Origin: a virus
Direction: 5' to 3' (one strand)
IMG/VR virus record: IMGVR_UViG_3300009502_000034
Location: 14,566-78,565 of that record
DNA length: 64,000 nt
Shown: piece after piece, positions 1 to 64,000 of the stretch
Position numbering within the stretch: position 1 is the stretch's first letter
Layout of the letters: each line of letters opens with the position of its first letter
Translations under genes and position numbers: made by a program
Notes under the pieces: generated by a model
Seen by the model: the letters and a program-made list of their open reading frames with translations, nothing else
Told to the model about the DNA's origin: nothing
Database searches by the model: none

Positions 1-177
1 TAGAGTTCTACCGCAGGCTCTCAGGAGGCCCTTCGGCACTTTTGATTTAAGGCAGGTTGATGATGATGGACAAAAATAAAATAACTGTAATAGACATTGT
101 CTCTATATTGGAAATAGTACTCTTGATAGCGGCTTTACTATATCTCGGTCTTAGACATTAATCTTCACGGAGGTCTA

Positions 178-420
178 ATGGGGAAAAAGGAAAGGTTGCA
201 AGAAAAAGCCGATATATTGCAGGATAAAATCAACAAGGTAGAAGGCGAGTTAAATGAGCTGGATTTAGAGGATAAGGAAAACGAATTGCAAGAGGCTCAG
301 GATTTGGTGGCGAATATAGAATCTCAGTTAGAGGATATGATATCTTCCATAGATGAGCTGGAGATCGAGAAGACAAGGCTGGAATCACAATTAGACGCTA
401 TACAAGATCAAATGGACTAG
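178..420 (+). CDS. small acidic coiled-coil protein
   Basis: GGAGG RBS upstream; E/D/L-rich heptad pattern. Confidence 0.6.
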   Translation: MGKKERLQEKADILQDKINKVEGELNELDLEDKENELQEAQDLVANIESQLEDMISSIDELEIEKTRLESQLDAIQDQMD

Positions 421-551
421 TTGCTTCTGAAATCCAACACCTTGCCGTAAAATAATTGCACTACCGAAGGGAGCAAACAGCCACATCAGAGTGCATGGAA
501 TGTGGCGGACTAGAGGTTGGCAATTGTGTTGGGTTACAATGGAGGCTGGCG

Positions 552-758
552 GTGACACATGATAAAACAAACGGCAGTATTTATATATATTTGATACCAA
601 AAGAAAGGATGAAATCACTGCATTATAACACAGCTCTGAAGCCGGTTACTAAATCGTGCATGGTAGCGGTCGACACTGACAAAGACGGCAACACGCTTGG
701 CGTAGAAATCATCTATGAGAAGCATCAAAAGATACACTCATTCATCGTACCCAAATAG
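552..758 (+). CDS. DUF2283 (YuzE-like) family protein
   Basis: GGAGG at 541-545 then in-frame GTG at 552 inside ORF 456..758; THDKTNGSIYIYL...VAVDTDKDGNTLGVEII matches the family pattern. Confidence 0.55.
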   Translation: MTHDKTNGSIYIYLIPKERMKSLHYNTALKPVTKSCMVAVDTDKDGNTLGVEIIYEKHQKIHSFIVPK

Positions 759-764
759 GAGAGC

Positions 765-935
765 ATGAATATATCCGTTGACGACATAGAAAAGGGCATA
801 CACGATATAGTGAAACAGCCGGACGGCATTAGGCGTCTTGCTGAGGTCATTCATTTAATTCTGAGTGATATGGAATCAACAGCAATGAATACGAAAAAGG
901 CTGTTATTGTTATTAATCAACACAAGGACAACTAA
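765..935 (+). CDS. 56 aa hypothetical protein (not in ORF track)
   Basis: AGGAG RBS, ATG 765, TAA overlapping the next ATG (TAATG); MNISVDDIEKGIHDIVKQPDGIRRLAEVI... Confidence 0.55.
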   Translation: MNISVDDIEKGIHDIVKQPDGIRRLAEVIHLILSDMESTAMNTKKAVIVINQHKDN

Positions 936-1423
936 TGCAGAACAATGCGAAACATAAAATAGAACAGTTGGGGATGTCTGAGGGCAAGGCTCGTAGACGG
1001 CTTGAGAAGAAGTTTATATTTATGCTTATAGAGAAAGCTGGTATGAATGTTTGTTATAAGTGTCTTAAGCCAATGACAGCGGATACGTATTCTGTAGAAC
1101 ATAAGAAGGAATGGTTGTATTCAGAGGATCCGGTAAATGCTTATTTTGATATGGCTAATATAGCGTTTTCCCATAGGAAATGTAATAGGGGAACCAGAGG
1201 AATGGTCAGGAAGTCCAGGGGCACTATTTATAAAGGCATATTCAAGATTAACGATGACAAGAGAAGTAAGCTTTGGAGAGCCAATGTTTACGTGAACGGA
1301 AAGCGACATTATGTAGGAAGTTACGCCACGGATAAGGAAGCCGCCATAGCGTATGATGAGGCCGCTGTTAAATTGTTGGGCGACAGGTGTATAACTAACA
1401 AGGCGCTTCATCTTCTCCCTTAA
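935..1423 (+). CDS. HNH-type endonuclease with C-terminal AP2 DNA-binding domain
   Basis: CYKC...SVEHKK...SHRKCN HNH-like core; YKGI...WRANVYVNGKRHYVGSYATDKEAAIAYDEAA AP2 motif. Confidence 0.8.
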   Translation: MQNNAKHKIEQLGMSEGKARRRLEKKFIFMLIEKAGMNVCYKCLKPMTADTYSVEHKKEWLYSEDPVNAYFDMANIAFSHRKCNRGTRGMVRKSRGTIYKGIFKINDDKRSKLWRANVYVNGKRHYVGSYATDKEAAIAYDEAAVKLLGDRCITNKALHLLP

Positions 1424-1585
1424 AAGCATTATTCTATAATGCTTTCCAGTCACTATACTCTCTCAACAACGTGAAAACGCATTATTATATAAGTGGTTTT
1501 AGAGGCTGTTTTCGTGAAAAGTGGACTTCAAACGCTCAACACCTTAAGAATAAGCCTTATGCCATAATGTGTTTTAAGCATATTT

Positions 1586-1661
1586 TCCCGAGTAACTCAG
1601 CTGGCAGAGTGCGAAACTGTTAATTTCGATGTCCCACGTTCGATCCGTGGCTCGGGAGCCA
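1586..1661 (+). tRNA. tRNA-Asn(GTT)
   Basis: acceptor TCCCGAG/CTCGGGA, anticodon arm CGAAA-CTGTTAA-TTTCG, T-arm GTTCGATCC, encoded CCA; 76 nt. Confidence 0.95.
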
Positions 1662-1671
1662 ATATCAATGT

Positions 1672-2008
1672 GGGGGTGACTAGTATCGACCGGAAGTTGA
1701 AGTCTGTATTGCCTGTTGAGGTTGAGTCTCCTCGTTAAAAAGATTCAAAAAACAAAAGCTAACTCAAACTTAGCTCTGGCAGCTTAGCTGTCACGCCCAC
1801 TTTTCCTTGCTCACGTGGTTAAAATGGGCGTCATTACAGTGAGATATATCTACTAGTGCGTATGAGAGTAGACGAAAAACAATACGCTGAGGCGTGTCAA
1901 GGTTTGCGCATTTGTCTTTGATGCCCTAAAGCTACAATTGCGCTACACAGGTAGATATACATGCGGACGCTTTTTGGGACCCGGGTGCGAATCCCGGCAC
2001 CTCCACCA
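1672..2008 (+). ncRNA. ssrA: tmRNA (transfer-messenger RNA)
   Basis: 5' GGGGGTG pairs with 3' CACCTCC-ACCA including the G3:U alanine determinant; T-arm CCGGGTGCGAATCCCGG; tag reading frame 1758-1787 ANSNLALAA*. Confidence 0.93.
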
Positions 2009-2016
2009 AATTACTA

Positions 2017-2045
2017 TTGACAAGCAATATTACATGTGGTATACT
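2017..2045 (+). promoter_or_regulatory. sigma70-type promoter (extended -10)
   Basis: TTGACA (2017-2022), 17 nt spacer, TG-N-TATACT (2040-2045) upstream of the glycosyltransferase. Confidence 0.75.
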
Positions 2046-2066
2046 TTTATCAATTAAGGAGACGAG

Positions 2067-4112
2067 ATGAAAACTATTTCAGCATGCATAATTTGTAAAA
2101 ACGAAGAGCCAGTTCTAGATAAAATGTTTAATAGTATTAAGTCTGTAGTCGATGAAATCATTTTTGTAGATACCGGCAGTACAGATAAGTCTAAAGATAT
2201 AGCCGCTAAATACGGCGCAAAGATATATGATTTCCCATGGACTGGTTCTTTTTCTGATGCACGTAATGAAGCCATGAAACATGCAACGAAGGATTTTATA
2301 TTTCAAATAGATTGTGATGAAACCCTAACATCTCAGAGCGTTGCAGAGTTGCAAAGATTAAAAAACTGCGATCTGAAATTATATAATGTCACCATGCACA
2401 ATTTTTTAGATACCGGTGATATGGTCGTGAGCAATAATTTTAGATTATTTCCCAATGATAAAGAGTTAGTGTATGAATTGCCGATACATGAGAATGTATC
2501 TGACTATAAAAATAAATATAAAATAGACGGTACGTCAATTATATTAGATCACTACGGATACACTAAATCCGAGAAAGATAGAAAGGGCTCTGATAAACGA
2601 AATTATGATATGCTTAAAGAGTGTGTTGATAAAGAACCCAATAACCCTTACTTTATATATCATTTTGCGCAACAGTGTTTTCTTGCTAAAAAATATGAAG
2701 ATGCATATAAGTTTTATATGCAAGTTGTTGATATATTAAAAGCTGATCCTAAACATTTTTATGCAAACTATCTTCCGCTTTCATATGACGGAGCAGCTGT
2801 TTGTGCGACGACAATCAATGATATTAATAAAATTAATGCGCTTAAGGATGTTGAAACAACGTCATCAGCATTCTATTTAAATTTAGGTACGTTCTGCGAA
2901 AACGCAAATCTATTAGATGCAGCGATAACGCTATATGATAAAGCGTGCTACTGTACTAAGTTAATAGGAAAATTGTTGAGCTATGATAATGGCGCAATGA
3001 CGTGGAAACCATATGCTAGCTTAGGCAATGCATACTTTAAGGCCGGGAAGATAAGCAAGGCAATAGATGCATACAGGCTGGCATTAAGCGAGAACCAAGT
3101 TTTGCCAGAGATATGGGCACAGGCTAGCAGACTTTATATTGCTCTTGAAAATATTCCAATGGCTGAAACCTATATGAAGGAAGCCATCAAACATAAAAAT
3201 GATAAGGTAAATAATATCGCACTAGCCAATATATACATTGCTAGCGAGCGGTTAAAGCCTGGGGTAGAACTCTATTTTAAGTGGGCGTCACCAGAACAGT
3301 TGATAGCCTTGATGCAAGAGATGCATAGAAATGGATTTACCGATATAGTCGACGATATTCAACATGTATTAGATAGTAGGGAACATGCGTTTACGATGCC
3401 TAATGTTGACATGCCGTTGCTAGAAAACTCAGTAACGATTATCATGCCAACGTTGTTGGTGGCTCCAGCAAGGTGGATAGAAAGATCGTTGGAAGAGGCT
3501 GAGAAGTGTAAATACATCAAGAAAGTAATAGTGATAGACAATACCGCTAAGAAGGAATTTAAGAGCAAAATAAAGTTTGGAAATAAAGTTATGGTCGTGG
3601 ATGACCAGCCAGATTTACAGGTCAACCCAGCCTGGAACTATGGCGTTAATTTGTGCGACACCAAGTACTATCTTCTTTTGAATGACGATATATTGTGGAA
3701 CAGTGATGTTATACAAAGTTGTTTAAACGTGGTCGAAAAGAATGACAGGTATTCCGTGTTGACTGTCGTCACTCGTAGAGAAAGTTTTGATGAATATAAT
3801 AAGGGGTTTCCGGTAACGACGCCAAAGATTATCACAGCAGCAGTCCCGCTGAATCATATTGAAGGCGGTTGGTTCGTATTCGGGAAGAAGGATGAATGGA
3901 TAAATATTCCTAGCGAATTAAAGATTTTTTATGGTGATAATTTTATATTTGAGAATGCTGTTATAAAGCATAAAAAGAAAATAGGCAAGATTTTAACGCA
4001 GTATATTTGTCATATAGTGTCTATCACCGTAACATCTCTTCATCTTTATGAGGAAGGATTATTGCAAACAGAAGGTAAGATATATGAAAAGATCAGAGCG
4101 AAAATAAGGTAG
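2067..4112 (+). CDS. GT2 glycosyltransferase with TPR region and a second C-terminal GT2-like domain
   Basis: N-term CIICKNEE...EIIFVDTGSTD...FSDARN...IDCDE; helical TPR-like middle; second TIIMPT...VIVIDN...NPAWNYG...LLLNDD domain. Confidence 0.85.
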   Translation: MKTISACIICKNEEPVLDKMFNSIKSVVDEIIFVDTGSTDKSKDIAAKYGAKIYDFPWTGSFSDARNEAMKHATKDFIFQIDCDETLTSQSVAELQRLKNCDLKLYNVTMHNFLDTGDMVVSNNFRLFPNDKELVYELPIHENVSDYKNKYKIDGTSIILDHYGYTKSEKDRKGSDKRNYDMLKECVDKEPNNPYFIYHFAQQCFLAKKYEDAYKFYMQVVDILKADPKHFYANYLPLSYDGAAVCATTINDINKINALKDVETTSSAFYLNLGTFCENANLLDAAITLYDKACYCTKLIGKLLSYDNGAMTWKPYASLGNAYFKAGKISKAIDAYRLALSENQVLPEIWAQASRLYIALENIPMAETYMKEAIKHKNDKVNNIALANIYIASERLKPGVELYFKWASPEQLIALMQEMHRNGFTDIVDDIQHVLDSREHAFTMPNVDMPLLENSVTIIMPTLLVAPARWIERSLEEAEKCKYIKKVIVIDNTAKKEFKSKIKFGNKVMVVDDQPDLQVNPAWNYGVNLCDTKYYLLLNDDILWNSDVIQSCLNVVEKNDRYSVLTVVTRRESFDEYNKGFPVTTPKIITAAVPLNHIEGGWFVFGKKDEWINIPSELKIFYGDNFIFENAVIKHKKKIGKILTQYICHIVSITVTSLHLYEEGLLQTEGKIYEKIRAKIR

Positions 4113-4120
4113 GAGGGAAA

Positions 4121-4483
4121 ATGTACAATAGCACAGATAAGTTTGGGTGCGACAATTGTAAACAAAGGCCAAATTGCGATCTTCCGGTCGGATATATTTC
4201 ACCCGGCAAGAATATATGTAGTTTGTGGATTGGGATAGCATCTGGAAACTTTGAAGCACCTATAACTGAATCTCCTGGGAACGTTGGTGAATTTAAAATT
4301 AATAGAGACAAAGTGGTAAAAGAATTAGCCGAAGTGCTAAACAGGAATTGTGTTGAGAATGAAAGCAACACGGCGGACTTTATATTAGCAGAATATCTCT
4401 ACGATTGTTTAGAGGCCTATAAAAAGATACATGATCGTAACGAAAAATGGTACGGAAAGGAACTTAAAATAGGAAATTTTTAA
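4121..4483 (+). CDS. hypothetical phage protein
   Basis: GGAGG RBS; N-terminal Cys cluster and C-terminal ENESNTADFILAEYL motif. Confidence 0.55.
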   Translation: MYNSTDKFGCDNCKQRPNCDLPVGYISPGKNICSLWIGIASGNFEAPITESPGNVGEFKINRDKVVKELAEVLNRNCVENESNTADFILAEYLYDCLEAYKKIHDRNEKWYGKELKIGNF

Positions 4484-4493
4484 AGGAGGCAGT

Positions 4494-4802
4494 ATGGCAA
4501 ATACCGGAAAAGAAGTGACCATAAACATGGCGCTAGGGAAGTTGAAATCCCTGCACCAGAGGCACTCGGAGCTTTGCACTCTGAGGAACATCAACGCTCG
4601 TAGGGTCGAGCGGTTCGGGTATGGCAAGGACGGAGAGAAAGAGGTCTCCGAGCCAACATACTCGGCAATAGAACTGGATAAGAAAATATCCAGGATAGCC
4701 AAGGAGATACGTCTCCTTGATGAGTCCATCAAAGCGACCAATCAAGTTACGGCCGTTAAGGACTATCTTTGGGATGACGAGGTCCTTTCAGAGATACTGT
4801 AA
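4494..4802 (+). CDS. short DIP1984-like coiled-coil protein
   Basis: AAGGAGG RBS; C-terminus ELDKKISRIAKEIRLLDESIKATNQVT resembles the DIP1984 family C-terminal helix as recalled, not searched. Confidence 0.5.
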   Translation: MANTGKEVTINMALGKLKSLHQRHSELCTLRNINARRVERFGYGKDGEKEVSEPTYSAIELDKKISRIAKEIRLLDESIKATNQVTAVKDYLWDDEVLSEIL

Positions 4803-4810
4803 ATAATTCT

Positions 4811-5225
4811 CGGCATGCTTGTTGGCAGTCGCTCTGCCTAAGACGGGTATGATATTAGAGCTCCCTTGTCGAGAGAGATATAATCAGTCTTTGCGGGCTG
4901 AGGACAGATAGAGCTCGAGTCTTGTCTCCACTTCACTTATTGAGCTCGATAATCAAAAGCATAAAGTGACTTGGCGGGAATGGGCGTTACCACTAGTGCC
5001 ATTCAAACATACAGGTATGTTGGTGCCTGGTCGTCGGTGACCGGTACCTAACTTGTTGGTTGTTGATTTTTGATGTGCCACCCTTATGGGTTTGATTATT
5101 TTAATTCTTTAAGGTTGGTTGTTACCTCTGTCAGCTCGCTTATAAAATATTAACGCTGGTGCACGACCAAACGAGGACGGCTAACAAATGGCTCGTCTGG
5201 AGTAGATCCCTTAAATCGTATGCTG
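4811..5225 (+). ncRNA. putative large structured non-coding RNA (~415 nt)
   Basis: nested long-range helices 4811-18/5218-25, 4841-48/5191-98, 4858-62/5133-37, 4903-08/5127-32, 4949-57/5091-99, plus local hairpins; no ORF of 60 aa or more. Confidence 0.6.
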
Positions 5226-5282
5226 CTTAAATATCTGCTGGTGTCTGATGCAGATTGCCAGCCTCTTAATTTAGGAGAATGC

Positions 5283-5648
5283 ATGAAAAGATTTACAATA
5301 GAAGATCCAGTATACGGTCAACATCTGCATGTTGTATTAAACACATCCCCTAAGGCATTTTTCAAATTAGTGAAATCAGAAATAAAAATTGGCACGTTTA
5401 GCAAGGATGACGATATAACACCAACCGATGGCGCAGCGTATTTTATGTTTAAAGACAATAGCGGAGATGAGCATTGTTATCTTTGGATGGAATCTTTTAA
5501 TAAGAGCACGCATAATATAAGCGCATTAATACATGAGCTGTATCATCATATGTGTTACGCCATGTCATTTGTAGAAGTTAAGGATGAAGAAGCATCGGCT
5601 TATTATCTGACATTCCTTTGTAATAATGCACTCAGTAAACTAGCTTAA
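5283..5648 (+). CDS. putative HExxH metallopeptidase-like protein
   Basis: AGGAG at 5273-5277 favours ATG 5283 within ORF 5220..5648; LIHELYH...EEASAY motif. Confidence 0.55.
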   Translation: MKRFTIEDPVYGQHLHVVLNTSPKAFFKLVKSEIKIGTFSKDDDITPTDGAAYFMFKDNSGDEHCYLWMESFNKSTHNISALIHELYHHMCYAMSFVEVKDEEASAYYLTFLCNNALSKLA

Positions 5649-5657
5649 GGAGAACTC

Positions 5658-5987
5658 ATGTCTTGTGCTAAACAATTAGTAGTAGCCGTTATAAAAAATA
5701 AAGGTCGTTATTGGGTTGGCACTAACTGGTGTCACAATCCTCAGACCAAATGCCCACGTGGTGACATGCCATCCGGAGAAGGATACGAGAACTGCCAACA
5801 AATCTGTAAACAAAACGCCCATGCAGAAATAGACGCAATAGCAAATGCTGGGGAGAACGCACGTGGTGGCACACTCTATTTATATGGTCACACATATTGC
5901 TGCGAAAAATGTAGAAAGGCAATTTTAAAGGCTGGTATAGTCGGTGTTATTTACGGGTTTCCTGATGAATTTAATAAAGTGTCTTAA
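5658..5987 (+). CDS. cytidine/dCMP deaminase family protein
   Basis: HAE zinc motif and CCEKC; GTN near the N-terminus; AILKAGI. Confidence 0.8.
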   Translation: MSCAKQLVVAVIKNKGRYWVGTNWCHNPQTKCPRGDMPSGEGYENCQQICKQNAHAEIDAIANAGENARGGTLYLYGHTYCCEKCRKAILKAGIVGVIYGFPDEFNKVS

Positions 5988-5993
5988 AAAGAC

Positions 5994-6022
5994 TTGACAG
6001 GAAATATTTATTCTGCTATAAC
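5994..6022 (+). promoter_or_regulatory. sigma70-type promoter (extended -10)
   Basis: TTGACA 5994-5999, 17 nt spacer, TG-N-TATAAC 6017-6022. Confidence 0.65.
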
Positions 6023-6024
6023 CA

Positions 6025-6270
6025 ATGGAGGGTATAAAAATGGAACAAACTGTTGAGTCTCTGATTAACACATATGATATCAACGTCGGTAAAAAATATA
6101 CATGGACAAGATACGCATATGTAGTTGAGGTTAAACAAAAAGACAGGGATTTATGTAAAGTTGTTATTTTATCCGCACCAAAAAGAAAAGACCCGCACCC
6201 AACTTCTATCGGAACCTACATAACGGTTCTGCAAAAAGACTTACGCAAAATGCCGGCAAACCCATCATAA
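6025..6270 (+). CDS. hypothetical protein (start probably the second Met, after GGAGG)
   Basis: ORF lying between a promoter and a hairpin. Confidence 0.5.
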   Translation: MEGIKMEQTVESLINTYDINVGKKYTWTRYAYVVEVKQKDRDLCKVVILSAPKRKDPHPTSIGTYITVLQKDLRKMPANPS

Positions 6271-6286
6271 TCTAAATTTTAACCCA

Positions 6287-6318
6287 GGAGCTAGTAGAGA
6301 TGCCTCCCTACTAGCTCC
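6287..6318 (+). terminator. GC-rich hairpin, probable terminator
   Basis: GGAGCTAGTAG / CTACTAGCTCC perfect 11 bp stem followed by a pyrimidine-rich tract. Confidence 0.55.
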
Positions 6319-6423
6319 ACCGGCTCTCTTCGTACTTTATTCCCATCATTTTATAATCCCTCAAAACTCTTTTAAAGTCAATCTATTTTTGCATTTCTGT
6401 GTTTTCTTTCCTGTAAAACTCAT

Positions 6424-6455
6424 AAAATGGGTTATAATAAGCCTTATATTATGAG
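6424..6455 (+). promoter_or_regulatory. repeated intergenic motif, putative phage late promoter (copy 1)
   Basis: AAAATGGGTTATAATAAGCCTTATATTATGAG; near-identical copies at 16460 and 41993. Confidence 0.6.
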
Positions 6456-6493
6456 GGACATACACCTATGTCCAATAGATACAGGAGGAATTT

Positions 6494-6826
6494 ATGTCTG
6501 AATTGAAAATGAGTAAGGGAGGGCTTTTTGGCTCTAGCAATGTAGACTGGTATTTGGGCAGGGATCATCACAAGCTTTCTAAAATGAAAAAGCATTTCGT
6601 TTCAGCAATGACAGAAATGATTAAATTTGAAAGAGCAGAGTGTGCTAAGGTTCACATCGATCCACAGTTTACATTAGATAAATCTAAAAAGGTGGCCAGC
6701 ATTCTTGAACAGATCAAGGATCATTACGAGTTGGAGGCTCTTCGTCGGGTTATATTTGATCTTAATATTATCCCGGATACTTACGAAGAAATTAAAAGAG
6801 CAGGAAGCCTCTTAAGAGAAGAGTAA
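6494..6826 (+). CDS. hypothetical protein
   Basis: AGGAGG RBS; first gene after the repeated motif. Confidence 0.55.
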   Translation: MSELKMSKGGLFGSSNVDWYLGRDHHKLSKMKKHFVSAMTEMIKFERAECAKVHIDPQFTLDKSKKVASILEQIKDHYELEALRRVIFDLNIIPDTYEEIKRAGSLLREE

Positions 6827-6840
6827 TTGGAGGAATAACT

Positions 6841-8544
6841 ATGCCTGGAAAATTTAAGACAGACGAAGAAATAGCAGCTGAATTAGCTGGCGGACCATCA
6901 GCAGAATCTAAGCCGTCAAATTCAACAGAAGTTAAAACGTTAAGTGATTTGGCTAAGCCCGGTGTCGCCGATGAAATATTTAAACCTAAGGAACAATCTA
7001 AGGCTGTCAGCCCTGGCGCTGTCGGTGGAGAGATAACTGACGCAGAAGTTATTTCTAAATTAAAGGAAGCCCAATCCAAGGGTGCGCTTGCGCTCGCCAA
7101 AGCAATAGTAGAATTAATACCGGCTCTTGGGACTAAGCAATATAAAATTCTTTCAGACTACAAGGTTCCGATACAGGAGTTGTTTAAGTCTTCTGATGGT
7201 AACAAACAAACCGATAGACTTGGCAACCTTGCTTTGAAAGAGCTTAAACATAAAAAATCAATAATCGTTAAAAATGAAAAGAGTAAGGCACCAAAATCTC
7301 CTGAAGTAATATTTAAAAATCTTCACGAGTTTCTGCAGTTGAACAATACCGTTTTCCATCAAGCGTTTATAGAAACAAACGTACCCTTGGTACAGGAAAA
7401 ATTAAAATCAATCGGTATCACCATTCCAGATCCGGAAGCGTTTAAAACTGCGTATGAGAGCGCCAACAAGGAGCGTAGTTTTGATAAATTATCACAAAGT
7501 AAACTTACTGAGCCGGTTCAGAAAAATACCAAAATGTCAGCCGGAGATTTGAAGAAAATATTACAATCACCAAAGAAATATTTATCCAAGGCGTGGTCCA
7601 GCCTTGTGGCGCAAATTAAAATGGTCAGAGCTACCACAAAGGCAATAAATAATGGATTAAATGAGGTTATGAAAACACAAGGCAAGGAAATTTCTAATTT
7701 TGTCGCAACCAAGGTTTCAGATTATTTGGCTCAGCAAAAGGGGGCAGTACCGCTCACTCCAGAACAAAAGGCCGCTGAGATAGAAGAGATTACAAAGGGA
7801 CTGCATATACCAATCACGTACACTAATCAAGACTATGATAAGTTATATTTAAAACTAGAGAGCTATCTGTCTAGGCTTAAGTCTGGTATATCTGTATATG
7901 CCAAGTTGTGGGATGAGACAGGTAAGCTTTATTCTCTTGAGCAGATTACGTATAAGAGCAGCGTGGACAAGGTTAAGTATGCCGCTAACCACGCAGCTGT
8001 TGGTAAGATGTTAGAAGAACTGGACAAAAAATTATTTAAGACGCTGCAGGATACCATTACGCAGGTAGGGAAGTTTAATGTAGGGTATGACCCTAGTCTA
8101 GAATTTAGAACCATAGTTAAGGTTGCTATCAATGAACAAGGAAAGGACATGTTGGAAGAATTAGAAAAGGGCAAGGCAGGTACTATAGACACAGCCGCAA
8201 AAACTCCTCCAATCCCGCAAGATACCAAAAAGCCAGAACAAGATGGTAAAAATGTTAAGAGTTTTTGGCTTATTAATGCTGCGTCTATAATGAATGATAG
8301 GGGAGTTACTGCTTGGTTGGTCAATTACTTCACGATGGCTTATACTGATTTAGAAGGACTTTGTACAGAAGTTGAACAAACCGTCAGCACGATAGAAGCG
8401 CTGACGAGAGAACTATTCCAAATCCGCAATCAGTTAGAAGCTACAAAACGTGGGATATCTCAAGAAGAAAAGCCGGCTAATATTATGCAATTTAATCAAC
8501 AGCCTCTAGCAATGGCGGCCACGTTAAAAGATAAGTCAAAGTAA
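6841..8544 (+). CDS. large Lys-rich hypothetical protein, possible internal head protein
   Basis: GGAGG RBS; lies in the head gene cluster. Confidence 0.5.
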   Translation: MPGKFKTDEEIAAELAGGPSAESKPSNSTEVKTLSDLAKPGVADEIFKPKEQSKAVSPGAVGGEITDAEVISKLKEAQSKGALALAKAIVELIPALGTKQYKILSDYKVPIQELFKSSDGNKQTDRLGNLALKELKHKKSIIVKNEKSKAPKSPEVIFKNLHEFLQLNNTVFHQAFIETNVPLVQEKLKSIGITIPDPEAFKTAYESANKERSFDKLSQSKLTEPVQKNTKMSAGDLKKILQSPKKYLSKAWSSLVAQIKMVRATTKAINNGLNEVMKTQGKEISNFVATKVSDYLAQQKGAVPLTPEQKAAEIEEITKGLHIPITYTNQDYDKLYLKLESYLSRLKSGISVYAKLWDETGKLYSLEQITYKSSVDKVKYAANHAAVGKMLEELDKKLFKTLQDTITQVGKFNVGYDPSLEFRTIVKVAINEQGKDMLEELEKGKAGTIDTAAKTPPIPQDTKKPEQDGKNVKSFWLINAASIMNDRGVTAWLVNYFTMAYTDLEGLCTEVEQTVSTIEALTRELFQIRNQLEATKRGISQEEKPANIMQFNQQPLAMAATLKDKSK

Positions 8545-8553
8545 AGGAGTACC

Positions 8554-9180
8554 GTGGAAGACAAAATTAAGGAACAGGTAGCCAAGGGTGCCAAGATAGA
8601 AGGCGAACATGCCAATACCATAATGTCTTTGATTAAGGAAGTCAATCCAGATTTTCCTAAAGACAAGACGGATGAGTTGGTTAAGAGGATAAAAGAGGAG
8701 TTAGCTAAGGATCACGTGGTTAAGGAAAATATGCCTAACTACTATGATGAACTAGAGCAGTTAGAAAAAAAGCTGAAGGGCGGAGAGGCCAATAGTGCAG
8801 CAATGTCGGAGCCAGGCAATATGACTGTTCGTGATGATACGCAGAATGATTCTCACAGCACGCCATTTGATACAAAGAAGCCGGACACAATAAGCACTAA
8901 GCCTGTTGCTACAGGTGACGACCCAGAACCTTATAACGCAAAAAATGTACCGCCTCAGTATGGTTCAAATGACACTCAGACATTTGCCCATAATTCTGCT
9001 CTAAAGATCAATGCTAGTGCATATTTACCGACAGATAGTGATATGAGAAAGGTAGTAATACTCAATGATAACGGTAGTGGCCGGTATACGGTTAGAGATT
9101 TAATTAACAACACAACATTTATTGTATCTTCCGATGAACTGCTTTCAGAGGAAGAATATAAAAATACAAATTTCTTTTAG
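8554..9180 (+). CDS. hypothetical protein, possible internal head protein
   Basis: AAGGAG RBS, GTG start; KGAKIEGEH...AKDHVVKENMPNYYDEL motif. Confidence 0.5.
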   Translation: MEDKIKEQVAKGAKIEGEHANTIMSLIKEVNPDFPKDKTDELVKRIKEELAKDHVVKENMPNYYDELEQLEKKLKGGEANSAAMSEPGNMTVRDDTQNDSHSTPFDTKKPDTISTKPVATGDDPEPYNAKNVPPQYGSNDTQTFAHNSALKINASAYLPTDSDMRKVVILNDNGSGRYTVRDLINNTTFIVSSDELLSEEEYKNTNFF

Positions 9181-9192
9181 GAGGAAATCACA

Positions 9193-9654
9193 ATGATACT
9201 AAAGAATGTAGTTTCAACAGGCAAGGATCTTCATGTTCAGGATATAATCGACTCAGCGGTGGTTCTGGTTTATAACACAGACACAGTCGTGCTCGAAACT
9301 CCTGGGGCAGTAAAGTCGTATCTCGTCGGCGATCTTGCAAGACTGATCACTGCTGGCACGGTCACAGTGACTCAGCCACCTTCAGCTGATGTTCCATCTA
9401 ACATAGCTGTCGGCACCGCAACTGTTTCAGCCACCACAGGCTCTATAGTGGTAACGGGCGTCCCTTCAGTTTGGGGAACCAACTACGTTGTTTTCACGTC
9501 CATAGTGTCTTCTCCAGTAACGGTTGCTAGAGTAATAGTAACCCCGGTAACTTCTTCATTCACAATTGCCGTGAAAGATGCCGCAGGTGCTGCAATAGAT
9601 ACTACAAGCGTCAATGCTGTAATATCTTACGGGATCTTTAAGTCCAATATATAA
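9193..9654 (+). CDS. putative virion structural protein (T/V/S-rich beta protein)
   Basis: composition and position; followed by a strong hairpin. Confidence 0.5.
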   Translation: MILKNVVSTGKDLHVQDIIDSAVVLVYNTDTVVLETPGAVKSYLVGDLARLITAGTVTVTQPPSADVPSNIAVGTATVSATTGSIVVTGVPSVWGTNYVVFTSIVSSPVTVARVIVTPVTSSFTIAVKDAAGAAIDTTSVNAVISYGIFKSNI

Positions 9655-9759
9655 TATAGTGTATAATCGGGGAGGGGCTGCGGCCTAATAAGCTGTAGCC
9701 CTCTCCAGAAAACTTCGTTTCAAGGGGCGAAGCTTTTCAAAACCTTATAGGGGGTTCAT

Positions 9760-11106
9760 ATGTCAGACAATAAATTCAGCCACAATCAGGTAGATGCCGG
9801 CGATGATTCTGCCGAGCTCTTCGCTGATCAAGAAATTCAGCGAATACTCATGAAGAGGGAGGCGTCCACAAACGGCATAGGCGATATTTCTAAGGCTCTT
9901 AGGAATAACACTTTTGTCGGCTCAAATTTAAAGAATGAAATAGTTGAGCTTGAAGAAAATATGCGCCAACTTCTGAGCGAAGGACGATATGGGTATAAAT
10001 TTATTGAAGGCACCCTCATGTCTTTAGGCTATCCCCTTGATGAAATACGTAACGTGTTTGAAAGATTGACCGGAGTATCTGTTGAAAAATGGATGAACGT
10101 TGATCAAATTTATGATGTTCCGGGTAGTATCCCGGGCATTAATTACGGTTGGGGCGCATCTAAAAACAGTGCGTATGATTTCTATTTTATCATGCCGTTT
10201 AAATGCGGATATTCGCTATTTGGCCAGAAGGGTGATTTGCAGAGAGACGAGGTGGATTATTCTGACACGCTAAGCAAGGCGATAGAAACACTGAAGTCGA
10301 AAGTTAAAGAAGCAGTCATATGGGATAAGCCAATCGACGCTAAAACTCTTGGTGAATTCCCTAAATCTAATTTTACACTACCAACAGTTTTTGCGCTTTC
10401 AGCCAACGAGAAGTTCAATTCTTTAGACAAATATTTATACAATAACATAGACAGACTAGATTTAGGGTCTATAGAAAAAATAATAGTCAGGGCTAAGTTA
10501 AATAATAATATTAGCGAAGACGAGTTTCAAATTCTTAAGAAAGATTATATAGATATTAAGGCAGATGAACTAGAAGAAGCAGAACCAAACAAGAGAGAAG
10601 AGAAAGAAGAAAAGGATGCCAATGCTGAGTTAAAAGACATAATGAACACCGAGGAAGAGAATGCTCTTAGTAAAAGCGTGGAAGAAGAGTTGGACGAGAC
10701 CACGCCTACCGAGTATTTTAAGAACAGTGTAGACGAAACTAAATACGAAACTCTCCCGGCCATAGTCGTAGATAAAATATATTCCTATATAGATTATAAG
10801 AACGAAAGTTTGGACACGTTTGAAATAATCATAAAAGGATTTAAATACACTTCCATAGATGTTATAGAAGATTTCCAAAATACAATTTCCATAGATGACC
10901 AGCAATCGTTCTTTGACGCTAATGCGCTTATAACAGTTATACTCGTTATCAAAAACATGGCGCTTCCACAGGATCAGCAAGAGAAGAATGCTCTTATGGT
11001 ATTCTCGGTCGTCAAAAGCGATATAGTGACCGCAGATTATTGCAAGGGGTCGGATAACAAGATGTACAGCTTAACAAATGAAGGATTATCTAAACTTTAT
11101 ATGTAG
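9760..11106 (+). CDS. acidic hypothetical protein of the head cluster
   Basis: 448 aa ORF upstream of the HNH and portal genes. Confidence 0.5.
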   Translation: MSDNKFSHNQVDAGDDSAELFADQEIQRILMKREASTNGIGDISKALRNNTFVGSNLKNEIVELEENMRQLLSEGRYGYKFIEGTLMSLGYPLDEIRNVFERLTGVSVEKWMNVDQIYDVPGSIPGINYGWGASKNSAYDFYFIMPFKCGYSLFGQKGDLQRDEVDYSDTLSKAIETLKSKVKEAVIWDKPIDAKTLGEFPKSNFTLPTVFALSANEKFNSLDKYLYNNIDRLDLGSIEKIIVRAKLNNNISEDEFQILKKDYIDIKADELEEAEPNKREEKEEKDANAELKDIMNTEEENALSKSVEEELDETTPTEYFKNSVDETKYETLPAIVVDKIYSYIDYKNESLDTFEIIIKGFKYTSIDVIEDFQNTISIDDQQSFFDANALITVILVIKNMALPQDQQEKNALMVFSVVKSDIVTADYCKGSDNKMYSLTNEGLSKLYM

Positions 11107-11115
11107 GGAGAGGAA

Positions 11116-11871
11116 ATGGATTTTGAAAAGAGATGTAAGATTTGTCATAGAACCATCCCACTTAGTAAGATCTACTGTTCTATGAGTTGTATGAAGATTG
11201 GTATAAGTCAAAAACTTAAGGGTATCAACAAGGTTAATCATTTTGTTTCCAAGTGTGAGGTATGTGGTAAAGAGTATAATAATGTTGAGGGAACTAAATT
11301 TAGAAAAACCTGTTCCACTAAGTGCAAACAAAAGTTAACAGGCATAACTAATAAGAAAAATGGATTAATGGTCTGGAATAAAGGGTTGACAAAGAAAGAT
11401 TCTAGAGTTAGAAAATACATAGATGCGATTAAGAAGAGATTTCCAAAAGGCACCCACTATAACATTGGAAGAGTTTATTCAGAAGAACGAAATAATAAAA
11501 TATCTAAGAGCCTAAAAGGCGTCCCACTAAGCAAAGAACATAGAAGAATTCTTAGTATTTCTAAGGGCGGGGACGGAACTCCAGTTAAGGGATATGGAGT
11601 TGAATTCAACTACGATTTAAAAGAAATGATTCGTGATAGAGATGAAAGAAGATGTCAAAAATGTGGTGTACCAGAGGTGGAATGTATGACCAAGTTACCG
11701 ATACATCACATAGACTATAACAAGAAAAATAACAGTGATGTGAATTTAATAGCATTATGTACAACCTGTCACCCTAAGACCAACTCTAATAGGAAGTATT
11801 GGGAAGAATATTTTACCCAATTAATGATATCTAAAATAAGTTTCACGAACCCGAACCCAAGGAGATTTTAA
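11116..11871 (+). CDS. HNH homing endonuclease (zinc ribbons + NUMOD3-like + HNH)
   Basis: CKIC/CSMSC and CEVC/CSTKC modules; WNKGLTK; RDERRCQKCG...IHHIDYNKKNN...LCTTCH. Confidence 0.85.
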   Translation: MDFEKRCKICHRTIPLSKIYCSMSCMKIGISQKLKGINKVNHFVSKCEVCGKEYNNVEGTKFRKTCSTKCKQKLTGITNKKNGLMVWNKGLTKKDSRVRKYIDAIKKRFPKGTHYNIGRVYSEERNNKISKSLKGVPLSKEHRRILSISKGGDGTPVKGYGVEFNYDLKEMIRDRDERRCQKCGVPEVECMTKLPIHHIDYNKKNNSDVNLIALCTTCHPKTNSNRKYWEEYFTQLMISKISFTNPNPRRF

Positions 11872-14800
11872 TGCCTAAAGAAGATCCCAAGATTGATAAG
11901 AGTCTCATTAAGAAGCTTAATGCCTCTAAACCAATAGGGATAAGGGCTGGATTTCACCGTCAATCTGCTGAAGACATAGCTGATAAGATTACAATGGCTA
12001 GAGATAAACAAACCGCAAAGGGGTTCTCTAGGCAGGCCAATGATATGAGCTTCCAGTCCACCGGTGGCGCTGATAGAGTGCCGCTGCTTTACATGGACCC
12101 ACTTTTCGACCCAGTAATAATGATGTTCCCCAAGGACAATGTTAGGGAACTCAATAGACGTTTGCGCCATTATTATCAGTATAATCCGTATATCAGAAAT
12201 ATTATAGATCTCCACAGTGAGCTCCCGCTTAGTGATTTTGATCTGAAGTGCGAAGACCCAGCCATAGAAAAATACTATAACGAATTTAAACAGCGCAAGC
12301 AGGTTCTTGAAACTTTTATCATGATGTCTAAGGACTATTGGCTTCTTGGCGAAGGCATGATGTATGGTAATTGGGATGAGTATAATAGGGAGTTTTCTTC
12401 ATTTAATCAGTATCCTCCGGAAGATGTCGAAATTAAAAACACATATCTTAATGAGTATATTTATTTAATGAAACCTAATGAAACCATCAAGAAGCAGATG
12501 CACTCCGCCGATCCCATAGACATGAAGTTAAATGATGTCCTTGAGGCCGAGATGCCAGATTTTTATAACAAGATGATGTCAGGTCAGCCATACATTTTTA
12601 ATAATTCCAGATTCATGCACTTAGCTAGAAGGCCGAATAAATATACACCAAGGGGCGTCAGTCCCGTGCTTTCGATAGTAAAAGATCTCATGTATGAAGA
12701 TAAGCTTAGAATGCTGTTGATGACGTTTGTTGACAGGCACGTATTCCCTATTAAAATATTTAAAATTGGTTCTGAGGCAAAGGGATGGGTTCCACCTCCG
12801 TCAAAGATGAAGGAATTTGAGAATCTATTACTACAAGCCTGTTTCCCAGAAGATATAACAGAGATATTGACCGATTCAGGATTTAAGAAACACTGGGAAA
12901 TCACTGACACCGATAAACTTGCGACAGTTAACCCAACAACTGGATTGATGATGTATGAAAAACCATCTAAGAAGTACGTGTATGACTGGTCAGATGATGG
13001 TGCTGTTCATGAAGATAATGGACTAGAACCAGAAGCTGTTGGGGCGACCATCGAGTCTTTAAGGAAACTAGGTAAAGCCATTGGACTTGATAGTTATGAA
13101 AAGATTCCCCAATATGTTTCTAGTCTTAAAAGACCATATATAAAAGCCTTTATTGACTCCTTCCTTTCAGAAAGAAAAGTATATTATAGATCAGATATTT
13201 CTGCCAAGGAACTAAGACTTAGAAATATTGACATGGTAGATAGTTTAAAACAATTATTCTTAACATTAGGATATAAGGCTAGGGTATTGCATAATGAATA
13301 TCAGGGCGTCATGGCATACAATCTACAGTGGGTGGATTACGGAACAGATTTAATACACTTTAAAACAGAATCAGTAGATTGTGTTGTGACCCCTAATCAT
13401 AGGATGCTGGTAAAAGATTATAGAAATGATGGTGAATGGAAAGCCAAAGAAGCCTATGAAGTAAAAACGGGTGACCAATTTAGAACGTATGTTGATGGGG
13501 TGGAAGATAATATTGAAGTACCAAAAACATATAGGCTTGGTAAATACGATATAGATATGAAGGATTTTGTTGAACTGATTGGATATGTTGTGACAGAAGG
13601 TGGAATAGACGCTAAGAATAGAAGAACAGTCATAACACAGTCATCCTCAGCTAACCAAGATATATGTGAAAAAATAAAATCCTGCCTAGACAGAAGTGGG
13701 ATATCATATAGAGTGCATTCAAGAGATTTTGAAAGTACGCTCAAGGGAAAGAAATATAAAAATAAATTAAATGATTATGTAATCAATGATGTGGATATTA
13801 CTAATCAATTGTCTTTATTGCTTGGTGTTAAGACAAAAGAAAAACATCTTCCAAATATTGTAAAGAATTTACCTAAAGAATATTTACAAATTCTTTTTGA
13901 TGCTATGATTGATGGTGATGGTACGATAATAAAATCTAATCTTGGAGATTACAATAGATTCTATTTCTACCCATCATCTGATGAGCTAGCGAAAGATTTC
14001 CAGGAAATATGCTTTAAACTAGGGTTTAACTCTAGTTGTAGAGAAAGATTTATGAAGAGTCCATCATCTGAAAAAATATTGAGAAGTTTAAGAATAAATA
14101 TTGTTAAGAGAGATGGAAAGAAAATTAAGAAAAATTTTGAGCCTGTGATTTATAAAAAATCACAAGTTACAAAAGAAAAATATTCTGGAAAAGTTTTTTG
14201 TTATGATGTTGGAGCGAACCACACGCTCATTGTTAGACAGAATGGAAAAATTCTAATCACGATGAACAGCAACGATCCTGATTTTAATATAGTGACTCAC
14301 CCATTCGTTAATGTGGATTACGTGGTTGGTAATGATAAGATCATGGATGTCACAGCCCATATGGATTGGGTTGCTAAACGTTACATGGTAGGGCTCTTTG
14401 TTAATGACACCGTTCTTCATGGTGAACTTGGCACGTATGCTGCTCAATCAGTGAGTTTAAAAGTACTCATGAATAAATATATGGCGTTTAGAGAATCCGT
14501 ATCAGGTTTATCAATAGATAAAATATTTAAACCGCTTGCTGTTGCTCGTGGTTTTAAAAAGAGAAAACAAGCAGATTTAGATCATAACGTAAGAACAACT
14601 GCTGATGAATATGATGTACCAAAAGTATTCTGGAGAAGGATGAACCTTCTTAACAGCAGAGACCTTATGGAGATGGTATCACGTCTTAGAGAAAACGGTG
14701 AAGTTCCGTTTAAATACGTCGCTGATATATTCGATTGGGATGTTGAGGGGATTAAGAACGGGTTTAAAGAAGAAGAGGGCACGTCTCTTGATAAGCTTTG

Positions 14801-15182
14801 GAGAGATATAAGGATTAAGAAGAGCGAAGATCCCAACATCGCAAGTCAGATTTTAGACGGCACTAAGACTGAAGATTTAAAAATACCCAAAGTAAAACTA
14901 GAGACTCAGGAAGAAAAAGATGGAGTGATGGCGGAAGAGCCAGCAGCTCTTTCTAATATGAAGACAGACTTGCTTGGCGGTCCTATGGGCGGTGGTGGTA
15001 CACCCCCTCCGCCACCGATACCCGGCGCAGAATCATTAGAGGCTCCAGGCCCATCAGCGGAAGCTGAAGCCGGAAAAAAGACAGGCGTTAATGGCCTAGA
15101 AGAAGCTGTTGGTGGACCGACAGAATCTAAGCTTCCTGGTGAACAAGGGTCTGCGGAAGCCGGCGGACCACCAGCACTATAA
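11871..15182 (+). CDS. portal protein (intein-containing)
   Basis: YYQYNPYIRNIIDLHSELP, YWLLGE, HLARR...RGVSP portal-like motifs; low-complexity P/G/E C-tail; position before protease and capsid. Confidence 0.8.
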   Translation: MPKEDPKIDKSLIKKLNASKPIGIRAGFHRQSAEDIADKITMARDKQTAKGFSRQANDMSFQSTGGADRVPLLYMDPLFDPVIMMFPKDNVRELNRRLRHYYQYNPYIRNIIDLHSELPLSDFDLKCEDPAIEKYYNEFKQRKQVLETFIMMSKDYWLLGEGMMYGNWDEYNREFSSFNQYPPEDVEIKNTYLNEYIYLMKPNETIKKQMHSADPIDMKLNDVLEAEMPDFYNKMMSGQPYIFNNSRFMHLARRPNKYTPRGVSPVLSIVKDLMYEDKLRMLLMTFVDRHVFPIKIFKIGSEAKGWVPPPSKMKEFENLLLQACFPEDITEILTDSGFKKHWEITDTDKLATVNPTTGLMMYEKPSKKYVYDWSDDGAVHEDNGLEPEAVGATIESLRKLGKAIGLDSYEKIPQYVSSLKRPYIKAFIDSFLSERKVYYRSDISAKELRLRNIDMVDSLKQLFLTLGYKARVLHNEYQGVMAYNLQWVDYGTDLIHFKTESVDCVVTPNHRMLVKDYRNDGEWKAKEAYEVKTGDQFRTYVDGVEDNIEVPKTYRLGKYDIDMKDFVELIGYVVTEGGIDAKNRRTVITQSSSANQDICEKIKSCLDRSGISYRVHSRDFESTLKGKKYKNKLNDYVINDVDITNQLSLLLGVKTKEKHLPNIVKNLPKEYLQILFDAMIDGDGTIIKSNLGDYNRFYFYPSSDELAKDFQEICFKLGFNSSCRERFMKSPSSEKILRSLRINIVKRDGKKIKKNFEPVIYKKSQVTKEKYSGKVFCYDVGANHTLIVRQNGKILITMNSNDPDFNIVTHPFVNVDYVVGNDKIMDVTAHMDWVAKRYMVGLFVNDTVLHGELGTYAAQSVSLKVLMNKYMAFRESVSGLSIDKIFKPLAVARGFKKRKQADLDHNVRTTADEYDVPKVFWRRMNLLNSRDLMEMVSRLRENGEVPFKYVADIFDWDVEGIKNGFKEEEGTSLDKLWRDIRIKKSEDPNIASQILDGTKTEDLKIPKVKLETQEEKDGVMAEEPAALSNMKTDLLGGPMGGGGTPPPPPIPGAESLEAPGPSAEAEAGKKTGVNGLEEAVGGPTESKLPGEQGSAEAGGPPAL
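12840..14267 (+). mobile_element. intein with LAGLIDADG endonuclease in portal (476 aa)
   Basis: block A CFPEDITEILT; block B VTPNHRML; LIGYVVTEGG and FDAMIDGDG; ends VFCYDV...TMN followed by Ser +1. Confidence 0.88.
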
Positions 15183-15191
15183 GGAGATAAT

Positions 15192-15530
15192 ATGGAATGG
15201 TTAAGAAAGGCTGCAGATTTGCACACAACAATTCACTCAGACACAACTGCCGGGCTATCTTTACTAATTGCACAATATCAACGGAAGGGATGGACGTTGA
15301 TTGACACTTATGAAATTGATAAGGGTCATTTTACACCAGAGGGATTTGTTGGTAAATATTCAGCCCTTTTAAAAAAGCCAGAAGATGTGATCCCAGAGAA
15401 TATGCAGGTCGTTGAATCCGAGACTAATGCTAACAAGGGTTCAGGTGCCGGAGCGGATACAGCCGGTGAACATGGTCTTTCTCCAACCGGTACTACCCCA
15501 TATATCATGCCTGGGACTGGTCAAAAATGA
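15192..15530 (+). CDS. small hypothetical protein with N-terminal MEWLRKAAD motif
   Basis: AAGGAG RBS; motif shared with several other genes in the window. Confidence 0.55.
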   Translation: MEWLRKAADLHTTIHSDTTAGLSLLIAQYQRKGWTLIDTYEIDKGHFTPEGFVGKYSALLKKPEDVIPENMQVVESETNANKGSGAGADTAGEHGLSPTGTTPYIMPGTGQK

Positions 15531-15775
15531 AAGAAAAAATGTCTATAGGTGATATGGAACGTGTGCATGATTCCGTTTCTGCCGCCTTTAATAGGATAGC
15601 AAACGAGTTAAGTGCTGTCCGTAAAGAGACGGAAGAAATGGATTACGATGCTTCTAGAAAGATACAAATTTGCGTAGGCGTTTTAAAAGCCACGCTATAT
15701 GAAATACAAGACTACATAGAGACTGAGAGGCGTAATGCAAACAGGAATGCCATGGTTAATAAGAAGAGCAGATAG
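15527..15775 (+). CDS. small helical hypothetical protein
   Basis: ATGA overlap with the upstream gene. Confidence 0.45.
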   Translation: MKEKMSIGDMERVHDSVSAAFNRIANELSAVRKETEEMDYDASRKIQICVGVLKATLYEIQDYIETERRNANRNAMVNKKSR

Positions 15776-16247
15776 CACAGTATCACCATCATCTGTGCAG
15801 GAGTTTCTTAGGTCCGAAGATTTTGCTCAAGCTTGGAAGGATGCGCCCGGTATGAATTACGAGGGCGTTAATATGAACAGGCACCCCACTCTTATCAATC
15901 TCAACAAGGTATTTCAAACAGACAATAAATTTAGAAAATGCGACACCTGTGGCAAGGTGTTGAGAGATAGTAAATCTAGATGTGAAAAGTGTGCGCTCAA
16001 TCATCCACAAAAGAATATGGTGAAAACGGACAAGGCAATAGTAAAAGATAAAAATAAAGATTCAAATAAAAAGATGATCGAGAATGCTCCAACAGCCGGT
16101 AAACAAAATTCTAATACATATTATAATTCTGGAGCAGATGATGAAATTAAGGGCAACTCGACGTATGACGCTTATAAGAACTATCTTATTACAGTAAAAC
16201 CAGACGGACAAGAGGGTGCGTATACCCACACTACGCACAGCGATTAA
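15747..16247 (+). CDS. hypothetical zinc-ribbon protein with N-terminal MPWLIRRAD motif
   Basis: in-frame ATG 15747 within ORF 15735..16247; CDTC...CEKC. Confidence 0.5.
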   Translation: MPWLIRRADSTVSPSSVQEFLRSEDFAQAWKDAPGMNYEGVNMNRHPTLINLNKVFQTDNKFRKCDTCGKVLRDSKSRCEKCALNHPQKNMVKTDKAIVKDKNKDSNKKMIENAPTAGKQNSNTYYNSGADDEIKGNSTYDAYKNYLITVKPDGQEGAYTHTTHSD

Positions 16248-16248
16248 T

Positions 16249-16461
16249 ATGTGGCTTCTTAAGGCAGAGTTAATAGATGATTTGACCATAGAGGATATAC
16301 GGAAACAGCTTGATTTTATAAAGGGTTTAGATGCATATCGTCAAAAAAACGGTCTTACATTAAGCGGGAATGCTTTAAAGGTGCGTAGAGAAAGGTTAAG
16401 ATTCATTAAAAAGTGGAAGGAGAAGCACCTTCAACAGCTTGAGCTGCCTCTAGATATCTAA
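16249..16461 (+). CDS. small protein, MWLLKAE start and C-terminal QLELPL
   Basis: ATG 16249 immediately after the upstream stop; in frame with ORF 16216..16461. Confidence 0.5.
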   Translation: MWLLKAELIDDLTIEDIRKQLDFIKGLDAYRQKNGLTLSGNALKVRRERLRFIKKWKEKHLQQLELPLDI

Positions 16462-16494
16462 AATAGGTTATAATAAGCCTTATATATTGAAGGG
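16460..16494 (+). promoter_or_regulatory. repeated intergenic motif, putative late promoter (copy 2)
   Basis: AAAATAGGTTATAATAAGCCTTATATATTGAAGGG upstream of the protease/capsid operon. Confidence 0.6.
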
Positions 16495-16521
16495 CAAGTG
16501 TAGTGGTATCAAGGAGATAAT

Positions 16522-16731
16522 ATGGCATTCTCACGTAGAGGAACCAGCGAACCAGTAATTGAAGTGATAGATGGCTACGATAAGAAAAACGAGCAGGCAA
16601 TACTGTGCCCGGAATGTAAAAAGCCGTTAAATTTAAAATCGTCTTCTGGCATAATTCGCCAGGGTTCGAAATTAATAATCGGCCAGATAATTATAAAGTG
16701 TTCAAGTTGTGGCAAGCAAGTCAGAGTATAA
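16522..16731 (+). CDS. small zinc-ribbon protein
   Basis: CPEC...CSSC; AAGGAG RBS. Confidence 0.6.
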   Translation: MAFSRRGTSEPVIEVIDGYDKKNEQAILCPECKKPLNLKSSSGIIRQGSKLIIGQIIIKCSSCGKQVRV

Positions 16732-16740
16732 GGAGACACG

Positions 16741-17322
16741 ATGGACTCATTTAAAAGAAATGCTTGGGAAGTATCCGACATTCAAAACACGAAAGCTGAA
16801 TTGCAGTCTATTTTGGATGAAATGCAAGGGGTCCCAGATTACACAGCATTTAAAGTAAAATGCGAGAATCTTGCCGCTAAAATTAAAGGTCTTTTAGAAA
16901 TCAACGACGAAGCTCACGTTTATTTGTTCCAAAATTCTAAGATTGTAGAAAAGATATCTTCTATGGGCGTATACTTCAAGAACGTTTCTAATAGTGCTCG
17001 GAAGAGTCAAGAAATACTTGCGCAGTACATTAAGTCTTTAGAGGTTATGTCCAACGCAAATAACTCAGCAGGTGTCGCAAAAGATGTGGCGGTACAAGAT
17101 GTAGCGGTGCAAGATGTGAGCGATATATCAGAAGCCCCGGCATCAGCCCCAATAGTGGTTCCGCCGCCGCCAGAAATTGCCACTCAAGGTCCTCTTTCCA
17201 AAGAATCTCGTCAAGCAGCCGCTCAATATTTAAATCTTACTGCGGCTGATAAAAAGAAACACAAAAGAGATTTAGCTATTAAAAAGGCTAAAGAAAAAGC
17301 TAAAGCAAAAAAGGGTAAATAA
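16741..17322 (+). CDS. hypothetical protein with basic C-terminal tail
   Basis: AAGGAG RBS; Lys-rich end. Confidence 0.5.
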   Translation: MDSFKRNAWEVSDIQNTKAELQSILDEMQGVPDYTAFKVKCENLAAKIKGLLEINDEAHVYLFQNSKIVEKISSMGVYFKNVSNSARKSQEILAQYIKSLEVMSNANNSAGVAKDVAVQDVAVQDVSDISEAPASAPIVVPPPPEIATQGPLSKESRQAAAQYLNLTAADKKKHKRDLAIKKAKEKAKAKKGK

Positions 17323-17323
17323 C

Positions 17324-20300
17324 ATGTGGATGAGATATGGTTCTCTTGTTGACATTAGTGTTTTAAACGAGAAAGAATTAACAGAAACAGGCATGATCAA
17401 AACAGCCAATCTAGCAAATGAGTGGAGAGAAATAGTAAAGAAGTCGTACACTCTTCCAACTTATGAAATACATGGCGAGTTAGATATGGACAACTTCGTG
17501 TACTTTCGTGCTAGGGCAATTTCTGCGGGTGAGAAATATAGTTGCAACGGTAACGGAGATTATTTCCCAGCCGAAGAAATTAAGAAATCTATAGGGACGT
17601 TTGTAGGAAAAGGATTTTACATAGAACATAAATCCGATGATCCAGATAAAGCCGTCGGTATTATAGTATCAGCTAAGTATCTAGAGCCGGTCGACTACGC
17701 AGAATGCATAGTTGCCGTCAGCAAGAAAGATGCACCAGATGTTTGTGAAGAGCTTATTAATCATCGTCTTAATGCAGTAAGCATGGGTTGTTTTTTAGCC
17801 GGGACCCCGGTGTTGCTATCAGACGGTGTCTCTGTCCCGATAGAAACGGTAGATGAGGGAAGTGAAGTAATATCGCACACAGGCAAGAATAGAGTTGTTA
17901 CCCATGCAATTAAACAACACTATTCTGGAGATCTCTATAAAGTAAGTGTAAATGGTAATGGGAACGCCACCATAAACGCAACAGCGGAACACCCATTTTA
18001 TGCCATAGTTAAAAATAAAAAGTGTGTGTGTGGATGCGGTAGTGAGCTCCCTCAGAAAACAAATTCTTCTAAGAGGTCTTTTGATAGGCAATACATAACT
18101 GGTCATCATCAAAATGTAAAGAACAGCAATCCTAAGGCGGCTACTGCGTTATTAGAAGCTGTAGAGACAAAGATAGAGCCAAAGTTTGTTGAGGTAAAAG
18201 AATTAACGGTTGGCGATCTTCTGTTATGTCCGGTGTCATGCGATATTGTGGACTCAGGCATCACGGAAGGCCAAATGAAACTCATAGGTTACTTTTTGGC
18301 AGAGGGAAACTATCTTAAGCGTCAAGGTTCAGTTAGTGCTATTCAGTTTAATTTAAATAGCAATGAAGAATTTACTCTCGCAGAAGATATTATCAACTTA
18401 ATTAAAAAAGAGTTTAACATAGTTGCCAAAAAATATTTTTATACCACGAGACTGAGTTCTATGACCGTGCAGGCATGCGGCAAGGACCTGGCGCAGTGGT
18501 TTTACAAGCATTGTGGTGAATATTCTCATGGTAAGAAAATATCTTATGAGGTAGTACAAGAAGATCCGAAAAAACAGATCTCTCTGTTGGCTGGTTGGCT
18601 TAATGGAGATGGGCATTTACATATAGATGACACACGTAAAACATTAACAGAGTGTACGACTTCTCCACTGCTAATAGAACAGTTAAGATATGTAGCCGCA
18701 AGATGTGGGATTCGTACGTATGTATCTGTCGCATCACAGAGGGAAAATAGGATGCAAGCATACACGCTTGGGTTTTCTTTACCGTGTTCTAGTGAACTGA
18801 TAAAGAAAACCAAATGGTCATCCGAAAAAATTGATTTTGGTGATCCAAGCATAGCAAGCAAATTTGATAATTATTTAACATATCCTATAACAAATATAGA
18901 AAAAGAACATTATGATGGTATGGTTTATAATTTAGAAGTTGCGGATGACAACTCTTATATTGCCGGTGGGGTTAGTGTGCATAATTGTCTTTGCCATGAA
19001 GCCCAGTGTAGCGTGTGCGGAAATGTGGCACATAACAATGACACCTTGTGCATGCACATGAAGCCTTATCTGGACGCAAAGGGAGAGATTCCTAACCCAT
19101 CATTCATAAAGGGTAGGGAAGTATCTGCAGCGGTCTCAGTATTCAGCGGTATTAAGGCATTCAATGGAAGACACGTTGCATACGAAATTAACAGAAAATT
19201 AATATTCAATGAACTGTCCGGCGTTAAGAAACCTGCGGATAGGGATGCGAATATTTATACGAACACGATTATAGCAAATAAAAGGGAGGAAATAACCATG
19301 CCAGGAGAAAACCTGTTAGATAAGCTTTCTTATAACGATTATAAGAATCTTAAAAAGGCGCTTGCTGAAGATGATGATGAATTTATCACCAAGATAGCCA
19401 AGAAGATTAAGGCTGAAATAGGCGAGACCGTAAAGAAAGAAGAAGAAAAAGAGGCAAAGAAGGACGAAGACAAAGAGAAGAAAGGTGACGATACTCCAGC
19501 TAAAGAAGAAAAAAAGCCGGAGGCTGCTAAGGTAGAGCCAGAGAAAAAGGCTCCCGAAGACGCAAAAGGTCAGATGAACAAGGTTAAAGAAGAAATTAAG
19601 GATCTTAAAGAAGAAATTAAGGAAGTAAAGGAAGAAATCAAAGAAGTAAAGGTTGATGTGTCAGAAGTGTCTAATGAAGAAAAGGCTGAAGTAAAAGAGG
19701 AAAAGAAGGAGGGCGAGGAAGAAGCAGCGGAAGTGCCAGAAGAAGCAGGAGAAGATAAACTTGAGATGAGCGATGATGAGCTGCAAAAAGCACTCGACGA
19801 AATCAATAGCGGCACGGAAGAGGGCGCACCAGCCGAGGGAGCACCGGCAGCACTTAGCGCAGAGGCTCCAGTTCCTGAAGCAAGTAATTTACTGCCAGAG
19901 GCCGAGGGAGCACCCCTTGCAGCTGCGGCATCACAAAATAGCAATATAAAGGAGGGAAACATCATGAATCTAGTTTATGTACCAGGATCAACATTTGAAA
20001 CGTCATATTTTGTCGCCTCAAACGATAAAGGGGATAAAAAGGCTCTTAAGGCTTCAGAGGTAATCCCGGCCGCAATTCAGGAAAAAATACTAAAAGAGGC
20101 CACCGATGTTCCTAAGACAGAAGATGTTATAGCGAACATTGTTAAGGCTTGCGAATCATCTTATGATAATTTTGTTAAGATGGCAAGCGACAAAGAAGGA
20201 TTTTCTAAGAAAGCGTATGACTTCTTTGCTTTTAAAATGGAGAATGCGCCTAAGTCTGAAAATGGCACAGAACCCATCATGGCTCTAAATGAGAAAGAAG

Positions 20301-20806
20301 TGGCGAGTAAAGAAAAGGCCACAAGGTCAGCGCCCAAAACCATATCGACCTACTACAATAGGTTGCCTGGTTCCACAGTTGCTGAGCCAGAAATAGCTCT
20401 TAATCTTAAGAGTGCTCTTGATGAAACTACAAAGACCGTTGAAAGCTTAAAGAAAATAATTGCTGAGAAAGATGCAACCATCTCTAAGCTCTCTACCGAC
20501 CTTGACGTAGTTTCGAAGAAAGTGAAAGCAGAAGATGTATCAAAGGTACTTGAAGGCGTCACTGTCACCGACGAAGACAAAACCAGACTTTCAGAACAGC
20601 TTTCAACCCTTAGCGAACCTCAGCTTGCACTGGTTAATGAGATAGTTAAGACAGCAAAAGTAAGGGAAGTAAGGGCTTCAATCTCCGCAGGTGATAATGC
20701 ACCTCAGATAATCAAAGATGAGACCGGAAACGAATCGCCAGTTGAATCTTTAATTCATACTTGGATCGACCTCACGGACGCCAAGAATTCTAGCAACGAG
20801 CAGTAA
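17324..20806 (+). CDS. prohead (capsid maturation) serine protease fused to acidic/coiled-coil scaffold, intein-containing
   Basis: NGNGDYF, EH..D, VSMG-C, CSVCGN, FNELSGVKKPAD motifs; E/K-rich scaffold-like C-half; directly upstream of the decoration and capsid genes. Confidence 0.82.
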   Translation: MWMRYGSLVDISVLNEKELTETGMIKTANLANEWREIVKKSYTLPTYEIHGELDMDNFVYFRARAISAGEKYSCNGNGDYFPAEEIKKSIGTFVGKGFYIEHKSDDPDKAVGIIVSAKYLEPVDYAECIVAVSKKDAPDVCEELINHRLNAVSMGCFLAGTPVLLSDGVSVPIETVDEGSEVISHTGKNRVVTHAIKQHYSGDLYKVSVNGNGNATINATAEHPFYAIVKNKKCVCGCGSELPQKTNSSKRSFDRQYITGHHQNVKNSNPKAATALLEAVETKIEPKFVEVKELTVGDLLLCPVSCDIVDSGITEGQMKLIGYFLAEGNYLKRQGSVSAIQFNLNSNEEFTLAEDIINLIKKEFNIVAKKYFYTTRLSSMTVQACGKDLAQWFYKHCGEYSHGKKISYEVVQEDPKKQISLLAGWLNGDGHLHIDDTRKTLTECTTSPLLIEQLRYVAARCGIRTYVSVASQRENRMQAYTLGFSLPCSSELIKKTKWSSEKIDFGDPSIASKFDNYLTYPITNIEKEHYDGMVYNLEVADDNSYIAGGVSVHNCLCHEAQCSVCGNVAHNNDTLCMHMKPYLDAKGEIPNPSFIKGREVSAAVSVFSGIKAFNGRHVAYEINRKLIFNELSGVKKPADRDANIYTNTIIANKREEITMPGENLLDKLSYNDYKNLKKALAEDDDEFITKIAKKIKAEIGETVKKEEEKEAKKDEDKEKKGDDTPAKEEKKPEAAKVEPEKKAPEDAKGQMNKVKEEIKDLKEEIKEVKEEIKEVKVDVSEVSNEEKAEVKEEKKEGEEEAAEVPEEAGEDKLEMSDDELQKALDEINSGTEEGAPAEGAPAALSAEAPVPEASNLLPEAEGAPLAAAASQNSNIKEGNIMNLVYVPGSTFETSYFVASNDKGDKKALKASEVIPAAIQEKILKEATDVPKTEDVIANIVKACESSYDNFVKMASDKEGFSKKAYDFFAFKMENAPKSENGTEPIMALNEKEVASKEKATRSAPKTISTYYNRLPGSTVAEPEIALNLKSALDETTKTVESLKKIIAEKDATISKLSTDLDVVSKKVKAEDVSKVLEGVTVTDEDKTRLSEQLSTLSEPQLALVNEIVKTAKVREVRASISAGDNAPQIIKDETGNESPVESLIHTWIDLTDAKNSSNEQ
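17789..18985 (+). mobile_element. intein with LAGLIDADG endonuclease in prohead protease (399 aa)
   Basis: CFLAGTPV start; TAEHPF block B; LIGYFLAEGN and LAGWLNGDG; VYNLEV...SVHN followed by Cys +1. Confidence 0.92.
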
Positions 20807-20832
20807 AATTTAATTAAGGAGGAAGACGGTTT

Positions 20833-21342
20833 ATGATAAACGAAAGTTTGAACCAAACAATATTCACGCATGGCATAAATATTGAAAAAGCCCTGCTTGA
20901 ATGGAACGATGCCACCGTTACCGCAGCGGTTACCATTAACGCCGGCGGATGCGTAAGGCTCGATTCTACCACAGGTCCTGCAACACTCGTCCCCGTCACT
21001 ACGGACGTGAAGGTTCTTGGTCTTGCGAAATCCAACAAGAACATCTATGTCGACGAAGTCGGCGGGGCACTCGGAGGTATCTACGGCTCTGGGAAAATGG
21101 GAGTAATAATCAAAGGCATAGTAACACTTATGTCTAACTACTACCAGGATCCAGTAACCGGGGTTATCAATGAGTTCAAAACCTTTGACGGAACTTCGTT
21201 CACAAAAGGTGCCGCAGTATATGCGTCAGCCACAAGCATCATCAATACTACTGGTGCTTCTGGTACGACTAACTGTAAAGTTGGATCAGTGCTGGATTAC
21301 AATAGCACGACCAAAACACTTCAAATTCTAGTTGACTGCTAA
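20833..21342 (+). CDS. head decoration / capsid cement protein
   Basis: position between protease/scaffold and capsid; GSGKMGV...G motif; 169 aa, G/T-rich. Confidence 0.65.
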   Translation: MINESLNQTIFTHGINIEKALLEWNDATVTAAVTINAGGCVRLDSTTGPATLVPVTTDVKVLGLAKSNKNIYVDEVGGALGGIYGSGKMGVIIKGIVTLMSNYYQDPVTGVINEFKTFDGTSFTKGAAVYASATSIINTTGASGTTNCKVGSVLDYNSTTKTLQILVDC

Positions 21343-21359
21343 TAAAGGAGGAGAATAAT

Positions 21360-21569
21360 ATGATAGGCAAACTTTCCAATCTAACATCGAGAGACAAGGA
21401 TAATTTCATCAAAGAATTGATGAAAGTATCCGAAAAAGTCCTCGGCGAAGAAGGCATGACTAAATCAGCTTCAGCGACCGTACCGTACAACGCTATGTCG
21501 ACGAAGGCTGAATCTGCTTTCAACGCAATTTTCACAGGCCCCAACGGCCTTAAGAGGGTCGCATTCGCT
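21360..21569 (+). CDS. major capsid protein, exon 1 (70 aa)
   Basis: AAGGAGGAG RBS; ends ...GLKRVAFA and joins in frame to MQVPLKNRLDY after intron removal. Confidence 0.8.
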
Positions 21570-22458
21570 AGACAGTAGTATGGCGCTTTTACGGGAAACC
21601 GTAACCGAAACGTGAAATATGCTAGGAACTCCTTAGAGCCTCAACCACCGAAGAGTTAAAGTGTTGAGGATTGGACAACCAGCAGGAGGTTCAAGATGGG
21701 ACATAAAAGAGTAAACAATCTCGCAATGACTTATGAGTTGGGATATGTGATAGGCGTATATTTTGGCGATGGTAGCATATGCAGTAGTGCCACCGAACAA
21801 AATAAGGGCAAGTCCTGGTTCTCTTTAACTACTATAGATTTAGAGTTTGCAGAGTATGTTAAAGAGTGTTTGTCTATGTTTGTTGGTCCAATAGAAGGCG
21901 GGATCAATCACTACATAGATAAGAGATCTGGGAGAAAGCCGCAGAATCACTTGAGGGTAACTGCTTCAGATTTCTGTAGAGCAATATCGACAATCACAAT
22001 GAATAAGACAAAGATACCAGAGATCGTTTACAATCATCAATCAGTCAAACAAGGTTTCATAGAAGGCTTCCTTGATTCTGAGGGATGGGTAAGCAAAACT
22101 AAAGAAATTTGTAACAATCCAAAATCTAAGTATTATGGACACAATCAATATAGAATAGGTTTTGGTTGTACAAATAAAGAAGTAATGAAGATAATGGGAA
22201 ACTTTCTTTTTGAGTTTGGAGTTCAGATAAATCAGATGAATGAGGCTCCAATACCGTCAGGAAAGACATTTTATCGTTACTTCATGAATATAGATAGTTT
22301 TGTTAACTCACCGCTCAAGTTCATAATTAAGAGGAAGCAAGATAGATTGATTGAATATAAAAGTCTTATCACCTCCCCAGAGACTACCAATCACAGCCCG
22401 CAGAAATAGGGTTAAGGTATAGTCCGATCTTCATAGAAATATGAAGCTAACAGAAATG
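21570..22458 (+). mobile_element. group I intron (889 nt) in major capsid gene
   Basis: P1 CGCU|A pairs with UGGCG giving U.G at the splice site; R CAGAGACTA 22378-86, S AAGGTATAGTCC 22414-25, P9 CTTCATA-GAAA-TATGAAG, terminal G 22458. Confidence 0.88.
21696..22409 (+). CDS. intron-encoded LAGLIDADG homing endonuclease
   Basis: YVIGVYFGDGS and FIEGFLDSEGW motifs; AGGAGG RBS inside the intron. Confidence 0.9.
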   Translation: MGHKRVNNLAMTYELGYVIGVYFGDGSICSSATEQNKGKSWFSLTTIDLEFAEYVKECLSMFVGPIEGGINHYIDKRSGRKPQNHLRVTASDFCRAISTITMNKTKIPEIVYNHQSVKQGFIEGFLDSEGWVSKTKEICNNPKSKYYGHNQYRIGFGCTNKEVMKIMGNFLFEFGVQINQMNEAPIPSGKTFYRYFMNIDSFVNSPLKFIIKRKQDRLIEYKSLITSPETTNHSPQK

Positions 22459-23226
22459 ATGCAGGTCCCTCTTAAGAACCGTCTTGACTACGTGGCAATC
22501 GGCCGTAACAGAATGATCCTCGTAGACGAAATACCTCAGGGTGAGGTGCCAATATACGACCTTGATATTCCTGAATTCGGCGCCGTTACTATCGCTTCTC
22601 GTGGAGAACCACCCCACTTTCAAACGAACATCAAAAGGCTCCAGTTCCCCACTTTCCCTCTTACCATCGATCATGAGTTGAAATGGGAAGAGATTCAGAT
22701 TCGTAGATATCCTGCATTTGATAGGGCGAAGGAACGTGTTGCCATATCAATGGCTATTGCAGAAGACGATCTGATAATCTCCACGCTTGCAACCGCAGTA
22801 AAGAACGGTCCCAACACTTCGTTCACAGCTTCTTCCGTGACAAGGTATGCTATAGCGGATGCTTTCAAACAGATCCTCAGCAACCAGTTAATAGTCGGCG
22901 GAATTGCGATGAACCCAGCGCAGTATGCGGACATTCTTAAATGGAATACCAGCGACCTTGACCAGGTTTCCGTAAATACCATAATCGAGACTGGGCTTTT
23001 CGGCTCAATCTTTGGTTCCAAAATGATGGTCTCCACCAGGATACCAGCAGGAACAGTTTATGTTTTTACTACTCCTGACAAGCTCGGAAGGCTTCCAGAA
23101 CGTAAGGGTGTTGAAGTCAAGATATTTGACAACATACCTAGGGCGCAATATGATATAGTTGGTTTCGAGCAGATCGGAATCGGCATTCATAATACGGCCG
23201 GCATTACCAGCTTTACGATCGCTTAA
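22459..23226 (+). CDS. major capsid protein (HK97 fold), exon 2; spliced product 325 aa
   Basis: PLKNRLDY..IGR, FPTF, DRAKE...AEDD, MNPAQYADI, G.IFGSKMMVSTRIPAGTVY, EQIGIGIHN capsid-like motifs; strong terminator follows. Confidence 0.85.
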   Translation: MQVPLKNRLDYVAIGRNRMILVDEIPQGEVPIYDLDIPEFGAVTIASRGEPPHFQTNIKRLQFPTFPLTIDHELKWEEIQIRRYPAFDRAKERVAISMAIAEDDLIISTLATAVKNGPNTSFTASSVTRYAIADAFKQILSNQLIVGGIAMNPAQYADILKWNTSDLDQVSVNTIIETGLFGSIFGSKMMVSTRIPAGTVYVFTTPDKLGRLPERKGVEVKIFDNIPRAQYDIVGFEQIGIGIHNTAGITSFTIA

Positions 23227-23239
23227 TACCGTTTGACAG

Positions 23240-23276
23240 ATAGGGAGTGTGGTTCTACTCCACACTCCCTATTTTA
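23240..23276 (+). terminator. intrinsic terminator after capsid gene
   Basis: ATAGGGAGTGTGG-ttctact-CCACACTCCCTAT followed by TTT. Confidence 0.85.
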
Positions 23277-23299
23277 AAATGAAAAGAATGGAGGACGAT

Positions 23300-23668
23300 A
23301 TGAAAATCAAGCTAAGTATGCGACTTAAGCTATACTGGTTGTACGCTAAGTTGTTCGTGTTTAACCCGCCATATAGCGCCATAAAGTATATGATAAAAAA
23401 AATCACTAATTATATATCGTTTATTACTAGGTCATCAGTGGTTTTTATTTTATCATATATTATAACATATGAAGTTCTTGCAGCAGCTCTTTTGAGGAAA
23501 AGCAATAAGAGTGTAAAACTATTGCAAGAACTTTTTGATTTTAATACAGAGATAGAAAAAATAATCAATAAGCTAACATTTGAGCCTCTCCCAGAAATTA
23601 AACCGGAAGAACAAGAAAAGTTAGCAGCCGAAGCCGAACCAGTAAAGCCTTCGTGGCTTAAAAAATAG
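23300..23668 (+). CDS. hypothetical protein, possibly membrane-associated
   Basis: GGAGG RBS before in-frame ATG 23300; hydrophobic central segment. Confidence 0.45.
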   Translation: MKIKLSMRLKLYWLYAKLFVFNPPYSAIKYMIKKITNYISFITRSSVVFILSYIITYEVLAAALLRKSNKSVKLLQELFDFNTEIEKIINKLTFEPLPEIKPEEQEKLAAEAEPVKPSWLKK

Positions 23669-23690
23669 AACCTGAACCGAGGAGGAACAT

Positions 23691-24380
23691 ATGAAGTTTG
23701 TAAATTTGACCGAAACGATTGTACTTCTGTATGACGATTCTAAGATGCATGGGCAGATAATGCCGGGTGGAATTTCCCTGGATATAGACGATAAAGTTGT
23801 AAAGGAATCTACCGCTATTCAGAAATTCTTGATGAATGGGATAATTAAAGAATACGAGGGAGAGAAGGTTAAAGAAAGAACCCCTCGCCTTAGCGTCCCT
23901 TCAGTTATAGCAAAAGAGTCAATAAACAGGCCAGACAGCACAATAGAGACAGTGGCGCAGCCTCCGCAGGTGAAAGTACAGGCTCACGTCGCAGCGGTTA
24001 TACCAGACATAGAATCAATGGATTTTGTGCCAGGACTTGGTGACGAAGGTGAGATGGTCATTAAGAGTAAGAAAGACCCAATAGGCGGGACATCTGAAAA
24101 GATATCCACGGTTATTAAAGAAAGAACAACAAAGGCCGGTAAGGCGCTAAAGGCATCTCTGGAAAAGGCCGAAGAAGATATTATGGCTGATAGGGCAGAA
24201 AGAGAGAAGCAGGCTAACGCTCCTGAGGAAATTAAGAAATTTATAGCTCAGAAATTTATGGCTAAAAAATGGGCTATATTAAAGTCTTTAGACAAAGAGT
24301 TCCTGAAGACCATAGCAGATTATGATAGTTCTGTCGCAGCTCTTGTTGAGCAGAGATTAACAGAACTAGAAAAAAACTAA
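23691..24380 (+). CDS. hypothetical protein
   Basis: GAGGAGG RBS; 229 aa. Confidence 0.55.
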   Translation: MKFVNLTETIVLLYDDSKMHGQIMPGGISLDIDDKVVKESTAIQKFLMNGIIKEYEGEKVKERTPRLSVPSVIAKESINRPDSTIETVAQPPQVKVQAHVAAVIPDIESMDFVPGLGDEGEMVIKSKKDPIGGTSEKISTVIKERTTKAGKALKASLEKAEEDIMADRAEREKQANAPEEIKKFIAQKFMAKKWAILKSLDKEFLKTIADYDSSVAALVEQRLTELEKN

Positions 24381-24399
24381 GCTTTTTAAAGGAGCTGAT

Positions 24400-24909
24400 A
24401 TGAACGTCAAAGTGAATCTCCGTGTGTATAAGAGAACAGATGAACAGATCATTTTGTTCTGGAATAATGATATGCTGAACGACGATCAGACGGGCTCCGT
24501 CAAGATTTATCTCATAGATAAGTCAGAGGAATCCGAAGATCCTAGTCCAAAAGACGTTAAGGATATGAAGGAAATAAAGTTTCTTAGCGCAGATGCAAAC
24601 AAGCTTAAGGATTTGGGCACAGCCAAGAACGTTTCAATAGCTGTTATAGATCAGGCTGAAAATGGTATAGACTCGAGCAGAAGCGTACTTATTAGATTGG
24701 AGCTAGGTGTTGCTAGCAAGATAACATCTTTCCTGAGAATCTCTCCTGCCGGGGTATTGCCCATGTTTGAGAGGGATTCAAAAAATCAGCATGTTCAGTT
24801 ATTTGGCTTTTGCAAGGAGAAGAACATGTGGGGGAAGGTGCCTCTTGTTAAAACAAAATCTGGCCAATACGCAATCCCTATGGTGATTATAGAAGACCAG
24901 ACTAAATAA
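24400..24909 (+). CDS. hypothetical protein (beta-rich)
   Basis: AAGGAG RBS; 169 aa. Confidence 0.5.
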   Translation: MNVKVNLRVYKRTDEQIILFWNNDMLNDDQTGSVKIYLIDKSEESEDPSPKDVKDMKEIKFLSADANKLKDLGTAKNVSIAVIDQAENGIDSSRSVLIRLELGVASKITSFLRISPAGVLPMFERDSKNQHVQLFGFCKEKNMWGKVPLVKTKSGQYAIPMVIIEDQTK

Positions 24910-24921
24910 AATGGAGAGGCT

Positions 24922-25656
24922 ATGAGTATTTCGATTTTTTGGGACATACCTGTTGCTATTATTAACACTCAGAATTTCGACAAAGTTAATATTTATAAAA
25001 GCACTGGAGAAAATTCAGATTACTCTCTATTGGTGCAAATCGATTCAAAGACGGCTGGTGCTTGGGTTAGGTCTTATACAGACATTTCCCCAGACGCTAG
25101 CCGCTCTCTTTTCTATCTCATAAAGTTTTTTGATTCAGTGGCTAATGTTGAGACACAATTTTATTTAACATTCTTCCCATTGACGCCGAAAGAGTTAAGA
25201 TTAACGTCTTGGCTTCGTGGCTGGCTTCCATCAATTATGCTTCAAAATACGACCGATGAAACGTTGCGTGTAGCTTTAACAATGGCGGTACACAATTTTA
25301 ACGTCTATCCCCCGGAAACTAGATTCACCATAGATAATTTTCCAGAAGAGTATCTTGGGTTGTTAATCATGCAGGCACAGATAACGTTCTGTATGTATTC
25401 ATATATTGGCATAGGTATTAAAGATTTTAGTTATGGAGATCAGGGCCTGTCTCTAACAATAGACAGGGGCGAGAAGATACGCAGTGCAATGGAAGACGTT
25501 TTAAAAGTTTACAACGAACTTCTTAGCATATCTAAGCTTAATTTTATGAGCATGGGCATTGGAATGGGCACGACACAACTTCCTGTTTCGCTCGGCGGAA
25601 ACCTCGGTAGAAATACACTTTCTGTGCTGGATATCTTCCAAAGCCTTGGTAGGTAA
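24922..25656 (+). CDS. putative head-tail adaptor / head completion protein
   Basis: N-terminal FN3-like segment; HNFNVYPP and DFSYGDQGLSLTIDR motifs; position after capsid. Confidence 0.55.
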   Translation: MSISIFWDIPVAIINTQNFDKVNIYKSTGENSDYSLLVQIDSKTAGAWVRSYTDISPDASRSLFYLIKFFDSVANVETQFYLTFFPLTPKELRLTSWLRGWLPSIMLQNTTDETLRVALTMAVHNFNVYPPETRFTIDNFPEEYLGLLIMQAQITFCMYSYIGIGIKDFSYGDQGLSLTIDRGEKIRSAMEDVLKVYNELLSISKLNFMSMGIGMGTTQLPVSLGGNLGRNTLSVLDIFQSLGR

Positions 25657-25734
25657 AGGGGTTTTATCGAGATAATGGATGGTACATATAAACAAAAGAT
25701 AAATAAATTTATCTTCCAAAACTAGGAGACCAAT

Positions 25735-25986
25735 ATGAAATGGATAAAAAAGGCAGCACTGAGTGAGCAGGATATAGATGCAATGATTGCCAGCCTTACT
25801 GATATTAAGGTTGCAGCGTCAGGCGTGTATTCTAAATTGACAGGACTTGGCGGCGTAGAAATAGGTCTTGCCAGACAATTTGTGTCTGATGCGTCTGTTA
25901 AACTTGACGGACTCATACAAAAACTTCAGGCGCAAAAAGTGCCTGTGCAACTTGAGCTACCACTAGATTCAAATAAGCCACAATAA
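25735..25986 (+). CDS. small protein, MKWIKKAA start and C-terminal QLELPL
   Basis: AGGAG RBS; motifs shared with 16249..16461. Confidence 0.55.
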   Translation: MKWIKKAALSEQDIDAMIASLTDIKVAASGVYSKLTGLGGVEIGLARQFVSDASVKLDGLIQKLQAQKVPVQLELPLDSNKPQ

Positions 25987-25997
25987 AGGAGACTAAT

Positions 25998-26294
25998 ATG
26001 GCAGATATCAATGAGTTAGAAAAGAGACTTGCGAAGCTGGAAGAGGGCTTTAATAAGCTCGCATCTATAATTATACAAGCGTCTGAGGAAAAGAAGGCTT
26101 CGTCAGACGTTATTCCACCTCACGTAGCTCTTGCTGGTGAGGGAGCCTCTGCTGGTTACCTGGCTTCAAATTATAACGGTGATGATGATGCTATGGAACT
26201 TGGCATGCTTATGGCCGGTGCAGATGCTGAACACGCTGCTAAAATAGAGCGTCAAGCTTCCCTGTTTAAAAATTCTGTTAAGGAACAGGAGTAA
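25998..26294 (+). CDS. hypothetical protein
   Basis: AAGGAG RBS. Confidence 0.5.
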   Translation: MADINELEKRLAKLEEGFNKLASIIIQASEEKKASSDVIPPHVALAGEGASAGYLASNYNGDDDAMELGMLMAGADAEHAAKIERQASLFKNSVKEQE

Positions 26295-27064
26295 TGAATT
26301 TTATCGGCGGGTTTAATAAGGTTGCTGATACGCCCGACGATAGGACTTGGGAGACTTTTAAGGGGATAGAAAGACTCAACAAGGAAATTAAAAAGATTTT
26401 GGCTGAAGCCATAGTGCAATTAGAATCCGGCAAACATAAATATAGTTCAAACTCAGAGCATATTATAGAAGAAATAGATGGCGCCGGAGATTTATCATAT
26501 AATACAGTACACATAGACGCCGACGGTTCTGATTGTGATAGATGTTCTTCAGCAGCTGGCACAGATGAGCCCTTAGAGAATTATACGCATAAGGCTAGTA
26601 ATATGGTGGCCACTGACTCAAAAGGGCACAAAGAACAGCTAGATGAGCCTGCACCGCTGTATATAAGAACTCACCCAGGATGTAAACACGATATTATAGT
26701 GTTTAATGACGGTGAATATCGTGAGGTATTTGAGGATATTATCTTTGATTTCTCCGGTAAAAATATAGGTACCGGTGACGCAAAAGCAATAGTTGATGCA
26801 CTTATAGAAAAAATTAATAGCGGAGAAAAGGCCCCAGTTGTGCCAGATGAATCAGATGAATCAGATGAATCAGATGAGGTGGTTGAAGAAGGGGATGGGT
26901 CTGAAGAGGAAGAGAAAAACGAAGAAGAGTCTGAAGAAGAAATCCCTGGGATCTCTCAGGATTTTGAAGACGTTAACACAATGCCATCGATAGCTGATGT
27001 AGGCAAGAAGACCACGGAAATATTAAATAAGAAAGTAAAGTCTTGGCTCATAGGAAAATTATAA
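26294..27064 (+). CDS. acidic hypothetical protein
   Basis: TAATG coupling; CDRC...HPGCKH possible metal site; DES x3 microrepeat. Confidence 0.5.
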   Translation: MNFIGGFNKVADTPDDRTWETFKGIERLNKEIKKILAEAIVQLESGKHKYSSNSEHIIEEIDGAGDLSYNTVHIDADGSDCDRCSSAAGTDEPLENYTHKASNMVATDSKGHKEQLDEPAPLYIRTHPGCKHDIIVFNDGEYREVFEDIIFDFSGKNIGTGDAKAIVDALIEKINSGEKAPVVPDESDESDESDEVVEEGDGSEEEEKNEEESEEEIPGISQDFEDVNTMPSIADVGKKTTEILNKKVKSWLIGKL

Positions 27065-28617
27065 TGGATGAATTAGATTACTTTAAGGGTGGTAAACCGA
27101 ATATAGCTGATAATCCAGAGATGGATCACGGGTCGCAAAAGAGCTTAGACAGGATGGACGTGGGCCCAATAGCTAATTATTTTGCTAAGATATATGGTGT
27201 TCATCGTGCCGACTTTGACAAAATATTTAAGGGGTTGTCAGAAGAGGAATATCATTATTATGCTAAGTTAGTTAAACAAGCACCTAAAGAGGAGCCAGAT
27301 GTAGAGGTTAAGGCGCCCGCAAAAATTGAACATAAAGAACCATCAAATATTATAGAGATGAGTCAACCCAATAAGGAACTAAATTCTCCAGAAGGAATAG
27401 TAGATAGAAGTAAATCTGTTCAAAATACAGAGGATAATTTTACTAAGGAAAGAGGTCCGATAAATAACCCGCAGCCTGAGGTTCTTAAACAAGAGACGTT
27501 CAACCCGGGCCCAGAGTTAAAAGCTGCTGCCTCTATAGGCAATCAAGGAGATACAAATATGAAACGCATTGTTTATGCAAGTCTAGGTGAATGCAAGGTT
27601 ACGGATTTAAAGAAGGGTGATTATTTTGCATTTTTAGACAATCCTACGATCTATAAAATAACCGCCGCTGAAGACGGCGTCACCAAGGTCAGTGATGCTT
27701 ACGGCGGGGATTACGCTTTTGCTAATGAAGAACTTGGCGAAGAGCGTATGGAAAAACTTCAACCAACTGAGCCTGATAAAATAGTTTTCGCCCCACTAGA
27801 CCCAGTAACTAGCGTTGAAGATAATGCTAAGCAGGGTTACGTGATTTATGTAGATGCGGAAGAGCCTGATAGTTATATAGTAACTTGGGACACCGATGGC
27901 GAAAATATAGAGGAAGTGTCAGGGGAAGATATAGTTAAATTAGACACGGAAATAGATGAAAAATTAATTAAGAAGTTGCAGGGTATAAAAGAAGAATACG
28001 AGAAGACGCTGTTAGAGGTTGATGCAGAGATGGACTCAGATTCAGAAAAAGCTGTTGCCCTGGCTGCTTCAGAAAGATCTGCAGAGGTTGCTGAGTTTAG
28101 CAGGTATGTTACAGAGCATGTTGCCTTGTCAGATTTAGTCGCCAATATGGAAAGCGACATGAGTATTCAGGACGTTAAGGATTTAAAGGGTACGGCAGAA
28201 AGTTATGTGCCAGAAGTATTAGCCAGGATTGCCGGGCTAGATTTAGAGAACAATGAAGGCGTTTATATCAAGGGCGCTAGCGATGCTCTTACCAATGCTT
28301 TTTGGGCAGAAATAACCGCCCGCCCAGCAGGGCCTAAAATGGAAGCAATATTGAAGACTGTGTCAGATGGTAAAAAACAGTGGCTTGCAGAAGAGGCCGT
28401 TAAACACGCTAAAAATATTATAGAGAGTCAATACGTGGCCACAGCAAGGCCAATCGGTAATACTTCGCCGGATAATCACTTATCTGGCGAGCCCTCGTCA
28501 CCCAAACTATCACCAGAACAAGATGCTAGATATCAAGAACTTGGTGGTAAAATAAATAGAACCCCAGAGGAAGAAAGAGAGTTCCAGGGTTTATATGCAA
28601 AAACTATTCAGGAATAA
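27064..28617 (+). CDS. acidic hypothetical protein, possible internal head protein with internal start at 27559
   Basis: ATG 27064 overlaps the upstream TAA; internal AAGGAG plus in-frame ATG. Confidence 0.5.
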   Translation: MDELDYFKGGKPNIADNPEMDHGSQKSLDRMDVGPIANYFAKIYGVHRADFDKIFKGLSEEEYHYYAKLVKQAPKEEPDVEVKAPAKIEHKEPSNIIEMSQPNKELNSPEGIVDRSKSVQNTEDNFTKERGPINNPQPEVLKQETFNPGPELKAAASIGNQGDTNMKRIVYASLGECKVTDLKKGDYFAFLDNPTIYKITAAEDGVTKVSDAYGGDYAFANEELGEERMEKLQPTEPDKIVFAPLDPVTSVEDNAKQGYVIYVDAEEPDSYIVTWDTDGENIEEVSGEDIVKLDTEIDEKLIKKLQGIKEEYEKTLLEVDAEMDSDSEKAVALAASERSAEVAEFSRYVTEHVALSDLVANMESDMSIQDVKDLKGTAESYVPEVLARIAGLDLENNEGVYIKGASDALTNAFWAEITARPAGPKMEAILKTVSDGKKQWLAEEAVKHAKNIIESQYVATARPIGNTSPDNHLSGEPSSPKLSPEQDARYQELGGKINRTPEEEREFQGLYAKTIQE

Positions 28618-28636
28618 AATTTAAAGGAGATTAAAC

Positions 28637-29203
28637 ATGTCAGACATTCAAAACGTCACTCAAAGACAGGGGGCAACCCCAGCAGAATTAGTGGGTAGAG
28701 TGGTAGATTCAGTCACTGGGAAGGAAACTATAGTCCCTATTAAACTTCATAGTAATGGAGATGGTACGTGGTCTCTGGATATAGCTGCCACCATCGAAGG
28801 AGATGTTATAGTTGGTGCGGCCATGAATGTGAAGAATGTTGCCGGAGCCACTATTAATCCAGCCACAGAAGACACATTATCATCTTTATGCGGCGTGGCT
28901 GTAACACCCATCTGTTCTGTGACGACAGCCTCCGGTGAGATAGTTCCAGCAACGCTTGCCAAGCAGATCAAAATAAAAAATCTCATAATTAATAATGCAG
29001 GGGCCTCAGATGTTACAGTTGGGCTTATTATTACCCAATCTTCCGCTCCTGTCACAATATATTCATTTTTGTATAAACCAGGGGTTATTTATCAACCAAT
29101 CACTGCGCCTGATTTTATATTGTGCGACGTAAACACTAATGTTGGTATAGCCCTTGACGCAACAGTAACGGTAAATTATCACATAGATTATACACTAGTT
29201 TAA
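28637..29203 (+). CDS. putative virion structural protein
   Basis: AAGGAG RBS; T/V/I-rich beta composition; INPATEDTL motif. Confidence 0.45.
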   Translation: MSDIQNVTQRQGATPAELVGRVVDSVTGKETIVPIKLHSNGDGTWSLDIAATIEGDVIVGAAMNVKNVAGATINPATEDTLSSLCGVAVTPICSVTTASGEIVPATLAKQIKIKNLIINNAGASDVTVGLIITQSSAPVTIYSFLYKPGVIYQPITAPDFILCDVNTNVGIALDATVTVNYHIDYTLV

Positions 29204-29214
29204 TAGGAGGTTTT

Positions 29215-29385
29215 ATGGCAGACGTAAATAATGTAATTGTAATAAATTCTCAAATGAACAAGGCTGATGCACAGAGACTTTTGACAGCGCTTCAAAATGA
29301 AGTAGCCAATTGGGATACGATTAAAGCCAAGCAATTAGCGGATATTCAAGCAAGAATAGTTGCGCTGCAAGCAGCGTTAGTGTAA
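29215..29385 (+). CDS. 56 aa helical protein upstream of rSAM gene (not in ORF track)
   Basis: AGGAGG RBS; MADVNNVIVINSQMNKADAQRLL...QAALV*. Confidence 0.6.
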   Translation: MADVNNVIVINSQMNKADAQRLLTALQNEVANWDTIKAKQLADIQARIVALQAALV

Positions 29386-29407
29386 AGTCTTAACTATAGG
29401 AGCCGAA

Positions 29408-30574
29408 GTGAGACTAAATACAATTGATTTAATGCTTACAAATTCATGTAATTTAAGATGTGCTTTCTGTTATATAGGTCAGAATCAGCATGATATAATT
29501 TCACAAGAAGATGAGATCAAACGCAACATAGCAACATGTGAATGGGTTTTATCTCAATATCGTGTATCTATGTCAGAGGTTGACCCACAATATAGAATAA
29601 TAAACTTTAATCTATATGGTGGTGAACCTACAATGGCATGGGAAAGTGTTAAAGCTTTAGTAGAATGGCGTAAAACTGTGTCAGATATAAATATTCAGAT
29701 GGGCTTAGTTACTAACATGGTTTTAATGGATGAAGCTAAGATAGACTATTGTATAGCGAATAATGTAGGAATTCACCCATCTATAGACGGTTGTAAATCG
29801 GCCGAAGATATGTATAGGATAACTGCCGATGGAAGTACGGTATCTGATAAGGTATTTGCCAATGCTAAAGTTTTAACTAGTAAACTTAAAGGTCGTAGTT
29901 GCAGATCTACTATAGACCCTAAGACTGCTCCATTTATGTTTGAATCTGTTAAATTTGTAACGCAAGAACTTGGTTTTACAACAGTAAACCAAGTATTGGC
30001 CGGTGGAGTAGATTGGAAAGACTCAGATATAGAAGTTGTCAAGACTCAATCTAGATTGATAACAGATTGGTGGTTAGATCAAATGCGTGTTGGAAAACAT
30101 TATTCTTTATATTATATAAGGAATATGCTAACAGGCATTTGGAATCCAATTCGCAGAAGAGGATTATGTTCAAGCGGTGTTAGTCATGCTGCTATAGACA
30201 CAGATGGTAATATTTATCCATGTCATAGATTTTGCGGAGGCACAACACCTCCTGAATATTTAATGGGTAATATCCATACTGGTGGAGTAGTAAATAAAGA
30301 ATTAGAAGATAAATTAAAAAATTTTGATTTAGCCAAATACCATAAAGACAAATGTAGTGGATGTATAGCAGTTAATTCTTGTATGGCTTTGTGCTTACAT
30401 GAGATGATGTTAAATGGAAGTATGTTTGAGCCTTTACCTCATTATTGCAAACTGTGGCCGTTTTATTATGCAGAAGCAATGAGAGCACACGCAATAATGG
30501 ACGCAGAGAGAAATCAGTTGTATTACCAAATCTATCGTCCAAGACCTGCTCAAAATCAGGTTAGGAGAAACTAA
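29408..30574 (+). CDS. radical SAM/SPASM-domain peptide/protein maturase (anSME/ranthipeptide-maturase-like)
   Basis: CNLRCAFC (CxxxCxxC), YGGEP, SIDG; SPASM cysteines CSSG...DGNIYPCHRF...CSGC...CMALC...YC; no N-terminal RRE. Confidence 0.93.
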   Translation: MRLNTIDLMLTNSCNLRCAFCYIGQNQHDIISQEDEIKRNIATCEWVLSQYRVSMSEVDPQYRIINFNLYGGEPTMAWESVKALVEWRKTVSDINIQMGLVTNMVLMDEAKIDYCIANNVGIHPSIDGCKSAEDMYRITADGSTVSDKVFANAKVLTSKLKGRSCRSTIDPKTAPFMFESVKFVTQELGFTTVNQVLAGGVDWKDSDIEVVKTQSRLITDWWLDQMRVGKHYSLYYIRNMLTGIWNPIRRRGLCSSGVSHAAIDTDGNIYPCHRFCGGTTPPEYLMGNIHTGGVVNKELEDKLKNFDLAKYHKDKCSGCIAVNSCMALCLHEMMLNGSMFEPLPHYCKLWPFYYAEAMRAHAIMDAERNQLYYQIYRPRPAQNQVRRN

Positions 30575-31854
30575 TGGCCTGTGTAACAAACGATTTAGTA
30601 TATGGCGGACCTTGTAGTTATTGTGACCAAGGCCCCTGCATTTTCTGTGACCAAGGCCGTTGCTCTTCTTGCGACCAAGCCACCTGCTACTCTTGTGACC
30701 AAAGCACTTGCAGTGTTTGTGACCAAGGTAAATGCTCTGCTGGAGACAATGGCTGTTGTAATTATTTAGATGCAGGTAAGTGTAGTTTATCAGATTCTGG
30801 AATATGCTCTGGAAACGATTCTGGTAAATGTAGTAATGGTGACCAAAATTTTTGTAGTAATTGTGACCAAGGACGTTGCTGGAATGGAGATGTAGGCCCT
30901 TGTGTTGGTTGGGACATCGGCCCCTGCTCGTATTGCGACCAAGCCTCTTGTTCTGTCTGCGACCAAGGCCCCTGCTCTTCTTGCGACCAAGCCCGTTGCT
31001 CTTCTTGTGACCAAGCTCGTTGTGCTGGCTGTGACCAAGGCCCCTGCTCTTCTTGTGACCAAGCCGCTTGCCCACATTGTGACCAAGCCTCTTGTTCTGT
31101 CTGCGACCAATGGTCTCACTGCCCTAACGACATCGGCCCCTGCTCGTATTGTGACCAGGCTTCTTGCACAGGATGTGACCAAGGGAAATGTTCAGGTTGT
31201 GACCAGGCTTCTTGCACAGGATGTGACCAAGGGAAATGTTCAGGTGGGGACCAGGCTTATTGCGTAGGATGTGACCAAGGGAAATGTTCAGGTTGTGACC
31301 AGGCTTCTTGCTCAAATTGTGACCAAGCTCGTTGTGCTTCGTGTGACCAAGGCCCCTGCTCTTCTTGCGATCAACGCTGGTGCTCTTCTTGCGACCAAGG
31401 CTATTGTGTTGGCTGTGACATCGGATATTGTATAAACTGTGACCAAGGGAAATGTAGTGGTGTAGACCAAGGGAAATGTTCTGCTGGAGATATTGGGCCA
31501 TGTAGAAATACTGATGCAGGTATTTGTTCTGCTTGTGATGAAGGACATTGTAGCAATGGAGATAATGGTTTATGTTTATTGTGTGATGATAGTCCATGTA
31601 AAATTAATGATATTACTGATTGGCCTTGCTCTCAAAATGATTCTGGAAAGTGTTCAAGTTGTGACCAAGGTTATTGTACAAACTGTGACCAAGGGAAATG
31701 TAGTGGTGAAGACCAAGGGAAATGTGCTGCTGGAGATGTTGGACCTTGTACTAACTGCGACCAAGGTCCTTGCTTAGCAATGGATGTAGGCGGTTGTACG
31801 GCAAGCGACATGCCAGTTTATTTAATTATGACTAATGTAAAAAAAAATAGATAA
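30574..31854 (+). CDS. Cys-rich 8-residue repeat protein with 50 C-x3-D motifs; probable substrate of the adjacent rSAM enzyme
   Basis: TAATG coupling to rSAM; consensus unit G/A-x-C-x-x-C/G/N-D-Q counted by hand. Confidence 0.85.
   Translation: MACVTNDLVYGGPCSYCDQGPCIFCDQGRCSSCDQATCYSCDQSTCSVCDQGKCSAGDNGCCNYLDAGKCSLSDSGICSGNDSGKCSNGDQNFCSNCDQGRCWNGDVGPCVGWDIGPCSYCDQASCSVCDQGPCSSCDQARCSSCDQARCAGCDQGPCSSCDQAACPHCDQASCSVCDQWSHCPNDIGPCSYCDQASCTGCDQGKCSGCDQASCTGCDQGKCSGGDQAYCVGCDQGKCSGCDQASCSNCDQARCASCDQGPCSSCDQRWCSSCDQGYCVGCDIGYCINCDQGKCSGVDQGKCSAGDIGPCRNTDAGICSACDEGHCSNGDNGLCLLCDDSPCKINDITDWPCSQNDSGKCSSCDQGYCTNCDQGKCSGEDQGKCAAGDVGPCTNCDQGPCLAMDVGGCTASDMPVYLIMTNVKKNR
30607..31812 (+). repeat. 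24 nt-period coding tandem repeat array
   Basis: recurring TGTGACCAAGG / TGCGACCAAG every 24 nt. Confidence 0.85.
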
Positions 31855-31861
31855 TGGAGGC

Positions 31862-32197
31862 GTGATGAATTTTCTTGGCGCATCATATTTTTATATATCA
31901 GTTTTTAACATAATTGTGGGGTTGTATATGATGATCTCATTTATGAGAAATTATTTTACTCTAAAAAATTTTTTAAACACGTCTAAAATTATTGATCGTA
32001 GACGTGGTGGTTTAATAATGTTGGAAATTATGATTTTGCTATCATTTTCCATTTGGTCTCACGGGACAATAGCAATCATTAATATGTTTGATAAGGTGTA
32101 CAATTTTGGTCAATTTACACATGTGTTATGGTTTGTACCAGCCATAGCCATTATGATTGCTTTAATTAAAATGGTAACAATTTCTACAAAAGGATAA
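31862..32197 (+). CDS. small membrane protein (about 3 TM)
   Basis: three hydrophobic segments; GGAGG RBS. Confidence 0.6.
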   Translation: MMNFLGASYFYISVFNIIVGLYMMISFMRNYFTLKNFLNTSKIIDRRRGGLIMLEIMILLSFSIWSHGTIAIINMFDKVYNFGQFTHVLWFVPAIAIMIALIKMVTISTKG

Positions 32198-32199
32198 AT

Positions 32200-32505
32200 A
32201 TGCCTGGTAAAAACGACATAAGCGTATTGCTGTTAAACCAAATATCTACAATGGTCGCTGCCTCAAATGCATCTGCTGAGGAGACCAAAAAGGCTCTTAT
32301 AGCTGTTAGGGATTTAACGGACAGACAAAACGTGTTGCTTGCAGAGATTTTGGCAGGGCAAAAACAATTCCAGTCTCTAACCGTGAGATATGGTGCGTAT
32401 TTTGTTATAGTTCTTTTTCTTATTATAGCAGGATTATTGATGGCCCTAAATGTGAAAGGCGCAGATACAATTTCCAATGTTATAGCTAAGGTGGTAACAA
32501 AATGA
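32200..32505 (+). CDS. coiled-coil plus single-TM protein (holin/XhlA-like architecture)
   Basis: N-terminal heptads, C-terminal YFVIVLFLIIAGLLMAL. Confidence 0.45.
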   Translation: MPGKNDISVLLLNQISTMVAASNASAEETKKALIAVRDLTDRQNVLLAEILAGQKQFQSLTVRYGAYFVIVLFLIIAGLLMALNVKGADTISNVIAKVVTK

Positions 32506-32711
32506 TAAAGCAGTATAATCTAAAGAAGAGAGGGAAAAATATGACTAGCGTGGACATACAAAAGTTTGTAAATAGGGCCAACATAACTGTAAAAGCAATG
32601 AAAAAGAATACGGAGGAAATGGCAGGTATAAACGACGACTTGCGTGAGGCCATATGCACAGTAGAACAACTATCCCAAGCGTTTACCGGGAAAATAAAGA
32701 ATGGTAAATAA
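32502..32711 (+). CDS. small hypothetical protein (start probably at MTSVD)
   Basis: GAGGG RBS before the internal ATG; overlaps the ligase start. Confidence 0.4.
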   Translation: MIKQYNLKKRGKNMTSVDIQKFVNRANITVKAMKKNTEEMAGINDDLREAICTVEQLSQAFTGKIKNGK

Positions 32712-35700
32712 TGCGCTAGAAATAGCTGCATTCCGTAAAGACATTATCAAGTTAAATCCTATATCTCAAATGTTAACTGAGTACAAGGATAATCTTGATA
32801 TGAAGCTTTACACATTCGATGAATTGAAAACCTTTATTGGTAATCAAAAAGCAACAGTATCGATCAAAATTGATGGAGAAATATGTCTGTCTGGAGATAC
32901 ATCAGTTAAGTTGTTGGACGGCACACATAAAACCGTTAAACAGTTATATGATCTCGGCGCTAAAGATTTTTACGTCTATAGTATAGATCAACAACAGGCT
33001 GTTGTCCCCGGTAGGTGTTCATCAGTTGTGTTAACCGGTAAAAATAAAAAGGTGTTAAAAATAACACTAGATAATGGTGAATTTTTTAAGTGCACCGAGA
33101 ACCATAAAATCATGTTAAGAAATGGCGAATATATAGAAGCTAAAGCATTAGTTGCCGGGGCATCTTTAATGCCGTTATATACGAGAATCTCTATTAGGGA
33201 AGATCATAAGGGAATAGTTGGTTACGAGATGTGCTATAATCTCACAACTGATAAATGGGAATGGACTCATAAAATGGTGGCTCAAAGCATATATGAGGGC
33301 ACGTTTAAAAATAAGGCCATACATCACAAAAATTTTAATAAACTTAACAACGTTCCAGATAATTTGTTAATAACCGACTGGGATGAACATGTTAAGTTGC
33401 ACAAAGAATTAGCATATAAAGGAATGATGGCATACAGAAATGATCCTGTGACTGGGCCTTTGTGGAGAGAGAGGCAAAAAAGGTCTCATTTAGCCATTTC
33501 CGATAGTAAAAGCAAAAACATTAAAATAGCATTAAGTGATCTCAGTGTTCGTAAATCTCTTTCAGAAGCCAATATTAAGGCTTGGAAAGATCCAGTTGTA
33601 AGGGCTAAGCGCTCTATTGGCATTAGCAAGGGGAATACTGGTAAGGTCAGAACACAAGAGTTTAAGGATCTCCAGAGCATTATACAAACTAAATTACAAA
33701 ACACGTCAGAATCCAAGAAAAGGAATAGTGAGAAAGCCAATGCGTTTTGGGCCTCAAACAGTGGAGTTAAGAGAAAAGCAAGAATGATTGTCAATGGCGC
33801 CGAGATTATGGCTTCTCGTTGGAAAGATGAAAATATGGTTAACAAAATGAAGCTTGGAATGGTTAATGCTTGGGCTCACAAAACCGCAGAAGAAAAATCT
33901 CTTAACGCAAAAAGGGGATGGGAAACTAGAAGGGTTAAAAAAGTAGCGGTTAATCATAAGGTAGTATCAATAGAAGAGTGTGGGTACGAAGATGTATATG
34001 ATTTAAGCATGGTTGAACCGGTGCATAACTTTGCTTTATCATGTGGAATTTTTGTGCATAATTGTGGTGTAAAATATGATGGTCAAAGAGCCATCACCTA
34101 TACCAGGGGCGGGATGATTCGTTATGACATGCCGCTCACCAAAGAGATGGAAGAAATGTTCGCTCACAATGGCATATCAGAATTTACTGGCATAGGCGAG
34201 ATGTTCGTTGTTAAAGAAGACGGCATGCCGCTGAGTTATCTTAAGGCTCAATCAATACTCAGATTGCCAAAGAACCTTGAAGAAGAATCTAGAATGAAAA
34301 TGATGATGTTTGATGTGTATAGCATTAATAATAATGTTATTATAAATAATCCATTGAGCGAGAGAATACAAAAAATACATACAATATTTAGTAAAGACGG
34401 TAAATATGTCATTCCAGCGCACTACGAAGAGAACGCAGGAATGGCAGAAATAGACAATCTTTGGAAGAAGGTCTTGGCTCCGGAAGAATATGGCTACGAG
34501 GGCCTAGTTGTTCATATTAATGATAAAATAATTAAGGTGAAGCCAATTTTGTCCTTTGATATGGTTATCGTCGCTATCAACAGGAGCAGGACTGATCCGG
34601 GGATGATAAGTGCTGTTGTAGCTTCTTTTATGGATAAGGCTGGTCATTTTAGATTCCACGGCAAGATAGGGTCAGGATTTTCCGACCATGATAGACAATT
34701 GCTTTTCAGATGGGCTGAGCAGAACAAGGTGTTTGAGGATGATACCGGGCAAATATGGGTAAATCCATTTAAACATCCGTTAATAGCTGAAATACAAGGT
34801 GAAGAGGTTAGCATCAAGGATGGCCCTGCATATAAATTTGAAAACAATAATTGGATAAGGATAGAAGATAAACTTACTGGTGTCGTAAGATACCCGGTAA
34901 TTATACAATTTAGGCCAGATAAGAGAACTACACCAAGCGATTTAAGATTGGCGCAGATACCAGGATTTCCTGAAATTAAAGCATATCTGCAAAGGGCTGG
35001 TGGCGAACCTATTCATCCAGATGCAATGGTTATCCCTCCGTCTCCTTATAACAATGAGGGATTAACTGAGCGTGATGTTTGGCAATATTACAATGATAAT
35101 AAAGAAGCAATCATCCACAATTATAAGGAGAATGAACAAGCAGTGCCTCTCAAGGCTATGATCGGTATTATGACTAATGAGGGGCTACTTTATAGGCGTA
35201 AAGACGAAAACGATAAAGAGTTAGATTTTACCAATCCATCTGAATACGATTTGAATAATACTGGTAGGACAGTCACTATGAATTTTGTTCTTGGTGATGA
35301 GGTTGACTTTATATATGTCGATGTAGACCCACAACAAGAATTTCCTCTTGAAGATACTAAGAGAATAACTGAAGAGCTGGCAGAATATTTTCAGGAAAGC
35401 GATACCATAAAAGAGGTACAAATCTTTTTTAACGGGCTTACTGGATTTCATGTATATGGCGTGCTAAAACAAGCAACCCCAATAGATGAAGCGTCAGAAA
35501 TGTTAAAAGGTATAATAAGGGAATATGTCGATTCTACTCCGGATGAAAGGATAAGTGTTGGTCAAGAGAAACAGCCAGGGACAATTAAGCTTGACATATC
35601 CACATTTCATAAAGGCGGCGGATTGAAAATACCATATTCTCTGCATGAAATTACAGGTTTAGTGTGTAAGAGGGTTGAGGATATTAAATCATTTAAATAC

Positions 35701-35763
35701 GAAGATGCTGCAGGGTATATCATGAAACAAGCAGGACTTATAAATGTTGGAGGAAAACAGTGA
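32701..35763 (+). CDS. ATP-dependent DNA ligase fused to LigD-like primase-polymerase (AEP) domain, intein-containing
   Basis: motif I KIDG, GEM, FDV, YEGLVV, KVKP, KIGSGFS, RYP..IQFRPDK; C-terminal HPD...LTERDVWQYY, YVDVDP, FNGLTGFHVY, PYSL. Confidence 0.85.
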   Translation: MVNNALEIAAFRKDIIKLNPISQMLTEYKDNLDMKLYTFDELKTFIGNQKATVSIKIDGEICLSGDTSVKLLDGTHKTVKQLYDLGAKDFYVYSIDQQQAVVPGRCSSVVLTGKNKKVLKITLDNGEFFKCTENHKIMLRNGEYIEAKALVAGASLMPLYTRISIREDHKGIVGYEMCYNLTTDKWEWTHKMVAQSIYEGTFKNKAIHHKNFNKLNNVPDNLLITDWDEHVKLHKELAYKGMMAYRNDPVTGPLWRERQKRSHLAISDSKSKNIKIALSDLSVRKSLSEANIKAWKDPVVRAKRSIGISKGNTGKVRTQEFKDLQSIIQTKLQNTSESKKRNSEKANAFWASNSGVKRKARMIVNGAEIMASRWKDENMVNKMKLGMVNAWAHKTAEEKSLNAKRGWETRRVKKVAVNHKVVSIEECGYEDVYDLSMVEPVHNFALSCGIFVHNCGVKYDGQRAITYTRGGMIRYDMPLTKEMEEMFAHNGISEFTGIGEMFVVKEDGMPLSYLKAQSILRLPKNLEEESRMKMMMFDVYSINNNVIINNPLSERIQKIHTIFSKDGKYVIPAHYEENAGMAEIDNLWKKVLAPEEYGYEGLVVHINDKIIKVKPILSFDMVIVAINRSRTDPGMISAVVASFMDKAGHFRFHGKIGSGFSDHDRQLLFRWAEQNKVFEDDTGQIWVNPFKHPLIAEIQGEEVSIKDGPAYKFENNNWIRIEDKLTGVVRYPVIIQFRPDKRTTPSDLRLAQIPGFPEIKAYLQRAGGEPIHPDAMVIPPSPYNNEGLTERDVWQYYNDNKEAIIHNYKENEQAVPLKAMIGIMTNEGLLYRRKDENDKELDFTNPSEYDLNNTGRTVTMNFVLGDEVDFIYVDVDPQQEFPLEDTKRITEELAEYFQESDTIKEVQIFFNGLTGFHVYGVLKQATPIDEASEMLKGIIREYVDSTPDERISVGQEKQPGTIKLDISTFHKGGGLKIPYSLHEITGLVCKRVEDIKSFKYEDAAGYIMKQAGLINVGGKQ
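32884..34062 (+). mobile_element. intein with HNH endonuclease in DNA ligase (393 aa)
   Basis: CLSGDT start just after KIDGEI; CTENHK block B; THKMVA...IHHKNFNKLNN HNH; VYDL...HNFAL..IFVHN followed by Cys +1. Confidence 0.92.
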
Positions 35764-36992
35764 ACAATAATATCGGTATGCCAAGAATAGCAGTCAAAAC
35801 TAAACAGGAAATTATAGACGCTATTAATAAGAGGAAACAAGGTCTTCAGAGTAATGAGACAAAACAATCAGATGCCGAATTAGCAAAAGCTAAGCGTGCT
35901 CTAACGCTGGAAAAAGCGGACAAGTTTACAGATGCAGAATGGGCTAAAGCAAAGGTAAAACTCACAGCGCTTATAGATGGATTGTCTAAAATCTTGGGGC
36001 AGGACATATCCAATTTTCATGATGAGAGCACAAAATCTAAATACCCGCTCTCCACGTTTGTTAGAAAGTTAAGCAAAGAAGATCTTGAACATCTTGCTAA
36101 TAGGAAGGTTTTGTTTGAGTACGGTCATAAAACCTCTAAGCTGAAACAACTTAAGAGTAAAGATGGTAGGCCAATGCTTGTTAAACAAACAGGTCCGGCG
36201 AAGCCAACAATCATGCCAAATAACGATGGTAAGCCATCTCAATGGCTTGGAAATAATGTGTTGGATATATCTAACATTATTGGCAATAATGTTCAGGGCG
36301 TTTTATTTCAAGACAGATCTCCTGACCACACAGGGTTTTATTTTGCGTACGATAAAGACGGCGGAATTATAGCCCATAAAGATAAATTAAAACAAATACC
36401 CAACGAGTACATAACAGACGAGCAGGTACAAAAACTTCTAGAAATAAGGCATCCAGAGTGGCTACAGGAAGAAGCTTTTGTTAGGAATATACAAGACCTT
36501 TTGCCACAGTGGTTTCATGATGTTCTTGACGGCGAAGATGTAAGGACTTTTGGCCCAAGCAATAATGTCGGATCAGGAACCACCCCGGCGACAGATAAGC
36601 TTTTTGGCGGAAACGCAGAGGTGGCAGAATCTAGAAGGAGATACAATAAAGATGCCTTTATATCTCACGAGCAATATCACAGGGAGTTGGCCGGGGTGGT
36701 GCAAAAGGCCGATAAGTTGCTAGCAGACGATTCCATGTATGCTAAATATCCAAAGATAGCTGAAGAGACTGTTAAGGAAATAGACCTTTTGGCCAGGATG
36801 ATAGGATTTGTAATTTCTTGTGCCCAGATTAATGGAAAGTCAATATCGGCTGGATATAAGCCTGTTTATGATGAATGTATAAAGCAGAAAAATCGTTTTG
36901 CTGATTTACTTAAGACTCAACCATGGAAAGCAAAAGAGCGTGGTACATCAGCAGTGGATCCAGAAAATCGCCATAGGGGTGGAAATGTCTAA
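35760..36992 (+). CDS. hypothetical protein, possible internal head protein
   Basis: GGAGG RBS, GTGA overlap. Confidence 0.5.
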   Translation: MNNNIGMPRIAVKTKQEIIDAINKRKQGLQSNETKQSDAELAKAKRALTLEKADKFTDAEWAKAKVKLTALIDGLSKILGQDISNFHDESTKSKYPLSTFVRKLSKEDLEHLANRKVLFEYGHKTSKLKQLKSKDGRPMLVKQTGPAKPTIMPNNDGKPSQWLGNNVLDISNIIGNNVQGVLFQDRSPDHTGFYFAYDKDGGIIAHKDKLKQIPNEYITDEQVQKLLEIRHPEWLQEEAFVRNIQDLLPQWFHDVLDGEDVRTFGPSNNVGSGTTPATDKLFGGNAEVAESRRRYNKDAFISHEQYHRELAGVVQKADKLLADDSMYAKYPKIAEETVKEIDLLARMIGFVISCAQINGKSISAGYKPVYDECIKQKNRFADLLKTQPWKAKERGTSAVDPENRHRGGNV

Positions 36993-39900
36993 CTTAGAAA
37001 TACTTAGAGAGAAGGTTAAAGATGCTTTGTCATTGTCTGGAGTGAATGCTCAAGACGGCGTTGAAAATCTTATTAAGAGTATTCATATCGACATAACCAA
37101 GTCAACAGATCAGGTGGAAAGAGCAGAGTTATTCTCTTTGATTAATATTTTAAATATGTTCCAGCAGGAGCATGATGTTGAATCTGACGTATTTTATTTG
37201 GCCGTCGATGGGGATGATACATCAGAATTAATAGGCGAGGCGTTAAAGAATGGCGACGCTGCGGCTAAGCATGTTTCTGATTCATTAAAAAGCGTAGGCG
37301 AAGAAATATTATCTTTTATATCAGAAATTAAGGGTGACGTATTAATGTCCGGTGGCGATGGTCATTTATTGACTATTACAGGTGATTCGGAAGAGTTTAT
37401 GGGCCATATGGGGCAGTGTTTAATTAACATTTACCTAAATTATACTGGCAAAAGCGCAACAGTCGGGATAGGTAAGACGGCTGAAGAGGCTCATAAAGCT
37501 TTAACGTTAGGTAAAAACAGTGGTAAAAACAAAACAGTGATTTGGAACGATAAATATGCTCCGTACTACGAGGAAGTTTCCAGGTATCTCGACAACGTTA
37601 AAAAGAACAAAATTCAGATAGCCATAAAAAGCGAGGAAAAATCAGCGTATTTAGGGGTCATTTCTCACTTATTTTCTGTTGTTGCGGCAACAAAGGATGC
37701 CAAGAAAACCAAGAAAACACAAACACATGGTACTACTGAGAAAAGCCGAAAAAGAGAACAGCAAAAATCTGATACTGCGAAACATAAGGCGAAAAATAAG
37801 GCTAAAACACAGCCAAATGAACAACAGCCAGATGAACAACAGCCAAATGCGCAACAAGGTGATAATTCTGCCGTTCAGCGCACGATAGATCAAGCAGCGT
37901 TTAATAATGCCAGCACAGTTAGAGAACTTGGGCAGCTGGCTAGAACTGCACAAAACAATCAGCTATATGTGTTTGCGCATAATAGTGATATCATTGATAT
38001 GAATTATGGAACCAGCGGTTATCAACTATGGCAACTTAAAAACATAGGAAACCGTGGTGGTAAAACCTCATATACATTCAACAAGCATCCCAATGGCAAA
38101 ACCTCTATAGTTATTGAGATGGCAATGATGCAAAAATGCATTGGTGCTGGATATCTTAAATATATTGTGTCTAAGGATATTCCTGTTGCTGAGACAGTAA
38201 ATTATATGGATGGCTTAGATATTAAAGTCGGGAGCCATGTTAAATATATTGAATTATTTGATTCTGCCGTTAACGCAGACCCTGCAGCTAAAGTGGCACA
38301 ACCGGTACAAGGTGAACAAGGTGCTGAGGCGACTCAGGCGGCGGAAGCGGTACAAGGGTCAGGCACAGAACAGGCATCAGATGGGCCAGCTCAAGCTCCA
38401 GCTCCAGCCCCAGAACAGGCTCAAGATAATCAAAACCAAGCCGTTTCTCCGGCCGATAAACCAGCGTTAGATTTATCTAAAATGAGCAAACACCCAACAA
38501 ATATGGGTGGTGTTGTTCAAGATATTAAAGAAAATGTCAGTATGATAATTCTTGGTGGCAAACCAGCAACGCTATATTTGGTGGAATGGCACGCCCCCGT
38601 GACAGATAAATCCTTAATTTCTGTTCCATATAATAGGACCAATCAACCAAATGCGTCTGATTCAGCTCTGTTGACGGACGCTAAGTCCAGGGAATCTCAG
38701 GAAATATTGTGGCACGTTAAGGAGCAATTAGAAAAGATTGGTGATCAATCTAAGCTTGATGAGGAAGTTAATTATGCTCATTATAATGTAGCAAAGCCCA
38801 ATCCTGATGAGGATTATCACTATTTAAGGGATTTTCATAATAAGGGAGCGTCTTTATCAATAACCGCTAGCCCAACAACTGAAGAAAGGGTTGAAGAAAA
38901 CGCTCCAATCATTGCAGCAATCTTTGATTACCAGCTTAATAGTAAATCAATAAGCTCGTCAGTCATTAATCAAGCTAGTGAGTTGTTTGTAAGATCCGTG
39001 CTTTCTAAAACATACCCTCATGAAACTGCACTTTCTATGTTTCTGTCAACTCTTGATAAGGGGAATACTACACTTAACACAAACATTGGTGATATACAGC
39101 CAAAAGATATGGAGGAACAACCACCGGTTCAATTAGGGGATACCGAGTGGGAAAGCGTTATCAATAAAGACGGGACAGTAGATAAGCAGTCGACGCTTAA
39201 GGATTATTTTTATGTTATGTTCTACAGCAAAATTTTACCCAATTTTGGAAACAAAATTAAAAAAGAAGATAAGAAAATGATTCTTGGTGTTTTACAGGAA
39301 TACATGCGTACCAAGAAATCTGAAGTTTTGGCCCAAATTAAACCATTTTATGATCAGTTTTATATAGCTCAATATATGGTTAATGCTTGGGAAAACGCTG
39401 TAATAAATAAGGTAAAGAAATTATCGCCAAAAGAAGAAACACTTGGTGTTATAAACCATACATCGATAAATCCTGGAGAAAGAGACCCGGATTCGGCTAG
39501 CACCTCATTTAAGGTATTTGAGGGAGATCTCGAGGTTCCAGAGGGGCAAGAAACAATAGACATTGCTGAGCAGCAAGAATTTAATAAGAATAATGAATTC
39601 GCAATAGATTTCGTTCTTGATGGTATTGAAGGTGTCGTTAAAGGGCTGTCTGATGAAGATATCAGAAAATATAAAATATTCAAGTATTGGGTGAGCAATA
39701 TCGAAACAGGGCAAAGAGAACCAGGTATATCCTTTTCTGAATTGGCTGAAAAGTCTCAAGAGCTTTGTGGCCAATTTTTTAACGAGAGAATACTGTCAAC
39801 ATATATCAAGAGCACGGCTATAGCAATAGTTGGCAAAATATTAGAGCGCATCAGCGTAAACAATAGACTTCCATATCAATTAGTCGTTAACTTAGAATAT

Positions 39901-40305
39901 GATAAAAACGGTAAGCCGGTTCGTGGACAAGATGATTTGCGTGCTGCACCAATTTCGCTTATCAAGTTAATATTTGGGGCCATGAGAAGTTATTATTCCG
40001 GAACGTTTGCCAAGCATTCTTCTTTGAAATTTATCGAGAATGTGTTCAAATACGATCTGGACACTCCGCAGTTAATGTCGGACATAAATACTATTAGAGA
40101 ATTAGGCCCACTATTCAGAAGGAATGCGGCCTTTTACGAATTAGCGTCAAGATACAACGTAGATTTAAATGATGTCGAATATGACGCATTCACGATAATG
40201 GAGATGGAAGCGCAGTTAGAGAGGGTTGGTAAGAACGTTGAAGATCTCGACTTAGATGAAGTGTTTGATGTAGCCAAATCAATATCAACCAATAGGAGGT
40301 TGTGA
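36985..40305 (+). CDS. large multidomain protein with N-terminal mCpol/GGDEF-like nucleotidyltransferase domain
   Basis: in-frame ATG 36985; YLAVDGDD...MSGGDG...ATVGIG...AHKALTLGKNSGKNK pattern; Q/A/P-rich linkers. Confidence 0.6.
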   Translation: MSNLEILREKVKDALSLSGVNAQDGVENLIKSIHIDITKSTDQVERAELFSLINILNMFQQEHDVESDVFYLAVDGDDTSELIGEALKNGDAAAKHVSDSLKSVGEEILSFISEIKGDVLMSGGDGHLLTITGDSEEFMGHMGQCLINIYLNYTGKSATVGIGKTAEEAHKALTLGKNSGKNKTVIWNDKYAPYYEEVSRYLDNVKKNKIQIAIKSEEKSAYLGVISHLFSVVAATKDAKKTKKTQTHGTTEKSRKREQQKSDTAKHKAKNKAKTQPNEQQPDEQQPNAQQGDNSAVQRTIDQAAFNNASTVRELGQLARTAQNNQLYVFAHNSDIIDMNYGTSGYQLWQLKNIGNRGGKTSYTFNKHPNGKTSIVIEMAMMQKCIGAGYLKYIVSKDIPVAETVNYMDGLDIKVGSHVKYIELFDSAVNADPAAKVAQPVQGEQGAEATQAAEAVQGSGTEQASDGPAQAPAPAPEQAQDNQNQAVSPADKPALDLSKMSKHPTNMGGVVQDIKENVSMIILGGKPATLYLVEWHAPVTDKSLISVPYNRTNQPNASDSALLTDAKSRESQEILWHVKEQLEKIGDQSKLDEEVNYAHYNVAKPNPDEDYHYLRDFHNKGASLSITASPTTEERVEENAPIIAAIFDYQLNSKSISSSVINQASELFVRSVLSKTYPHETALSMFLSTLDKGNTTLNTNIGDIQPKDMEEQPPVQLGDTEWESVINKDGTVDKQSTLKDYFYVMFYSKILPNFGNKIKKEDKKMILGVLQEYMRTKKSEVLAQIKPFYDQFYIAQYMVNAWENAVINKVKKLSPKEETLGVINHTSINPGERDPDSASTSFKVFEGDLEVPEGQETIDIAEQQEFNKNNEFAIDFVLDGIEGVVKGLSDEDIRKYKIFKYWVSNIETGQREPGISFSELAEKSQELCGQFFNERILSTYIKSTAIAIVGKILERISVNNRLPYQLVVNLEYDKNGKPVRGQDDLRAAPISLIKLIFGAMRSYYSGTFAKHSSLKFIENVFKYDLDTPQLMSDINTIRELGPLFRRNAAFYELASRYNVDLNDVEYDAFTIMEMEAQLERVGKNVEDLDLDEVFDVAKSISTNRRL

Positions 40306-40306
40306 T

Positions 40307-40843
40307 ATGTCTAATGAAAATGGTTCAACACAGAAGCCGGCGTTTAAGGTTGGCGACAGGATAGTCCTTGCATATTTAAAGGATATGGAACCTGGCGTAA
40401 TCAGAAAAATTGCCGGTGATCGAGCGCTAATAGATATCGGCGCAGATCAGCTATATGGTGAGGAACTTAGGAATCTTCTATCAGTAGAAGATAAGGCCGA
40501 GTTCTCTTCGCAAGAAGCGCCAAAGCCAGAACCATCGGTTTTCTCTAAAGTTGTTGAGAAAATAGATGAGGTACAAAAGGCCGAGGATATTGTTCACAAG
40601 GTCATATCTTCTATTAAATATGAAAACGAGGTTAAGGATGGTATAAATAACCTTGGGGCGCCAGAGCAGGCAAAGGCGTTTGAGGATCCCAAAATCGGAA
40701 ATAAGGTCCGCAAGGTTGGGACGCAAAGAATTGGGACCATAGTATCAGTTGACAGCCACACACATAATTATCGTGTGCAGTGGAAAGATACAAATATTGT
40801 GACCACAAATTGGAAACAAGAGTTAACGAGGGCTAGTGAATAA
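40307..40843 (+). CDS. hypothetical protein with two SH3/KOW-like modules
   Basis: FKVGDRIV and KIGNKVRK..GTIVSV...YRVQW. Confidence 0.45.
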   Translation: MSNENGSTQKPAFKVGDRIVLAYLKDMEPGVIRKIAGDRALIDIGADQLYGEELRNLLSVEDKAEFSSQEAPKPEPSVFSKVVEKIDEVQKAEDIVHKVISSIKYENEVKDGINNLGAPEQAKAFEDPKIGNKVRKVGTQRIGTIVSVDSHTHNYRVQWKDTNIVTTNWKQELTRASE

Positions 40844-41838
40844 TGTCTGATATCATTATTCCATCGTCATTGCCCGATAATGTTGTTACCGTTACGCAAG
40901 TGCAAGAGAAAAACGGTGTTTATAGGGTCACGTGGAATTTGGTGGCTGGGGTGTCCGTATATAAAATTTACATATCTCCTACCCCAATGACACCTAATTT
41001 ATACGACACGGTTACTAGCGGGAATTCCTACGATTTTGTACAACCTCCTTGGACCCCGCAAGATGTGACGTATTATTTTTGGGTGTCGTATATGGGATAT
41101 AATGGCGAAACATTTATGAATTCGTTTCCTGCATATGTTAATTTGGTAAATCCATTTAGTGCGGACTCGTTGCCATACTCACAAGACACTAAAGATTATA
41201 GTTTAATTTATGGTGGTGACAACGATGCCTCTATGAAGTTTTATTTTGAGGAAATAAGAAGAAGGAATGCGGCAATGTTAGAAAATGATGGAGAATATTT
41301 TTATCTCTATCTCCGTAAGTGGTCTGGAAAAGCCTGTACCTGCGTTAGATCATCAGACACTATAGTGGATGATTCTGATGCCGGTCTGGTACAAAGGAAA
41401 GAAGAAATAGATAACGCTAATTTAGGTGATCCAGACTATCAACCAGTATGGAGATGCCCTCTTTGTTTTGGTACTGGCGTTTATGGAGGCTACTATCCCA
41501 AAATGAGGATAAGAGCGAGATACGGAAATTTACCGCAAAGACAGATAGACTTTAAAAATGGCGGTATAGATTTTCGCCACGATTTTGACAGTTGGACATT
41601 GTGGCATCCAAAACTTCATAGGCTTGATGTATTACACAGGATAGGTACCGGAGACAGGTTTGTTGTTGACGATATAGGTCAATCTGAGTGGCGTGCCCAA
41701 CCGCTACATCAAGAATTTAAAATGATTAATAAACCGCATACCGATGTTGTATATGCAATTAACGATGAGGCAATTGCAGTAGGGGTGGCCGCTGGTTATG
41801 CTGATGTCGACAATAATTGGTACAAAGTGTGGTTATAA
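40843..41838 (+). CDS. neck / head-closure protein with N-terminal FN3-like domain
   Basis: ACTC...RCPLCFGTGVYGGYY motif; precedes the tail genes. Confidence 0.6.
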   Translation: MSDIIIPSSLPDNVVTVTQVQEKNGVYRVTWNLVAGVSVYKIYISPTPMTPNLYDTVTSGNSYDFVQPPWTPQDVTYYFWVSYMGYNGETFMNSFPAYVNLVNPFSADSLPYSQDTKDYSLIYGGDNDASMKFYFEEIRRRNAAMLENDGEYFYLYLRKWSGKACTCVRSSDTIVDDSDAGLVQRKEEIDNANLGDPDYQPVWRCPLCFGTGVYGGYYPKMRIRARYGNLPQRQIDFKNGGIDFRHDFDSWTLWHPKLHRLDVLHRIGTGDRFVVDDIGQSEWRAQPLHQEFKMINKPHTDVVYAINDEAIAVGVAAGYADVDNNWYKVWL

Positions 41839-41984
41839 TGGATAAACTGACAATCACAATAGAGTTTGCAAACTCGCAAGAACTGATGGAATTTGTTGAA
41901 CTTATAAAGGGTTGGGAAGAAAGCAAAGAAAAAGCCTTGATAAATAAGGATAAGCTTTTGCACGGCGACAATGATATTGAGTAA
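41838..41984 (+). CDS. 48 aa hypothetical protein (not in ORF track)
   Basis: TAATG coupling; MDKLTITIEFANSQELMEF... Confidence 0.4.
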   Translation: MDKLTITIEFANSQELMEFVELIKGWEESKEKALINKDKLLHGDNDIE

Positions 41985-41992
41985 AATTCACC

Positions 41993-42028
41993 AAAATAAG
42001 GTTATAAAATGCCTTATATTATGAGAGG
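41993..42028 (+). promoter_or_regulatory. repeated intergenic motif, putative late promoter (copy 3)
   Basis: AAAATAAGGTTATAAAATGCCTTATATTATGAGAGG at the start of the tail operon. Confidence 0.6.
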
Positions 42029-42036
42029 ATAACGAC

Positions 42037-42627
42037 GTGATTATCAAGCAAATAAATTGGCTTAAAACTAGTTATGTTGCCATACTCAGGTTTGCATTTG
42101 GCAGCGACACAACTCCAGTAGAATATAAATATAATAGAGATGTGAAATTAAACAAGATCTCTATATATCGTGGCTTTCCTCGCAGAGTAGAATTATACCC
42201 GGCTATTATTATAGAATCTGACGCCTCTAATGCTAATATGACTTTTTTGGGCGAAGAGCAACTACAAGAAAACAGAGATGTATCTGGAAATTTAATATCT
42301 GTTACGTATGGTGGGTCTCTCACAGTACCGATAAAGTTAACAATTCAGGCTCGTACTATCACGGACATGGAAAGATTAACAGATATTTGTATGGTTTACG
42401 TGAGGTATCTATTCAGGAATAAATTTGCGGAGTATGGGTTTGCATACACGCATATTGGCATCGGAGCTGATTCACAGGATGAAATAGACGGTGAGCCAAT
42501 ATTTAGTAAAACAATAACAGTGGACAACTACACAGAGTTTCAAAACACTATAGATGGTGCATTGTTCACCGATATAAAAAAGATTAATCTCAACGTATTA
42601 GTAGAGGGTATAGAACTAGAGTCTTAA
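42037..42627 (+). CDS. putative tail completion / terminator protein
   Basis: YPAIII motif, size, and position before sheath. Confidence 0.55.
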   Translation: MIIKQINWLKTSYVAILRFAFGSDTTPVEYKYNRDVKLNKISIYRGFPRRVELYPAIIIESDASNANMTFLGEEQLQENRDVSGNLISVTYGGSLTVPIKLTIQARTITDMERLTDICMVYVRYLFRNKFAEYGFAYTHIGIGADSQDEIDGEPIFSKTITVDNYTEFQNTIDGALFTDIKKINLNVLVEGIELES

Positions 42628-42641
42628 TAAGGAGGAACACC

Positions 42642-42992
42642 ATGTATTCAGTCGCTATCACGGGCGGTTTATCAATAACAGATTCTAACGTTATGACGCT
42701 TAATAAAACTTACAGTGCCTCAAACACTACAACGGTTTCAGAGTTTAGATACAATACTTATACTGTTGCTGCGTCTACCACGAATAATGTAATATCATTC
42801 CCAAACATTACCGCCTCTCAATATATTTATATCGAGTCAGATAAACCAATAGACGTAAAATTTAACGATACCGCCAACACTGCTATCACCATTAATAAGT
42901 TTTTGTTAACAGATGTTGCTGCTACAGCAATATACATTACTAATAATAATGCACTTTCAGCCACAGTGAAAGTTGTAATAGCTGGAGCGTAA
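42642..42992 (+). CDS. putative virion protein
   Basis: AAGGAGG RBS; T/N/I-rich. Confidence 0.45.
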   Translation: MYSVAITGGLSITDSNVMTLNKTYSASNTTTVSEFRYNTYTVAASTTNNVISFPNITASQYIYIESDKPIDVKFNDTANTAITINKFLLTDVAATAIYITNNNALSATVKVVIAGA

Positions 42993-43002
42993 CGGAGGTA
43001 AA

Positions 43003-43221
43003 ATGATTCTCAGGGTTACAAATATAGCAAACGGCACTCTGACCATCAATATGTATAATAGGGTTCTCAATTATGGAGAACACATGGATATAGTTGTTGA
43101 TGTGTATCCTTATGAAGTACGTGATTTGGAAAGCAAAGGGATGATACGAGTTAATACCATAACAAAGCCAGAAGTTAAACCAGATAGCAAACCAAGCAAA
43201 AATAAATTTAAGGAGGAATAA
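43003..43221 (+). CDS. small pre-sheath protein
   Basis: GGAGG RBS; typical position just before sheath. Confidence 0.45.
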   Translation: MILRVTNIANGTLTINMYNRVLNYGEHMDIVVDVYPYEVRDLESKGMIRVNTITKPEVKPDSKPSKNKFKEE

Positions 43222-43223
43222 AT

Positions 43224-44837
43224 ATGTCAGACATTTCTAATAGCTACGTTGGCCCAGGGGTATATGTAGAATATCAGGACGTTTCTATCCCCGCAGCCCC
43301 AAACGGGACGCTGTTCCCGGTGATTATAGGACTTGGCCAAAAAACCATAACCTACACAGAAACAGTGACCAGGGGCGCCACTACAACCAGCCCTCTTTAT
43401 GATGTGTTATCTAAGCCAAGCCTATTGTCTGTACAGAGTGTGGCGTCAAGAGGCACGGTGTATGCGGCCACTACAAATTACACAGTAGATGTTACAAACA
43501 ATGCTATACTGTGGGTCTCAGGTTCAGCTCCAGCCGCAGGGACAGATTATAGTGTCACTTACACATACAGAAAGGGTACGGCAGACTATGGTCCGTTTAC
43601 CACTACTCGCATGGAAGATATAGAAGCACTTTATGGACAAGCAGTGTTCTCTAGCAATCTATTAACCAGCACGGTATCAGCTGCTACCACAACGTCAATA
43701 TCTTCTCTTATACCAGCGACCGTGTCAGCAAATCAATATGCCGGAAACTATCTTCAGATTAAATCCGGAACGGGTGTCGGGCAAGAAAGACTAATTATCT
43801 CACACGCCGCAACTACTGTGACCTCCAACCCTGTTGTGTTTGTCGTTGAATCATTAATAGCAACCCCAACCAGCGGCGACGTCATAGCGGTAAATGATAT
43901 ATCAACCAATACCCTTTCTATAGGCGCTAAACTGGCCATTCAGTCTGGTGCGGGTTATGTGACTGTTGTGCAGGCAACAGACGACATCACTGGTTCAGAT
44001 TCTCAGGGGACAGGGTGGGAAGGCGCAATATACTCACTTAGAAATATTGAGTGTTATGCCATTACACTTATGAAAGGCATGACCGGCGATTCAAATTCGG
44101 CGCTCATTAATTATCTCAAAAATCACGTGCTTTCTATGTCTTCTCTACTTGAGAAGAAGTTTAGGATAGCGCTGATAGGGGCTCCCGTAAACACTGTTAT
44201 ACCGGCCACATACTCAGCAACAGCAGCTCTTCTTAACAGCAATAGGATAGCTTTAATGTGCCCATCAACCATGACACTTACCTTGAACAACGTGTCTAAG
44301 ACTGTTGATGGCAGCTTCCTTGCGGCTTGCGTGGCAGGCATAGTTTGTAACCCCAATTATACTTGGGCTGAGCCAATTTCTGGAAAGTCAATAACGCCTT
44401 TTGATGATATTGCAAACCCATTTATTGTGGCAGAACAAAACACCATTGGCGGTTCTGGCGTTATGCTGATAGAGAAAAAGAATCCAGGAGATTTCAGGAT
44501 TCGTCACGCTCTTACCACAGATCCCAAAAACCCAATTACTCAGGAGCTTAAGGTTACCAAGATTCAGGACGCTCTGTCTAAGTATCTAATAGCCAGCCTA
44601 GAATCAACATTTATCAACACCAAGAATGTTGGGACAGACACCATATCCAATGTTAAGGCATTCCTTAAAACATTGCTTACCGGCGTCATGGCGCCACCTC
44701 GTCAGGATATTACAGGGTTCACTGACCCAAGCGTTGTTCCAAGCGCCCTTGACCCTAGACAAATTAATGTGTCATTTATGATTCAACCGTCTTGGGATGT
44801 TAACTGGATTAAGGTAACGTTCGGGGCTTCTATATAA
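43224..44837 (+). CDS. tail sheath protein
   Basis: N-terminal YVGPGVYVE; C-terminal IRHALTT...DPRQINVSFMIQPSWDVNWIKVTF. Confidence 0.9.
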   Translation: MSDISNSYVGPGVYVEYQDVSIPAAPNGTLFPVIIGLGQKTITYTETVTRGATTTSPLYDVLSKPSLLSVQSVASRGTVYAATTNYTVDVTNNAILWVSGSAPAAGTDYSVTYTYRKGTADYGPFTTTRMEDIEALYGQAVFSSNLLTSTVSAATTTSISSLIPATVSANQYAGNYLQIKSGTGVGQERLIISHAATTVTSNPVVFVVESLIATPTSGDVIAVNDISTNTLSIGAKLAIQSGAGYVTVVQATDDITGSDSQGTGWEGAIYSLRNIECYAITLMKGMTGDSNSALINYLKNHVLSMSSLLEKKFRIALIGAPVNTVIPATYSATAALLNSNRIALMCPSTMTLTLNNVSKTVDGSFLAACVAGIVCNPNYTWAEPISGKSITPFDDIANPFIVAEQNTIGGSGVMLIEKKNPGDFRIRHALTTDPKNPITQELKVTKIQDALSKYLIASLESTFINTKNVGTDTISNVKAFLKTLLTGVMAPPRQDITGFTDPSVVPSALDPRQINVSFMIQPSWDVNWIKVTFGASI

Positions 44838-44894
44838 ATTAATGTGTGATAGGGGCTCTAATAAGAGCCCCGCACCACTCAGGAGGAAACAAAT

Positions 44895-45431
44895 ATGGTA
44901 CTTCAAATTCCAGCAACAAAATTACGTTTACAGCCCTACATAAACTGTAAAGCTGCGGCTTACGATGGGGGTCAGGGCTTACCAGATTTTTCCAACCCCA
45001 ATTTTAAGATGAATAACGTATTTGCGGTGCAAAAGGTATCTTTGAAAAATGAGAGACCTGGGCACTTTTGGCGTGAACTCGGTATAGAAAGATACCGGGG
45101 TGCTGCACCAAGACCGATAGTTGAAACCTATCCTGGCCTTCCCACATATGAATTGACGTTAGAGCGTGTTGTTCTATATGAGGGAAACTTGATAGAGGCT
45201 CTTGGTTTTGGAGAAGGCGGGCATGATGTGTTTTACCAAGATAAGCCGCTCGTGATGGCGTTCGAACTTTATCAGCCGCCAACCACACCAACTGGGGCAT
45301 CAACTACAACTACGTTTATGTACCACGGTGTTTGGCTTAAATCCAACCCATGGGATTTTGATATTACACAAGACGATCTCAAGATGGTTCAGTCGATAGA
45401 TATGATAGCAGCTGGCGTAATACAGGCGTAA
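44895..45431 (+). CDS. tail tube protein
   Basis: follows sheath; ETYPG...LTLERVVLY...YHGVWL motif. Confidence 0.7.
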   Translation: MVLQIPATKLRLQPYINCKAAAYDGGQGLPDFSNPNFKMNNVFAVQKVSLKNERPGHFWRELGIERYRGAAPRPIVETYPGLPTYELTLERVVLYEGNLIEALGFGEGGHDVFYQDKPLVMAFELYQPPTTPTGASTTTTFMYHGVWLKSNPWDFDITQDDLKMVQSIDMIAAGVIQA

Positions 45432-45433
45432 CC

Positions 45434-46087
45434 ATGGCCAATGATCCGGTAGGAATTCCCGCAACATCTGGTAGGTTAGGTTATTCAGTCACTATTTATG
45501 CGATGCCACAACCCGATTATGTCAATGCAATGATCGGCGCATTTACTGGTGCGGGCGGGCCTGCCATTGCGGCAACAGCGGCCTTAACTGTCGCATCGAT
45601 GGCCCAAATTAAAGATGGAATAGTTAATCTTAAACTCGGCGCAGCAAGAAAGTTTTCTAGAGATCAGACCATGACAACCTATAGGAGATATTCTATAGGT
45701 AAAAATTCCCAACAGCCGTTCCAAATAGTACCGCAAGTCATAACCACAAAGTTAACATTAGAAAGGGTTGTGCTTTATAAAAAGGACATGTTGTATAGGG
45801 TTTTTGGGTTTAATGGGGAAACTCTAGGACAGCAGCAAATTCCGATGATGTTGGTCGAGTATAAAGATTCTCCAAATGGGAATTTGGATGAAACAGCCTT
45901 GATTACCTATTTAGATTGCTGGTGCGTTACAAATCCAGTAGCATATGATGCAGGGGCGGAAGACCAACTAATTGTCCAAAACATAGACGTGGAATGCGGA
46001 AGGGTAATAGTGAGCGACCTTTCATTAAGTGGAGCAGTAGACACATTTAATACAATAACCAATTTAGCTAATAACATCAAACTATAG
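45434..46087 (+). CDS. second tail tube-like protein
   Basis: paralogous LTLERVVLY...YLDCW motif. Confidence 0.65.
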   Translation: MANDPVGIPATSGRLGYSVTIYAMPQPDYVNAMIGAFTGAGGPAIAATAALTVASMAQIKDGIVNLKLGAARKFSRDQTMTTYRRYSIGKNSQQPFQIVPQVITTKLTLERVVLYKKDMLYRVFGFNGETLGQQQIPMMLVEYKDSPNGNLDETALITYLDCWCVTNPVAYDAGAEDQLIVQNIDVECGRVIVSDLSLSGAVDTFNTITNLANNIKL

Positions 46088-46110
46088 AACCCGACTTTTA
46101 AGGAGGTCAC

Positions 46111-46641
46111 ATGAAAGAAATAGACGAGAAGACGTTTGCAGCAGGAACAGTTGCCACAGCGCAGCCCACACCGACAGCCCCAACAGCAGCACCTAGTATA
46201 CCAACAGCGGTCCCAGCTCCGGAGGCAGAAACAAGTGTTCTTTCTCCAGACATTAAAATCAAAAGTGACAGTGGAACATTTATAGTTAACATAGAACAAT
46301 TTGTAAAGTTTGGGTCAGTTTCTAAAAACTTTAAGGTTGGGCCAATGACTGTGGTAATGCGTTCTCTTCCTTCTGATCAAAAAGACATGGCACTTAGTTT
46401 GATAACCACAAGCCCAGAAGAGACCGTTGTCGCATATTTGAGAAAAATAAGATACCCTCTTTTGGCGTATGCAATATCTAAAATAGACGCTTTGGAATTC
46501 ACTGACGCACATAGACAGGCTTTATTTGAATATTTAAAAACAGCACAAGGGGCTTTAATAGACAGGCTTTGGGCTGAGTACGAAAAAATAGATACCGAAC
46601 AAAATGAATTTATGTTGAATGAAGACTTAAAAAAAAACTAA
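46111..46641 (+). CDS. tail assembly chaperone (G-like); -1 frameshift product extends to 46886
   Basis: between tube and tape measure; ends at a slippery A9C run. Confidence 0.7.
   Translation: MKEIDEKTFAAGTVATAQPTPTAPTAAPSIPTAVPAPEAETSVLSPDIKIKSDSGTFIVNIEQFVKFGSVSKNFKVGPMTVVMRSLPSDQKDMALSLITTSPEETVVAYLRKIRYPLLAYAISKIDALEFTDAHRQALFEYLKTAQGALIDRLWAEYEKIDTEQNEFMLNEDLKKN
46629..46638 (+). other. programmed -1 ribosomal frameshift site
   Basis: TTA AAA AAA AAC TAA; the -1 frame is open into ORF 46692..46886 (LIEHPVSQFYWAILKHANVLPS...). Confidence 0.75.
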
Positions 46642-46885
46642 TTGAACATCCAGTAAGCCAGTTTTATTGGGCTATTCTTAAGCACGCTAATGTGCTTCCC
46701 TCAAATCCAGACTTTCGTAAACTGGAGCCCGCACAAGCTTATTGGTATTACTATAATATAGCAAATGATTCAGAAATGAGAGAAAAAGCAATCAATGGTT
46801 CAGGCAAGAGTACTCTATTAGATTCTAATTCATCAACGAGTGAGTTTATCAAAGCAGTTAAACAAACAATGGGAGATAAACAATA

Positions 46886-48868
46886 GTGGTTGATCAAGTA
46901 AATCCATATGCCTCAAAAACCGTAGCTAAAGATTCTCCTCAAAAAGAAGTAACAACTCGCAACGCACCATCATTTGTGCAATCACTAAACTCGTCCAAAA
47001 TTTCCAGTGATGCGGCAGCCATGGCAAAAGTTGCTGATGTGTTATCAAGGCTTTCAACAGAAAGCGGTAAACTGTCAAACGTCATGGGGAAGCTAACCAA
47101 TTATGACTTAATTCATCTTGGCGAAGGCATTGACAATGTAGGAAATTCTGTATCCGATTTTGAAAAGTTAAGCGCAGCATCCAGAGCAGCTATGTTGAAT
47201 GGCCTTCAGAAGGCCTCCGGCATAGAGTCTAAAAACATATTAGACCACTTAGTAAAAATTAAGAAGTTGGTGGATACACAATCTGCTCTTAACGTCGCAT
47301 ATGATAAGCTAGGATTTAAGCAAAATTTTGAGATATCTAGGATGGAAGAAGAAATAAAATTAATAGACAAGATAAAGGATGACGCTACAGCAGAAGAACG
47401 GATACTACTGAGAATAGCAAAATCTAAATTAAAATCAGCAAAGGATGAGGAAGAAGCTCGTAAAAAGGCTGCCAAAAGATTGGGTCTGTTGGGTTTAGGA
47501 AGTTTTGATTATGGTAAGAATTTGTTAACAAAAGGCGGTGAATCAGTAAAGGGTGCTATGGGCGGTCTCGGAGAGGCGCTCGGCCCTGCAATAGGGCATC
47601 TTGTTGAATCTGCTGGAAAATTCTCCGAGCTTGCCGGGTATATTGGTATTTTTGCACTCCTTGTTAAAGAAACTTTTAAATCTATAGCCATGTCATCTAA
47701 GGCGTCTGCGGCGATGTTTAAGTTCAATGGTGCGCTTGGAGATACATGGCATAATGCAACTCAATATAACACACTAACATTTGGTTTAGTGGCATCTGGT
47801 ATGAGTATGGAAGAGGCTGAAAAAAGATTGTCAATGGCAACCAAGAGTTATATACAATTAACTGGGCAGTTGCACATGTCGGCGCCGGAAGCAGTTGATG
47901 CTACAGAGAATGCTTTGGAAAAACTAAGTTACCAAGCCACCGCTTTTGGTGAAGACGCCAATCAATATACAGCGTTCGCTATAGAAAACTCCAGACAATT
48001 GGGTGTCACCTTATCTCGTATGTCAGAAAAATATGGGACAGCCATTACCATGCTTAACAACATGGGAATTCAGGTCGGTACCAGTATGGAAGTTATGAAG
48101 CAGCTTGGCGAAGAGTTTGAATACACAAGTGTCGGTTTTGACGAATTAACAGAGGGGACTATTCAGTGGGGCAAAGCGCTTAAGGATTTTTCTAAAGATT
48201 TGAACACCCCAATTGGCCAAAAAATGAGAGGTCTTCTCCCGCAACTTTTAGGAGCCGGTATGCAGGCGTTTTCTAAAATTTCTGCGGAAGAGTACCTTGC
48301 ATATAGAAACACGCCTGTAGCCAACATAGGTACAGAATGGACTGAGGCTGTCAACGCCGGCCCCATAGCCAAAGTGTCAGCGTTTTTGGCTAGGATGTCC
48401 CCAGAAATTAATAAGTATGGCAAAACAGAGGCTGAGGGGCGCTTAGGTATGTATATGACCACACTTCTGAAGCTTCCTCCAGCGATGGCAACGATGCTGG
48501 CCCCACTGTTAAGGGAGGCTACAAGTACACCAGAAAAGAGGGCTAAATTTTTAAAGATGAATGATGATGAGCGTAAAAGGTATTTGCAGGCATCTGCAGG
48601 TGATGATGCACAAAGACAAGCCTTAGAGGGAATGGGAAGTGCAATGCAGAAGTTTAATGACCCAATGCAATATATCATTCAACTCCTAGAAGGTGGTTTC
48701 CAAGCATTAGAGGTATTCTTTGGCGCTGCGCTTAGATTTATCGGCCAGGGTCAGCTTGTTTCTAAGATGGAGGCAGGTCTTAAACATGGGGAAACTAGCA
48801 CAAAGAATAACGTTTACACGCAGTCAGGTTTACAAAAAATAGCAGGGCATAGTACCAGTAAAATATAA
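46886..48868 (+). CDS. tape measure protein
   Basis: long helical A/G/K-rich ORF directly after the chaperone. Confidence 0.75.
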   Translation: MVDQVNPYASKTVAKDSPQKEVTTRNAPSFVQSLNSSKISSDAAAMAKVADVLSRLSTESGKLSNVMGKLTNYDLIHLGEGIDNVGNSVSDFEKLSAASRAAMLNGLQKASGIESKNILDHLVKIKKLVDTQSALNVAYDKLGFKQNFEISRMEEEIKLIDKIKDDATAEERILLRIAKSKLKSAKDEEEARKKAAKRLGLLGLGSFDYGKNLLTKGGESVKGAMGGLGEALGPAIGHLVESAGKFSELAGYIGIFALLVKETFKSIAMSSKASAAMFKFNGALGDTWHNATQYNTLTFGLVASGMSMEEAEKRLSMATKSYIQLTGQLHMSAPEAVDATENALEKLSYQATAFGEDANQYTAFAIENSRQLGVTLSRMSEKYGTAITMLNNMGIQVGTSMEVMKQLGEEFEYTSVGFDELTEGTIQWGKALKDFSKDLNTPIGQKMRGLLPQLLGAGMQAFSKISAEEYLAYRNTPVANIGTEWTEAVNAGPIAKVSAFLARMSPEINKYGKTEAEGRLGMYMTTLLKLPPAMATMLAPLLREATSTPEKRAKFLKMNDDERKRYLQASAGDDAQRQALEGMGSAMQKFNDPMQYIIQLLEGGFQALEVFFGAALRFIGQGQLVSKMEAGLKHGETSTKNNVYTQSGLQKIAGHSTSKI

Positions 48869-48880
48869 GGAGTATTTTAA

Positions 48881-49678
48881 ATGGGTCTGTATACACTGAG
48901 AGATAGAACAGTTAGACTTTACACATATCAAGAGGTACAGAACAATGGGCAAAAGGAATCTGATGCCGCTTCTGCCAACAGGTCTCTTTTATTCCACGCA
49001 ATTAAGAATTTTTTTCCAGCCCTATCAACAGCTAATTCGTTGGCTTCCGATGCTCCTGCCGGGGCCATTTTGTTTAAGGAAGTCAGCAGTATAAGCTTTG
49101 ATTTTACAATAGGCGTAGGTGTAGACAAGGGTATTTCTAGGTCATTCTTGCAACCATGGTATATGGAACCGGCAAAGATATCGTTGAGTGGCGCAAGTTA
49201 TATAGGTGCGTTTGAAGATATTTCTAATCCAGATACCGATGTAGAAGATACGTATAATTTAATTTTGCAACACTTTGCCGAGATAAAGGGACACAAGAAA
49301 AAGATGACGATGGATATAGCCAATAATCCAAAATATGCGACCAAGTTTAATGGTTATATTACGGCTTTTAATTTTGCAGAGAGCAAGGACAATCCGTACA
49401 TTTTGAAATATAGTATTACGTTTACTGGTAAGCCGGATATTAATGATGCATTTTTTAACGGTTCTAATGCAGCAAAACAAGATATACTGCAAATCACTGC
49501 TACCGACCATATGTGGAATGACCAGGCGGCTGATTCTAAGGATGCTATTTTACTCGGCAATTCTTTACAACCAGTTCAGGGGACCGGAGTGCCGCCAATG
49601 CCAAAAATCGCACCACCAGTAGGTACAGAGTGGGCGTTTAATGCTGCTGGATCAACGTGGTATGCGAAGCGTAAATGA
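48881..49678 (+). CDS. baseplate/tube-initiator protein
   Basis: FNGYITAFNFAESKDNPYILKYSITF motif; position. Confidence 0.6.
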   Translation: MGLYTLRDRTVRLYTYQEVQNNGQKESDAASANRSLLFHAIKNFFPALSTANSLASDAPAGAILFKEVSSISFDFTIGVGVDKGISRSFLQPWYMEPAKISLSGASYIGAFEDISNPDTDVEDTYNLILQHFAEIKGHKKKMTMDIANNPKYATKFNGYITAFNFAESKDNPYILKYSITFTGKPDINDAFFNGSNAAKQDILQITATDHMWNDQAADSKDAILLGNSLQPVQGTGVPPMPKIAPPVGTEWAFNAAGSTWYAKRK

Positions 49679-50865
49679 TAAATAATGATATGAACGACAT
49701 AAGGTACAAAGTTTTTTTACACCAATTAGACACCACGTCTGATTCTGCTGTTAATAACGTGTTTTATAATAATATGATTAAATACACAGATGTCGTCGAT
49801 GCCAATGATATAGACAGCGATTTGCATTGGTTTAAATTAAGAGACAACCATGATAAATTTAAAAACGATTGGAAGTTAAACACAAGAAAGTTAAAAGCGG
49901 ACTTGATGTCCTTGCTTTCCAACAATTCGTTAAACAAGCTGCAAACGATAGAAATCACAGATAATGTTAAAGCTATTACCGGGTACCGTGTTAACATAGA
50001 TGATATTTCTAACTCTTTAGGTCTTACCTTAGGAATGGGAGATTCGGATCTTGTATCTTGGGACCCAAACGGTAATGCTTTGTCCATAAGAGACGTAATA
50101 CAGGAAAATCAGATAGTAGAATTGCGTGTAAGTAGAGACGCAGAAGATACAGACAGTGCCGGTAATAGACATTATTATACAGAATATTTAGGGTTTATAG
50201 GCACTATACAATTCAGCTCGTCCTTTGGACAGGTTAATAATATAACAGTTTCAGTGTTCGGACTTAATAAGTTGCTAGGATTATCCAGTGCCATGAACAA
50301 CCAGGCTATTTATTCTCAGTTTGAAGAGGGGATAGAAATGACATCTCCAGGAGTTCCTGTTTATCAAAACAACTGGAATCAGTTAGATACGTTTAATATA
50401 TTTCAAGAAGTAATGGCGGATGTGTTGTCAATCAAACCCTATCATTTAGATAAAGTTGCACAAGATAATCAAAATGAACTATTAAAACAAGAAACATTGC
50501 AGGATCAACTCAACGCCACATTGCAGATATTGCAAAACGAGTTAATAGCAATGACTGGTCAGCTGCCAGCAGATGATCAGAAAAGGCGCTTAAAAGAGCA
50601 GGCAATATCTGGTTTGCAAGATCAAATATTAAGGCAGAATGATGTTGTCAGTAATCTTAAACAAAAATCAAAAGATTATTTTAGCAATAATAGAGCCAAG
50701 ACAGCGTACGTATATTTTAGCACAGATGCACAAATGTTTTTGCGTAATTTTAGAACATCTTTCTTAACCATATGGTCTTATTTTCTCGTGAGATTTAAAT
50801 CATTGATTGGGCAAGACTTCGAGAACAAGAATTATCCGGATAGTAAAACATTGGCCGTTGTTTAG
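49675..50865 (+). CDS. baseplate hub protein, N-terminal part (ends at in-frame TAG)
   Basis: position; same frame as 50914..53301 with a single intervening TAG. Confidence 0.55.
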   Translation: MINNDMNDIRYKVFLHQLDTTSDSAVNNVFYNNMIKYTDVVDANDIDSDLHWFKLRDNHDKFKNDWKLNTRKLKADLMSLLSNNSLNKLQTIEITDNVKAITGYRVNIDDISNSLGLTLGMGDSDLVSWDPNGNALSIRDVIQENQIVELRVSRDAEDTDSAGNRHYYTEYLGFIGTIQFSSSFGQVNNITVSVFGLNKLLGLSSAMNNQAIYSQFEEGIEMTSPGVPVYQNNWNQLDTFNIFQEVMADVLSIKPYHLDKVAQDNQNELLKQETLQDQLNATLQILQNELIAMTGQLPADDQKRRLKEQAISGLQDQILRQNDVVSNLKQKSKDYFSNNRAKTAYVYFSTDAQMFLRNFRTSFLTIWSYFLVRFKSLIGQDFENKNYPDSKTLAVV

Positions 50866-50913
50866 CATGGAGAGCACCGCACGTTCCTGGAACAGATAAC
50901 CAAGAACTTTACA

Positions 50914-53301
50914 TTGTTCTGGAGCGAGATGACAATGCCTATAGAGTTGCTCCAGTCTATTAAATCAGGATCGCTATATGATGTGTTCGAGGCTAAGAGT
51001 GGGCAAATGATCTGCCGCCCACCAAGATACAATGAATTATATGTCGGATATGATGGGGCAAGGTTTAATTTTCCAAATGTCCCTGGCGACGCTCCAATGC
51101 ATAATACTGAAGATGATGGAGATTTTATTATTACCAAAGATGAAATGTTGAGTGAAGAGTTCATTAAAGATGACACCACGCTTATTTCTAGATGTGATAC
51201 TAAAAACATGTTCCCCCTTATTGGGGAAATACCTATATATGCTGATAACTTTACTGATGCGAATACCTTGTTTAAGTATGGATTAAGGGTTAACCCGCCA
51301 CAAAGTAATCCCAATGTTGGAAATTCATACGTGGCGTCGTTGTTTAGTGCCCTGTATGTATATAAGCAGAACGCACATACACGATTAATCAATGTTGCTG
51401 TGCCAAACACACGCAAGTTTCACGTCGGTAATCTGTACTTATTACAATTTAATGATGATCCGATAGAAGAATATGTGGGCTATCTTACAGAGTCCGAGAT
51501 CATTTTTGAATACGATGGTATTTCCAAAACAGTTCTTAAATTTAATTATGTTAGGAAGGTGGAAAGGCATATACCGGACTGGTTTTTAGGCAGTGACAGT
51601 GATAATAGGCTTGAGATGTTCTATTTTATATATAGGCGTAACTTGTCTGAGTGGTGTGAAAAACATAATGAAGATGATTTCAACCTCTATCAATCAGAGC
51701 AACAAAAAAGTGTGCGCATTGGGGTTGCCAAACAGTTTTTACGGTCCATCCCCGCCGGAACTTGTGTGTATTGTTTTAAAATAATACCAACAATCTTGGA
51801 TGTTATGCTACAAATAGAGGCAAAACCATCTAGCGCTGAGGGTGATGGGCCAAATAAAACTAATGTTCAAAAAAGTAGGCTCATGGAAAACATATCTAAC
51901 CCAGCTAAAAAACAGAATGGATTCTATTGGTACGTGTCAAAAGAAGATACAATAGCATATATGAAGTTTACAGATTTAACAAATCAATCTAATATGAAAC
52001 TCGAGTTGTTACCTTTCGGTCAGATACAAAATTATTATTGCAGCGGTGATACGGCTCCAATTCACTTAGATGTTGGAACCGGAGTCATGTTTCAAACTGG
52101 TATACCAGAAAATGCCTTCGACTCTATGTCCACCGGGGCATACAGTTTCATAGACCAAGCGATGATCAACAGGTTGATAGAAATAGATTTAAGTTTTAAG
52201 GTTTATAATAATTCTTTGATTAAGCCAATATGGGGAATATTTACTGAGCCGCCTGACGAAGGACACGTATATAAGGCTACACCGCACATTATAGTGCCAG
52301 GGACCAATAGTGCATTGTCTGATATAGGAGCAATGTTTCAAAGATATGACATGTTTATATTTCAACATCATATTATAGGGGCGCCAGATTTTGTAAGCCA
52401 ATGGTTTAATATATATAAATCTCCAACGCTACCAAAATCAGCAGAATTTATTAACAACGACGATGTATTGTCTAGGTTCAGTTATTTTTTACCTAAAGGA
52501 GTTTTAATATATACCAATGGAATAAATATTTACTCATTAAGCGTGGATGGTGGAGAATATGTAATTGGTGTTCATAAGGATAAAAACTACGCATCAACGG
52601 CGATATCTATAGATATTTGGAAAAACTCAAATGATGGATTATCACCAATAAAATTTGTGGAACAAGATAAGATAGCAAAATCTAATTGGACCCAGGTTTT
52701 TGCTACGGTATTTTTGGCAACTAAGGCAGATAACGGCTATGACCCAGGACAGAAAAAAGTAATATTTAATACACCCGTGAATATCGCCCTAGATTCTTCC
52801 CTGTGCCCTTTTAGAAAAAGCATGTTATGTTTTATGCCCATAGAGTTAGGCGATGAGGTGATGACGACCGGGAATAACCTATTATTTGACATAGAAAGGA
52901 TATGCTCCGGAGGCGTTATACAGGGATTTAGGGCACCAACAGATTCAGAAAAAACTGCCATAGAAAGCGCTAAACAAAATCCAAGTATTAAAAATGTGTC
53001 TTCTAGCTTTGACAAACACACAGTTGGTAAGGCGGTAGATTTTACACTAACGAACATGAGGATGGATGGTGGAGGTAGGTTACATATTAATGGTGTGAGC
53101 AATGACCCAACCATTGGGCATTCTTATCCATATTCATCAAACTCATTGTTATTTATGAATTTCATTAATAGGCTACTGTCAGAAATGCAAAAACAGTATA
53201 AATCACATAGCTCTTACAACATTACATATCTTCCTCCAATTATAGATGTTGGACATGAGTGGATGAGCAAAGACATATGTATGCACTTTGAGGTTAACTA
53301 A
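50914..53301 (+). CDS. baseplate hub protein, C-terminal part, with M15-like peptidase domain
   Basis: ICRPPRYN and KYGLR hub-like motifs; C-terminal QGFR...KHTVGKAVD...HFE. Confidence 0.6.
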   Translation: MFWSEMTMPIELLQSIKSGSLYDVFEAKSGQMICRPPRYNELYVGYDGARFNFPNVPGDAPMHNTEDDGDFIITKDEMLSEEFIKDDTTLISRCDTKNMFPLIGEIPIYADNFTDANTLFKYGLRVNPPQSNPNVGNSYVASLFSALYVYKQNAHTRLINVAVPNTRKFHVGNLYLLQFNDDPIEEYVGYLTESEIIFEYDGISKTVLKFNYVRKVERHIPDWFLGSDSDNRLEMFYFIYRRNLSEWCEKHNEDDFNLYQSEQQKSVRIGVAKQFLRSIPAGTCVYCFKIIPTILDVMLQIEAKPSSAEGDGPNKTNVQKSRLMENISNPAKKQNGFYWYVSKEDTIAYMKFTDLTNQSNMKLELLPFGQIQNYYCSGDTAPIHLDVGTGVMFQTGIPENAFDSMSTGAYSFIDQAMINRLIEIDLSFKVYNNSLIKPIWGIFTEPPDEGHVYKATPHIIVPGTNSALSDIGAMFQRYDMFIFQHHIIGAPDFVSQWFNIYKSPTLPKSAEFINNDDVLSRFSYFLPKGVLIYTNGINIYSLSVDGGEYVIGVHKDKNYASTAISIDIWKNSNDGLSPIKFVEQDKIAKSNWTQVFATVFLATKADNGYDPGQKKVIFNTPVNIALDSSLCPFRKSMLCFMPIELGDEVMTTGNNLLFDIERICSGGVIQGFRAPTDSEKTAIESAKQNPSIKNVSSSFDKHTVGKAVDFTLTNMRMDGGGRLHINGVSNDPTIGHSYPYSSNSLLFMNFINRLLSEMQKQYKSHSSYNITYLPPIIDVGHEWMSKDICMHFEVN

Positions 53302-54098
53302 TGAATTTAAATCTTGCGCTTGGAACAATAGTAACAGTAAGTCCAAACACCAATGAGGTTGGAATAAGGCCATTTGATTCTGGAGGCACCATCCCAGCCA
53401 AACTAGATAGTTCTATTTCATTGCAGGAGATGCCGCAAAAAGGCGCCATGGTTTTATATATTATGTACTCTATGCAACTTGTCAAGATAGTTAAAATATG
53501 GAATATGGATAAATCTAAGTTGCGTGGTGAGTTGATGGCCGACGGCAACACCAGACTACCAGGACTGGCTTTGGGAGACGTGCAATATCAGTCCCCAATA
53601 GGTGGTGGGTATGTCAATCTTGGTGCAAGCGGGGATGTATCACTTGTAGAGGGAACAGGCAGAGGATTTTTTAAACTGCTTAAAACGGCTTTTAAGGCTT
53701 GGCTCCAGGCATCTGAGATATTAGTCAGAAGCACGAGCGGGGTGTTCACTCTCCATAGGCAAGACGGCGGGTATGAAATCACTAAAACATTACCAAATAA
53801 GGATACGGCTATATTGTTAAGAATAAACATTTCTAATGACGGTTCTGTGAGTTTAACACAAAATACGCCAGCGCAACAACCGTTGGCGCTAGTTAACATA
53901 GATGCGGCGGGGAACATTAGCATTAATAGTGTAAAAGGCGGGAGTGTTAATATAAACAACGGGACTGATTTTGCAGCAAGAGTTGGCGATGACATACAAT
54001 TAAATATACCAGCCTTGCCGGTCGTCGGTACTAACACAACCCCTATGTCTTTGACGGGAAAGATAATTACGGGTAGTAAGGGGGTTAAAATAGGATAA
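53301..54098 (+). CDS. baseplate spike (gpV/gp45-like)
   Basis: OB-fold-like N-term, beta-repeat C-term, AARVGD...GKIITGS. Confidence 0.65.
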   Translation: MNLNLALGTIVTVSPNTNEVGIRPFDSGGTIPAKLDSSISLQEMPQKGAMVLYIMYSMQLVKIVKIWNMDKSKLRGELMADGNTRLPGLALGDVQYQSPIGGGYVNLGASGDVSLVEGTGRGFFKLLKTAFKAWLQASEILVRSTSGVFTLHRQDGGYEITKTLPNKDTAILLRINISNDGSVSLTQNTPAQQPLALVNIDAAGNISINSVKGGSVNINNGTDFAARVGDDIQLNIPALPVVGTNTTPMSLTGKIITGSKGVKIG

Positions 54099-54643
54099 TG
54101 CCAAATTTATTTTCTGCCAATGATTATGCTAGAATGATTGATAACCCAACTTATGTACAAAACGAGATGTCCCCATCTCCGGAACAATTGGATAGTATAT
54201 TAAAATTGCCAAGCAAAGATGTTTTGGATACTTTAAACCCAAATCAGAAATCACTCTTGTCAACGGCCCTGACAGCAGTAAAGGGATTCTTGATTCAGAA
54301 ACAGTCAGAACAAATGATATTGTCGGCTAGCCTTGCCATAGCCCAGGCTGAATTAGCTGCTCAGATAGCGCCAAATGTTAATGTGTTTGATCAAATGAAT
54401 CAAATTAATAAAATATTACCGGCTGATACTATTATAAAAGATGCGTCAGCTGGCGGGCTGAAGGAGACAGTGGAGGCAGTGACGACAGAGGTAACAACAG
54501 CACAGAACAGCTCCAGTGGCAGCGAAGAAAAATACAGAGCAGCATTATTGGGCGGTCAAATTCAAGATGCTAAGCAGCAGAGTGCATATTACACCGATTT
54601 AACCGCCAAAATAGATTCGTTATTGATACAGTTAAGCGCTTAG
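54098..54643 (+). CDS. hypothetical baseplate-region protein
   Basis: TAATG coupling. Confidence 0.45.
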   Translation: MPNLFSANDYARMIDNPTYVQNEMSPSPEQLDSILKLPSKDVLDTLNPNQKSLLSTALTAVKGFLIQKQSEQMILSASLAIAQAELAAQIAPNVNVFDQMNQINKILPADTIIKDASAGGLKETVEAVTTEVTTAQNSSSGSEEKYRAALLGGQIQDAKQQSAYYTDLTAKIDSLLIQLSA

Positions 54644-54651
54644 GAGATTGC

Positions 54652-55080
54652 ATGAAAGACTTTAAATTTTTAGGCAGTAATGACACAAAAACATATGGAA
54701 ACTTTAATGATATATCCTATGATAGTAATGGGGAGGTTGCGCTGGTTGAATCTACGGCAAAACTTAGACAGGACATGGCTAAAATATTACTGACCGATAT
54801 AGGTGAGCACAAGGTGTTTCAGGGGTATGGCAGTGACCTACAATCGTTGATTAATGCAAATGTTAAAAGTGATACCATTAAAAAACAAATAGTCAACTCA
54901 ATCACATATGCATTTTCTTACTTAAATCAGATAAATCAGTCAGCTGATTTAAATGAAAAAATAGACACTATTAACAGTATTGATGTTAGGTATGCAGCAA
55001 ATGATCCAAGGGCAATTTACATTAGGATTCAGGCTACCTCTGGAACTAATGAAACAATAACATTAACCTTCGGAGGGTAA
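54652..55080 (+). CDS. baseplate wedge protein gp25/GPW-like
   Basis: KLRQDMAKILLTDIG...YGSDL...DPRAIYIRI. Confidence 0.8.
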   Translation: MKDFKFLGSNDTKTYGNFNDISYDSNGEVALVESTAKLRQDMAKILLTDIGEHKVFQGYGSDLQSLINANVKSDTIKKQIVNSITYAFSYLNQINQSADLNEKIDTINSIDVRYAANDPRAIYIRIQATSGTNETITLTFGG

Positions 55081-55084
55081 TAGT

Positions 55085-56551
55085 ATGCTTAAGTCGTATT
55101 CTACGGCATATCAAAGCTTAGTAGCACAGATTAAAAATAGTAATAGGAATATCAATACCGGGCCTAATACAGTTATTAATGATACCTGCATTATTCCAGC
55201 GGCTCAGGAAATAGTGAGAGAAACAGCCATTGCAGATTATATACAAAGGTTACAATCGTTAGATTTAATCATCTCTATGCTTGGGGACGTCAACTATCTC
55301 TCAGTGATAGCGTTTGCCTACGGCGTTGGTGTAAACGATGTTATAAGCGATATAGAAGACTATATAGATAAGCTTGGGTCTAATTATGATTTAATACGGA
55401 GGGGAGCAGCGTCAGCAGATGGTATAGTCTATTATGCAAGATATACACCGTTAATTGCCGGAGATTCTGATATCACAATATCAACCGGGTCTATTGTGTC
55501 ATCTAAGGCAAGTGGCGTCAAATATCAGGTGGTCGCTGATGTTACTATGTATGCGGTTTCTGGTGGGACGTATTATGATTCTGATCTTCAGGCATATGCT
55601 ATTCCAGTTCCGGTACAAGCGGTTAACGCAGGGTCAGCCGGTAACGCTTCAAATAATAGCATAGATAATATGGACACAGCGACAGCGGGGATGGATTTTA
55701 TAACCAATAAGGCTCCAATAGCGAATGGGACCGATGAGGAAACAGACCTAGATTTTATAGCACGCATACGATTAGTATATTCAGGCAATAATGTTGGCAC
55801 TTTAGATGGGTATAAAAAATTGGTTCTAGAAAATAGCGCAGTTACAGATTGTTATGTGGCCGGTGCAACAGATAGTTTTATGACACGTGATCAAGGATAT
55901 GGCGGCAAGATCGATATTTACATATTAGAGAATCAGATAGCTCAGGCCGTAGCCACAGTTACGGTTGCAGCAGAGACTTTTGTGTTGCCAAATCAACCAG
56001 TGTCTTCAATAGTTAGTATTAGTGGTTATGGTGCGTTGGCCGTACCATTATTTGAAGGTAATTATAATCAGGATTATGAGGGCAGTTTATTGGCATCGGC
56101 TCGTGTGAGATGGTTAAACTTTGCCGTAAATCCGCCAACCATTCCATACACAGTGACCTATCTTTATAATAGCAATATACAGACTATACAAAATCTTGTA
56201 AATCAAGTGAAGAATAAAATAGTATTTGGGCAGTTTGATGCAGCGCTTGTAAAGCAAGCAATAGAGGCACCGGTAGATATTATATTTAGTATAGCGGTTT
56301 TAAGTGGCTATTCTAAAGCATCTGTGGCTCAACAAGTTCAAACCTTAATATCAACAACTATAGATAAATATAAAATGGGAGTAGAACTTCAACAGTCTGA
56401 TATGATAGCACTGGCTTATACAATACCAGGGCTAGATCAGGTCCATGAACCGATGGTGAAATTTAATAGAACAAGTTTAACAGGTGTTAAAGACACTATT
56501 ACTGTGTCTGGTAGAGAATATATACGTGCAGGTAATGTTATAATTTCTTAA
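55085..56551 (+). CDS. baseplate J-like protein
   Basis: AVNAGSAGN, NGTDEETD...RI, GGKIDIYI motifs. Confidence 0.85.
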   Translation: MLKSYSTAYQSLVAQIKNSNRNINTGPNTVINDTCIIPAAQEIVRETAIADYIQRLQSLDLIISMLGDVNYLSVIAFAYGVGVNDVISDIEDYIDKLGSNYDLIRRGAASADGIVYYARYTPLIAGDSDITISTGSIVSSKASGVKYQVVADVTMYAVSGGTYYDSDLQAYAIPVPVQAVNAGSAGNASNNSIDNMDTATAGMDFITNKAPIANGTDEETDLDFIARIRLVYSGNNVGTLDGYKKLVLENSAVTDCYVAGATDSFMTRDQGYGGKIDIYILENQIAQAVATVTVAAETFVLPNQPVSSIVSISGYGALAVPLFEGNYNQDYEGSLLASARVRWLNFAVNPPTIPYTVTYLYNSNIQTIQNLVNQVKNKIVFGQFDAALVKQAIEAPVDIIFSIAVLSGYSKASVAQQVQTLISTTIDKYKMGVELQQSDMIALAYTIPGLDQVHEPMVKFNRTSLTGVKDTITVSGREYIRAGNVIIS

Positions 56552-56560
56552 GGAGTTTTT

Positions 56561-58144
56561 ATGGCAACGCTCGTAACCAAAGGCATGAACGCATTATATT
56601 ATTCACGTGTGGATATGCTAAATAAATTTGTGTATAACAAAGACACAAATATTATTCCATATATGCCAGACCGTGAGTTTTTATTCACAGATTGGTACCC
56701 GCAATATTCAGTTGGTACAGTTTTAAAGGCAATAGTCAATGGCGGTACGCCAATTCTGTGCATGGTTCTAGACACGCTTGGAACGATATATTTTAATGGC
56801 AAATATCCGTATGGATTTTCTAAAGTGGTTATTACTGATAATTCTAATGTTGTTTTAAAGTCGTATGAATATTTAGCCGTAAACACGTACTTATATTATG
56901 AAATAGAGTCTTCGGAAGAGATGGACAGGCTTGTAGAAAAAGCCAGAATAAAGAACGATTCAATATTTGATTTAGCTCGTGATGACCAATTATATAATAA
57001 TTTTGGATCCTTGATGTACGCTAGACAACCGAGTGACTTTTCAGCGTCAGAGTACCGAACTATGCTGACTGGGCTAAAAGAAGCATACTTGAATGGCGGT
57101 ACAATATATGCCATGTCAACTGCGTGTTTTGCCATTACAGGTGCTACACCAACAATAGACCAGACACTACAAAGCTGGAAGGTGTATAAATATCCTAAAC
57201 GTGATGGCGCTAACGTGCTACAAACAAAAAAAGAATTAATATTTCGTGACAACTTGGCCACTTCTGATTTTCTTTCCACAACCATATATGGGGCACCAAG
57301 CACATTAAGTTATATTAGTGTTTATGATTCGTATAAACAATATGCACCGACAACTGATTATACAATATCAAATGTTGGTAGCAATGGGAAAATAACGTGG
57401 GTTGGCGCAACGCCTACTCCAACAACGTATTATACTGTAGAGTACGCCACTGTGGCTGCAACACAGACACATAGTTTTGTGCACGATATTCCGAATGAAG
57501 AAACAAGGATAAAGGTTAACCCTGGAGTAGTAACGTATTCTGGTAATCAAAAAGCGTACAGCGTTATTTTGACAGTTAATAATTCGTCAAGAGCAGTAAC
57601 GGCAGAGCGAGTAGTGAAGGCCGGAGATGGCGAAGAAGACGTTTTGACCAATCGTAATATGGCAAAATTTGACGTAAATAATGAAATGCATATTGGGGTT
57701 GGGTGGGCGACAACAACGTTCACGCTTGGTTACGACACCTCTAAATATTCTGTGGTGCCAAATAGCGTAAGCGATATTATCATATTGTATACAGGGTTGA
57801 CCAACACAACAACGCAGTTGACAGAGGGAGTGGATTTTACGGTCAACAGAGGTAGTGGCGTGGTGACATGGATTCATCCGCCGCCTCTTAATATTGATTT
57901 TACAGTTTCATATTCTTATGGAAGTTTAACAACAATTGTCGCTGACTCTATAACATATTATGAGGGTGTGGACTACACCTTAGATAGAGACGGTGGAACT
58001 ATATTATGGGGTACCGGGGCGCAGCCTGCCAAGTCTTACATATATACCGTAAATTATAGATATATTTTAAAAGATATTATAAGCAATGTTATAGAACGTC
58101 TTAAGCCAGCTCATATTCGTGTAAATTATGTGTATAATTCTTAA
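56561..58144 (+). CDS. baseplate wedge protein (gpI-like with Ig-like insertions)
   Basis: LYNNFG...EYR..L...GGT; C-terminal IERLKPAHIRV. Confidence 0.7.
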   Translation: MATLVTKGMNALYYSRVDMLNKFVYNKDTNIIPYMPDREFLFTDWYPQYSVGTVLKAIVNGGTPILCMVLDTLGTIYFNGKYPYGFSKVVITDNSNVVLKSYEYLAVNTYLYYEIESSEEMDRLVEKARIKNDSIFDLARDDQLYNNFGSLMYARQPSDFSASEYRTMLTGLKEAYLNGGTIYAMSTACFAITGATPTIDQTLQSWKVYKYPKRDGANVLQTKKELIFRDNLATSDFLSTTIYGAPSTLSYISVYDSYKQYAPTTDYTISNVGSNGKITWVGATPTPTTYYTVEYATVAATQTHSFVHDIPNEETRIKVNPGVVTYSGNQKAYSVILTVNNSSRAVTAERVVKAGDGEEDVLTNRNMAKFDVNNEMHIGVGWATTTFTLGYDTSKYSVVPNSVSDIIILYTGLTNTTTQLTEGVDFTVNRGSGVVTWIHPPPLNIDFTVSYSYGSLTTIVADSITYYEGVDYTLDRDGGTILWGTGAQPAKSYIYTVNYRYILKDIISNVIERLKPAHIRVNYVYNS

Positions 58145-58156
58145 TAGGAGAAACTA

Positions 58157-59338
58157 ATGGCCTGTGTAGCAAACGATTTAGTATATGGCGGACCTTGCAG
58201 TAATTGTGACCAAGGCCCCTGCACTAACAACGATCTAGGCCCTTGCACTAATCTTGACGCCGGTCTGTGTTCTAGTGGGGATTTCGGTGCATGTTCTTCC
58301 TGTGACCAAAACAGATGCTCCTTCTGTGACCAGAGTAGGTGCTTCTTATGTGACCAAGCCGCTTGTTCTGTCTGCGACCAGTGGTCTCACTGCCCTAACG
58401 ACATCGGCCCCTGCTCGTATTGCGACCAAGCCTCTTGTTCTGTCTGCGACCAAGGCCCTTGTGCTTCGTGTGACCAAGGTAAATGTTCTGCTGGAGATGT
58501 TGGGCCATGTCAACAAAATGATTCTGGAAAGTGTTCTGGTTGTGACCAGGCTTCTTGCACAGGATGTGACCAAGGGAAATGTTCAGGTGGGGACCAGGCT
58601 TCTTGCACAGGATGTGATCAAGGGATATGTAAAGGATTAGATGCAGGTATTTGTTCTGCTTGCGATGAAGGACAGTGTATAAATGGAGATAAAGGAAGCT
58701 GTTTCCAAGGAGATGACGGACATTGTGGCAGTGGAGATAATGGTTTATGTTTATTGTGTGATGATGGGCCATGTAAAATTAATGATATTACTGATTGGCC
58801 TTGCTCAAATACAGATTTAGGCCCATGTAGAAGTTGTGATGAAGGTCAGTGTTTAAATAATGATTCTACAAGATGTATCTTTACAGACGATTCTACTGTT
58901 GGCCCATGCGCTAATTGCGATCAAGGAACCTGCTCCAGTGTTGATGTGGGCCCATGTTCAACCGCAGATGCACCACCAGAACAGGTCACTGGTGTAAGTG
59001 TTTTTAAAAGTGATTTGTATGCGGTTATTAAATGGGATCCCAACACTTCAGCAGTTATCACATCATATGATATTTGGAGAACAGCCAATACTCATGGGTA
59101 CGGTTATACAAAAATTGCGACAGTCACCTCAAACGATAGCTACGGTAATAAAAATATTGTTTATGTTGATGCGGATATAAAATATAACACCCAATATTTT
59201 TATAAAATTGTAGCAACAAATACCGATGTTAGCGGAGAGTTTAGCAATGAGGCTTCAGCCGTATACGTCCCAAGTATTGCAGATTCTGATGTTCAATACC
59301 CAACTAGAAAAAACAGCAACACTAGTTATTTTAATTAA
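58157..59338 (+). CDS. Cys-rich repeat protein (32 C-x3-D motifs) fused to C-terminal fibronectin type III domain
   Basis: same MACVxNDLVYGGPC start as 30574; FN3 from ~58973: PPEQVTGV...IKWDPN...SYDIWR...YFYKIVATN...SGEFSNEASA. Confidence 0.85.
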   Translation: MACVANDLVYGGPCSNCDQGPCTNNDLGPCTNLDAGLCSSGDFGACSSCDQNRCSFCDQSRCFLCDQAACSVCDQWSHCPNDIGPCSYCDQASCSVCDQGPCASCDQGKCSAGDVGPCQQNDSGKCSGCDQASCTGCDQGKCSGGDQASCTGCDQGICKGLDAGICSACDEGQCINGDKGSCFQGDDGHCGSGDNGLCLLCDDGPCKINDITDWPCSNTDLGPCRSCDEGQCLNNDSTRCIFTDDSTVGPCANCDQGTCSSVDVGPCSTADAPPEQVTGVSVFKSDLYAVIKWDPNTSAVITSYDIWRTANTHGYGYTKIATVTSNDSYGNKNIVYVDADIKYNTQYFYKIVATNTDVSGEFSNEASAVYVPSIADSDVQYPTRKNSNTSYFN

Positions 59339-59350
59339 AGGAGATTCACA

Positions 59351-61342
59351 ATGAAAACAGTAAAAATATTCGGTGATATGGAGATTCTCACAGAGGACCA
59401 CAATTTAATCCAAAATAACAAGGATAATGAGATTAGGAAGCGTGTGTCAGATATATTCCAAAATGGAATAGTTAATACAGCGACGCCGTTTCCAATTACT
59501 GTTAATTCCGGAGATCACACTAAAATAGATATAGGCCCCGGTGTTGCCTATAATGCTTTAGGTGAGAGGATTGAGATATTCTCCGGAGAATCAGTGGTAG
59601 CAGATACGCAAGTTGCTACGGTGACTGTCGGATTATATACCTGGCCGCTGTCTCTTGATAGTTCAGATGCGCAAATACAAGCACAACCAATTCCATATTC
59701 CACAGGTAATGTCGGTATATCTTTGTATCCCTCATATGCAGCTGCAGTAACCAACTACATATTCATAGATAGAGTTGATACTCTTGCAGACTTAAATCAT
59801 TATGATGCGTCTACCGATAATTATACGTGGGGCGACTGGAATAGTAGAAATACCAAGTATTCCACAGATCAGGAAACTGGTATTAAAATGTATCCATATA
59901 AGAAAAATGGATATAGAATTATAATGGAGGCCACGCCAACATGTGTAGCGGTGCAGGCAAACGGGTCATATATCCACAATCTTTATCCGAATGCCGTATA
60001 TATTGGGAGCGTAAAAAGCACTGGCATTGGGTTATTAACATCAGCAAACATAGATATAGATAATAGCACTATCAGACAGAAGTTCCTTCAGAATTATAAA
60101 ACTGTAGGAATATATGTCCCGGCGACCACATCAGAGGCTACGGCGACATATAATCCTGGTAGTTACTCAGATCTTAAGGCGCATATAGCGGCTGTTGGTA
60201 GTCCGTCATACGGCGGTGGCTCAGGGATAGTCAGTGCGAATAACCCTCATGGGCAGACCATTTACGACCTTGGGTATACTGGTCAGGATATGACCACCCA
60301 CAGAAATGAGGAACACACGGCGTTTATTATTAACGGGTCAACTCCAGTAACGTCGAATATCAGTCTTTTGTATCCCGTGATAGATGGTTCTGCGCTAACA
60401 ACAATCCATCTATATATGCCACCCGGCGATTGGGGGATAGTGTCAGGTGGTAAAAGGTTTTCGGCGTCAGATATTGCGTCAGCTAACAGCGTTACCACTG
60501 GGATTTGGACGCACACATATGGTACCGGTGGTAATCGTTCAGTATATATATACATAGACAACTCCGGTAAAATTAATACAGATGACACTGTTTCTTTAGC
60601 ACAAATAATCGCAAATGATTATTTACTTATATGCACCATGGATATCGTCGGCGGCACGGGAGAGATTGTTGTGCCAGGAACGGTAAATTCAGGCGTGATA
60701 GATCGGCGCACGTTTGGTTCTATATCAACCAAGAATATTAACTCTGGAGCAAATCAACAGGGGGCGTCTTTAATTCCTGTCGGCGCTATCATGCAATTTT
60801 TAGGAGTGTCAGATGGTTGGTTAGAACTAAAGGGCCAAACCATCAGCTACGATCCGAGTTCAGTGTTAGCCACTGTAACCGGAGTGCAATATTACGACTT
60901 AGTGCAATATCTGAGAAATCTTCCTGGCTCACCATTTATATCAGTAACATCAACAAGCTGTGCCGTGCTCCCAGACATGAGGAATAAGTTCCCTATAGGA
61001 GTAGATGCCGGAGCAGTTAATGGATCAGCCAGAGTGTTGGGAGTGGGCGGCGGCAGTCACACAATTTCCCTTGTTGCGGCGAACATACCACATCATGCGC
61101 ACGTGACAGATAATCCAGGTGACCACGCTCACAGGCAAAGATATTACGTTGATGGTCCAACAAGTGACCATTACCCTGGGTATAACTACGCAACCAATGA
61201 AGGCGGTACAACATATAACACATGGCCTTCAGGCGCCCACACACATAGCATGGTTAGCACAAACGGCGGTACAGCCGTTAGTGGGTCTAGTGTCACCACC
61301 ACTCCGCCTTTTGTTCCAATGTATTTCTGTATTAAGTATTAA
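59351..61342 (+). CDS. tail fibre protein with tail-collar domain
   Basis: PVGAIMQF..DGWLELKGQ...LPDMRNKFPIG...GGS...NIPHHAH...HTH...PPFVPMYFCIKY. Confidence 0.8.
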   Translation: MKTVKIFGDMEILTEDHNLIQNNKDNEIRKRVSDIFQNGIVNTATPFPITVNSGDHTKIDIGPGVAYNALGERIEIFSGESVVADTQVATVTVGLYTWPLSLDSSDAQIQAQPIPYSTGNVGISLYPSYAAAVTNYIFIDRVDTLADLNHYDASTDNYTWGDWNSRNTKYSTDQETGIKMYPYKKNGYRIIMEATPTCVAVQANGSYIHNLYPNAVYIGSVKSTGIGLLTSANIDIDNSTIRQKFLQNYKTVGIYVPATTSEATATYNPGSYSDLKAHIAAVGSPSYGGGSGIVSANNPHGQTIYDLGYTGQDMTTHRNEEHTAFIINGSTPVTSNISLLYPVIDGSALTTIHLYMPPGDWGIVSGGKRFSASDIASANSVTTGIWTHTYGTGGNRSVYIYIDNSGKINTDDTVSLAQIIANDYLLICTMDIVGGTGEIVVPGTVNSGVIDRRTFGSISTKNINSGANQQGASLIPVGAIMQFLGVSDGWLELKGQTISYDPSSVLATVTGVQYYDLVQYLRNLPGSPFISVTSTSCAVLPDMRNKFPIGVDAGAVNGSARVLGVGGGSHTISLVAANIPHHAHVTDNPGDHAHRQRYYVDGPTSDHYPGYNYATNEGGTTYNTWPSGAHTHSMVSTNGGTAVSGSSVTTTPPFVPMYFCIKY

Positions 61343-61367
61343 AATTTGCTTTAAAGGAGAACCGAAT

Positions 61368-61553
61368 ATGAAATGCTTTCAGACTATTTGTGGCTTTAGG
61401 AAAAAATGTATAGGACCAAAATGCGCTCTCTATATAGTCCTATATACTAAAGATGAAAAGGACGTAACTGTTGAAAAGCCTATGTGCTCATTTAGAGCTA
61501 GTGTAATTGCACAACTTGATATGGCAAATAATGTTGATAAGCTAAAGAGGTAG
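61368..61553 (+). CDS. small Cys-containing protein after tail fibre
   Basis: AAGGAG RBS before in-frame ATG 61368; C..C....C..C pattern. Confidence 0.5.
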   Translation: MKCFQTICGFRKKCIGPKCALYIVLYTKDEKDVTVEKPMCSFRASVIAQLDMANNVDKLKR

Positions 61554-61563
61554 ATAATAGAAT

Positions 61564-62400
61564 ATGCCAAATAAATACGGATGTCGCAAACAAGATAGGG
61601 ATGCAAGAGATCACATATTTATGGCACCAAGAATGGTTTCGCTGCCAGCCAAAATGGATCTTAGACTGTACGATTCTCCAATAGAGAATCAATCTCCGCT
61701 TGGCGCCTGTGTTGCGCATGCCACCACATCGGCTTTAGAGATGTTGGAAATTAAGGCCTCTGCCCCAAAGCTTTCAGTTTTGGCGTGGATTAAATTGACT
61801 GCCATAAAGGCTGGTAGAGCAGTGCTTAATTTTTTTAGGATAATAAATTGGTATTCCAAAGACTTAAGCAGGTTGTTCGTGTATTATAATGCTAGAGATT
61901 TGGAGGGTTTGGCAGACTCTGATAGCGGTTGCAATATTAGAGATGCCATTAAGGCGTTAGCCACTCAGGGAGTGTGTAATGAAAAGGAATGGCCATATTC
62001 CCCAAATATGGTGTCGACTAAACCGAGGGACGACTGTTATTCTTGCGCCAGCGCACACAAGGTGGATGAGTATAAGGCCATACAAACCCTAGATGATATA
62101 AGGTCTTGTATAGCATCAGGGTATCCAGTAGTGATTGGTATGACAGTTTATTACTCATTTGAGTTTGGCAGCATTAATCAGACAGGAATAGTAGAGATGC
62201 CCAAAGAGGGAGAGTCTATCATCGGTGCCCACGCTGTGCTTGTAGTTGGATATGATGATACAAAACGTCTGTTAATTGTGAGAAATTCCTGGGGCGATAA
62301 GTGGGGTAAGGGTGGGTATTTTTATCTTCCTTATAATTATGCCAAAGACCCAAGCTTAGTATGGGATTGTTGGGTAATGTATAAAATGGAGGGAGAATGA
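61564..62400 (+). CDS. C1 (papain-like) cysteine peptidase
   Basis: QSPLGACVAHA, LSRLFVYYNAR, HAVLVVGY, VRNSWG..WG..GY. Confidence 0.9.
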   Translation: MPNKYGCRKQDRDARDHIFMAPRMVSLPAKMDLRLYDSPIENQSPLGACVAHATTSALEMLEIKASAPKLSVLAWIKLTAIKAGRAVLNFFRIINWYSKDLSRLFVYYNARDLEGLADSDSGCNIRDAIKALATQGVCNEKEWPYSPNMVSTKPRDDCYSCASAHKVDEYKAIQTLDDIRSCIASGYPVVIGMTVYYSFEFGSINQTGIVEMPKEGESIIGAHAVLVVGYDDTKRLLIVRNSWGDKWGKGGYFYLPYNYAKDPSLVWDCWVMYKMEGE

Positions 62401-62930
62401 GTTTACAAGATGATCTAGAAAAAGCCGATCAGCCTGCCACGCCAAATTCTCAGGATCATTTTAACCTGTGTTTTAAGTTTACGATGGCTGAAGAGTGTTC
62501 TCCTGGAGATTATAAATCTAATACTGAAGGAGACACCGGTGGTAGAACCGTGTGTGGAATAGCTGAGTCTTCACACAGCAAAGAGTTGCTAGATAATTTG
62601 TGGATGCTCTCATATGAGGATGCGATATTCGCTGTTAAACCTCTGTATTGGAAAGAATATTGGTTGCCAATTGGTGGCCCGAATATTGCAGATGCGCACT
62701 ACGCTTTATGCTGTTTTGATGTCGCAGTGAATAGTGGAATTAATAGGGCTAATGATTTTATGAAGTTGCATCAAGATGTTAATGGCATATGTGACGCAAG
62801 AATAGCACTATTGAATAGGTTTTATCCAAATGGATATTGGCTAACCAACGATAATGGGGAAAAATATGATGCGTTGCCAATGCTTAAAGACCGTGTAGAA
62901 AGATGCAGAAATTGGGCTCCAAACACATAG
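62397..62930 (+). CDS. glycoside hydrolase family 108-like endolysin
   Basis: EE...DTGGRTVCGI; YWKEYW; FDVAVNSGINRA. Confidence 0.75.
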   Translation: MSLQDDLEKADQPATPNSQDHFNLCFKFTMAEECSPGDYKSNTEGDTGGRTVCGIAESSHSKELLDNLWMLSYEDAIFAVKPLYWKEYWLPIGGPNIADAHYALCCFDVAVNSGINRANDFMKLHQDVNGICDARIALLNRFYPNGYWLTNDNGEKYDALPMLKDRVERCRNWAPNT

Positions 62931-63066
62931 AGGTTAGTTATGCCAGAGGTTTGGTATGAGCAAAGCGATGTTTATGTTAATACAGAATATTGGGTATATC
63001 AATACGAATGTCATATAGAAGATGGTTATAAAGTTGTGACATTGTGTAATAAATGGAGAAGATAAT

Positions 63067-63435
63067 ATGGAAACCACAGAGAAAAAAGATAATGTTGTGG
63101 CAAAGGCCGTGCGCACAGAAGTAGAGAATATGTCTTCTGTCAGGGTTCGTGTGTTATATGGCGTAACGGCTATATGGACATTCTGTGTGTTCTATTTTAT
63201 AACACTGTTTTCTAAATTTGCATCCAAGCTAGACGATGTGACTAAGGTTCAAGTTATGACTATGGTTGCTGACAAATGTATGGGTATATTTTATGTGTGT
63301 TCTTTTTTATTTTTCGTCATGATGATGGTGTACGTTCTTAAGCGTACAAATTTTAAGTTCTCAGCCTGGGGTATTAGTTTAGATTTGTCAGACAATACTA
63401 AACCGCCACAGCCGCCGCCAAAACAAGGAGTTTAA
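63067..63435 (+). CDS. two-TM membrane protein, holin candidate
   Basis: two hydrophobic helices, adjacent to the endolysin. Confidence 0.45.
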   Translation: METTEKKDNVVAKAVRTEVENMSSVRVRVLYGVTAIWTFCVFYFITLFSKFASKLDDVTKVQVMTMVADKCMGIFYVCSFLFFVMMMVYVLKRTNFKFSAWGISLDLSDNTKPPQPPPKQGV

Positions 63436-63436
63436 T

Positions 63437-63862
63437 ATGGAATGGTTAATAAGGGCTGACGACAATGGACAAGAGTTGGTTTTGGTGCGTGGACTTCCAG
63501 GATCCGGGAAATCTACTTATGCCAGGAGTCTTGGCTATCCTAATTTTGAAGCTGATATGTTTTTTATAAAAGATGGGAAATATGTATATAATCCGGCACA
63601 AATAAGCATTGCGCATGGTTGGTGCCAAAAGAAGGCCAGTGAAGCATTGGCGGCTGGACAAAGTTGCGTGGTGTCTAATACTTTTACAACTAAGCGGGAA
63701 ATGGAACCATATTTTGAAATGGGCAGAAAATTTAACGTTCCAGTTAGAGTGGTAGCGTCCAAGGGCCAGTGGCAAAATCAGCATGGTGTTCCAGACGAGG
63801 CAATGACACGCATGAAAGCTAGGTGGGAAAATATTCCAGGAGAAACAATTATTAATGGTTAA
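63437..63862 (+). CDS. P-loop kinase (AAA_33 / N4BP2-like) with N-terminal MEWLIRAD extension
   Basis: LVRGLPGSGKST, EADMFF, AHGWCQ, VVSNTFT, HGVP motifs. Confidence 0.85.
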   Translation: MEWLIRADDNGQELVLVRGLPGSGKSTYARSLGYPNFEADMFFIKDGKYVYNPAQISIAHGWCQKKASEALAAGQSCVVSNTFTTKREMEPYFEMGRKFNVPVRVVASKGQWQNQHGVPDEAMTRMKARWENIPGETIING

Positions 63863-63877
63863 CAATAGGAGACGAAT

Positions 63878-64000
63878 ATGAATAAAACAATCTATGATTT
63901 ATACGTAAAATGGGCTTGGCTTGTTATAGCCGGATTAACAGCCATAGTGCTCTTATCGTGCAATAAGCCAGCAAAGGAGATAAGGACTGAAACCACAACA
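63878..64000 (+). CDS. putative lipoprotein, truncated by window end
   Basis: AGGAG RBS; hydrophobic signal with lipobox LLS-C. Confidence 0.5.
   Translation, partial: MNKTIYDLYVKWAWLVIAGLTAIVLLSCNKPAKEIRTETTT

What the first reader, a model, noticed from the sequence alone, without database searches (positions are those of the whole stretch)
4494..5225. DIP1984-like small protein followed by a ~415 nt multi-branched structured RNA: candidate ribonucleoprotein module
Seen: right after the stop of 4494..4802, an ORF-free region folds by eye into a nested architecture closed end to end. Long-range pairs: CGGCATGC 4811-18 / GTATGCTG 5218-25; AGACGGGT 4841-48 / GCTCGTCT 5191-98; GAGCT 4858-62 / AGCTC 5133-37; GACAGA 4903-08 / TCTGTC 5127-32; ATAATCAAA 4949-57 / TTTGATTAT 5091-99 with CATAA/TTATG inside. 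Local hairpins: 4824-38, 4884-4901, 4911-47, 4978-5004, 5006-21, 5022-48, plus a single-stranded U/G-rich tract at 5051-5075. Many pairs are G.U, which points to RNA rather than DNA structure. Both the gene and the RNA look more GC-rich than their neighbours. It does not resemble tRNA, tmRNA or the group I core seen at 21570. Inference: a co-transcribed protein plus ncRNA unit of unknown function.
Basis: partly seen in the sequence, partly recalled or inferred. Interest (0 to 1): 0.72.

Follow-up and report, generated by a model that had tools for sequence, protein, structure and literature searches.

The report
Phage small protein with partner RNA
Right behind a small helical-protein gene, this freshwater phage encodes a real, conserved folded RNA of about 250 bases with short 7-base repeats; the gene-plus-RNA pair recurs in many phages and some soil bacteria and matches no described RNA family, so it is probably an undescribed protein-RNA particle whose job is unknown.

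Summary
The ORF-free stretch after 4494-4802 holds a genuine structured RNA. It is shorter than proposed: the conserved core is 4893-5139 (247 nt), not about 415 nt. The inner ones hold (GACAGA/UCUGUC, the 4911-4947 hairpin, the 4978-5004 hairpin, the U/G tract).

The 102-aa protein is a helical hairpin. Its best fold match is DIP1984 (3KDQ), and it belongs to a large family of about 100-aa DUF6847-like proteins.

I examined 12 distinct phage loci and Acidobacteriota genome loci found with this protein. In the 12 phage loci and the 19 aligned bacterial ones, the same RNA plan follows the gene on the same strand while the flanking genes differ. The plan is two nested closing helices, UA, a covarying hairpin, GAUAAA, variable hairpins, then two C-poor arrays of 7-nt units (G-U-n-n-n-U-n).

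Covariation is strong: 15 of 19 pairs are compensatory, and 0 of 500 shuffles do as well. Rfam has no match, and the paper library never mentions DUF6847 or DIP1984.

The closest analogue is VIPR (RAMP protein plus 5-nt-repeat RNA), but both defining features fail here.

Function and expression are not shown. Earlier notes of this scan report the same kind of pair on other DNA in many genomes.

The parts
4494..4802 (+). Gene for a 102-aa helical-hairpin protein, a short DUF6847/DIP1984-like family member
   Evidence: ORF. PF20935 E 0.003, 18 bits, below the cut-off. The family has 208 representative clusters at E<=1e-3, and 30 of 41 members hit PF20935. AlphaFold model: helices 10-35 and 58-85, pLDDT 80. 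Foldseek top hit 3kdq, prob 0.99, rmsd 1.8 A.
4803..4892 (+). Variable linker with local hairpins (for example 4824-4838); not part of the conserved RNA core
   Evidence: No sequence counterpart in L002/L003, which carry a different long hairpin here. A near variant replaces 4876-4879 with 74 other letters. In most relatives the RNA starts 3-34 nt after the stop codon.
4893..5139 (+). Conserved structured RNA core (247 nt)
   Evidence: The best-aligned blocks are 80-82% identical to L003, against 66% for the coding gene. Single-base indels occur in conserved blocks. Fold z is -3.15 for 4884-5145 and -2.75 for 4893-5139; alignment-shuffle z is -5.3. The same plan is seen in 11 other phage loci.
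4893..4899 (+). P1a 5' strand (GCGGGCU), pairs with 5133-5139 (AGCUCGC)
   Evidence: RNAalifold pairs at columns 91-97/334-340, with one G.U to G-C change. An equivalent outer helix covaries across phage relatives (helices 1-2).
4903..4908 (+). P1b 5' strand (GACAGA), pairs with 5127-5132 (UCUGUC); followed directly by UA 4909-4910
   Evidence: G-C to A-U double change against L002. In the relatives, helix 3 has 5 of 5 pairs with compensatory changes. It is also predicted in the sequence-only alignment of 19 Acidobacteriota RNAs.
4911..4947 (+). P2 hairpin (GAGCUCGA ... UUGAGCUC) with a fixed closing G-C pair
   Evidence: Six different stem sequences occupy the same place among the seven loci compared, always between UA and GAWAA. 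Helix 4 is 100% paired.
4948..4959 (+). A-rich conserved segment GAUAAUCAAAAG. In this subgroup 4949-4957 can pair with 5091-5099.
   Evidence: GAUAA or GAAAA follows P2 in 10 of 12 phage loci, and in some but not all of the Acidobacteriota loci. The 4949-57/5091-99 pairing is conserved only in L002 and shows no covariation.
4978..5004 (+). Hairpin P4
   Evidence: Two compensatory double changes against L002 (columns 179/199 and 180/198). The variant changes 4979 A>G and 4997 U>C keep or improve pairing.
5022..5048 (+). Variable hairpin
   Evidence: L002 has a different 8-bp UUCG hairpin at the same place. In the near variant, a deletion at 5045 plus 5046 A>C keeps a helix (inference from the letters).
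5055..5075 (+). First array of 7-nt units: GUUGGUU GUUGAUU UUUGAUG (C-free)
   Evidence: A G/U-only run lies downstream of the gene in most loci searched. Lag-7 autocorrelation z is 2.2 here and up to 4.4 in relatives. In Acidobacteriota the entropy by unit position is 0.16, 0.41, 0.69, 0.77, 0.78, 0.08, 1.15 bits.
5080..5091 (+). Small hairpin between the two arrays (ACCC UUAU GGGU)
   Evidence: L002 has an unrelated 5-bp hairpin at the same place, with three double changes. The near variant carries an insertion in the loop. A hairpin at this position is also predicted in Acidobacteriota.
5114..5126 (+). Second, shorter array ending in ACC (GUUGGUU GUUACC), directly before the 3' strand of P1b
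   Evidence: 'ACC' precedes the 3' strand of P1b in most loci. GUUGAU-type units occur at this position in relatives.
5127..5139 (+). 3' strands of P1b (5127-5132) and P1a (5133-5139); end of the conserved core
   Evidence: One variant's contig stops matching the window after 5154. In L002/L003 a tRNA-Pro starts 9 nt after the equivalent point.
5140..5282 (+). Unconserved spacer up to the next gene (RBS AGGAG 5273-5277, ATG 5283)
   Evidence: No counterpart in L002/L003. The downstream 121-aa protein hits phrog_1365 and is unrelated to the downstream genes of the other loci.

Best explanation
The element is a two-part module: a gene for a small alpha-helical hairpin protein (a short DUF6847/DIP1984-like form) and, directly 3' of it on the same strand, a structured RNA of about 190-250 nt.

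Shown:
- The RNA has a conserved plan. Two nested closing helices (P1a, P1b) are followed by UA, a hairpin P2, a GAUAAA-type A-rich segment and one to three variable hairpins. Then come two C-poor arrays of 7-nt units (G-U-n-n-n-U-n) separated by a hairpin, an ACC, and the 3' strands of P1.
- The helices covary.
- The pair travels together through phages and Acidobacteriota while its neighbours change.

Inferred:
- Gene and RNA are made as one transcript. Where a tRNA follows, RNase P would cut the 3' end.
- The folded 5'/3' 'handle' holds the two repeat arrays single-stranded.
- Several copies of the protein bind along the arrays, one per 7-nt unit, contacting the fixed G1, U2 and U6. Positions 3-5 and 7 stay free.
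- The particle then acts on another nucleic acid or a host factor, most likely in conflicts between mobile elements.
For: Reality of the RNA:
- The noncoding blocks are more conserved than the coding gene (80-82% against 66%), and they carry 1-nt indels.
- Against L002, 18 of 65 predicted pairs show double changes.
- Alignment-shuffle z is -5.3.
- All 12 phage RNAs fold closed end to end, with z from -1.6 to -5.5.
- On the model-fitted alignment of 8 RNAs, 96% of cells pair and 15 of 19 pairs have compensatory changes. None of 500 shuffles does as well, and slid controls pair in 31-57% of cells.
- A sequence-only alignment of 19 Acidobacteriota RNAs predicts the same P1b, P2 and mid hairpin.

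Strand:
- G.U pairs occur in the helices and the arrays are C-poor.
- The RNA has the same orientation as the gene in every locus.

Linkage:
- The RNA is present after the gene in 12 of 12 distinct phage loci.
- It starts 3-34 nt after the stop codon in 8 of them, and the flanking proteins are unrelated.
- A simple descriptor (UA, 6-bp stem, GAWAA, then a G/U run) gave one hit away from the protein-linked sites in 2.4 Mb searched.
- A covariance model built from three loci finds five further loci at the expected place (E 3.5e-7 to 3e-3).

Protein:
- It belongs to a large family.
- It is a helical hairpin with conserved Arg, Lys and Asn residues. Its best fold match is 3KDQ.

Repeat periodicity:
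-.

Context:
- In phages the module sits in islands of stable RNA genes: tRNA, tmRNA and RNase P RNA.
- In Acidobacteriota it sits next to toxin-antitoxin, PIN and HNH genes. An ERCC4-HhH nuclease lies directly 3' of the RNA in 9 of 32 loci.
Against: - No expression data. No RNA run holds the stretch, so neither a discrete transcript nor its ends are shown.
- Binding of the protein to the RNA is not tested; the complex predictor was not available.
- The 7-nt periodicity in this window is weak: three units plus about two, with lag-7 z of 2.2 and lags 3 and 4 nearly as strong.
- In phage members the 'variable' unit positions are mostly G, U or A. That fits a composition constraint as well as a code.
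- The model built from distant members does not detect the window's RNA, and the window's model does not detect them. Membership of the window's RNA therefore rests on the shared protein family, the descriptor and the shared plan.
- The window protein scores below Pfam's cut-off for DUF6847.
- The alignment used was fitted to the structure it tests.
Confidence: 0.6

Rival explanations
1. The RNA is a free-standing stable non-coding RNA, for example a scaffold, or a sponge or decoy for a host RNA-binding factor through its G/U-rich strands. It does not bind the DUF6847-like protein. The linkage reflects shared regulation or a shared pathway, not a particle.
For: - It lies among other stable RNA genes (tRNA, tmRNA, RNase P RNA) in several phages.
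- A tRNA follows within about 10-35 nt in L002/L003 and L014, as for RNAs released by tRNA processing.
- In two loci an ORF lies between gene and RNA (L011, L136).
- No binding data exist.
Against: - Co-occurrence with one protein family is invariant across phages and bacteria while every other neighbour changes.
- The RNA starts within 3-34 nt of the stop codon in most loci.
- No locus with the RNA but without the gene turned up. However, the only protein-blind scan used a narrow pattern, and its 118 loci were screened only with the strict descriptor, so this is weak.
Confidence: 0.15
2. The structure is a cis-acting part of the mRNA. It could be a 3'-UTR or intercistronic element that stabilises the message, sets processing sites, or controls translation of the DUF6847-like gene or of the next gene, possibly as the protein's own operator.
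For: - In most loci the next gene's ribosome-binding site or start codon follows the 3' strand of P1a within about 5-60 nt, with no terminator evident by reading the sequences (reading of the sequences).
- No clear promoter or terminator flanks the RNA in the window.
Against: - Downstream genes are unrelated between loci and are sometimes a tRNA.
- An RNA of about 200-250 nt with several covarying helices and repeat arrays is far more elaborate than known stabilisers.
- Autoregulatory operators normally lie 5' of the regulated gene.
Confidence: 0.12
3. It is a toxin-antitoxin-like pair of the type III kind, in which a repeat-bearing RNA neutralises a protein toxin.
For: - The RNA carries short repeats and is tightly linked to a small protein gene.
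- In Acidobacteriota the module lies among toxin-antitoxin genes: nucleotidyltransferase, PIN, DUF433.
Against: - The order is gene then RNA, not a repeat array, terminator and then toxin.
- The units are 7 nt, not about 36 nt.
- The protein is a plain helical hairpin without a nuclease-like fold.
- The PADLOC library was not searched.
Confidence: 0.05
4. There is no functional RNA. The conservation reflects a DNA-level signal or an unrecognised small coding region.
For: - Folding of the whole 481-nt gap is not significantly better than shuffles on either strand.
Against: - Compensatory changes and G.U pairs are specific to the + strand.
- 1-nt indels occur in conserved blocks.
- No ORF is shared between the window and L002 in the region.
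- The plan is kept at 33-63% G+C.
Confidence: 0.03

Closest known systems
VIPR systems (Vipr protein plus vrRNA; bioRxiv 10.64898/2026.04.26.720920 and 10.64898/2026.04.26.720927)
   Same: - Mostly virus-encoded, minimal loci: one small RNA-binding protein gene flanked by a non-coding RNA made of short tandem units, in which fixed positions alternate with variable ones, capped by a structured conserved part.
- Some cellular versions sit beside nucleases.
- According to the papers, Vipr protomers line up along the repeats and the variable bases read DNA (and the abstract listed).
   Different: - Vipr is a RAMP (RRM fold with G-loop and thumb). The protein here is an all-helical hairpin of DIP1984 type.
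- vrRNA units are 5 nt (YNNGG), 9-16 per RNA of about 100 nt. Here the units are 7 nt (G-U-n-n-n-U-n), in two short arrays of about 2-4 units, enclosed by long-range helices in a 190-250-nt RNA.
- No binding, targeting or silencing has been shown here.
DIP1984 family / Pfam DUF6847 (PF20935; crystal structure 3KDQ, Corynebacterium diphtheriae), function unknown
   Same: - Sequence profile match over profile positions 63-136.
- 30 of 41 relatives match PF20935.
- Best structural match, rmsd 1.8 A over 81 columns.
   Different: - The proteins here are about 95-105 aa and lack roughly the first 55-60 positions of the 141-position profile.
- The window protein scores below the curated cut-offs of Pfam and NCBIfam.
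- No function or RNA partner is recorded for the family in the paper library searched.
ROOL and GOLLD: large structured RNAs of phages and prophages, often next to tRNA genes
   Same: - Ornate structured RNAs of unknown function, carried by phages and often near tRNA genes. This point rests on my own knowledge of those families; it was not tested here.
   Different: - No similarity to any Rfam model, these two included.
- Much smaller: about 250 nt, against about 600-800 nt from my own knowledge.
- Strictly tied to one protein family and carries 7-nt repeat arrays.
TRAP and HutP with their RNA targets (Bacillus): protein oligomers that read evenly spaced short triplets
   Same: - The idea of a protein oligomer contacting a row of short, evenly spaced RNA motifs separated by free spacers. 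This is established knowledge of those systems and a resemblance only.
   Different: - Those proteins are beta-rich rings that regulate attenuation of host operons. Their RNA is an mRNA leader, not a closed stand-alone fold.
- No homology was tested or expected.
Type III toxin-antitoxin systems (ToxIN type)
   Same: - A repeat-bearing RNA genetically coupled to a small protein, on mobile elements.
   Different: - Opposite gene order, 36-nt repeats, and an endoribonuclease toxin. None of these is seen here.

Membership tests
Pfam DUF6847 / NCBIfam DIP1984_fam (protein) | Score at or above the curated cut-off of the family model | tested here: not met
   PF20935: 18 bits against a cut-off of 27, E 0.003. 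NF038048: 15.3 bits against 70. The six-frame search of the phage's own record gives 17.2 bits.
Pfam DUF6847 / NCBIfam DIP1984_fam (protein) | Homology visible at family level (relatives match the model) | tested here: met
   30 of 41 aligned relatives match PF20935 at E<=0.01; the best is 2.7e-7.
Pfam DUF6847 / NCBIfam DIP1984_fam (protein) | Fold of the solved member 3KDQ | tested here: met
   Foldseek top hit is 3kdq_C: probability 0.99, TM 0.63 normalised to the query, rmsd 1.8 A, 22% identity. The E-value is only 0.68. The profile search of PDB sequences gives 3kdq at E 1.9.
Pfam DUF6847 / NCBIfam DIP1984_fam (protein) | Full length of about 140-150 aa | tested here: not met
   102 aa, covering profile positions 57/63-136 of 141. 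Most relatives are 90-110 aa. The longer ones look like mis-called starts.
VIPR | Effector is a RAMP (RRM core, G-loop, thumb) | tested here: not met
   The model is two long helices with no strands. No RAMP appears among the fold or sequence matches. The feature is defined in 10.64898/2026.04.26.720920.
VIPR | RNA made of YNNGG pentanucleotide repeats, 9-16 units | tested here: not met
   The units are 7 nt. Lag 5 gives among the lowest autocorrelation values in nearly every member. Unit conservation follows G-U-n-n-n-U-n.
VIPR | Protein and RNA form a particle that recognises DNA through the variable positions | not testable with these tools
   This needs pull-down, binding or repression assays. 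The complex predictor was unavailable.
Any Rfam 15 family (including ROOL, GOLLD, group I/II introns, tmRNA, 6S, SRP, RNase P, Y RNA) | Covariance-model match at the gathering score | tested here: not met
   Nothing in 4803-5283 at the gathering score. At E<=10 there are only four chance-level hits of 12-19 bits. Nothing on the RNA in 18 related loci.
The DUF6847-associated repeat RNA seen here's loci (working family) | Lies directly 3' of a DUF6847-like gene on the same strand | tested here: met
   Window: 90 nt after the stop codon. In 12 of 12 phage loci the RNA follows the gene.
The DUF6847-associated repeat RNA seen here's loci (working family) | Nested closing helices, UA, P2 hairpin closed by G-C, GAWAA | tested here: met
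   Window 4893-4959 with 5127-5139.
The DUF6847-associated repeat RNA seen here's loci (working family) | Detected by a covariance model built from other members | tested here: not met
   Model R2 (L014/L139/L136) finds L138, L013, L135, L010 and L011, but not the window or L003. Model R1 (window plus L002) gives only E 0.044 at the right place in L138.
The DUF6847-associated repeat RNA seen here's loci (working family) | Two C-poor arrays of 7-nt units with fixed G1, U2, U6 | tested here: inconclusive
   The window has GUUGGUU GUUGAUU UUUGAUG at 5055-5075 and GUUGGUU GUUACC at 5114-5126. Lag-7 z is 2.2. The pattern is clear in Acidobacteriota.

The most novel reading that the evidence does not exclude
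The pair is a second, independently evolved programmable system of the VIPR kind, built on a non-RAMP helical protein. Protomers of the DUF6847-like protein would polymerise on the 7-nt units by gripping G1, U2 and U6. Positions 3-5 and 7 of successive units would together spell a gapped recognition code for DNA or RNA of competing phages, satellites or the host. In cellular versions an ERCC4-HhH nuclease would be recruited as effector.
Probability: 0.2. Interest if true: 0.95.

Novelty: categorically new. Interest (0 to 1): 0.78.

Why it matters
If protein and RNA do form a particle, this is an undescribed ribonucleoprotein that is widespread.
- The protein family has more than 200 clusters at 50% identity.
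- It occurs in large phages of lakes, soils and other habitats, and in Acidobacteriota genome assemblies.

It would give a first functional handle on DUF6847/DIP1984. That family has had a crystal structure since 2009 but has no known role.

The RNA's row of 7-nt units, with fixed and free positions, resembles the logic just described for VIPR guide RNAs but sits on an unrelated protein fold. It therefore makes a concrete question testable: did repeat-coded nucleic-acid recognition evolve more than once?

Its place beside phage tRNA, tmRNA and RNase P RNA genes also bears on what large phages do with their RNA islands.

Tried and rejected
The contigs of the closest protein relatives P0002, P0004 and P0005 could not be fetched.

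Searches that found nothing useful:
- GenBank phages: no DNA match and no tblastn match with P0001 or P0019.
- IMG/VR: no close relative of the window protein.
- IMG/VR DNA-pattern scans from the window's RNA gave only chance hits in coding sequence.
- A G/U-tract pattern gave 118 loci, almost all coding (terminase and similar). Only the already known locus carried the protein.
- The first genome-contig scans failed or found nothing.
- Sequencing runs: no RNA holder is listed. All 13 holders are freshwater or lake DNA metagenomes kept as contigs. This says nothing about expression.
- A search of the window for sites complementary to the first array gave 3 matches against 1.0 expected. Two of them are the array itself.
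- The paper library never mentions DUF6847 or DIP1984. A search on phage-encoded RNase P RNA and tmRNA gave nothing relevant. The language-model survey paper does not mention the family or a 7-nt period.

Methods that did not work:
- Whole-gap folding is not significant.
- Model R1 (window plus L002) did not detect distant members.
- Model R2 did not detect the window. In Acidobacteriota it gave only one weak hit, E 0.043.
- MAFFT misaligned the 5' halves of distant members.
- An automatic search for the P1b partner that allows G.U pairs is not discriminating: 38% of shuffled 6-mers also find 6 of 6 pairs in the G/U-rich 3' part.

Readings considered and dropped:
- Small hydrophobic peptide encoded in the G/U tract: the frames and stops are not conserved between loci (reading).
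- G-quadruplex: the window's tract has too few GG runs.
- SRP, 6S, 5S or RNase P identity: no Rfam support.
- Decayed tRNA at 5150-5225: ARAGORN and Rfam find none.
Full report
**Setting.**
The window is part of a 78.5-kb IMG/VR virus record judged about 50% complete. It occurs in freshwater and lake metagenomes from five studies. The window carries a tRNA-Asn and a tmRNA at 1586-2008.

The finding covers the ORF 4494-4802 (102 aa) and the gap up to the next gene. That gene has its ribosome-binding site AGGAG at 5273-5277 and its ATG at 5283.

**Checking the observation.**
- The gap has no ORF of 60 aa or more.
- G+C is raised over the gene and the RNA, 0.45-0.50 against 0.36-0.40 in the flanks.
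- The quoted sequences are at the quoted places.
- Rfam 15 finds nothing at gathering score. At E up to 10 it gives only four chance-level hits.
- Folding of the whole 481-nt gap is not clearly better than shuffles (z -1.6; the minus strand gives -1.8). Energy alone does not support the proposed 415-nt structure.

**Comparison with relatives defines the real element.**
The protein has relatives of 67-85% identity.

A metagenome scan gave two loci, L002 and L003, identical to each other over this region. Their protein is 73% identical to the window's.

Downstream of the stop codon these loci align with the window from about 4884 to 5145. The best-aligned noncoding blocks are 80-82% identical, against 66% for the gene itself, and they contain single-base indels. 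Genes on both sides are unrelated, and in L002/L003 a tRNA-Pro starts 9 nt after the core.

Contigs of two near variants were laid on the window. They show the following:
- a 74-nt replacement at 4875-4880;
- one variant's contig no longer matching the window after 5154;
- point changes inside the core that keep pairing, such as 4979 A>G and 4997 U>C in the 4978-5004 hairpin, and an insertion in the 5084-5087 loop.

So the conserved core is 4893-5139. The core folds better than shuffles (z -3.15). The two-sequence alignment beats column-shuffled alignments (z -5.3, 0 of 300). Against L002, 18 of 65 predicted pairs keep pairing through changes on both sides.

**The protein.**
A profile of the five close relatives finds 208 representative clusters at E<=1e-3 among 1.8 billion proteins. 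Most are 90-110 aa. The longer ones look like mis-called starts in G+C-rich DNA.

The window protein hits DUF6847 and DIP1984_fam only weakly, below the cut-offs. However, 30 of 41 relatives match PF20935.

The AlphaFold model is a helical hairpin (helices 10-35 and 58-85, pLDDT 80). Its best PDB match is 3KDQ, the DIP1984 structure (probability 0.99, rmsd 1.8 A, though E is only 0.68).

Conserved positions are mainly Arg, Lys and Asn on the two helices, plus an acidic C-terminal tail. This fits a nucleic-acid-binding protein but does not prove one.

**The RNA recurs with the protein.**
Two IMG/VR scans with sub-alignments of the family gave 15 loci, 10 of them distinct and assessable. In every one, a related RNA lies 3' of the gene on the same strand.

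The shared plan is as follows:
- an outer helix P1a;
- an inner helix P1b that ends directly at UA;
- a hairpin P2 whose first pair is always G-C;
- GAUAA or GAAAA (absent in two loci);
- one to three unrelated hairpins;
- a run of G/U-only sequence;
- a hairpin;
- a second G/U(A)-rich run ending in ACC;
- the 3' strands of P1b and P1a.

P2 has six different stem sequences among the seven loci compared. A crude descriptor of this plan gave a single hit away from the protein-linked sites in 2.4 Mb of fetched DNA.

A covariance model built from three loci with only P1a, P1b and P2 marked finds five more loci at exactly the expected coordinates (E 3.5e-7 to 3e-3). On the resulting alignment:
- 96% of cells pair;
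- 15 of 19 pairs show compensatory changes;
- none of 500 shuffles reaches this;
- slid controls pair in 31-57% of cells.

That alignment was fitted to the structure, so it leans toward it.

All 12 RNAs fold closed end to end, with z from -1.6 to -5.5 at 33-63% G+C. The RNA starts 3-34 nt after the stop codon in 8 of 12 loci. No flanking protein is shared between loci.

**Limits of the window's membership.**
Neither model bridges the A+T-rich window/L003 pair and the others. Membership of the window's RNA rests on three things: the homologous protein, the descriptor and the shared plan.

**Bacterial copies.**
A scan of one genome per species found 32 loci, nearly all labelled Acidobacteriota (mostly Vicinamibacterales) and some on contigs of 1-5 Mb. 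The same RNA plan follows the gene.

A sequence-only alignment of 19 of them, folded by RNAalifold, predicts P1b, P2 and the hairpin between the arrays, with compensatory changes. Rfam has no match.

In these close relatives the first array shows a clean 7-nt conservation pattern. Mean entropy by unit position is 0.16, 0.41, 0.69, 0.77, 0.78, 0.08 and 1.15 bits, against 0.63 for the whole RNA. The unit is therefore G-U-n-n-n-U-n.

In the phage RNAs, lag 7 is the best or near-best autocorrelation lag in most members (z 2-4). In the window it is weaker, with z 2.2. The window's units are GUUGGUU GUUGAUU UUUGAUG at 5055-5075.

**Context.**
In phages the module sits in islands of stable RNA genes:
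- tRNA-Asn and tmRNA lie 2.5 kb upstream in the window;
- tRNAs and a tmRNA lie upstream in L014 and L139;
- a tRNA lies upstream of the gene in L138;
- an RNase P RNA lies directly upstream of the gene in L014 and L136;
- a tRNA directly follows the RNA in L002/L003 and L014.

In Acidobacteriota an ERCC4-HhH nuclease gene follows the RNA in 9 of 32 loci. Other neighbours are nucleotidyltransferase, PIN, DUF433 and HNH genes.

**Comparison with what is known.**
Earlier notes of this scan list 138 findings in at least 126 genomes that match these search words. The eight shown all describe a coiled-coil or DUF6847-like gene followed by a folded RNA, several with 7-nt units. One of them pointed to VIPR.

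I read the VIPR preprint. Vipr is a RAMP and vrRNAs are made of YNNGG 5-nt repeats. Both defining features fail here: the protein is a helical hairpin and the units are 7 nt.

The logic is similar, though. VIPR is phage-borne, has a small protein plus a repeat RNA with fixed and free positions, and some cellular versions sit beside nucleases.

The paper library never mentions DUF6847 or DIP1984. A 2026 survey of periodic intergenic arrays reports that periods of 60-79, 18 and 5 nt account for 96% of its clusters. It does not mention a 7-nt period or this family.

**Mechanism.**
Shown:
- a conserved, covarying, plus-strand RNA structure;
- its strict linkage to one protein family;
- the periodic conservation in the arrays.

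Inferred:
- co-transcription with the gene;
- 3' end formation by RNase P where a tRNA follows;
- binding of several protein copies along the units through G1, U2 and U6;
- action on another nucleic acid or a host factor.

I put 0.6 on the particle reading as a whole. I put 0.2 on the more specific reading that the free positions form a gapped recognition code. The rivals are a stand-alone RNA not bound by the protein, a cis-acting mRNA element, a toxin-antitoxin pair, and no function. They are listed with their tests.

**What could not be done.**
- No RNA run holds the stretch.
- The complex predictor was unavailable.

Noticed in passing
window 1586-2008: The phage encodes a tRNA-Asn (GUU) directly followed by a full tmRNA (139.5 bits, tag ANSNLALAA), about 2.5 kb upstream of the module.
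   Followed up: partly
L014 2156-2462; L136/L137 1999-2307: Phage contigs carry a bacterial class A RNase P RNA (203 and 191 bits) directly upstream of the DUF6847-like gene. In L014 it lies within a cluster of tRNAs and a tmRNA; a tmRNA also lies upstream of the gene in L139/L141.
   Followed up: partly
L011 1855-1965: Weak YrlA (Y RNA-like) match, 37.6 bits against a gathering score of 69. It lies about 110 nt after a tRNA-Arg and about 500 nt upstream of the DUF6847-like gene.
   Followed up: no
L143, L145, L146, L149, L151, L155, L156, L163, L165 (about 2560-3450 in most): In 9 of 32 Acidobacteriota loci an ERCC4 plus helix-hairpin-helix nuclease gene starts right after the RNA on the same strand. 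Other loci have nucleotidyltransferase, PIN, DUF433 or HNH genes nearby.
   Followed up: partly
window 4875-4880: A variant about 95% identical, from another lake study, replaces four bases with 74 other letters just 5' of the conserved RNA core.
   Followed up: no
L132 about 3190-3480 (+ strand): An unrelated viral contig has four or five copies of an 11-nt A/C-rich unit. About 330 nt downstream lies a G/T-rich array that looks like its complement. There is no DUF6847-like gene nearby. It might be iterons or another repeat RNA.
   Followed up: no
window 21360-23226: Another note of this scan describes a group I intron in the capsid gene here. Rfam at gathering score reports no intron family anywhere in the window. 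I did not look further.
   Followed up: no
window 935-1423, 2067-4112, 5658-5987: Neighbouring genes: a 162-aa protein with an AP2 domain; a 681-aa family-2 glycosyltransferase with TPR repeats; a 109-aa cytidine/dCMP deaminase-like protein.
   Followed up: no

What the first reader, a model, noticed from the sequence alone, without database searches (positions are those of the whole stretch)
29215..31854. Phage radical SAM/SPASM enzyme coupled to a 426 aa leaderless substrate with 50 C-x3-D motifs (a giant ranthipeptide-like protein)
Seen: the rSAM/SPASM gene stop overlaps the ATG of a protein built almost entirely of 8-residue units x-x-C-x-x-(C/G/N/x)-D-x. Only Cys3 and Asp7 are invariant, giving 50 C-x3-D motifs plus one C-x2-D. 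The second Cys is often replaced, so the conserved signal is C-x3-D rather than CxxC. The first motif is already at residues 3-7, so there is no leader peptide, and the enzyme has no N-terminal RRE. Established: PapB (freyrasin maturase, rSAM/SPASM) forms Cys-S to Asp-C-beta thioethers at CX3D motifs, and QhpD makes Cys-Asp/Glu thioethers within a protein. Inference: the phage uses RiPP-type chemistry to install up to ~50 thioether staples in a protein encoded in its virion gene region, giving a rigid, protease-resistant fibre. The 56 aa ORF at 29215 could be an accessory factor. I know of no described equivalent in phages.
Basis: partly seen in the sequence, partly recalled or inferred. Interest (0 to 1): 0.93.

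Follow-up and report, generated by a model that had tools for sequence, protein, structure and literature searches.

The report
Phage enzyme-stapled cysteine–aspartate repeat proteins
A freshwater phage pairs a radical-SAM enzyme of the thioether-forming kind with proteins built from dozens of 8-residue Cys-x3-Asp units, so it probably welds these tail-associated proteins with sulfur–carbon bridges, which I found described for no virus.

Summary
Window 29408-30574 encodes a radical SAM/SPASM enzyme with no RRE. Its stop overlaps the ATG of a 426-aa protein with 50 C-x3-D motifs at period 8; shuffles give 10.2 +/- 2.7. A 393-aa paralogue (58157-59338, array plus FN3-like domain) lies between baseplate-wedge and tail-fibre genes.

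The enzyme belongs to a tight, metagenome-only clade. Arrays lie beside it in 12 of 18 close loci and in 0 of 100 control loci. All four near-complete viral genomes found by searching with the array carry the enzyme.

Over 430 units from 18 proteins:
- Cys1 is 100% and Asp5 99.3% (never Glu); Cys4 is 67%.
- When Cys4 is present, position 6 is Q/E/D in 283 of 286 units, a second covarying pair.

PapB, the CX3D thioether maturase, is the best NCBIfam match for the window enzyme (best E-value across the 32 clade members too), but below its cut-off.

Arrays are fused to LamG, FN3 and a large tail protein near the tape measure. One bacterial-looking locus has a Tat signal.

Best reading (about 0.6): leader-independent Cys-Asp thioether stapling of phage tail or fibre modules. 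The chemistry is inferred, not shown.

Earlier notes of this scan describe other phage radical-SAM plus Cys-repeat fibres on other DNA, but not this octad family. The closest published precedent is archaeal CrpA/CrpC (2026).

The parts
29215..29385 (+). 56-aa small predicted helical protein upstream of the enzyme; role unknown
   Evidence: AGGAGG ribosome-binding site. No family match. A homologue lies upstream of the enzyme in L018, where a second similar small ORF sits between the enzyme and the array. No similar small ORF was noticed in the more distant loci inspected.
29408..30574 (+). Radical SAM/SPASM enzyme, 388 aa, no RRE; putative Cys-Asp thioether (ranthionine) synthase
   Evidence: CX3CX2C at residues 14-21 and 7 invariant SPASM Cys. 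NCBIfam PapB 156 bits, E 1.2e-45, below the cut-off of 340. Best solved structure is CteB 5WGG, E 7e-43, aligned from chain residue 96. The clade has 33 close relatives at 42-74% identity, then a cliff to 25%.
30574..31854 (+). 426-aa protein made of 50 C-x3-D octads; putative substrate, translationally coupled to the enzyme
   Evidence: No Pfam or NCBIfam family. ATG overlaps the enzyme's stop codon.
58157..59338 (+). 393-aa paralogue: same N-terminus, 32 C-x3-D motifs, then an FN3-like domain; lies in the baseplate and tail-fibre block
   Evidence: Found by a search of the window's own genome, 60-78% identity in pieces. Translation. Pfam fn3 E 7.6e-04, below the gathering score. AF2 gives a weak 7-strand sandwich at residues 279-370. 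Neighbours are baseplate wedge genes (55085-56551, phrog_6, 2.4e-28; 54652-55080, phrog_43) and a tail fibre gene (59351-61342, phrog_8469).

Best explanation
The phage makes a leader-independent radical SAM/SPASM enzyme without an RRE. In the host cytoplasm this enzyme converts the Cys1/Asp5 pair of each 8-residue unit (C-x-x-[C/G]-D-x-G-x) into a Cys-S to Asp-C-beta thioether (ranthionine) ring. The result is a chain of dozens of small macrocycles.

Two thirds of the units carry a second Cys at position 4 that covaries with Q/E/D at position 6 of the same unit. This probably marks a second link or a ligand pair.

The array is a portable module. It stands alone (426 aa) or is fused to FN3, LamG, NHL-like or large tail-protein domains. 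It most likely serves as a redox-insensitive, protease-resistant stalk or spacer in tail, baseplate or fibre proteins that are assembled in a reducing cytoplasm but must work outside the cell.

Shown: the anatomy, the two-way gene linkage, the residue conservation and covariation, the family placement of the enzyme, and the tail-gene context of several arrays. Inferred: that the enzyme acts on the arrays, the kind of bond, the second link, and the mechanical role.
For: 1. Linkage from the enzyme side. Period-8 C-x3-D arrays lie on the same strand next to the enzyme in 12 of 18 close metagenome loci and in L006. Gene order can be either way and GC ranges from 33% to 66%. There are none in 100 control loci (896 kb) around distant SPASM enzymes.

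2. Linkage from the array side. An array-profile scan of IMG/VR gave 5 records. All 4 that are at least 79% complete, including 3 complete genomes with terminal repeats (39.6, 60.2 and 200.9 kb), carry the enzyme clade.

3. Conservation. With the register set by Cys periodicity alone, 427 of 430 units in 18 proteins have Asp at +4 and never Glu. Cys4 is present in only 67%.

4. Second pair. Q/E/D at position 6 goes with Cys4 of the same unit (odds ratio 185, Fisher p 1e-47). It shows no association with Cys4 of the neighbouring units.

5. Enzyme placement. The two best NCBIfam matches of the window enzyme, PapB and QhpD, both make Cys-Asp/Glu thioethers, and all 32 clade members match both models, PapB with the best E-value. 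PapB acts on six CX3D motifs at Asp C-beta, accepts Cys-Xn-Asp with n = 0-6, and works in vitro without a leader or an RRE; its native motif is CSANDA (PMC9413430, PMC12715619). This resembles phage units such as CSAGD and CSNGD.

6. No RRE and no shared leader.

7. Translational coupling.

8. Structural context.
- The paralogue lies between baseplate wedge and tail fibre genes.
- In L097 the order is tape measure (E 1e-55), a 312-aa gene, then a 1270-aa tail protein ending in the array, followed by the enzyme.
- L006 has a LamG-array fusion.

9. The array in L019 has a twin-arginine signal, which fits maturation in the cytoplasm before export.

10. Precedent. CrpC installs ranthionines on the repeat protein CrpA (PMC13692751).
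Against: - No chemical evidence exists: no mass, structure or proteomic data.
- The enzyme scores well below the PapB equivalog cut-off (156 against 340 bits). It is a separate clade whose product cannot be read from sequence.
- CxxC in two thirds of the units would also suit metal binding.
- Gln, the commonest residue at position 6, has no carboxylate, which PapB needs.
- One 4-kb locus (L021) has the enzyme without an adjacent array.
- The 426-aa gene itself is not in a proven structural block; a DNA-ligase-like gene follows it.
- L020 and L023 arrays end in a hydrophobic helix, and L019 looks bacterial, so not every array is a virion part.
- Repeat units are not independent samples, so the p-values are inflated.
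- The array searches had limited sensitivity. Arrays without the enzyme could have been missed.
Confidence: 0.6

Rival explanations
1. The arrays are metal-binding or disulfide-stabilised solenoids or knuckles, with CxxC and Asp/Glu as ligands for Zn, Fe or Ca. The neighbouring radical SAM enzyme has another or only an auxiliary task.
For: 67% of units are CxxC, followed by D and Q/E/D and then Gly. This recalls rubredoxin or DnaJ-type knuckles. A Tat signal (L019) is also typical of cofactor-loaded proteins. AF2 predicts no autonomous fold, as expected for a metal-dependent fold too.
Against: - Cys1 and Asp5 stay invariant in the 33% of units that lack Cys4.
- Isolated CxxC units flanked by non-CxxC units are common, for example the alternating pattern in P0063. 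Adjacent-pair Cys4 sites would often be incomplete.
- There is no Pfam hit to any zinc-finger or DnaJ Cys-rich model.
- This model does not explain the two-way, translationally coupled linkage with a PapB-like enzyme.
Confidence: 0.15
2. The enzyme does modify the arrays, but by a different chemistry. Options are a sactionine (C-alpha) link, a link from Cys to a residue other than Asp5, modification of Asp itself, or oxidation of Cys to formylglycine.
For: The clade is distinct and below every curated cut-off. SPASM enzymes of similar sequence make C-alpha, C-beta or C-gamma thioethers, C-C links or formylglycine. The Cys4 to Q/E/D6 covariation shows that more than one pair is under selection.
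Against: - The two best-scoring families both form Cys-Asp/Glu thioethers.
- The invariant pair has exactly the CX3D spacing of PapA (PMC9413430).
- The anaerobic sulfatase maturase scores lower, and its C/S-x-P/A-x-R motif (from my own knowledge) is not seen in the array sequence.
Confidence: 0.15
3. The stand-alone arrays are not virion parts. They would be exported or membrane-anchored products, or multi-core precursors that are cut into many small cyclic peptides.
For: L019 has a Tat signal in a bacterial-looking context (three TPR proteins and DUF480). L020 and L023 arrays end in a hydrophobic C-terminal helix. Small membrane-protein genes follow the array in the window and in L027.
Against: - No protease or transporter gene is conserved beside the cassette.
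- There are no cleavage motifs between units.
- Many arrays are covalently fused to LamG, FN3, NHL-like or tail-protein domains.
- The paralogue lies inside the baseplate block.
Confidence: 0.07

Closest known systems
PapB/PapA (freyrasin ranthipeptide system, Paenibacillus polymyxa; NCBIfam NF047865)
   Same: The enzyme is a radical SAM/SPASM protein and the substrate carries repeated Cys-X3-Asp motifs. PapB links Cys S to Asp C-beta, tolerates variable sequence around the motif, and works in vitro without a leader or RRE (PMC9413430, PMC12715619). It is the best-scoring curated family for the phage enzyme.
   Different: - The score is 156 bits against a cut-off of 340, so this is a separate clade.
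- The phage enzyme has no RRE at all.
- The substrate is a protein of 230 to more than 1200 aa with 8-67 motifs at strict period 8, not a leader-plus-core peptide with 6 motifs.
- It has an extra covarying Cys4 to Q/E/D6 pair.
- It is fused to virion-type domains and is phage-encoded.
CrpC/CrpA of Methanococcus voltae (TIGR04463; Dieter et al. 2026, PMC13692751)
   Same: A SPASM radical SAM enzyme installs ranthionine links on a full-size, cysteine-rich repeat protein encoded next to it. Its SPASM domain also has seven Cys.
   Different: - CrpC has an RRE, and CrpA has a 47-residue leader-like N-terminus.
- The repeat is 17 residues, present 10 times, with a C-X-X-Q/D motif.
- The system is archaeal and cellular.
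- TIGR04463 matches only 18 of 32 clade members, and weakly.
QhpD/QhpC (maturation of quinohemoprotein amine dehydrogenase; TIGR03906)
   Same: A SPASM enzyme makes Cys-Asp/Glu thioethers inside a protein subunit. It is the second-best NCBIfam match of the window enzyme, at 124 bits.
   Different: The score is far below the cut-off of 453. According to my own knowledge, not tested here, QhpC is a small subunit with three links and a leader. It has no repeat array.
CteB/CteA (SCIFF, thermocellin; PDB 5WGG/5WHY)
   Same: It is the closest solved structure (E 7e-43), with the same radical SAM and SPASM core.
   Different: CteB has an N-terminal RRE; the match starts at its residue 96. According to my own knowledge, its substrate is a short six-Cys peptide and the acceptor is Thr C-gamma.

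Membership tests
PapB family ranthipeptide maturase (NF047865, equivalog) | Whole-protein score at or above the curated cut-off (340 bits) | tested here: not met
   156.2 bits, E 1.2e-45. The best clade member reaches E 2.7e-62. All 32 members match, and this is the best E-value of any family.
PapB family ranthipeptide maturase (NF047865, equivalog) | Radical SAM CX3CX2C motif plus a SPASM domain with 7 Cys | tested here: met
   C14, C18 and C21 are present. C254, C272, C316, C319, C325, C329 and C347 are invariant in 32 sequences.
PapB family ranthipeptide maturase (NF047865, equivalog) | N-terminal RiPP recognition element (PapB residues 1-85, PMC12715619) | tested here: not met
   The radical SAM motif starts at residue 14, and at residues 6-29 in 29 of 32 clade members. 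Matches to CteB, QhpD and the SCIFF maturase start at their positions 92-100.
PapB family ranthipeptide maturase (NF047865, equivalog) | Neighbouring substrate with Cys-X3-Asp motifs | tested here: met
   There are 50 motifs in the coupled gene. Asp follows Cys at +4 in 427 of 430 units across 18 proteins.
PapB family ranthipeptide maturase (NF047865, equivalog) | Product is a Cys S to Asp C-beta thioether | not testable with these tools
   This needs mass spectrometry or NMR of co-expressed proteins.
RiPP (ranthipeptide) in the strict sense | Short precursor with a leader peptide and a core, released by proteolysis | tested here: not met
   Arrays begin at residues 2-8 or lie at the C-termini of proteins of 230-1270 aa. 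They share no common leader and no protease gene is conserved nearby.
TIGR04463 (CrpC-type) protein ranthionine synthase | Match to the family model | tested here: not met
   The model is not among the 25 best families for the window enzyme. 18 of 32 clade members match at E 1e-10 or better, and the best is 4.4e-18.
Anaerobic sulfatase maturase (TIGR03942) | Score at or above the cut-off (349 bits) | tested here: not met
   82.9 bits. PDB 4K37 scores E 2.3e-22, weaker than CteB.
DnaJ-type or zinc-knuckle Cys-rich repeat | Match to a Pfam zinc-finger or CXXCXGXG model | tested here: not met
   No Pfam family at E up to 0.1 for the 426-aa protein. The other array proteins match only fn3, Laminin_G_3 or NHL outside the array.

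The most novel reading that the evidence does not exclude
Phages build a previously unknown protein material. It would be a chain of up to about 50-70 consecutive thioether macrocycles, possibly two interlocked rings per octad (Cys1-Asp5 and Cys4-Q/E/D6). A processive radical SAM enzyme without leader or RRE would write them directly onto tail, baseplate or fibre proteins in the cytoplasm. This would be the most densely cross-linked ribosomal protein known and the first enzymatically stapled virion component.
Probability: 0.35. Interest if true: 0.9.

Novelty: new variant of a known kind. Interest (0 to 1): 0.8.

Why it matters
Thioether (ranthionine) formation by radical SAM enzymes is known from small peptides, from one enzyme subunit and, since 2026, from one archaeal repeat protein. 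I found no paper that describes it for a virus or for a virion protein.

If the reading is right, some phages solve a general problem in a new way. Disulfides cannot form in the reducing cytoplasm where particles assemble. A dedicated enzyme could install irreversible, redox-proof cross-links before lysis.

For enzymology, the system offers a natural PapB-like enzyme that is free of leader and RRE and acts on a minimal 8-residue tag repeated up to about 67 times. That makes it attractive for peptide and protein stapling. The Cys4 to Q/E/D6 covariation also gives a clear, testable prediction of a second cross-link.

For phage biology, it adds a post-translational chemistry to tail-fibre architecture.

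Tried and rejected
The contexts of the 33 enzyme relatives and of the array proteins found by protein search could therefore not be fetched directly.

Searches with little or no result:
- The search for related loci with single proteins found nothing in viral contigs: the enzyme, the array and P0062. P0067 only found known records again.
- The 20-sequence array alignment A2 was too variable for a scan.
- The genome-contig scan with the array profile used one narrow pattern and found nothing. This is weak evidence of absence.
- The search for homologous proteins with the array returned 4 proteins and missed the query's own paralogue.
- hmmsearch of A2 against 1.84 billion representatives gave 115 hits. 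Only about 16-18 are true CxxCD[QE]G arrays; the rest are perfect tandem repeats in unrelated proteins. Neither search gives a usable family size.
- The search with the C-terminal domain of the paralogue found nothing.
- The ESM Atlas gave no usable hit.
- PHROGs gave nothing for most neighbours of the arrays in L006, L020 and L031.

Structure prediction:
- AlphaFold2 of the array-FN3 protein reached pLDDT 37.6.
- AlphaFold2 of a 56-aa array segment with an alignment reached pLDDT 39.6 with no secondary structure.
- Neither model gives usable geometry, so no fold search was run.

Other:
- No RNA holder was listed among the sequencing runs.
- I rejected the long minus-strand ORFs within the array as genes.
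- I rejected the 56-aa ORF as a conserved accessory factor. It recurs only in L018.
Full report
**1. Observation**

ORF listing and translation confirm three co-oriented genes.
- A 56-aa ORF lies at 29215-29385 with an AGGAGG site.
- A 388-aa radical SAM/SPASM protein lies at 29408-30574. It uses a GTG start after AGGAG and has CNLRCAFC at residues 14-21. Pfam gives Radical_SAM at 3.6e-08 and SPASM at 1.4e-04.
- A 426-aa protein lies at 30574-31854. Its ATG shares a base with the enzyme's TAA stop.

The 426-aa protein has 83 Cys and 53 Asp. It contains 50 C-x3-D motifs, with spacing 8 in 46 of 49 intervals, plus one C-x2-D. Composition-preserving shuffles give 10.2 +/- 2.7 motifs and a longest period-8 run of 4, against the observed 50 and 21.

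The units have diverged at the DNA level. 48 of 50 are distinct, mean pairwise identity is 53%, and both Cys and both Asp codons are used. Conservation therefore acts on the residues.

The stretch recurs in lake and freshwater metagenomes. It occurs near-identically in at least nine such runs from four studies. In four of them, one per study, contigs together cover nearly all of it without length variants.

**2. A second array and the genome**

A search of the window's own record, an IMG/VR virus of 78.5 kb that CheckV puts at about 50% complete, found a paralogue at 58157-59338. It has the same N-terminus (MACVANDLVYGGPC), 32 C-x3-D motifs and then an FN3-like domain. The FN3 evidence is Pfam E 7.6e-04, below the gathering score, and a weak 7-strand sandwich in AF2.

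PHROGs identify the phage as a myovirus:
- portal at 11871
- protease region at 17324
- major head protein at 22441
- tail sheath at 43224
- baseplate wedge at 54652 and 55085
- tail fibre at 59351

The paralogue lies between the wedge genes and the fibre gene. The enzyme and the 426-aa gene lie after the head genes and before a ligase-like gene. Their structural context is therefore weaker.

**3. The enzyme**

The best NCBIfam match of the window enzyme is PapB, the CX3D ranthipeptide maturase, at 156 bits against a cut-off of 340. QhpD follows at 124 bits and the SCIFF maturase at 119. The anaerobic sulfatase maturase scores 83. All 32 clade members match the PapB model, with the best E-value of any family (2.7e-62).

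The closest solved structure is CteB (E 7e-43). The match starts at CteB residue 96, which is after its RRE. In 29 of 32 clade members the CX3CX2C motif starts at residues 6-29, so lack of an RRE is a property of the clade. Seven SPASM Cys are invariant, and an eighth (C276) is present in 26 of 32.

The clade is sharply bounded. There are 33 proteins at 42-74% identity, all from metagenomes, and then a drop to 25%. A profile scan of one genome for each of 185,579 prokaryote species found nothing above 29% identity.

**4. Linkage, tested both ways**

From the enzyme side, a profile scan of metagenome contigs gave 18 close loci (L018-L035) and 61 distant SPASM loci.
- A six-frame scan for at least 4 consecutive period-8 C-x3-D units found arrays next to the enzyme, on the same strand, in 12 of the 18 close loci and in the IMG/VR locus L006.
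- The array is upstream in some loci and downstream in others, and GC ranges from 33% to 66%.
- There were none in 100 control loci covering 896 kb.
- Of the six close loci without an array, three are tiny contigs and two lack upstream sequence. Only L021 (4 kb) has real flanks without an array.

From the array side, a scan of IMG/VR with a five-sequence array profile found five records. All four that are at least 79% complete carry the enzyme clade. Three of them are complete genomes with terminal repeats, of 39.6, 60.2 and 200.9 kb. The fifth record is a 5.7-kb fragment.

**5. What is conserved in the unit**

I set the register by Cys periodicity alone and pooled 430 units from 18 proteins.

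| Position | Residue | Frequency |
|---|---|---|
| 1 | Cys | 100% |
| 4 | Cys | 67% (otherwise mostly Gly) |
| 5 | Asp | 99.3% (never Glu) |
| 7 | Gly | 78% |

A new point concerns position 6.
- When Cys4 is present, position 6 is Q, E or D in 283 of 286 units.
- When Cys4 is absent, position 6 is variable, with Q at 22%.
- The association is with Cys4 of the same unit (odds ratio 185, Fisher p 1e-47). It is absent for the previous or next unit (p 0.36-0.50).

Units are not independent samples, so the p-value is inflated, but the pattern holds in every protein. There are thus two covarying pairs. Cys1-Asp5 is obligatory and Cys4-[QED]6 is optional. Isolated CxxC units flanked by non-CxxC units are common, which argues against obligatory Cys4 metal sites formed by adjacent units.

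**6. Architecture**

Arrays are modular.
- At the N-terminus: the two window proteins, L018, L020, L023 and P0062.
- At the C-terminus: after a LamG domain in L006 (Pfam 1.7e-14), after NHL-like domains in P0063 and P0065, and after Pro/Ser or Thr linkers in P0064, L030 and L032.
- In the middle of the protein: P0067.

In the complete 60-kb genome behind L097, the gene order is tape measure protein (E 1e-55), a 312-aa gene, then a 1270-aa protein ending in about 40 units. The enzyme follows directly across the terminal repeat.

L020 and L023 arrays end in a hydrophobic helix. The L019 array carries a twin-arginine signal and sits among TPR and DUF480 genes on a contig that looks bacterial, with an enzyme 65% identical to the phage one. 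The system is therefore mainly, but not only, viral.

**7. Mechanism**

Published work on PapB (PMC9413430, PMC12715619) shows the following.
- PapB forms Cys S to Asp C-beta links in six CX3D motifs.
- It tolerates Cys-Xn-Asp with n = 0-6.
- It is active in vitro without a leader or an RRE.
- Its native motif is CSANDA.

CrpC shows that a SPASM enzyme can put ranthionines on a repeat protein (PMC13692751).

The most economical reading is that the phage enzyme recognises the unit itself and closes a Cys1-Asp5 ring in each unit. Cys4-[QED]6 would be a second link or a ligand pair. The product would be a redox-proof stalk in tail, baseplate or fibre proteins. None of this chemistry is shown. AF2 predicts no autonomous fold for the array. 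That is compatible with this reading but is not evidence for it.

**8. Rivals**

- Metal or disulfide solenoid (0.15).
- A different chemistry on the same substrate (0.15).
- An exported product or a multi-core precursor rather than a virion part (0.07).

**9. Novelty**

Four literature searches found no description of radical-SAM thioether maturation of a phage protein. A cyanophage paper only lists a 'radical SAM maturase' as an antibiotic gene (PMC12801897).

Earlier notes of this scan report other phage radical SAM plus Cys-repeat fibre systems with different motifs on other DNA. None has this octad family. Those notes are unchecked AI notes and I did not use them as evidence.

Relative to published knowledge, this is a new variant of a known kind.

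**10. Limits**

The array searches had limited sensitivity. No reference sequences were available for a tree.

Noticed in passing
window 32701-35763: A 1020-aa ORF after the array cassette looks by eye like an ATP-dependent DNA ligase interrupted by an intein (CLSGDT ... VHNC) and followed by a further large domain. I ran no family search on it.
   Followed up: no
window 11871-15182: The portal gene (phrog_16240, residues 56-323) carries an endonuclease-like insert at residues 569-764 (phrog_4645). This suggests an intein or a homing-endonuclease insertion.
   Followed up: partly
window 21696-23226: The major head protein ORF at 22441-23226 matches only positions 60-313 of phrog_2522. An HNH or endonuclease-like ORF at 21696-22409 lies just upstream. 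This fits a split or intron-interrupted capsid gene, as another first-reader note says.
   Followed up: partly
L019 4596-6926: On a contig of 62% GC with three 800-aa TPR proteins and a DUF480 protein, a 226-aa array protein with a twin-arginine signal (MKRRDFLK...) lies upstream of an enzyme 65% identical to the phage one. This is a probable cellular version of the cassette.
   Followed up: partly
L020 3824-4570; L023 1051-2055: These array proteins end in a hydrophobic C-terminal helix followed by basic residues (…FPTVLAIGLGMLGAGLLTKIKTKNI). This may be a membrane anchor.
   Followed up: no
L029 131-2830: Here the enzyme is fused to a roughly 500-aa C-terminal extension that looks by eye like a glycosyltransferase. 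Large unidentified ORFs also lie near the cassette in L030 and L031 (PHROGs found nothing for those of L031). No family search supports the glycosyltransferase guess.
   Followed up: no
L018 6798-6989 and 8222-8371: Two similar small helical ORFs flank the enzyme in the closest relative. The first is a clear homologue of window 29215-29385. Their function is unknown.
   Followed up: partly
L030, L031, L032; P0068, P0077, P0091: A shared N-terminal domain of about 45 residues (…VWVDE…GDGVY…) precedes Thr/Pro-rich linkers and short arrays in a subgroup of small phage genomes (39.6 kb with terminal repeats). It may be an anchoring domain.
   Followed up: no
window 31862-32505: Two small ORFs with predicted membrane helices (111 and 101 aa) directly follow the array gene. 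Similar small membrane ORFs follow the array in L027.
   Followed up: no

Follow-up and report, generated by a model that had tools for sequence, protein, structure and literature searches.

Introduction

The known products of radical SAM thioether chemistry are small secreted peptides and a few cellular proteins. The maturase CteB acts on a peptide of about 45 residues containing six cysteines, and QhpD makes intramolecular Cys-to-Asp/Glu thioethers in a product that is not released but stays a structural subunit of a larger assembly. For PapB, acting on PapA (freyrasin) in Paenibacillus polymyxa, it has been shown that CX3D/E motifs are cross-linked in line and repeatedly, joining the Cys sulfur to the Asp β-carbon (PMC9413430). 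The RRE of PapB comprises residues 1–86, and cross-linking persists in vitro with PapB lacking the RRE as well as with substrates lacking the leader (PMC12715619). At the level of a whole protein, the SPASM radical SAM enzyme CrpC of Methanococcus voltae installs ranthionine-type thioethers on the Cys-rich CrpA of ~29 kDa, in whose motifs the Cys precedes the acceptor residue and whose amino-terminal sequence is shared by CrpB (PMC13692751, 2026).

Here we analyzed a stretch of 64,000 nucleotides, termed the window, from an uncultured phage known from freshwater metagenomes. It encodes an enzyme that is, like PapB, a radical SAM/SPASM protein, together with presumed substrates based on the same Cys-X3-Asp motif. 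Whereas the peptide PapA is short and combines a leader with six motifs, the protein encoded at position 58157 has 393 residues, 32 motifs, an FN3 domain and no leader; moreover, it is phage-encoded, and its gene lies among baseplate genes, 27.6 kb from the end of the enzyme gene. QhpC, in turn, receives few cross-links on a small globular subunit with a cleaved leader, in contrast to the periodic array found here, and the dehydrogenase context of QhpD/QhpC is absent around the phage enzyme. The amino terminus common to CrpA and CrpB resembles the situation of two paralogous array proteins in the phage, a likeness drawn from the published description, and CrpC/CrpA is an archaeal, cellular system whereas the one described here is viral. 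CrpA/CrpC is nevertheless a precedent for ranthionine links at the protein level.

The radical SAM/SPASM enzyme

The gene at 29408..30574 (+ strand) encodes a 388-residue protein, the presumed modifier acting in trans. Its radical SAM motif CX3CX2C is formed by C14/C18/C21 (PF04055, E = 3.6e-8), and the seven-Cys SPASM pattern by C254, G-x4-C272, C316-x2-C319-x5-C325-x3-C329 and C347 (PF13186, 22.5 bits against a cut-off of 21.5; TIGR04085, E = 9e-13). The cluster cysteines are invariant in four homologues. The best NCBIfam match, at the top of 54 families, was NF047865 (rSAM_PapB, E = 1.2e-45), followed by QhpD (TIGR03906, E = 5.9e-36; 124 bits, far below the cut-off of 453) and then the SCIFF maturase. 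As the 156.2 bits obtained are far below the PapB equivalog cut-off of 340, NF047865 is the nearest family only and the enzyme is not classed here as a PapB equivalog; with such a score, it may use another acceptor atom or even catalyse another type of reaction.

No amino-terminal RRE was found in the enzyme, which starts 13 residues before CX3CX2C. The closest solved structure is that of CteB (PDB ID: 5WGG; TIGR03974), a SPASM enzyme that likewise forms thioethers in a Cys-rich peptide. Residue 100 of CteB is the first to align, with residue 7 of the phage enzyme (E = 7.6e-26), the preceding part of CteB being an RRE of ~95 residues. PapB and CrpC carry an RRE as well, that of CrpC being modelled to bind the amino terminus of CrpA, whereas the phage enzyme has none and the amino terminus shared by its two presumed substrates is not conserved in relatives. 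By analogy to PapB, leader independence of the phage enzyme is plausible.

Directly upstream, a 56-residue ORF (29215..29385, + strand) without a Pfam family has a 62.5% identical counterpart at the corresponding position of L027, the most closely related phage contig. Among GenBank phages, relatives of the enzyme reached at most 27% identity and came from Campylobacter phages and faecal phage contigs, and contigs of cellular genomes yielded no enzyme of more than 31% identity over any segment or more than 25% over most of the length. So far, members of the enzyme clade have come only from phage and metagenome DNA.

Architecture of the array protein

An intact frame of 393 codons extends over positions 58157..59338 (+ strand), with a ribosome-binding site read from the sequence as AGGAG at 58146..58150, 6 nt 5' of the ATG. 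The 393-residue product has three parts, comprising the array (residues 1–273; 58157..58975), an FN3 domain (residues ~274–372; 58976..59272) and a poorly modelled stretch of the last ~21 residues. Motif count, phase and shuffling all agree with the 32 C-x3-D motifs reported in the initial annotation: they lie between residues 3 and 271, all with Asp, at spacings of 8 residues (27 times), 11 (twice), 10 and 16 (once each), and 31 of the 32 keep a strict eight-residue phase, whereas 2000 shuffles of residues 1–273 resulted in 6.5 ± 2.2 motifs with a maximum of 14. Cysteine makes up 48 of the 273 residues, whereas across seven other large ORFs in the window its share is 0.86%. The octad consensus is C-[ST]-x-[C/G/N]-D-[Q/x]-G-x; the first unit is the 11-residue CVANDLVYGGP, and WSHCPNDI and CKINDITDWP are irregular units within the array.

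All 32 units retain Cys1 and Asp5. At each of these two positions both synonymous codons occur, and the DNA of the units is on average only 48% identical with no identical pair, indicating that selection acts on the protein. Recent tandem amplification of the DNA was rejected on the same unit comparison, and another reading frame as the true gene was rejected because only the 58157 frame has a ribosome-binding site and continues into the FN3 domain. An AlphaFold prediction of the whole protein from its single sequence gave a pLDDT of 37.6 and no confident model of the array, whose predicted shape is not informative.

With its 32 motifs the protein carries the Cys-X3-Asp/Glu acceptor sites of a ranthipeptide precursor. 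It is not a short precursor with a cleavable leader that is released as a peptide, given its 393 residues and attached FN3 domain, and its first motif is found already at residue 3. It may work in a ranthipeptide-like manner, yet is not strictly a RiPP.

The FN3 domain and carboxy-terminal tail

For the region following the array, the Pfam fn3 profile matched residues 274–367 with E = 7.6e-4, its 20.1 bits falling short of the gathering score of 25, and a PDB sequence search gave nothing useful. A homologue search with the carboxy-terminal 126 residues returned 918 representatives, 135 of them at E ≤ 1e-10, and the eight homologues that were scanned all proved to be Pfam fn3 proteins (PF00041, E = 1e-16 to 5e-47); comparison of this region with proteins of near length gave no match. 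Based on the homologue alignment, AlphaFold predicted strands at residues 278–369 with a pLDDT of 83.5 and a pTM of 0.75, and the best Foldseek matches of the model in the PDB were Robo3 FN1, titin Fn3 and an Fn3-like protein of Clostridium thermocellum (probability 1.00, TM by target about 0.8). Homologues and modelled fold together identify this region as an FN3 domain, as had been proposed for the part after the array. The terminal ~21 residues (SIADSDVQYPTRKNSNTSYFN; 59273..59338, + strand, including the stop codon) were modelled at low confidence, with pLDDT below 50 for the last ~11 residues and a mean of 49 for model residues 111–120, and are a candidate docking peptide.

When phage proteins carry FN3 domains, these usually have an accessory role in binding, so that the disordered final ~21 residues are the only stretch left as a candidate for docking. 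In a viral structure library, the Foldseek look-alikes of the 58157 domain were mostly tail proteins. The domain thereby resembles decoration domains on phage structural proteins such as those of T4 Hoc (Ig-like) and tip attachment protein J (FN3); the 58157 protein further resembles Hoc in being small, dispensable-looking and encoded among structural genes. In contrast to the phage protein, these Ig-like/FN3 decoration domains have neither a Cys-Asp array attached nor a modifying enzyme as partner. A fusion of array and FN3 domain was not found elsewhere among the best 150 of the 918 FN3 matches.

Genomic setting in the baseplate–fibre gene run

The array gene is located in a co-oriented run of tail and baseplate genes, as expected of a virion protein. 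Downstream of a sheath gene at 43224, the run comprises, on the + strand, a gp25-like sheath initiator (54652–55080; PF10934 and PF04965, both below gathering scores), a Baseplate_J-like wedge subunit (55085–56551; PF04865, E = 9e-20; phrog_6, E = 2.4e-28), a 527-residue protein that is structural by position only (56561..58144; weak match to phrog_807, Ig-like tail protein, E = 2.5e-4), the array gene, and a 663-residue tail fibre protein with its own AGGAG (59351..61342; phrog_8469, tail fiber protein, E = 9.3e-7 for residues 489–649). The array gene follows the stop codon of the 527-residue protein, which ends at 58144, by 12 nt and precedes the fibre gene by 12 nt, and no terminator-like site was found on the + strand between 53118 and 63329. 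Its wedge and fibre neighbours, its own ribosome-binding site and the lack of a terminator-like site nearby thus corroborate the placement in a baseplate–fibre run that had been put forward. Two genes downstream, at 61564, lies a papain-family peptidase with a weak C39-like match, which adjoins the endolysin and may be a lysis gene.

Phages with a related baseplate were not detected among GenBank phages, in IMG/VR scans or among the related phages G001–G003. Specifically, blastn of positions 55000–62000 against GenBank phages gave no match, IMG/VR pattern scans with the 527-residue protein and with Baseplate_J detected no relative, and Baseplate_J is absent from G001–G003; its nearest relative is gp188 of Bacillus phage G at 28% identity. 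A PDB search returned no relative of the 527-residue protein and nothing useful for the fibre, and BLASTP revealed no similarity between the 527-residue protein and the carboxy-terminal domain of L027. Searching GenBank phages with the array protein by tblastn gave only spurious matches of low identity, namely the variable region of Bordetella phage BIP-1, on the opposite strand, and Enterococcus phage 156, which we rejected as array relatives.

Paralogy with the enzyme-adjacent array

The second array protein of the phage (30574..31854, + strand) has 426 residues with 50 C-x3-D motifs and a 14-residue tail, and its start overlaps the stop codon of the enzyme. The initial annotation had described the 58157 protein as a paralogue, 27 kb from the radical SAM gene, with the same amino terminus and irregular units. 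Indeed, their amino termini read MACVANDLVYGGPC and MACVTNDLVYGGPC, the irregular units CSVCDQWSHCPNDIGP and CKINDITDWP are common to both, and the protein alignment of 308 columns shows 54.5% identity, with a mosaic relation in which DNA blocks of 93–96% identity are accompanied by internal deletions. On this sequence evidence, the 58157 protein and the enzyme-adjacent array are true paralogues.

The related suggestion that the shared amino-terminal 14-mer is the recognition element of the enzyme was not supported. None of the relatives' substrates has the 14-mer: those of the closest relatives, with enzymes 74%, 68%, 65% and 63% identical, begin with MCTKCDEG, MGKCSQCDQ, a Tat-type signal and MPCDLCDQ, respectively, and in most relatives the array is carboxy-terminal or internal. 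Neither a Gly-Gly amino terminus nor a conserved leader was found among them. Furthermore, the first 67 nt of the paralogues, at 95.5% identity, are no more alike than the other shared blocks, so that recent duplication or gene conversion explains the shared amino terminus.

Such a mosaic could also mean that the 58157 gene is a by-product of recombination between the repeat and a structural gene, being either a functionless recent duplicate or an assembly chimera, a reading that would fit the occurrence of the array–FN3 fusion in no other genome (best 150 FN3 matches) and the single array gene carried by each of three complete relatives. We regard this as very improbable. The frame of 393 codons is intact with its own ribosome-binding site, Cys1 and Asp5 are kept in 32 of 32 units, and an overall protein identity of 54.5% points to long divergence outside the shared blocks. 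In contigs from four freshwater studies (2016–2020), both the passage from 56561 into the array (to 58411) and that from 58777 through the FN3 domain into the fibre gene were recovered with zero differences, and as these junctions recur in separate studies, a chimera of a single assembly is ruled out. Array length variants did not occur in the contigs, which are a means of detecting common rather than rare variants. Apparent contig joints inside 58215–58640 stem from cross-mapping of contigs of the 30574 paralogue.

The enzyme–array link in other phages and metagenomes

An octad array was present nearby in all ten flanked loci with an enzyme at least 37% identical (G001, G002, G003, L027, L028, L029, L030, L032, L033 and L034), adjacent in six and at 1–2 kb in four. 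As the L030 array copies the end of the G001 array, these loci represent at least nine genomes. For enzymes of at most 31% identity, one of 72 metagenome loci had an array, a short one of six units. We analyzed 359 in-phase octads, selected by C-x3-[D/E], from 13 proteins of about 11 genomes. Nearly all of them have Asp, not Glu, as the acceptor, the spacing of 8 is kept and the other positions vary; a second Cys is present in 64% and missing in 36%, and this Cys4 covaries with Gln/Glu at position 6, a covariation that a simple C1–D5 model leaves unexplained. The number of motifs, 32 here and 50 in the 30574 paralogue, rises to 69 in relatives.

The second cysteine bears on whether the 58157 array is modified at all. 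About half of the units are of the CxxC type, the classic metal knuckle, and if only the 30574 protein were a substrate, the free cysteines of the 58157 array could form a metal-binding string (Zn, Fe, Cu) or a disulfide-knotted rod, on or off the virion. The Cys4–Gln/Glu6 covariation and the distance of 27.6 kb to the enzyme would be compatible with this, as would the suggestion by the authors of the CrpA study that CrpA may bind metal (PMC13692751). However, the second Cys is missing from 16 of the 31 in-phase units here and from 36% family-wide, whereas no unit lacks Cys1 or Asp5, and Asp does not typically take part in Cys4 sites. In addition, PapB-type enzymes require little beyond Cys-Xn-Asp/Glu, and since the paralogues share unit types and near-identical blocks, an enzyme reading the motif would not tell them apart. 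An unmodified 58157 array therefore appears quite improbable to us, and we favor an array that is modified.

Where the context of the arrays could be read, it was mostly that of structural proteins. For G002 and P0155 the array forms the carboxy-terminal end of a protein of 1218–1270 residues, the G002 gene being located two genes after the tape measure; for G003 it lies within a Thr-rich protein of the tail module; for G001 it is fused to Laminin_G_3 in a structural block and matches 'virion structural protein' PHROGs; and for P0001-4 and P0156-7 it is part of large multidomain proteins. In these other phages the array is thus integral to proteins of 830–1270 residues, which are tail or lectin-domain proteins where assignable. 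Three substrates do not look virion-like: that of L028, with a Tat-type signal on a contig of 62.5% GC with TPR genes, that of L029, which ends in a hydrophobic segment, and that of L032, with ~65 residues and four units. The proposal that the arrays are structural or adsorption appendages rather than secreted peptides hence gains independent support from phages of the enzyme clade, the readable contexts, mostly tail, lectin-like and other structural proteins, favoring a virion appendage over a released peptide.

These three loci would nevertheless be compatible with a 58157 protein that is modified and not part of the virion, being either a multi-core precursor from which many small cyclic peptides are cut or an intact stapled protein, soluble or released and active in the infected cell or after lysis, for instance in the role of antimicrobial, signal, metal scavenger or counter-defence factor. 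The enzyme class normally yields released RiPPs, the protein has a Gly-Gly at residues 11–12, and the papain-family peptidase is encoded nearby, at 61564. Against such a fate, no signal peptide was detected in the 58157 protein and the variation of positions 6–8 among units leaves no conserved cleavage site between them; the Gly-Gly amino terminus is missing in relatives, and the peptidase lies beside the endolysin. Moreover, the array is fused to a folded FN3 domain inside the baseplate–fibre run and is elsewhere integral to the large proteins described above. We therefore consider a released or soluble product unlikely, and return to the virion-associated appendage as the preferred reading.

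Discussion

This reading builds on the motif array, its paralogy, the FN3 fold, the gene context, the enzyme family, the missing RRE and the clade-wide link of enzyme and array, to which it would add a chemistry, an action in trans on the 58157 copy, a presence in the virion and a function. We propose, with a confidence that is about evenly balanced, that the 58157 product is a late, virion-associated accessory protein at the baseplate periphery whose array is thioether-stapled in trans by the 29408 enzyme into a stiff appendage. In the host cytoplasm, residues 1–273 would be processed by this RRE-less PapB-like enzyme, which would recognize the repeated motif itself and not a leader, and would place a thioether (ranthionine) bond between the Cys at octad position 1 and the Asp at position 5. 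A series of up to 32 small rings, separated by three-residue spacers, would result in a protease- and redox-resistant acidic filament. The FN3 domain and the short carboxy-terminal tail would be the folded end, docking to or binding beside the wedge and fibre proteins, and the filament may be a stiff appendage on the surface with the role of adhesin or spacer, similar to what such arrays seem to do on tail and other structural proteins in unrelated phages. With 27.6 kb between the gene and that of the enzyme, and one array gene per complete relative, action in trans would be without a parallel case.

In more general terms, tailed phages may build poly-thioether filaments of 32–69 Cys-x3-Asp units into their particles by means of a leaderless, RRE-less enzyme, in this phage on two proteins encoded 27 kb apart, near head genes and at the baseplate. 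We put this broader statement forward tentatively, the odds being in our view somewhat against it. A literature search yielded no report of radical SAM thioether chemistry in a virus particle and no paper on such a phage system. If true, a virus structural protein would here be cross-linked by RiPP-type radical chemistry for the first time, in an array larger than any other ranthionine array known.

PapB is currently being engineered for processing that is free of leader and RRE. If the arrays are stapled, the phage would provide a natural enzyme that needs neither a leader nor an RRE and acts on dozens of motifs in a row, and its two substrates, a bare one next to the enzyme gene and a distant one carrying FN3, would constitute a clean test of recognition by the motif alone. 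For the phages themselves, stapled arrays would be a disulfide-free way of making appendages on the surface that withstand proteases and redox change. The 58157 protein would then be a second likely substrate of the phage's own enzyme, suggesting that phages can cross-link parts of their virions.

The array gene and its repeat

The gene at 58157–59338 (+) forms an intact open reading frame of 393 codons, with AGGAG 6 nt 5′ of its ATG and gaps of 12 nt to the end of the preceding gene and 12 nt to the start of the following one, which is likewise preceded by AGGAG. The encoded protein contains 32 C-x3-D motifs within residues 3–271, spaced by 8 residues in 27 instances and otherwise by 11 (twice), 10 and 16, with 31 motifs in strict 8-residue phase; shuffling of residues 1–273 (n = 2000) yielded 6.5 ± 2.2 such motifs, with a maximum of 14. 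Cysteine accounts for 48 of these first 273 residues; in seven further large window ORFs its share is 0.86%. The consensus octad, the 8-residue unit with Cys at position 1 and Asp at position 5, is C-[S/T]-x-[C/G/N]-D-[Q/x]-G-x. For Cys1 (TGT 21, TGC 11) and Asp5 (GAT 19, GAC 13) alike, the array employs both synonymous codons, and the 24-nt units share a mean identity of 48% with no identical pair. We therefore rejected a fresh DNA amplification; at the sequence level, these properties indicate an old, diverged repeat maintained by protein-level selection.

Metagenomes of freshwater and lakes from four studies (2016–2020) contain the phage DNA. As contigs of four runs match positions 56561–58411 and 58777–61342 with 0 differences, a single-assembly chimera was rejected; across the middle of the array, where coverage comes from short pieces, there are likewise 0 differences, and apparent joints there reflect cross-mapping of the paralogue at 30574. 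No array length variants were seen within the limits of the contigs. The freshwater run X7 contained a second contig variant of the C-terminal part of the tail fibre (60913–61077; 14 differing positions), the remainder of the 4.8-kb stretch being identical, indicating local microdiversity in the tail fibre.

The carboxy-terminal FN3 domain

Residues 274–367 match Pfam fn3 with an E-value of 7.6e-4, under the gathering score. With the last 126 residues as query, an exhaustive HMMER search yielded 918 representatives (135 with E ≤ 1e-10), mainly very long proteins, each matched in many places, and all eight scanned matches to this region were Pfam fn3 (E 1e-16 to 5e-47). AlphaFold, supplied with an alignment of 14 of the shorter HMMER matches, gave a model with pLDDT 83.5 and pTM 0.75, showing β-strands across residues 278–369 and low confidence for the final ~21 residues. 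Foldseek grouped this model with FN3 domains of the PDB (probability 1.00, TM by target about 0.8), and its matches in a viral structure library were FN3 modules, belonging for the most part to tail proteins, for example tip attachment protein J and minor tail proteins. Of the 150 FN3 matches listed, none carried an array except a fragment of this same protein, and among them the fusion is so far unique to this phage.

The paralogue and the radical SAM enzyme

The paralogue at 30574–31854 (+) contains 50 C-x3-D motifs and shares with the 58157 protein the first 14 residues bar one as well as both irregular units. Protein identity between the two is 54.5% across 308 aligned columns, and their DNA has shared blocks of 53–105 nt with 92–96% identity, the first 67 nt being 95.5% identical. 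The alignment presents the 58157 copy as the 30574 copy minus several internal stretches, plus the FN3 domain. These data confirm the initial annotation in its description of a second array protein with 32 motifs, an FN3 domain, a near-identical amino-terminus and the same two irregular units.

The start of the paralogue gene overlaps the stop codon of the gene for a 388-aa radical SAM/SPASM enzyme (29408–30574, +). Among NCBIfam models PapB scored best (E 1.2e-45), though its 156 bits fall short of the PapB cut-off of 340; QhpD and the SCIFF maturase came next. The CX3CX2C motif and the seven SPASM cysteines are all present and unchanged in homologues. CteB is the closest solved structure; since the alignment begins at CteB residue 100 and enzyme residue 7, the phage enzyme, unlike CteB, lacks a RiPP recognition element (RRE). 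PapB joins the Cys sulfur to the Asp β-carbon in CX3D motifs, forming six links in PapA (PMC9413430), and tolerates in vitro the loss of its RRE as well as of the leader (PMC12715619).

The initial annotation had proposed the shared amino-terminal 14-mer as the recognition element of the enzyme, which our comparison does not bear out: no relative, not even the four closest, carries the 14-mer, most arrays of the family are C-terminal or internal, and at the DNA level the 14-mer is no more similar between the two window arrays than other blocks that they share. Shared ancestry explains the common 14-mer, and motif-based recognition fits an RRE-less enzyme better. Because of the shared unit types and near-identical blocks, a motif-reading enzyme should accept both window proteins.

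Directly 5′ of the enzyme gene lies a 56-aa ORF (29215–29385, +) with no Pfam family. Its counterpart in the closest related phage contig (L027, 9831–9989) has the same place and is 62.5% identical, and the ORF may be a partner of the enzyme. Before the enzyme cassette, L027 also encodes a 192-aa protein (9241–9816) with an FN3 domain (PF00041, 26.4 bits), which in its C-terminal part is similar to the 188-aa protein encoded at the corresponding position of the window (28637–29203; 36% over 69 aa). Elsewhere in the window, a 1020-aa ORF (32701–35763, +) has CLSGDT near residue 62 and VHNC near residue 470, flanking an endonuclease-like insert; on visual inspection it resembles a host protein split by an intein.

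Co-occurrence of enzyme clade and arrays

Enzyme searches delineated a clade at 37–74% identity. All 10 members with flanking DNA have an octad array nearby, adjoining the enzyme gene in 6 and 1–2 kb off in 4. Three complete phage records contain related enzymes. In G001 (200.9 kb; enzyme 49%), an 833-aa protein with a Ser-rich linker, Laminin_G_3 and 69 units is encoded just 5′ of the enzyme within a block of structural genes; the 1.8-kb contig L030 (49%) has 8 units directly 5′ of its enzyme that repeat the last 65 residues of the G001 array, so it probably derives from the same or a near-identical phage. In G002 (60.2 kb; 36%), a tape measure gene (phrog_1533, E 1e-55) is followed by a 312-aa protein and a 1218-aa open frame with a long array at its end, whose full-length form is the metagenome protein P0155 (1270 aa), with the enzyme next across the ends of the record. 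In G003 (39.6 kb; 36–38%), the array of about 9 units lies in a Thr-rich protein of 427 aa encoded 3′ of two small proteins and a coiled-coil protein, taken for a tape measure with no family match, and the enzyme lies two genes on; the metagenome contigs L033 and L034 (37%) are similar.

Among the closer metagenome contigs, L027 (74%) stems from a related phage that has the capsid and the gene preceding the enzyme in common with this one, and encodes 38 units plus a 175-aa C-terminal domain 3′ of the enzyme. L029 (63%; 3830–4570) encodes a 247-aa array of 26 units with a hydrophobic, membrane-like end, adjoining a YadA-head fibre-like protein, and L032 (68%; 3580–3849) a 4-unit peptide of about 65 aa. 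L028 (65%; 62.5% GC, 4596–6923, TPR genes nearby) encodes, just 5′ of its enzyme, a 226-aa protein in which 24 octads follow a twin-arginine-type signal (MKRRDFLK...), and may represent an exported, cellular form of the system. The Tat signal, the hydrophobic end and the peptide size of these last three keep alive the alternative of a released product instead of a virion part. Where the genes around an array could be read, it mostly belongs to a structural or lectin-domain protein. The metagenome proteins P0001–P0004 and P0155–P0157 are large and contain NHL-like, Laminin_G and Ser/Pro-rich linker parts, with the array at either end or inside. The PHROG family phrog_18079, of unknown function, matches the P0001 and P0002 arrays (E 6e-9 and 2e-6) and not the window arrays, so some array proteins are already in phage collections, unnamed.

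Outside the clade, the nearest locus (L035, 31%) has only an irregular Cys/Asp-rich ORF 5′ of the enzyme, and a short array (6 units) occurs in 1 of 72 metagenome loci with enzymes of ≤31% identity. Representative bacterial and archaeal genomes contained no enzyme above 31% over any aligned segment, or above 25% over most of the enzyme length.

In-phase octads selected by C-x3-[D/E] were compared (n = 359) across 13 proteins including the window arrays (58157–58975 and 30574–31812), the loci L001, L009, L026–L029 and L033, and P0001–P0004. The acceptor is Asp, not Glu, in nearly all, and 64% have a second Cys at position 4. Gln/Glu occupies position 6 in 209 of 231 octads with Cys4 (90%) versus 34 of 128 without (27%), an association holding in most of the 13 proteins and thus defining two octad types. 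This pairing could reflect a second cross-link or a metal site.

A putative stapled appendage of the virion

The parent IMG/VR record (78.6 kb, rated 50% complete) contains these two octad arrays only. The tail module comprises the sheath (43224), gp25-like (54652) and Baseplate_J/phrog_6 (55085) genes, followed by a 527-aa protein without family assignment, the array gene and, directly 3′, a 663-aa protein with a tail-fibre C-terminus. Between the latter and an endolysin-like gene (62397–62930, phrog_315) lies a papain-family Peptidase_C1 (61564–62400, +; E 1.6e-19, with a weak C39-like match), with a possible role either in lysis or as a processing protease. No terminator-like sites were found on the + strand across 53118–63329.

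We think that the arrays are substrates of the enzyme, with a row of small thioether rings as the predicted product, because the nearest enzyme families make Cys–Asp/Glu thioethers, the conserved array pair is Cys and the Asp four residues on, and enzyme clade and array co-occur across unrelated phages. In the full-text literature we found no paper on a phage-encoded thioether/SPASM system acting on virion proteins; the closest case is protein-level ranthionine in a methanogen (PMC13692751).

Stapling of the arrays is thus probable and, if it occurs, very likely extends to the 58157 copy. Given the prevalence of arrays in structural and lectin-domain proteins and the position of the gene between baseplate and fibre genes, this copy is best read as a virion appendage, and its presence in the particle is favoured slightly less firmly than stapling. 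The attaching part could be the FN3 domain, as a guess, equally the short C-tail, or neither; the free terminal array of most relatives fits an array displayed with its other end attached. Taken together, the chances are about even that the arrays are stapled, the 58157 copy included, and that this phage would carry the latter on its particle.
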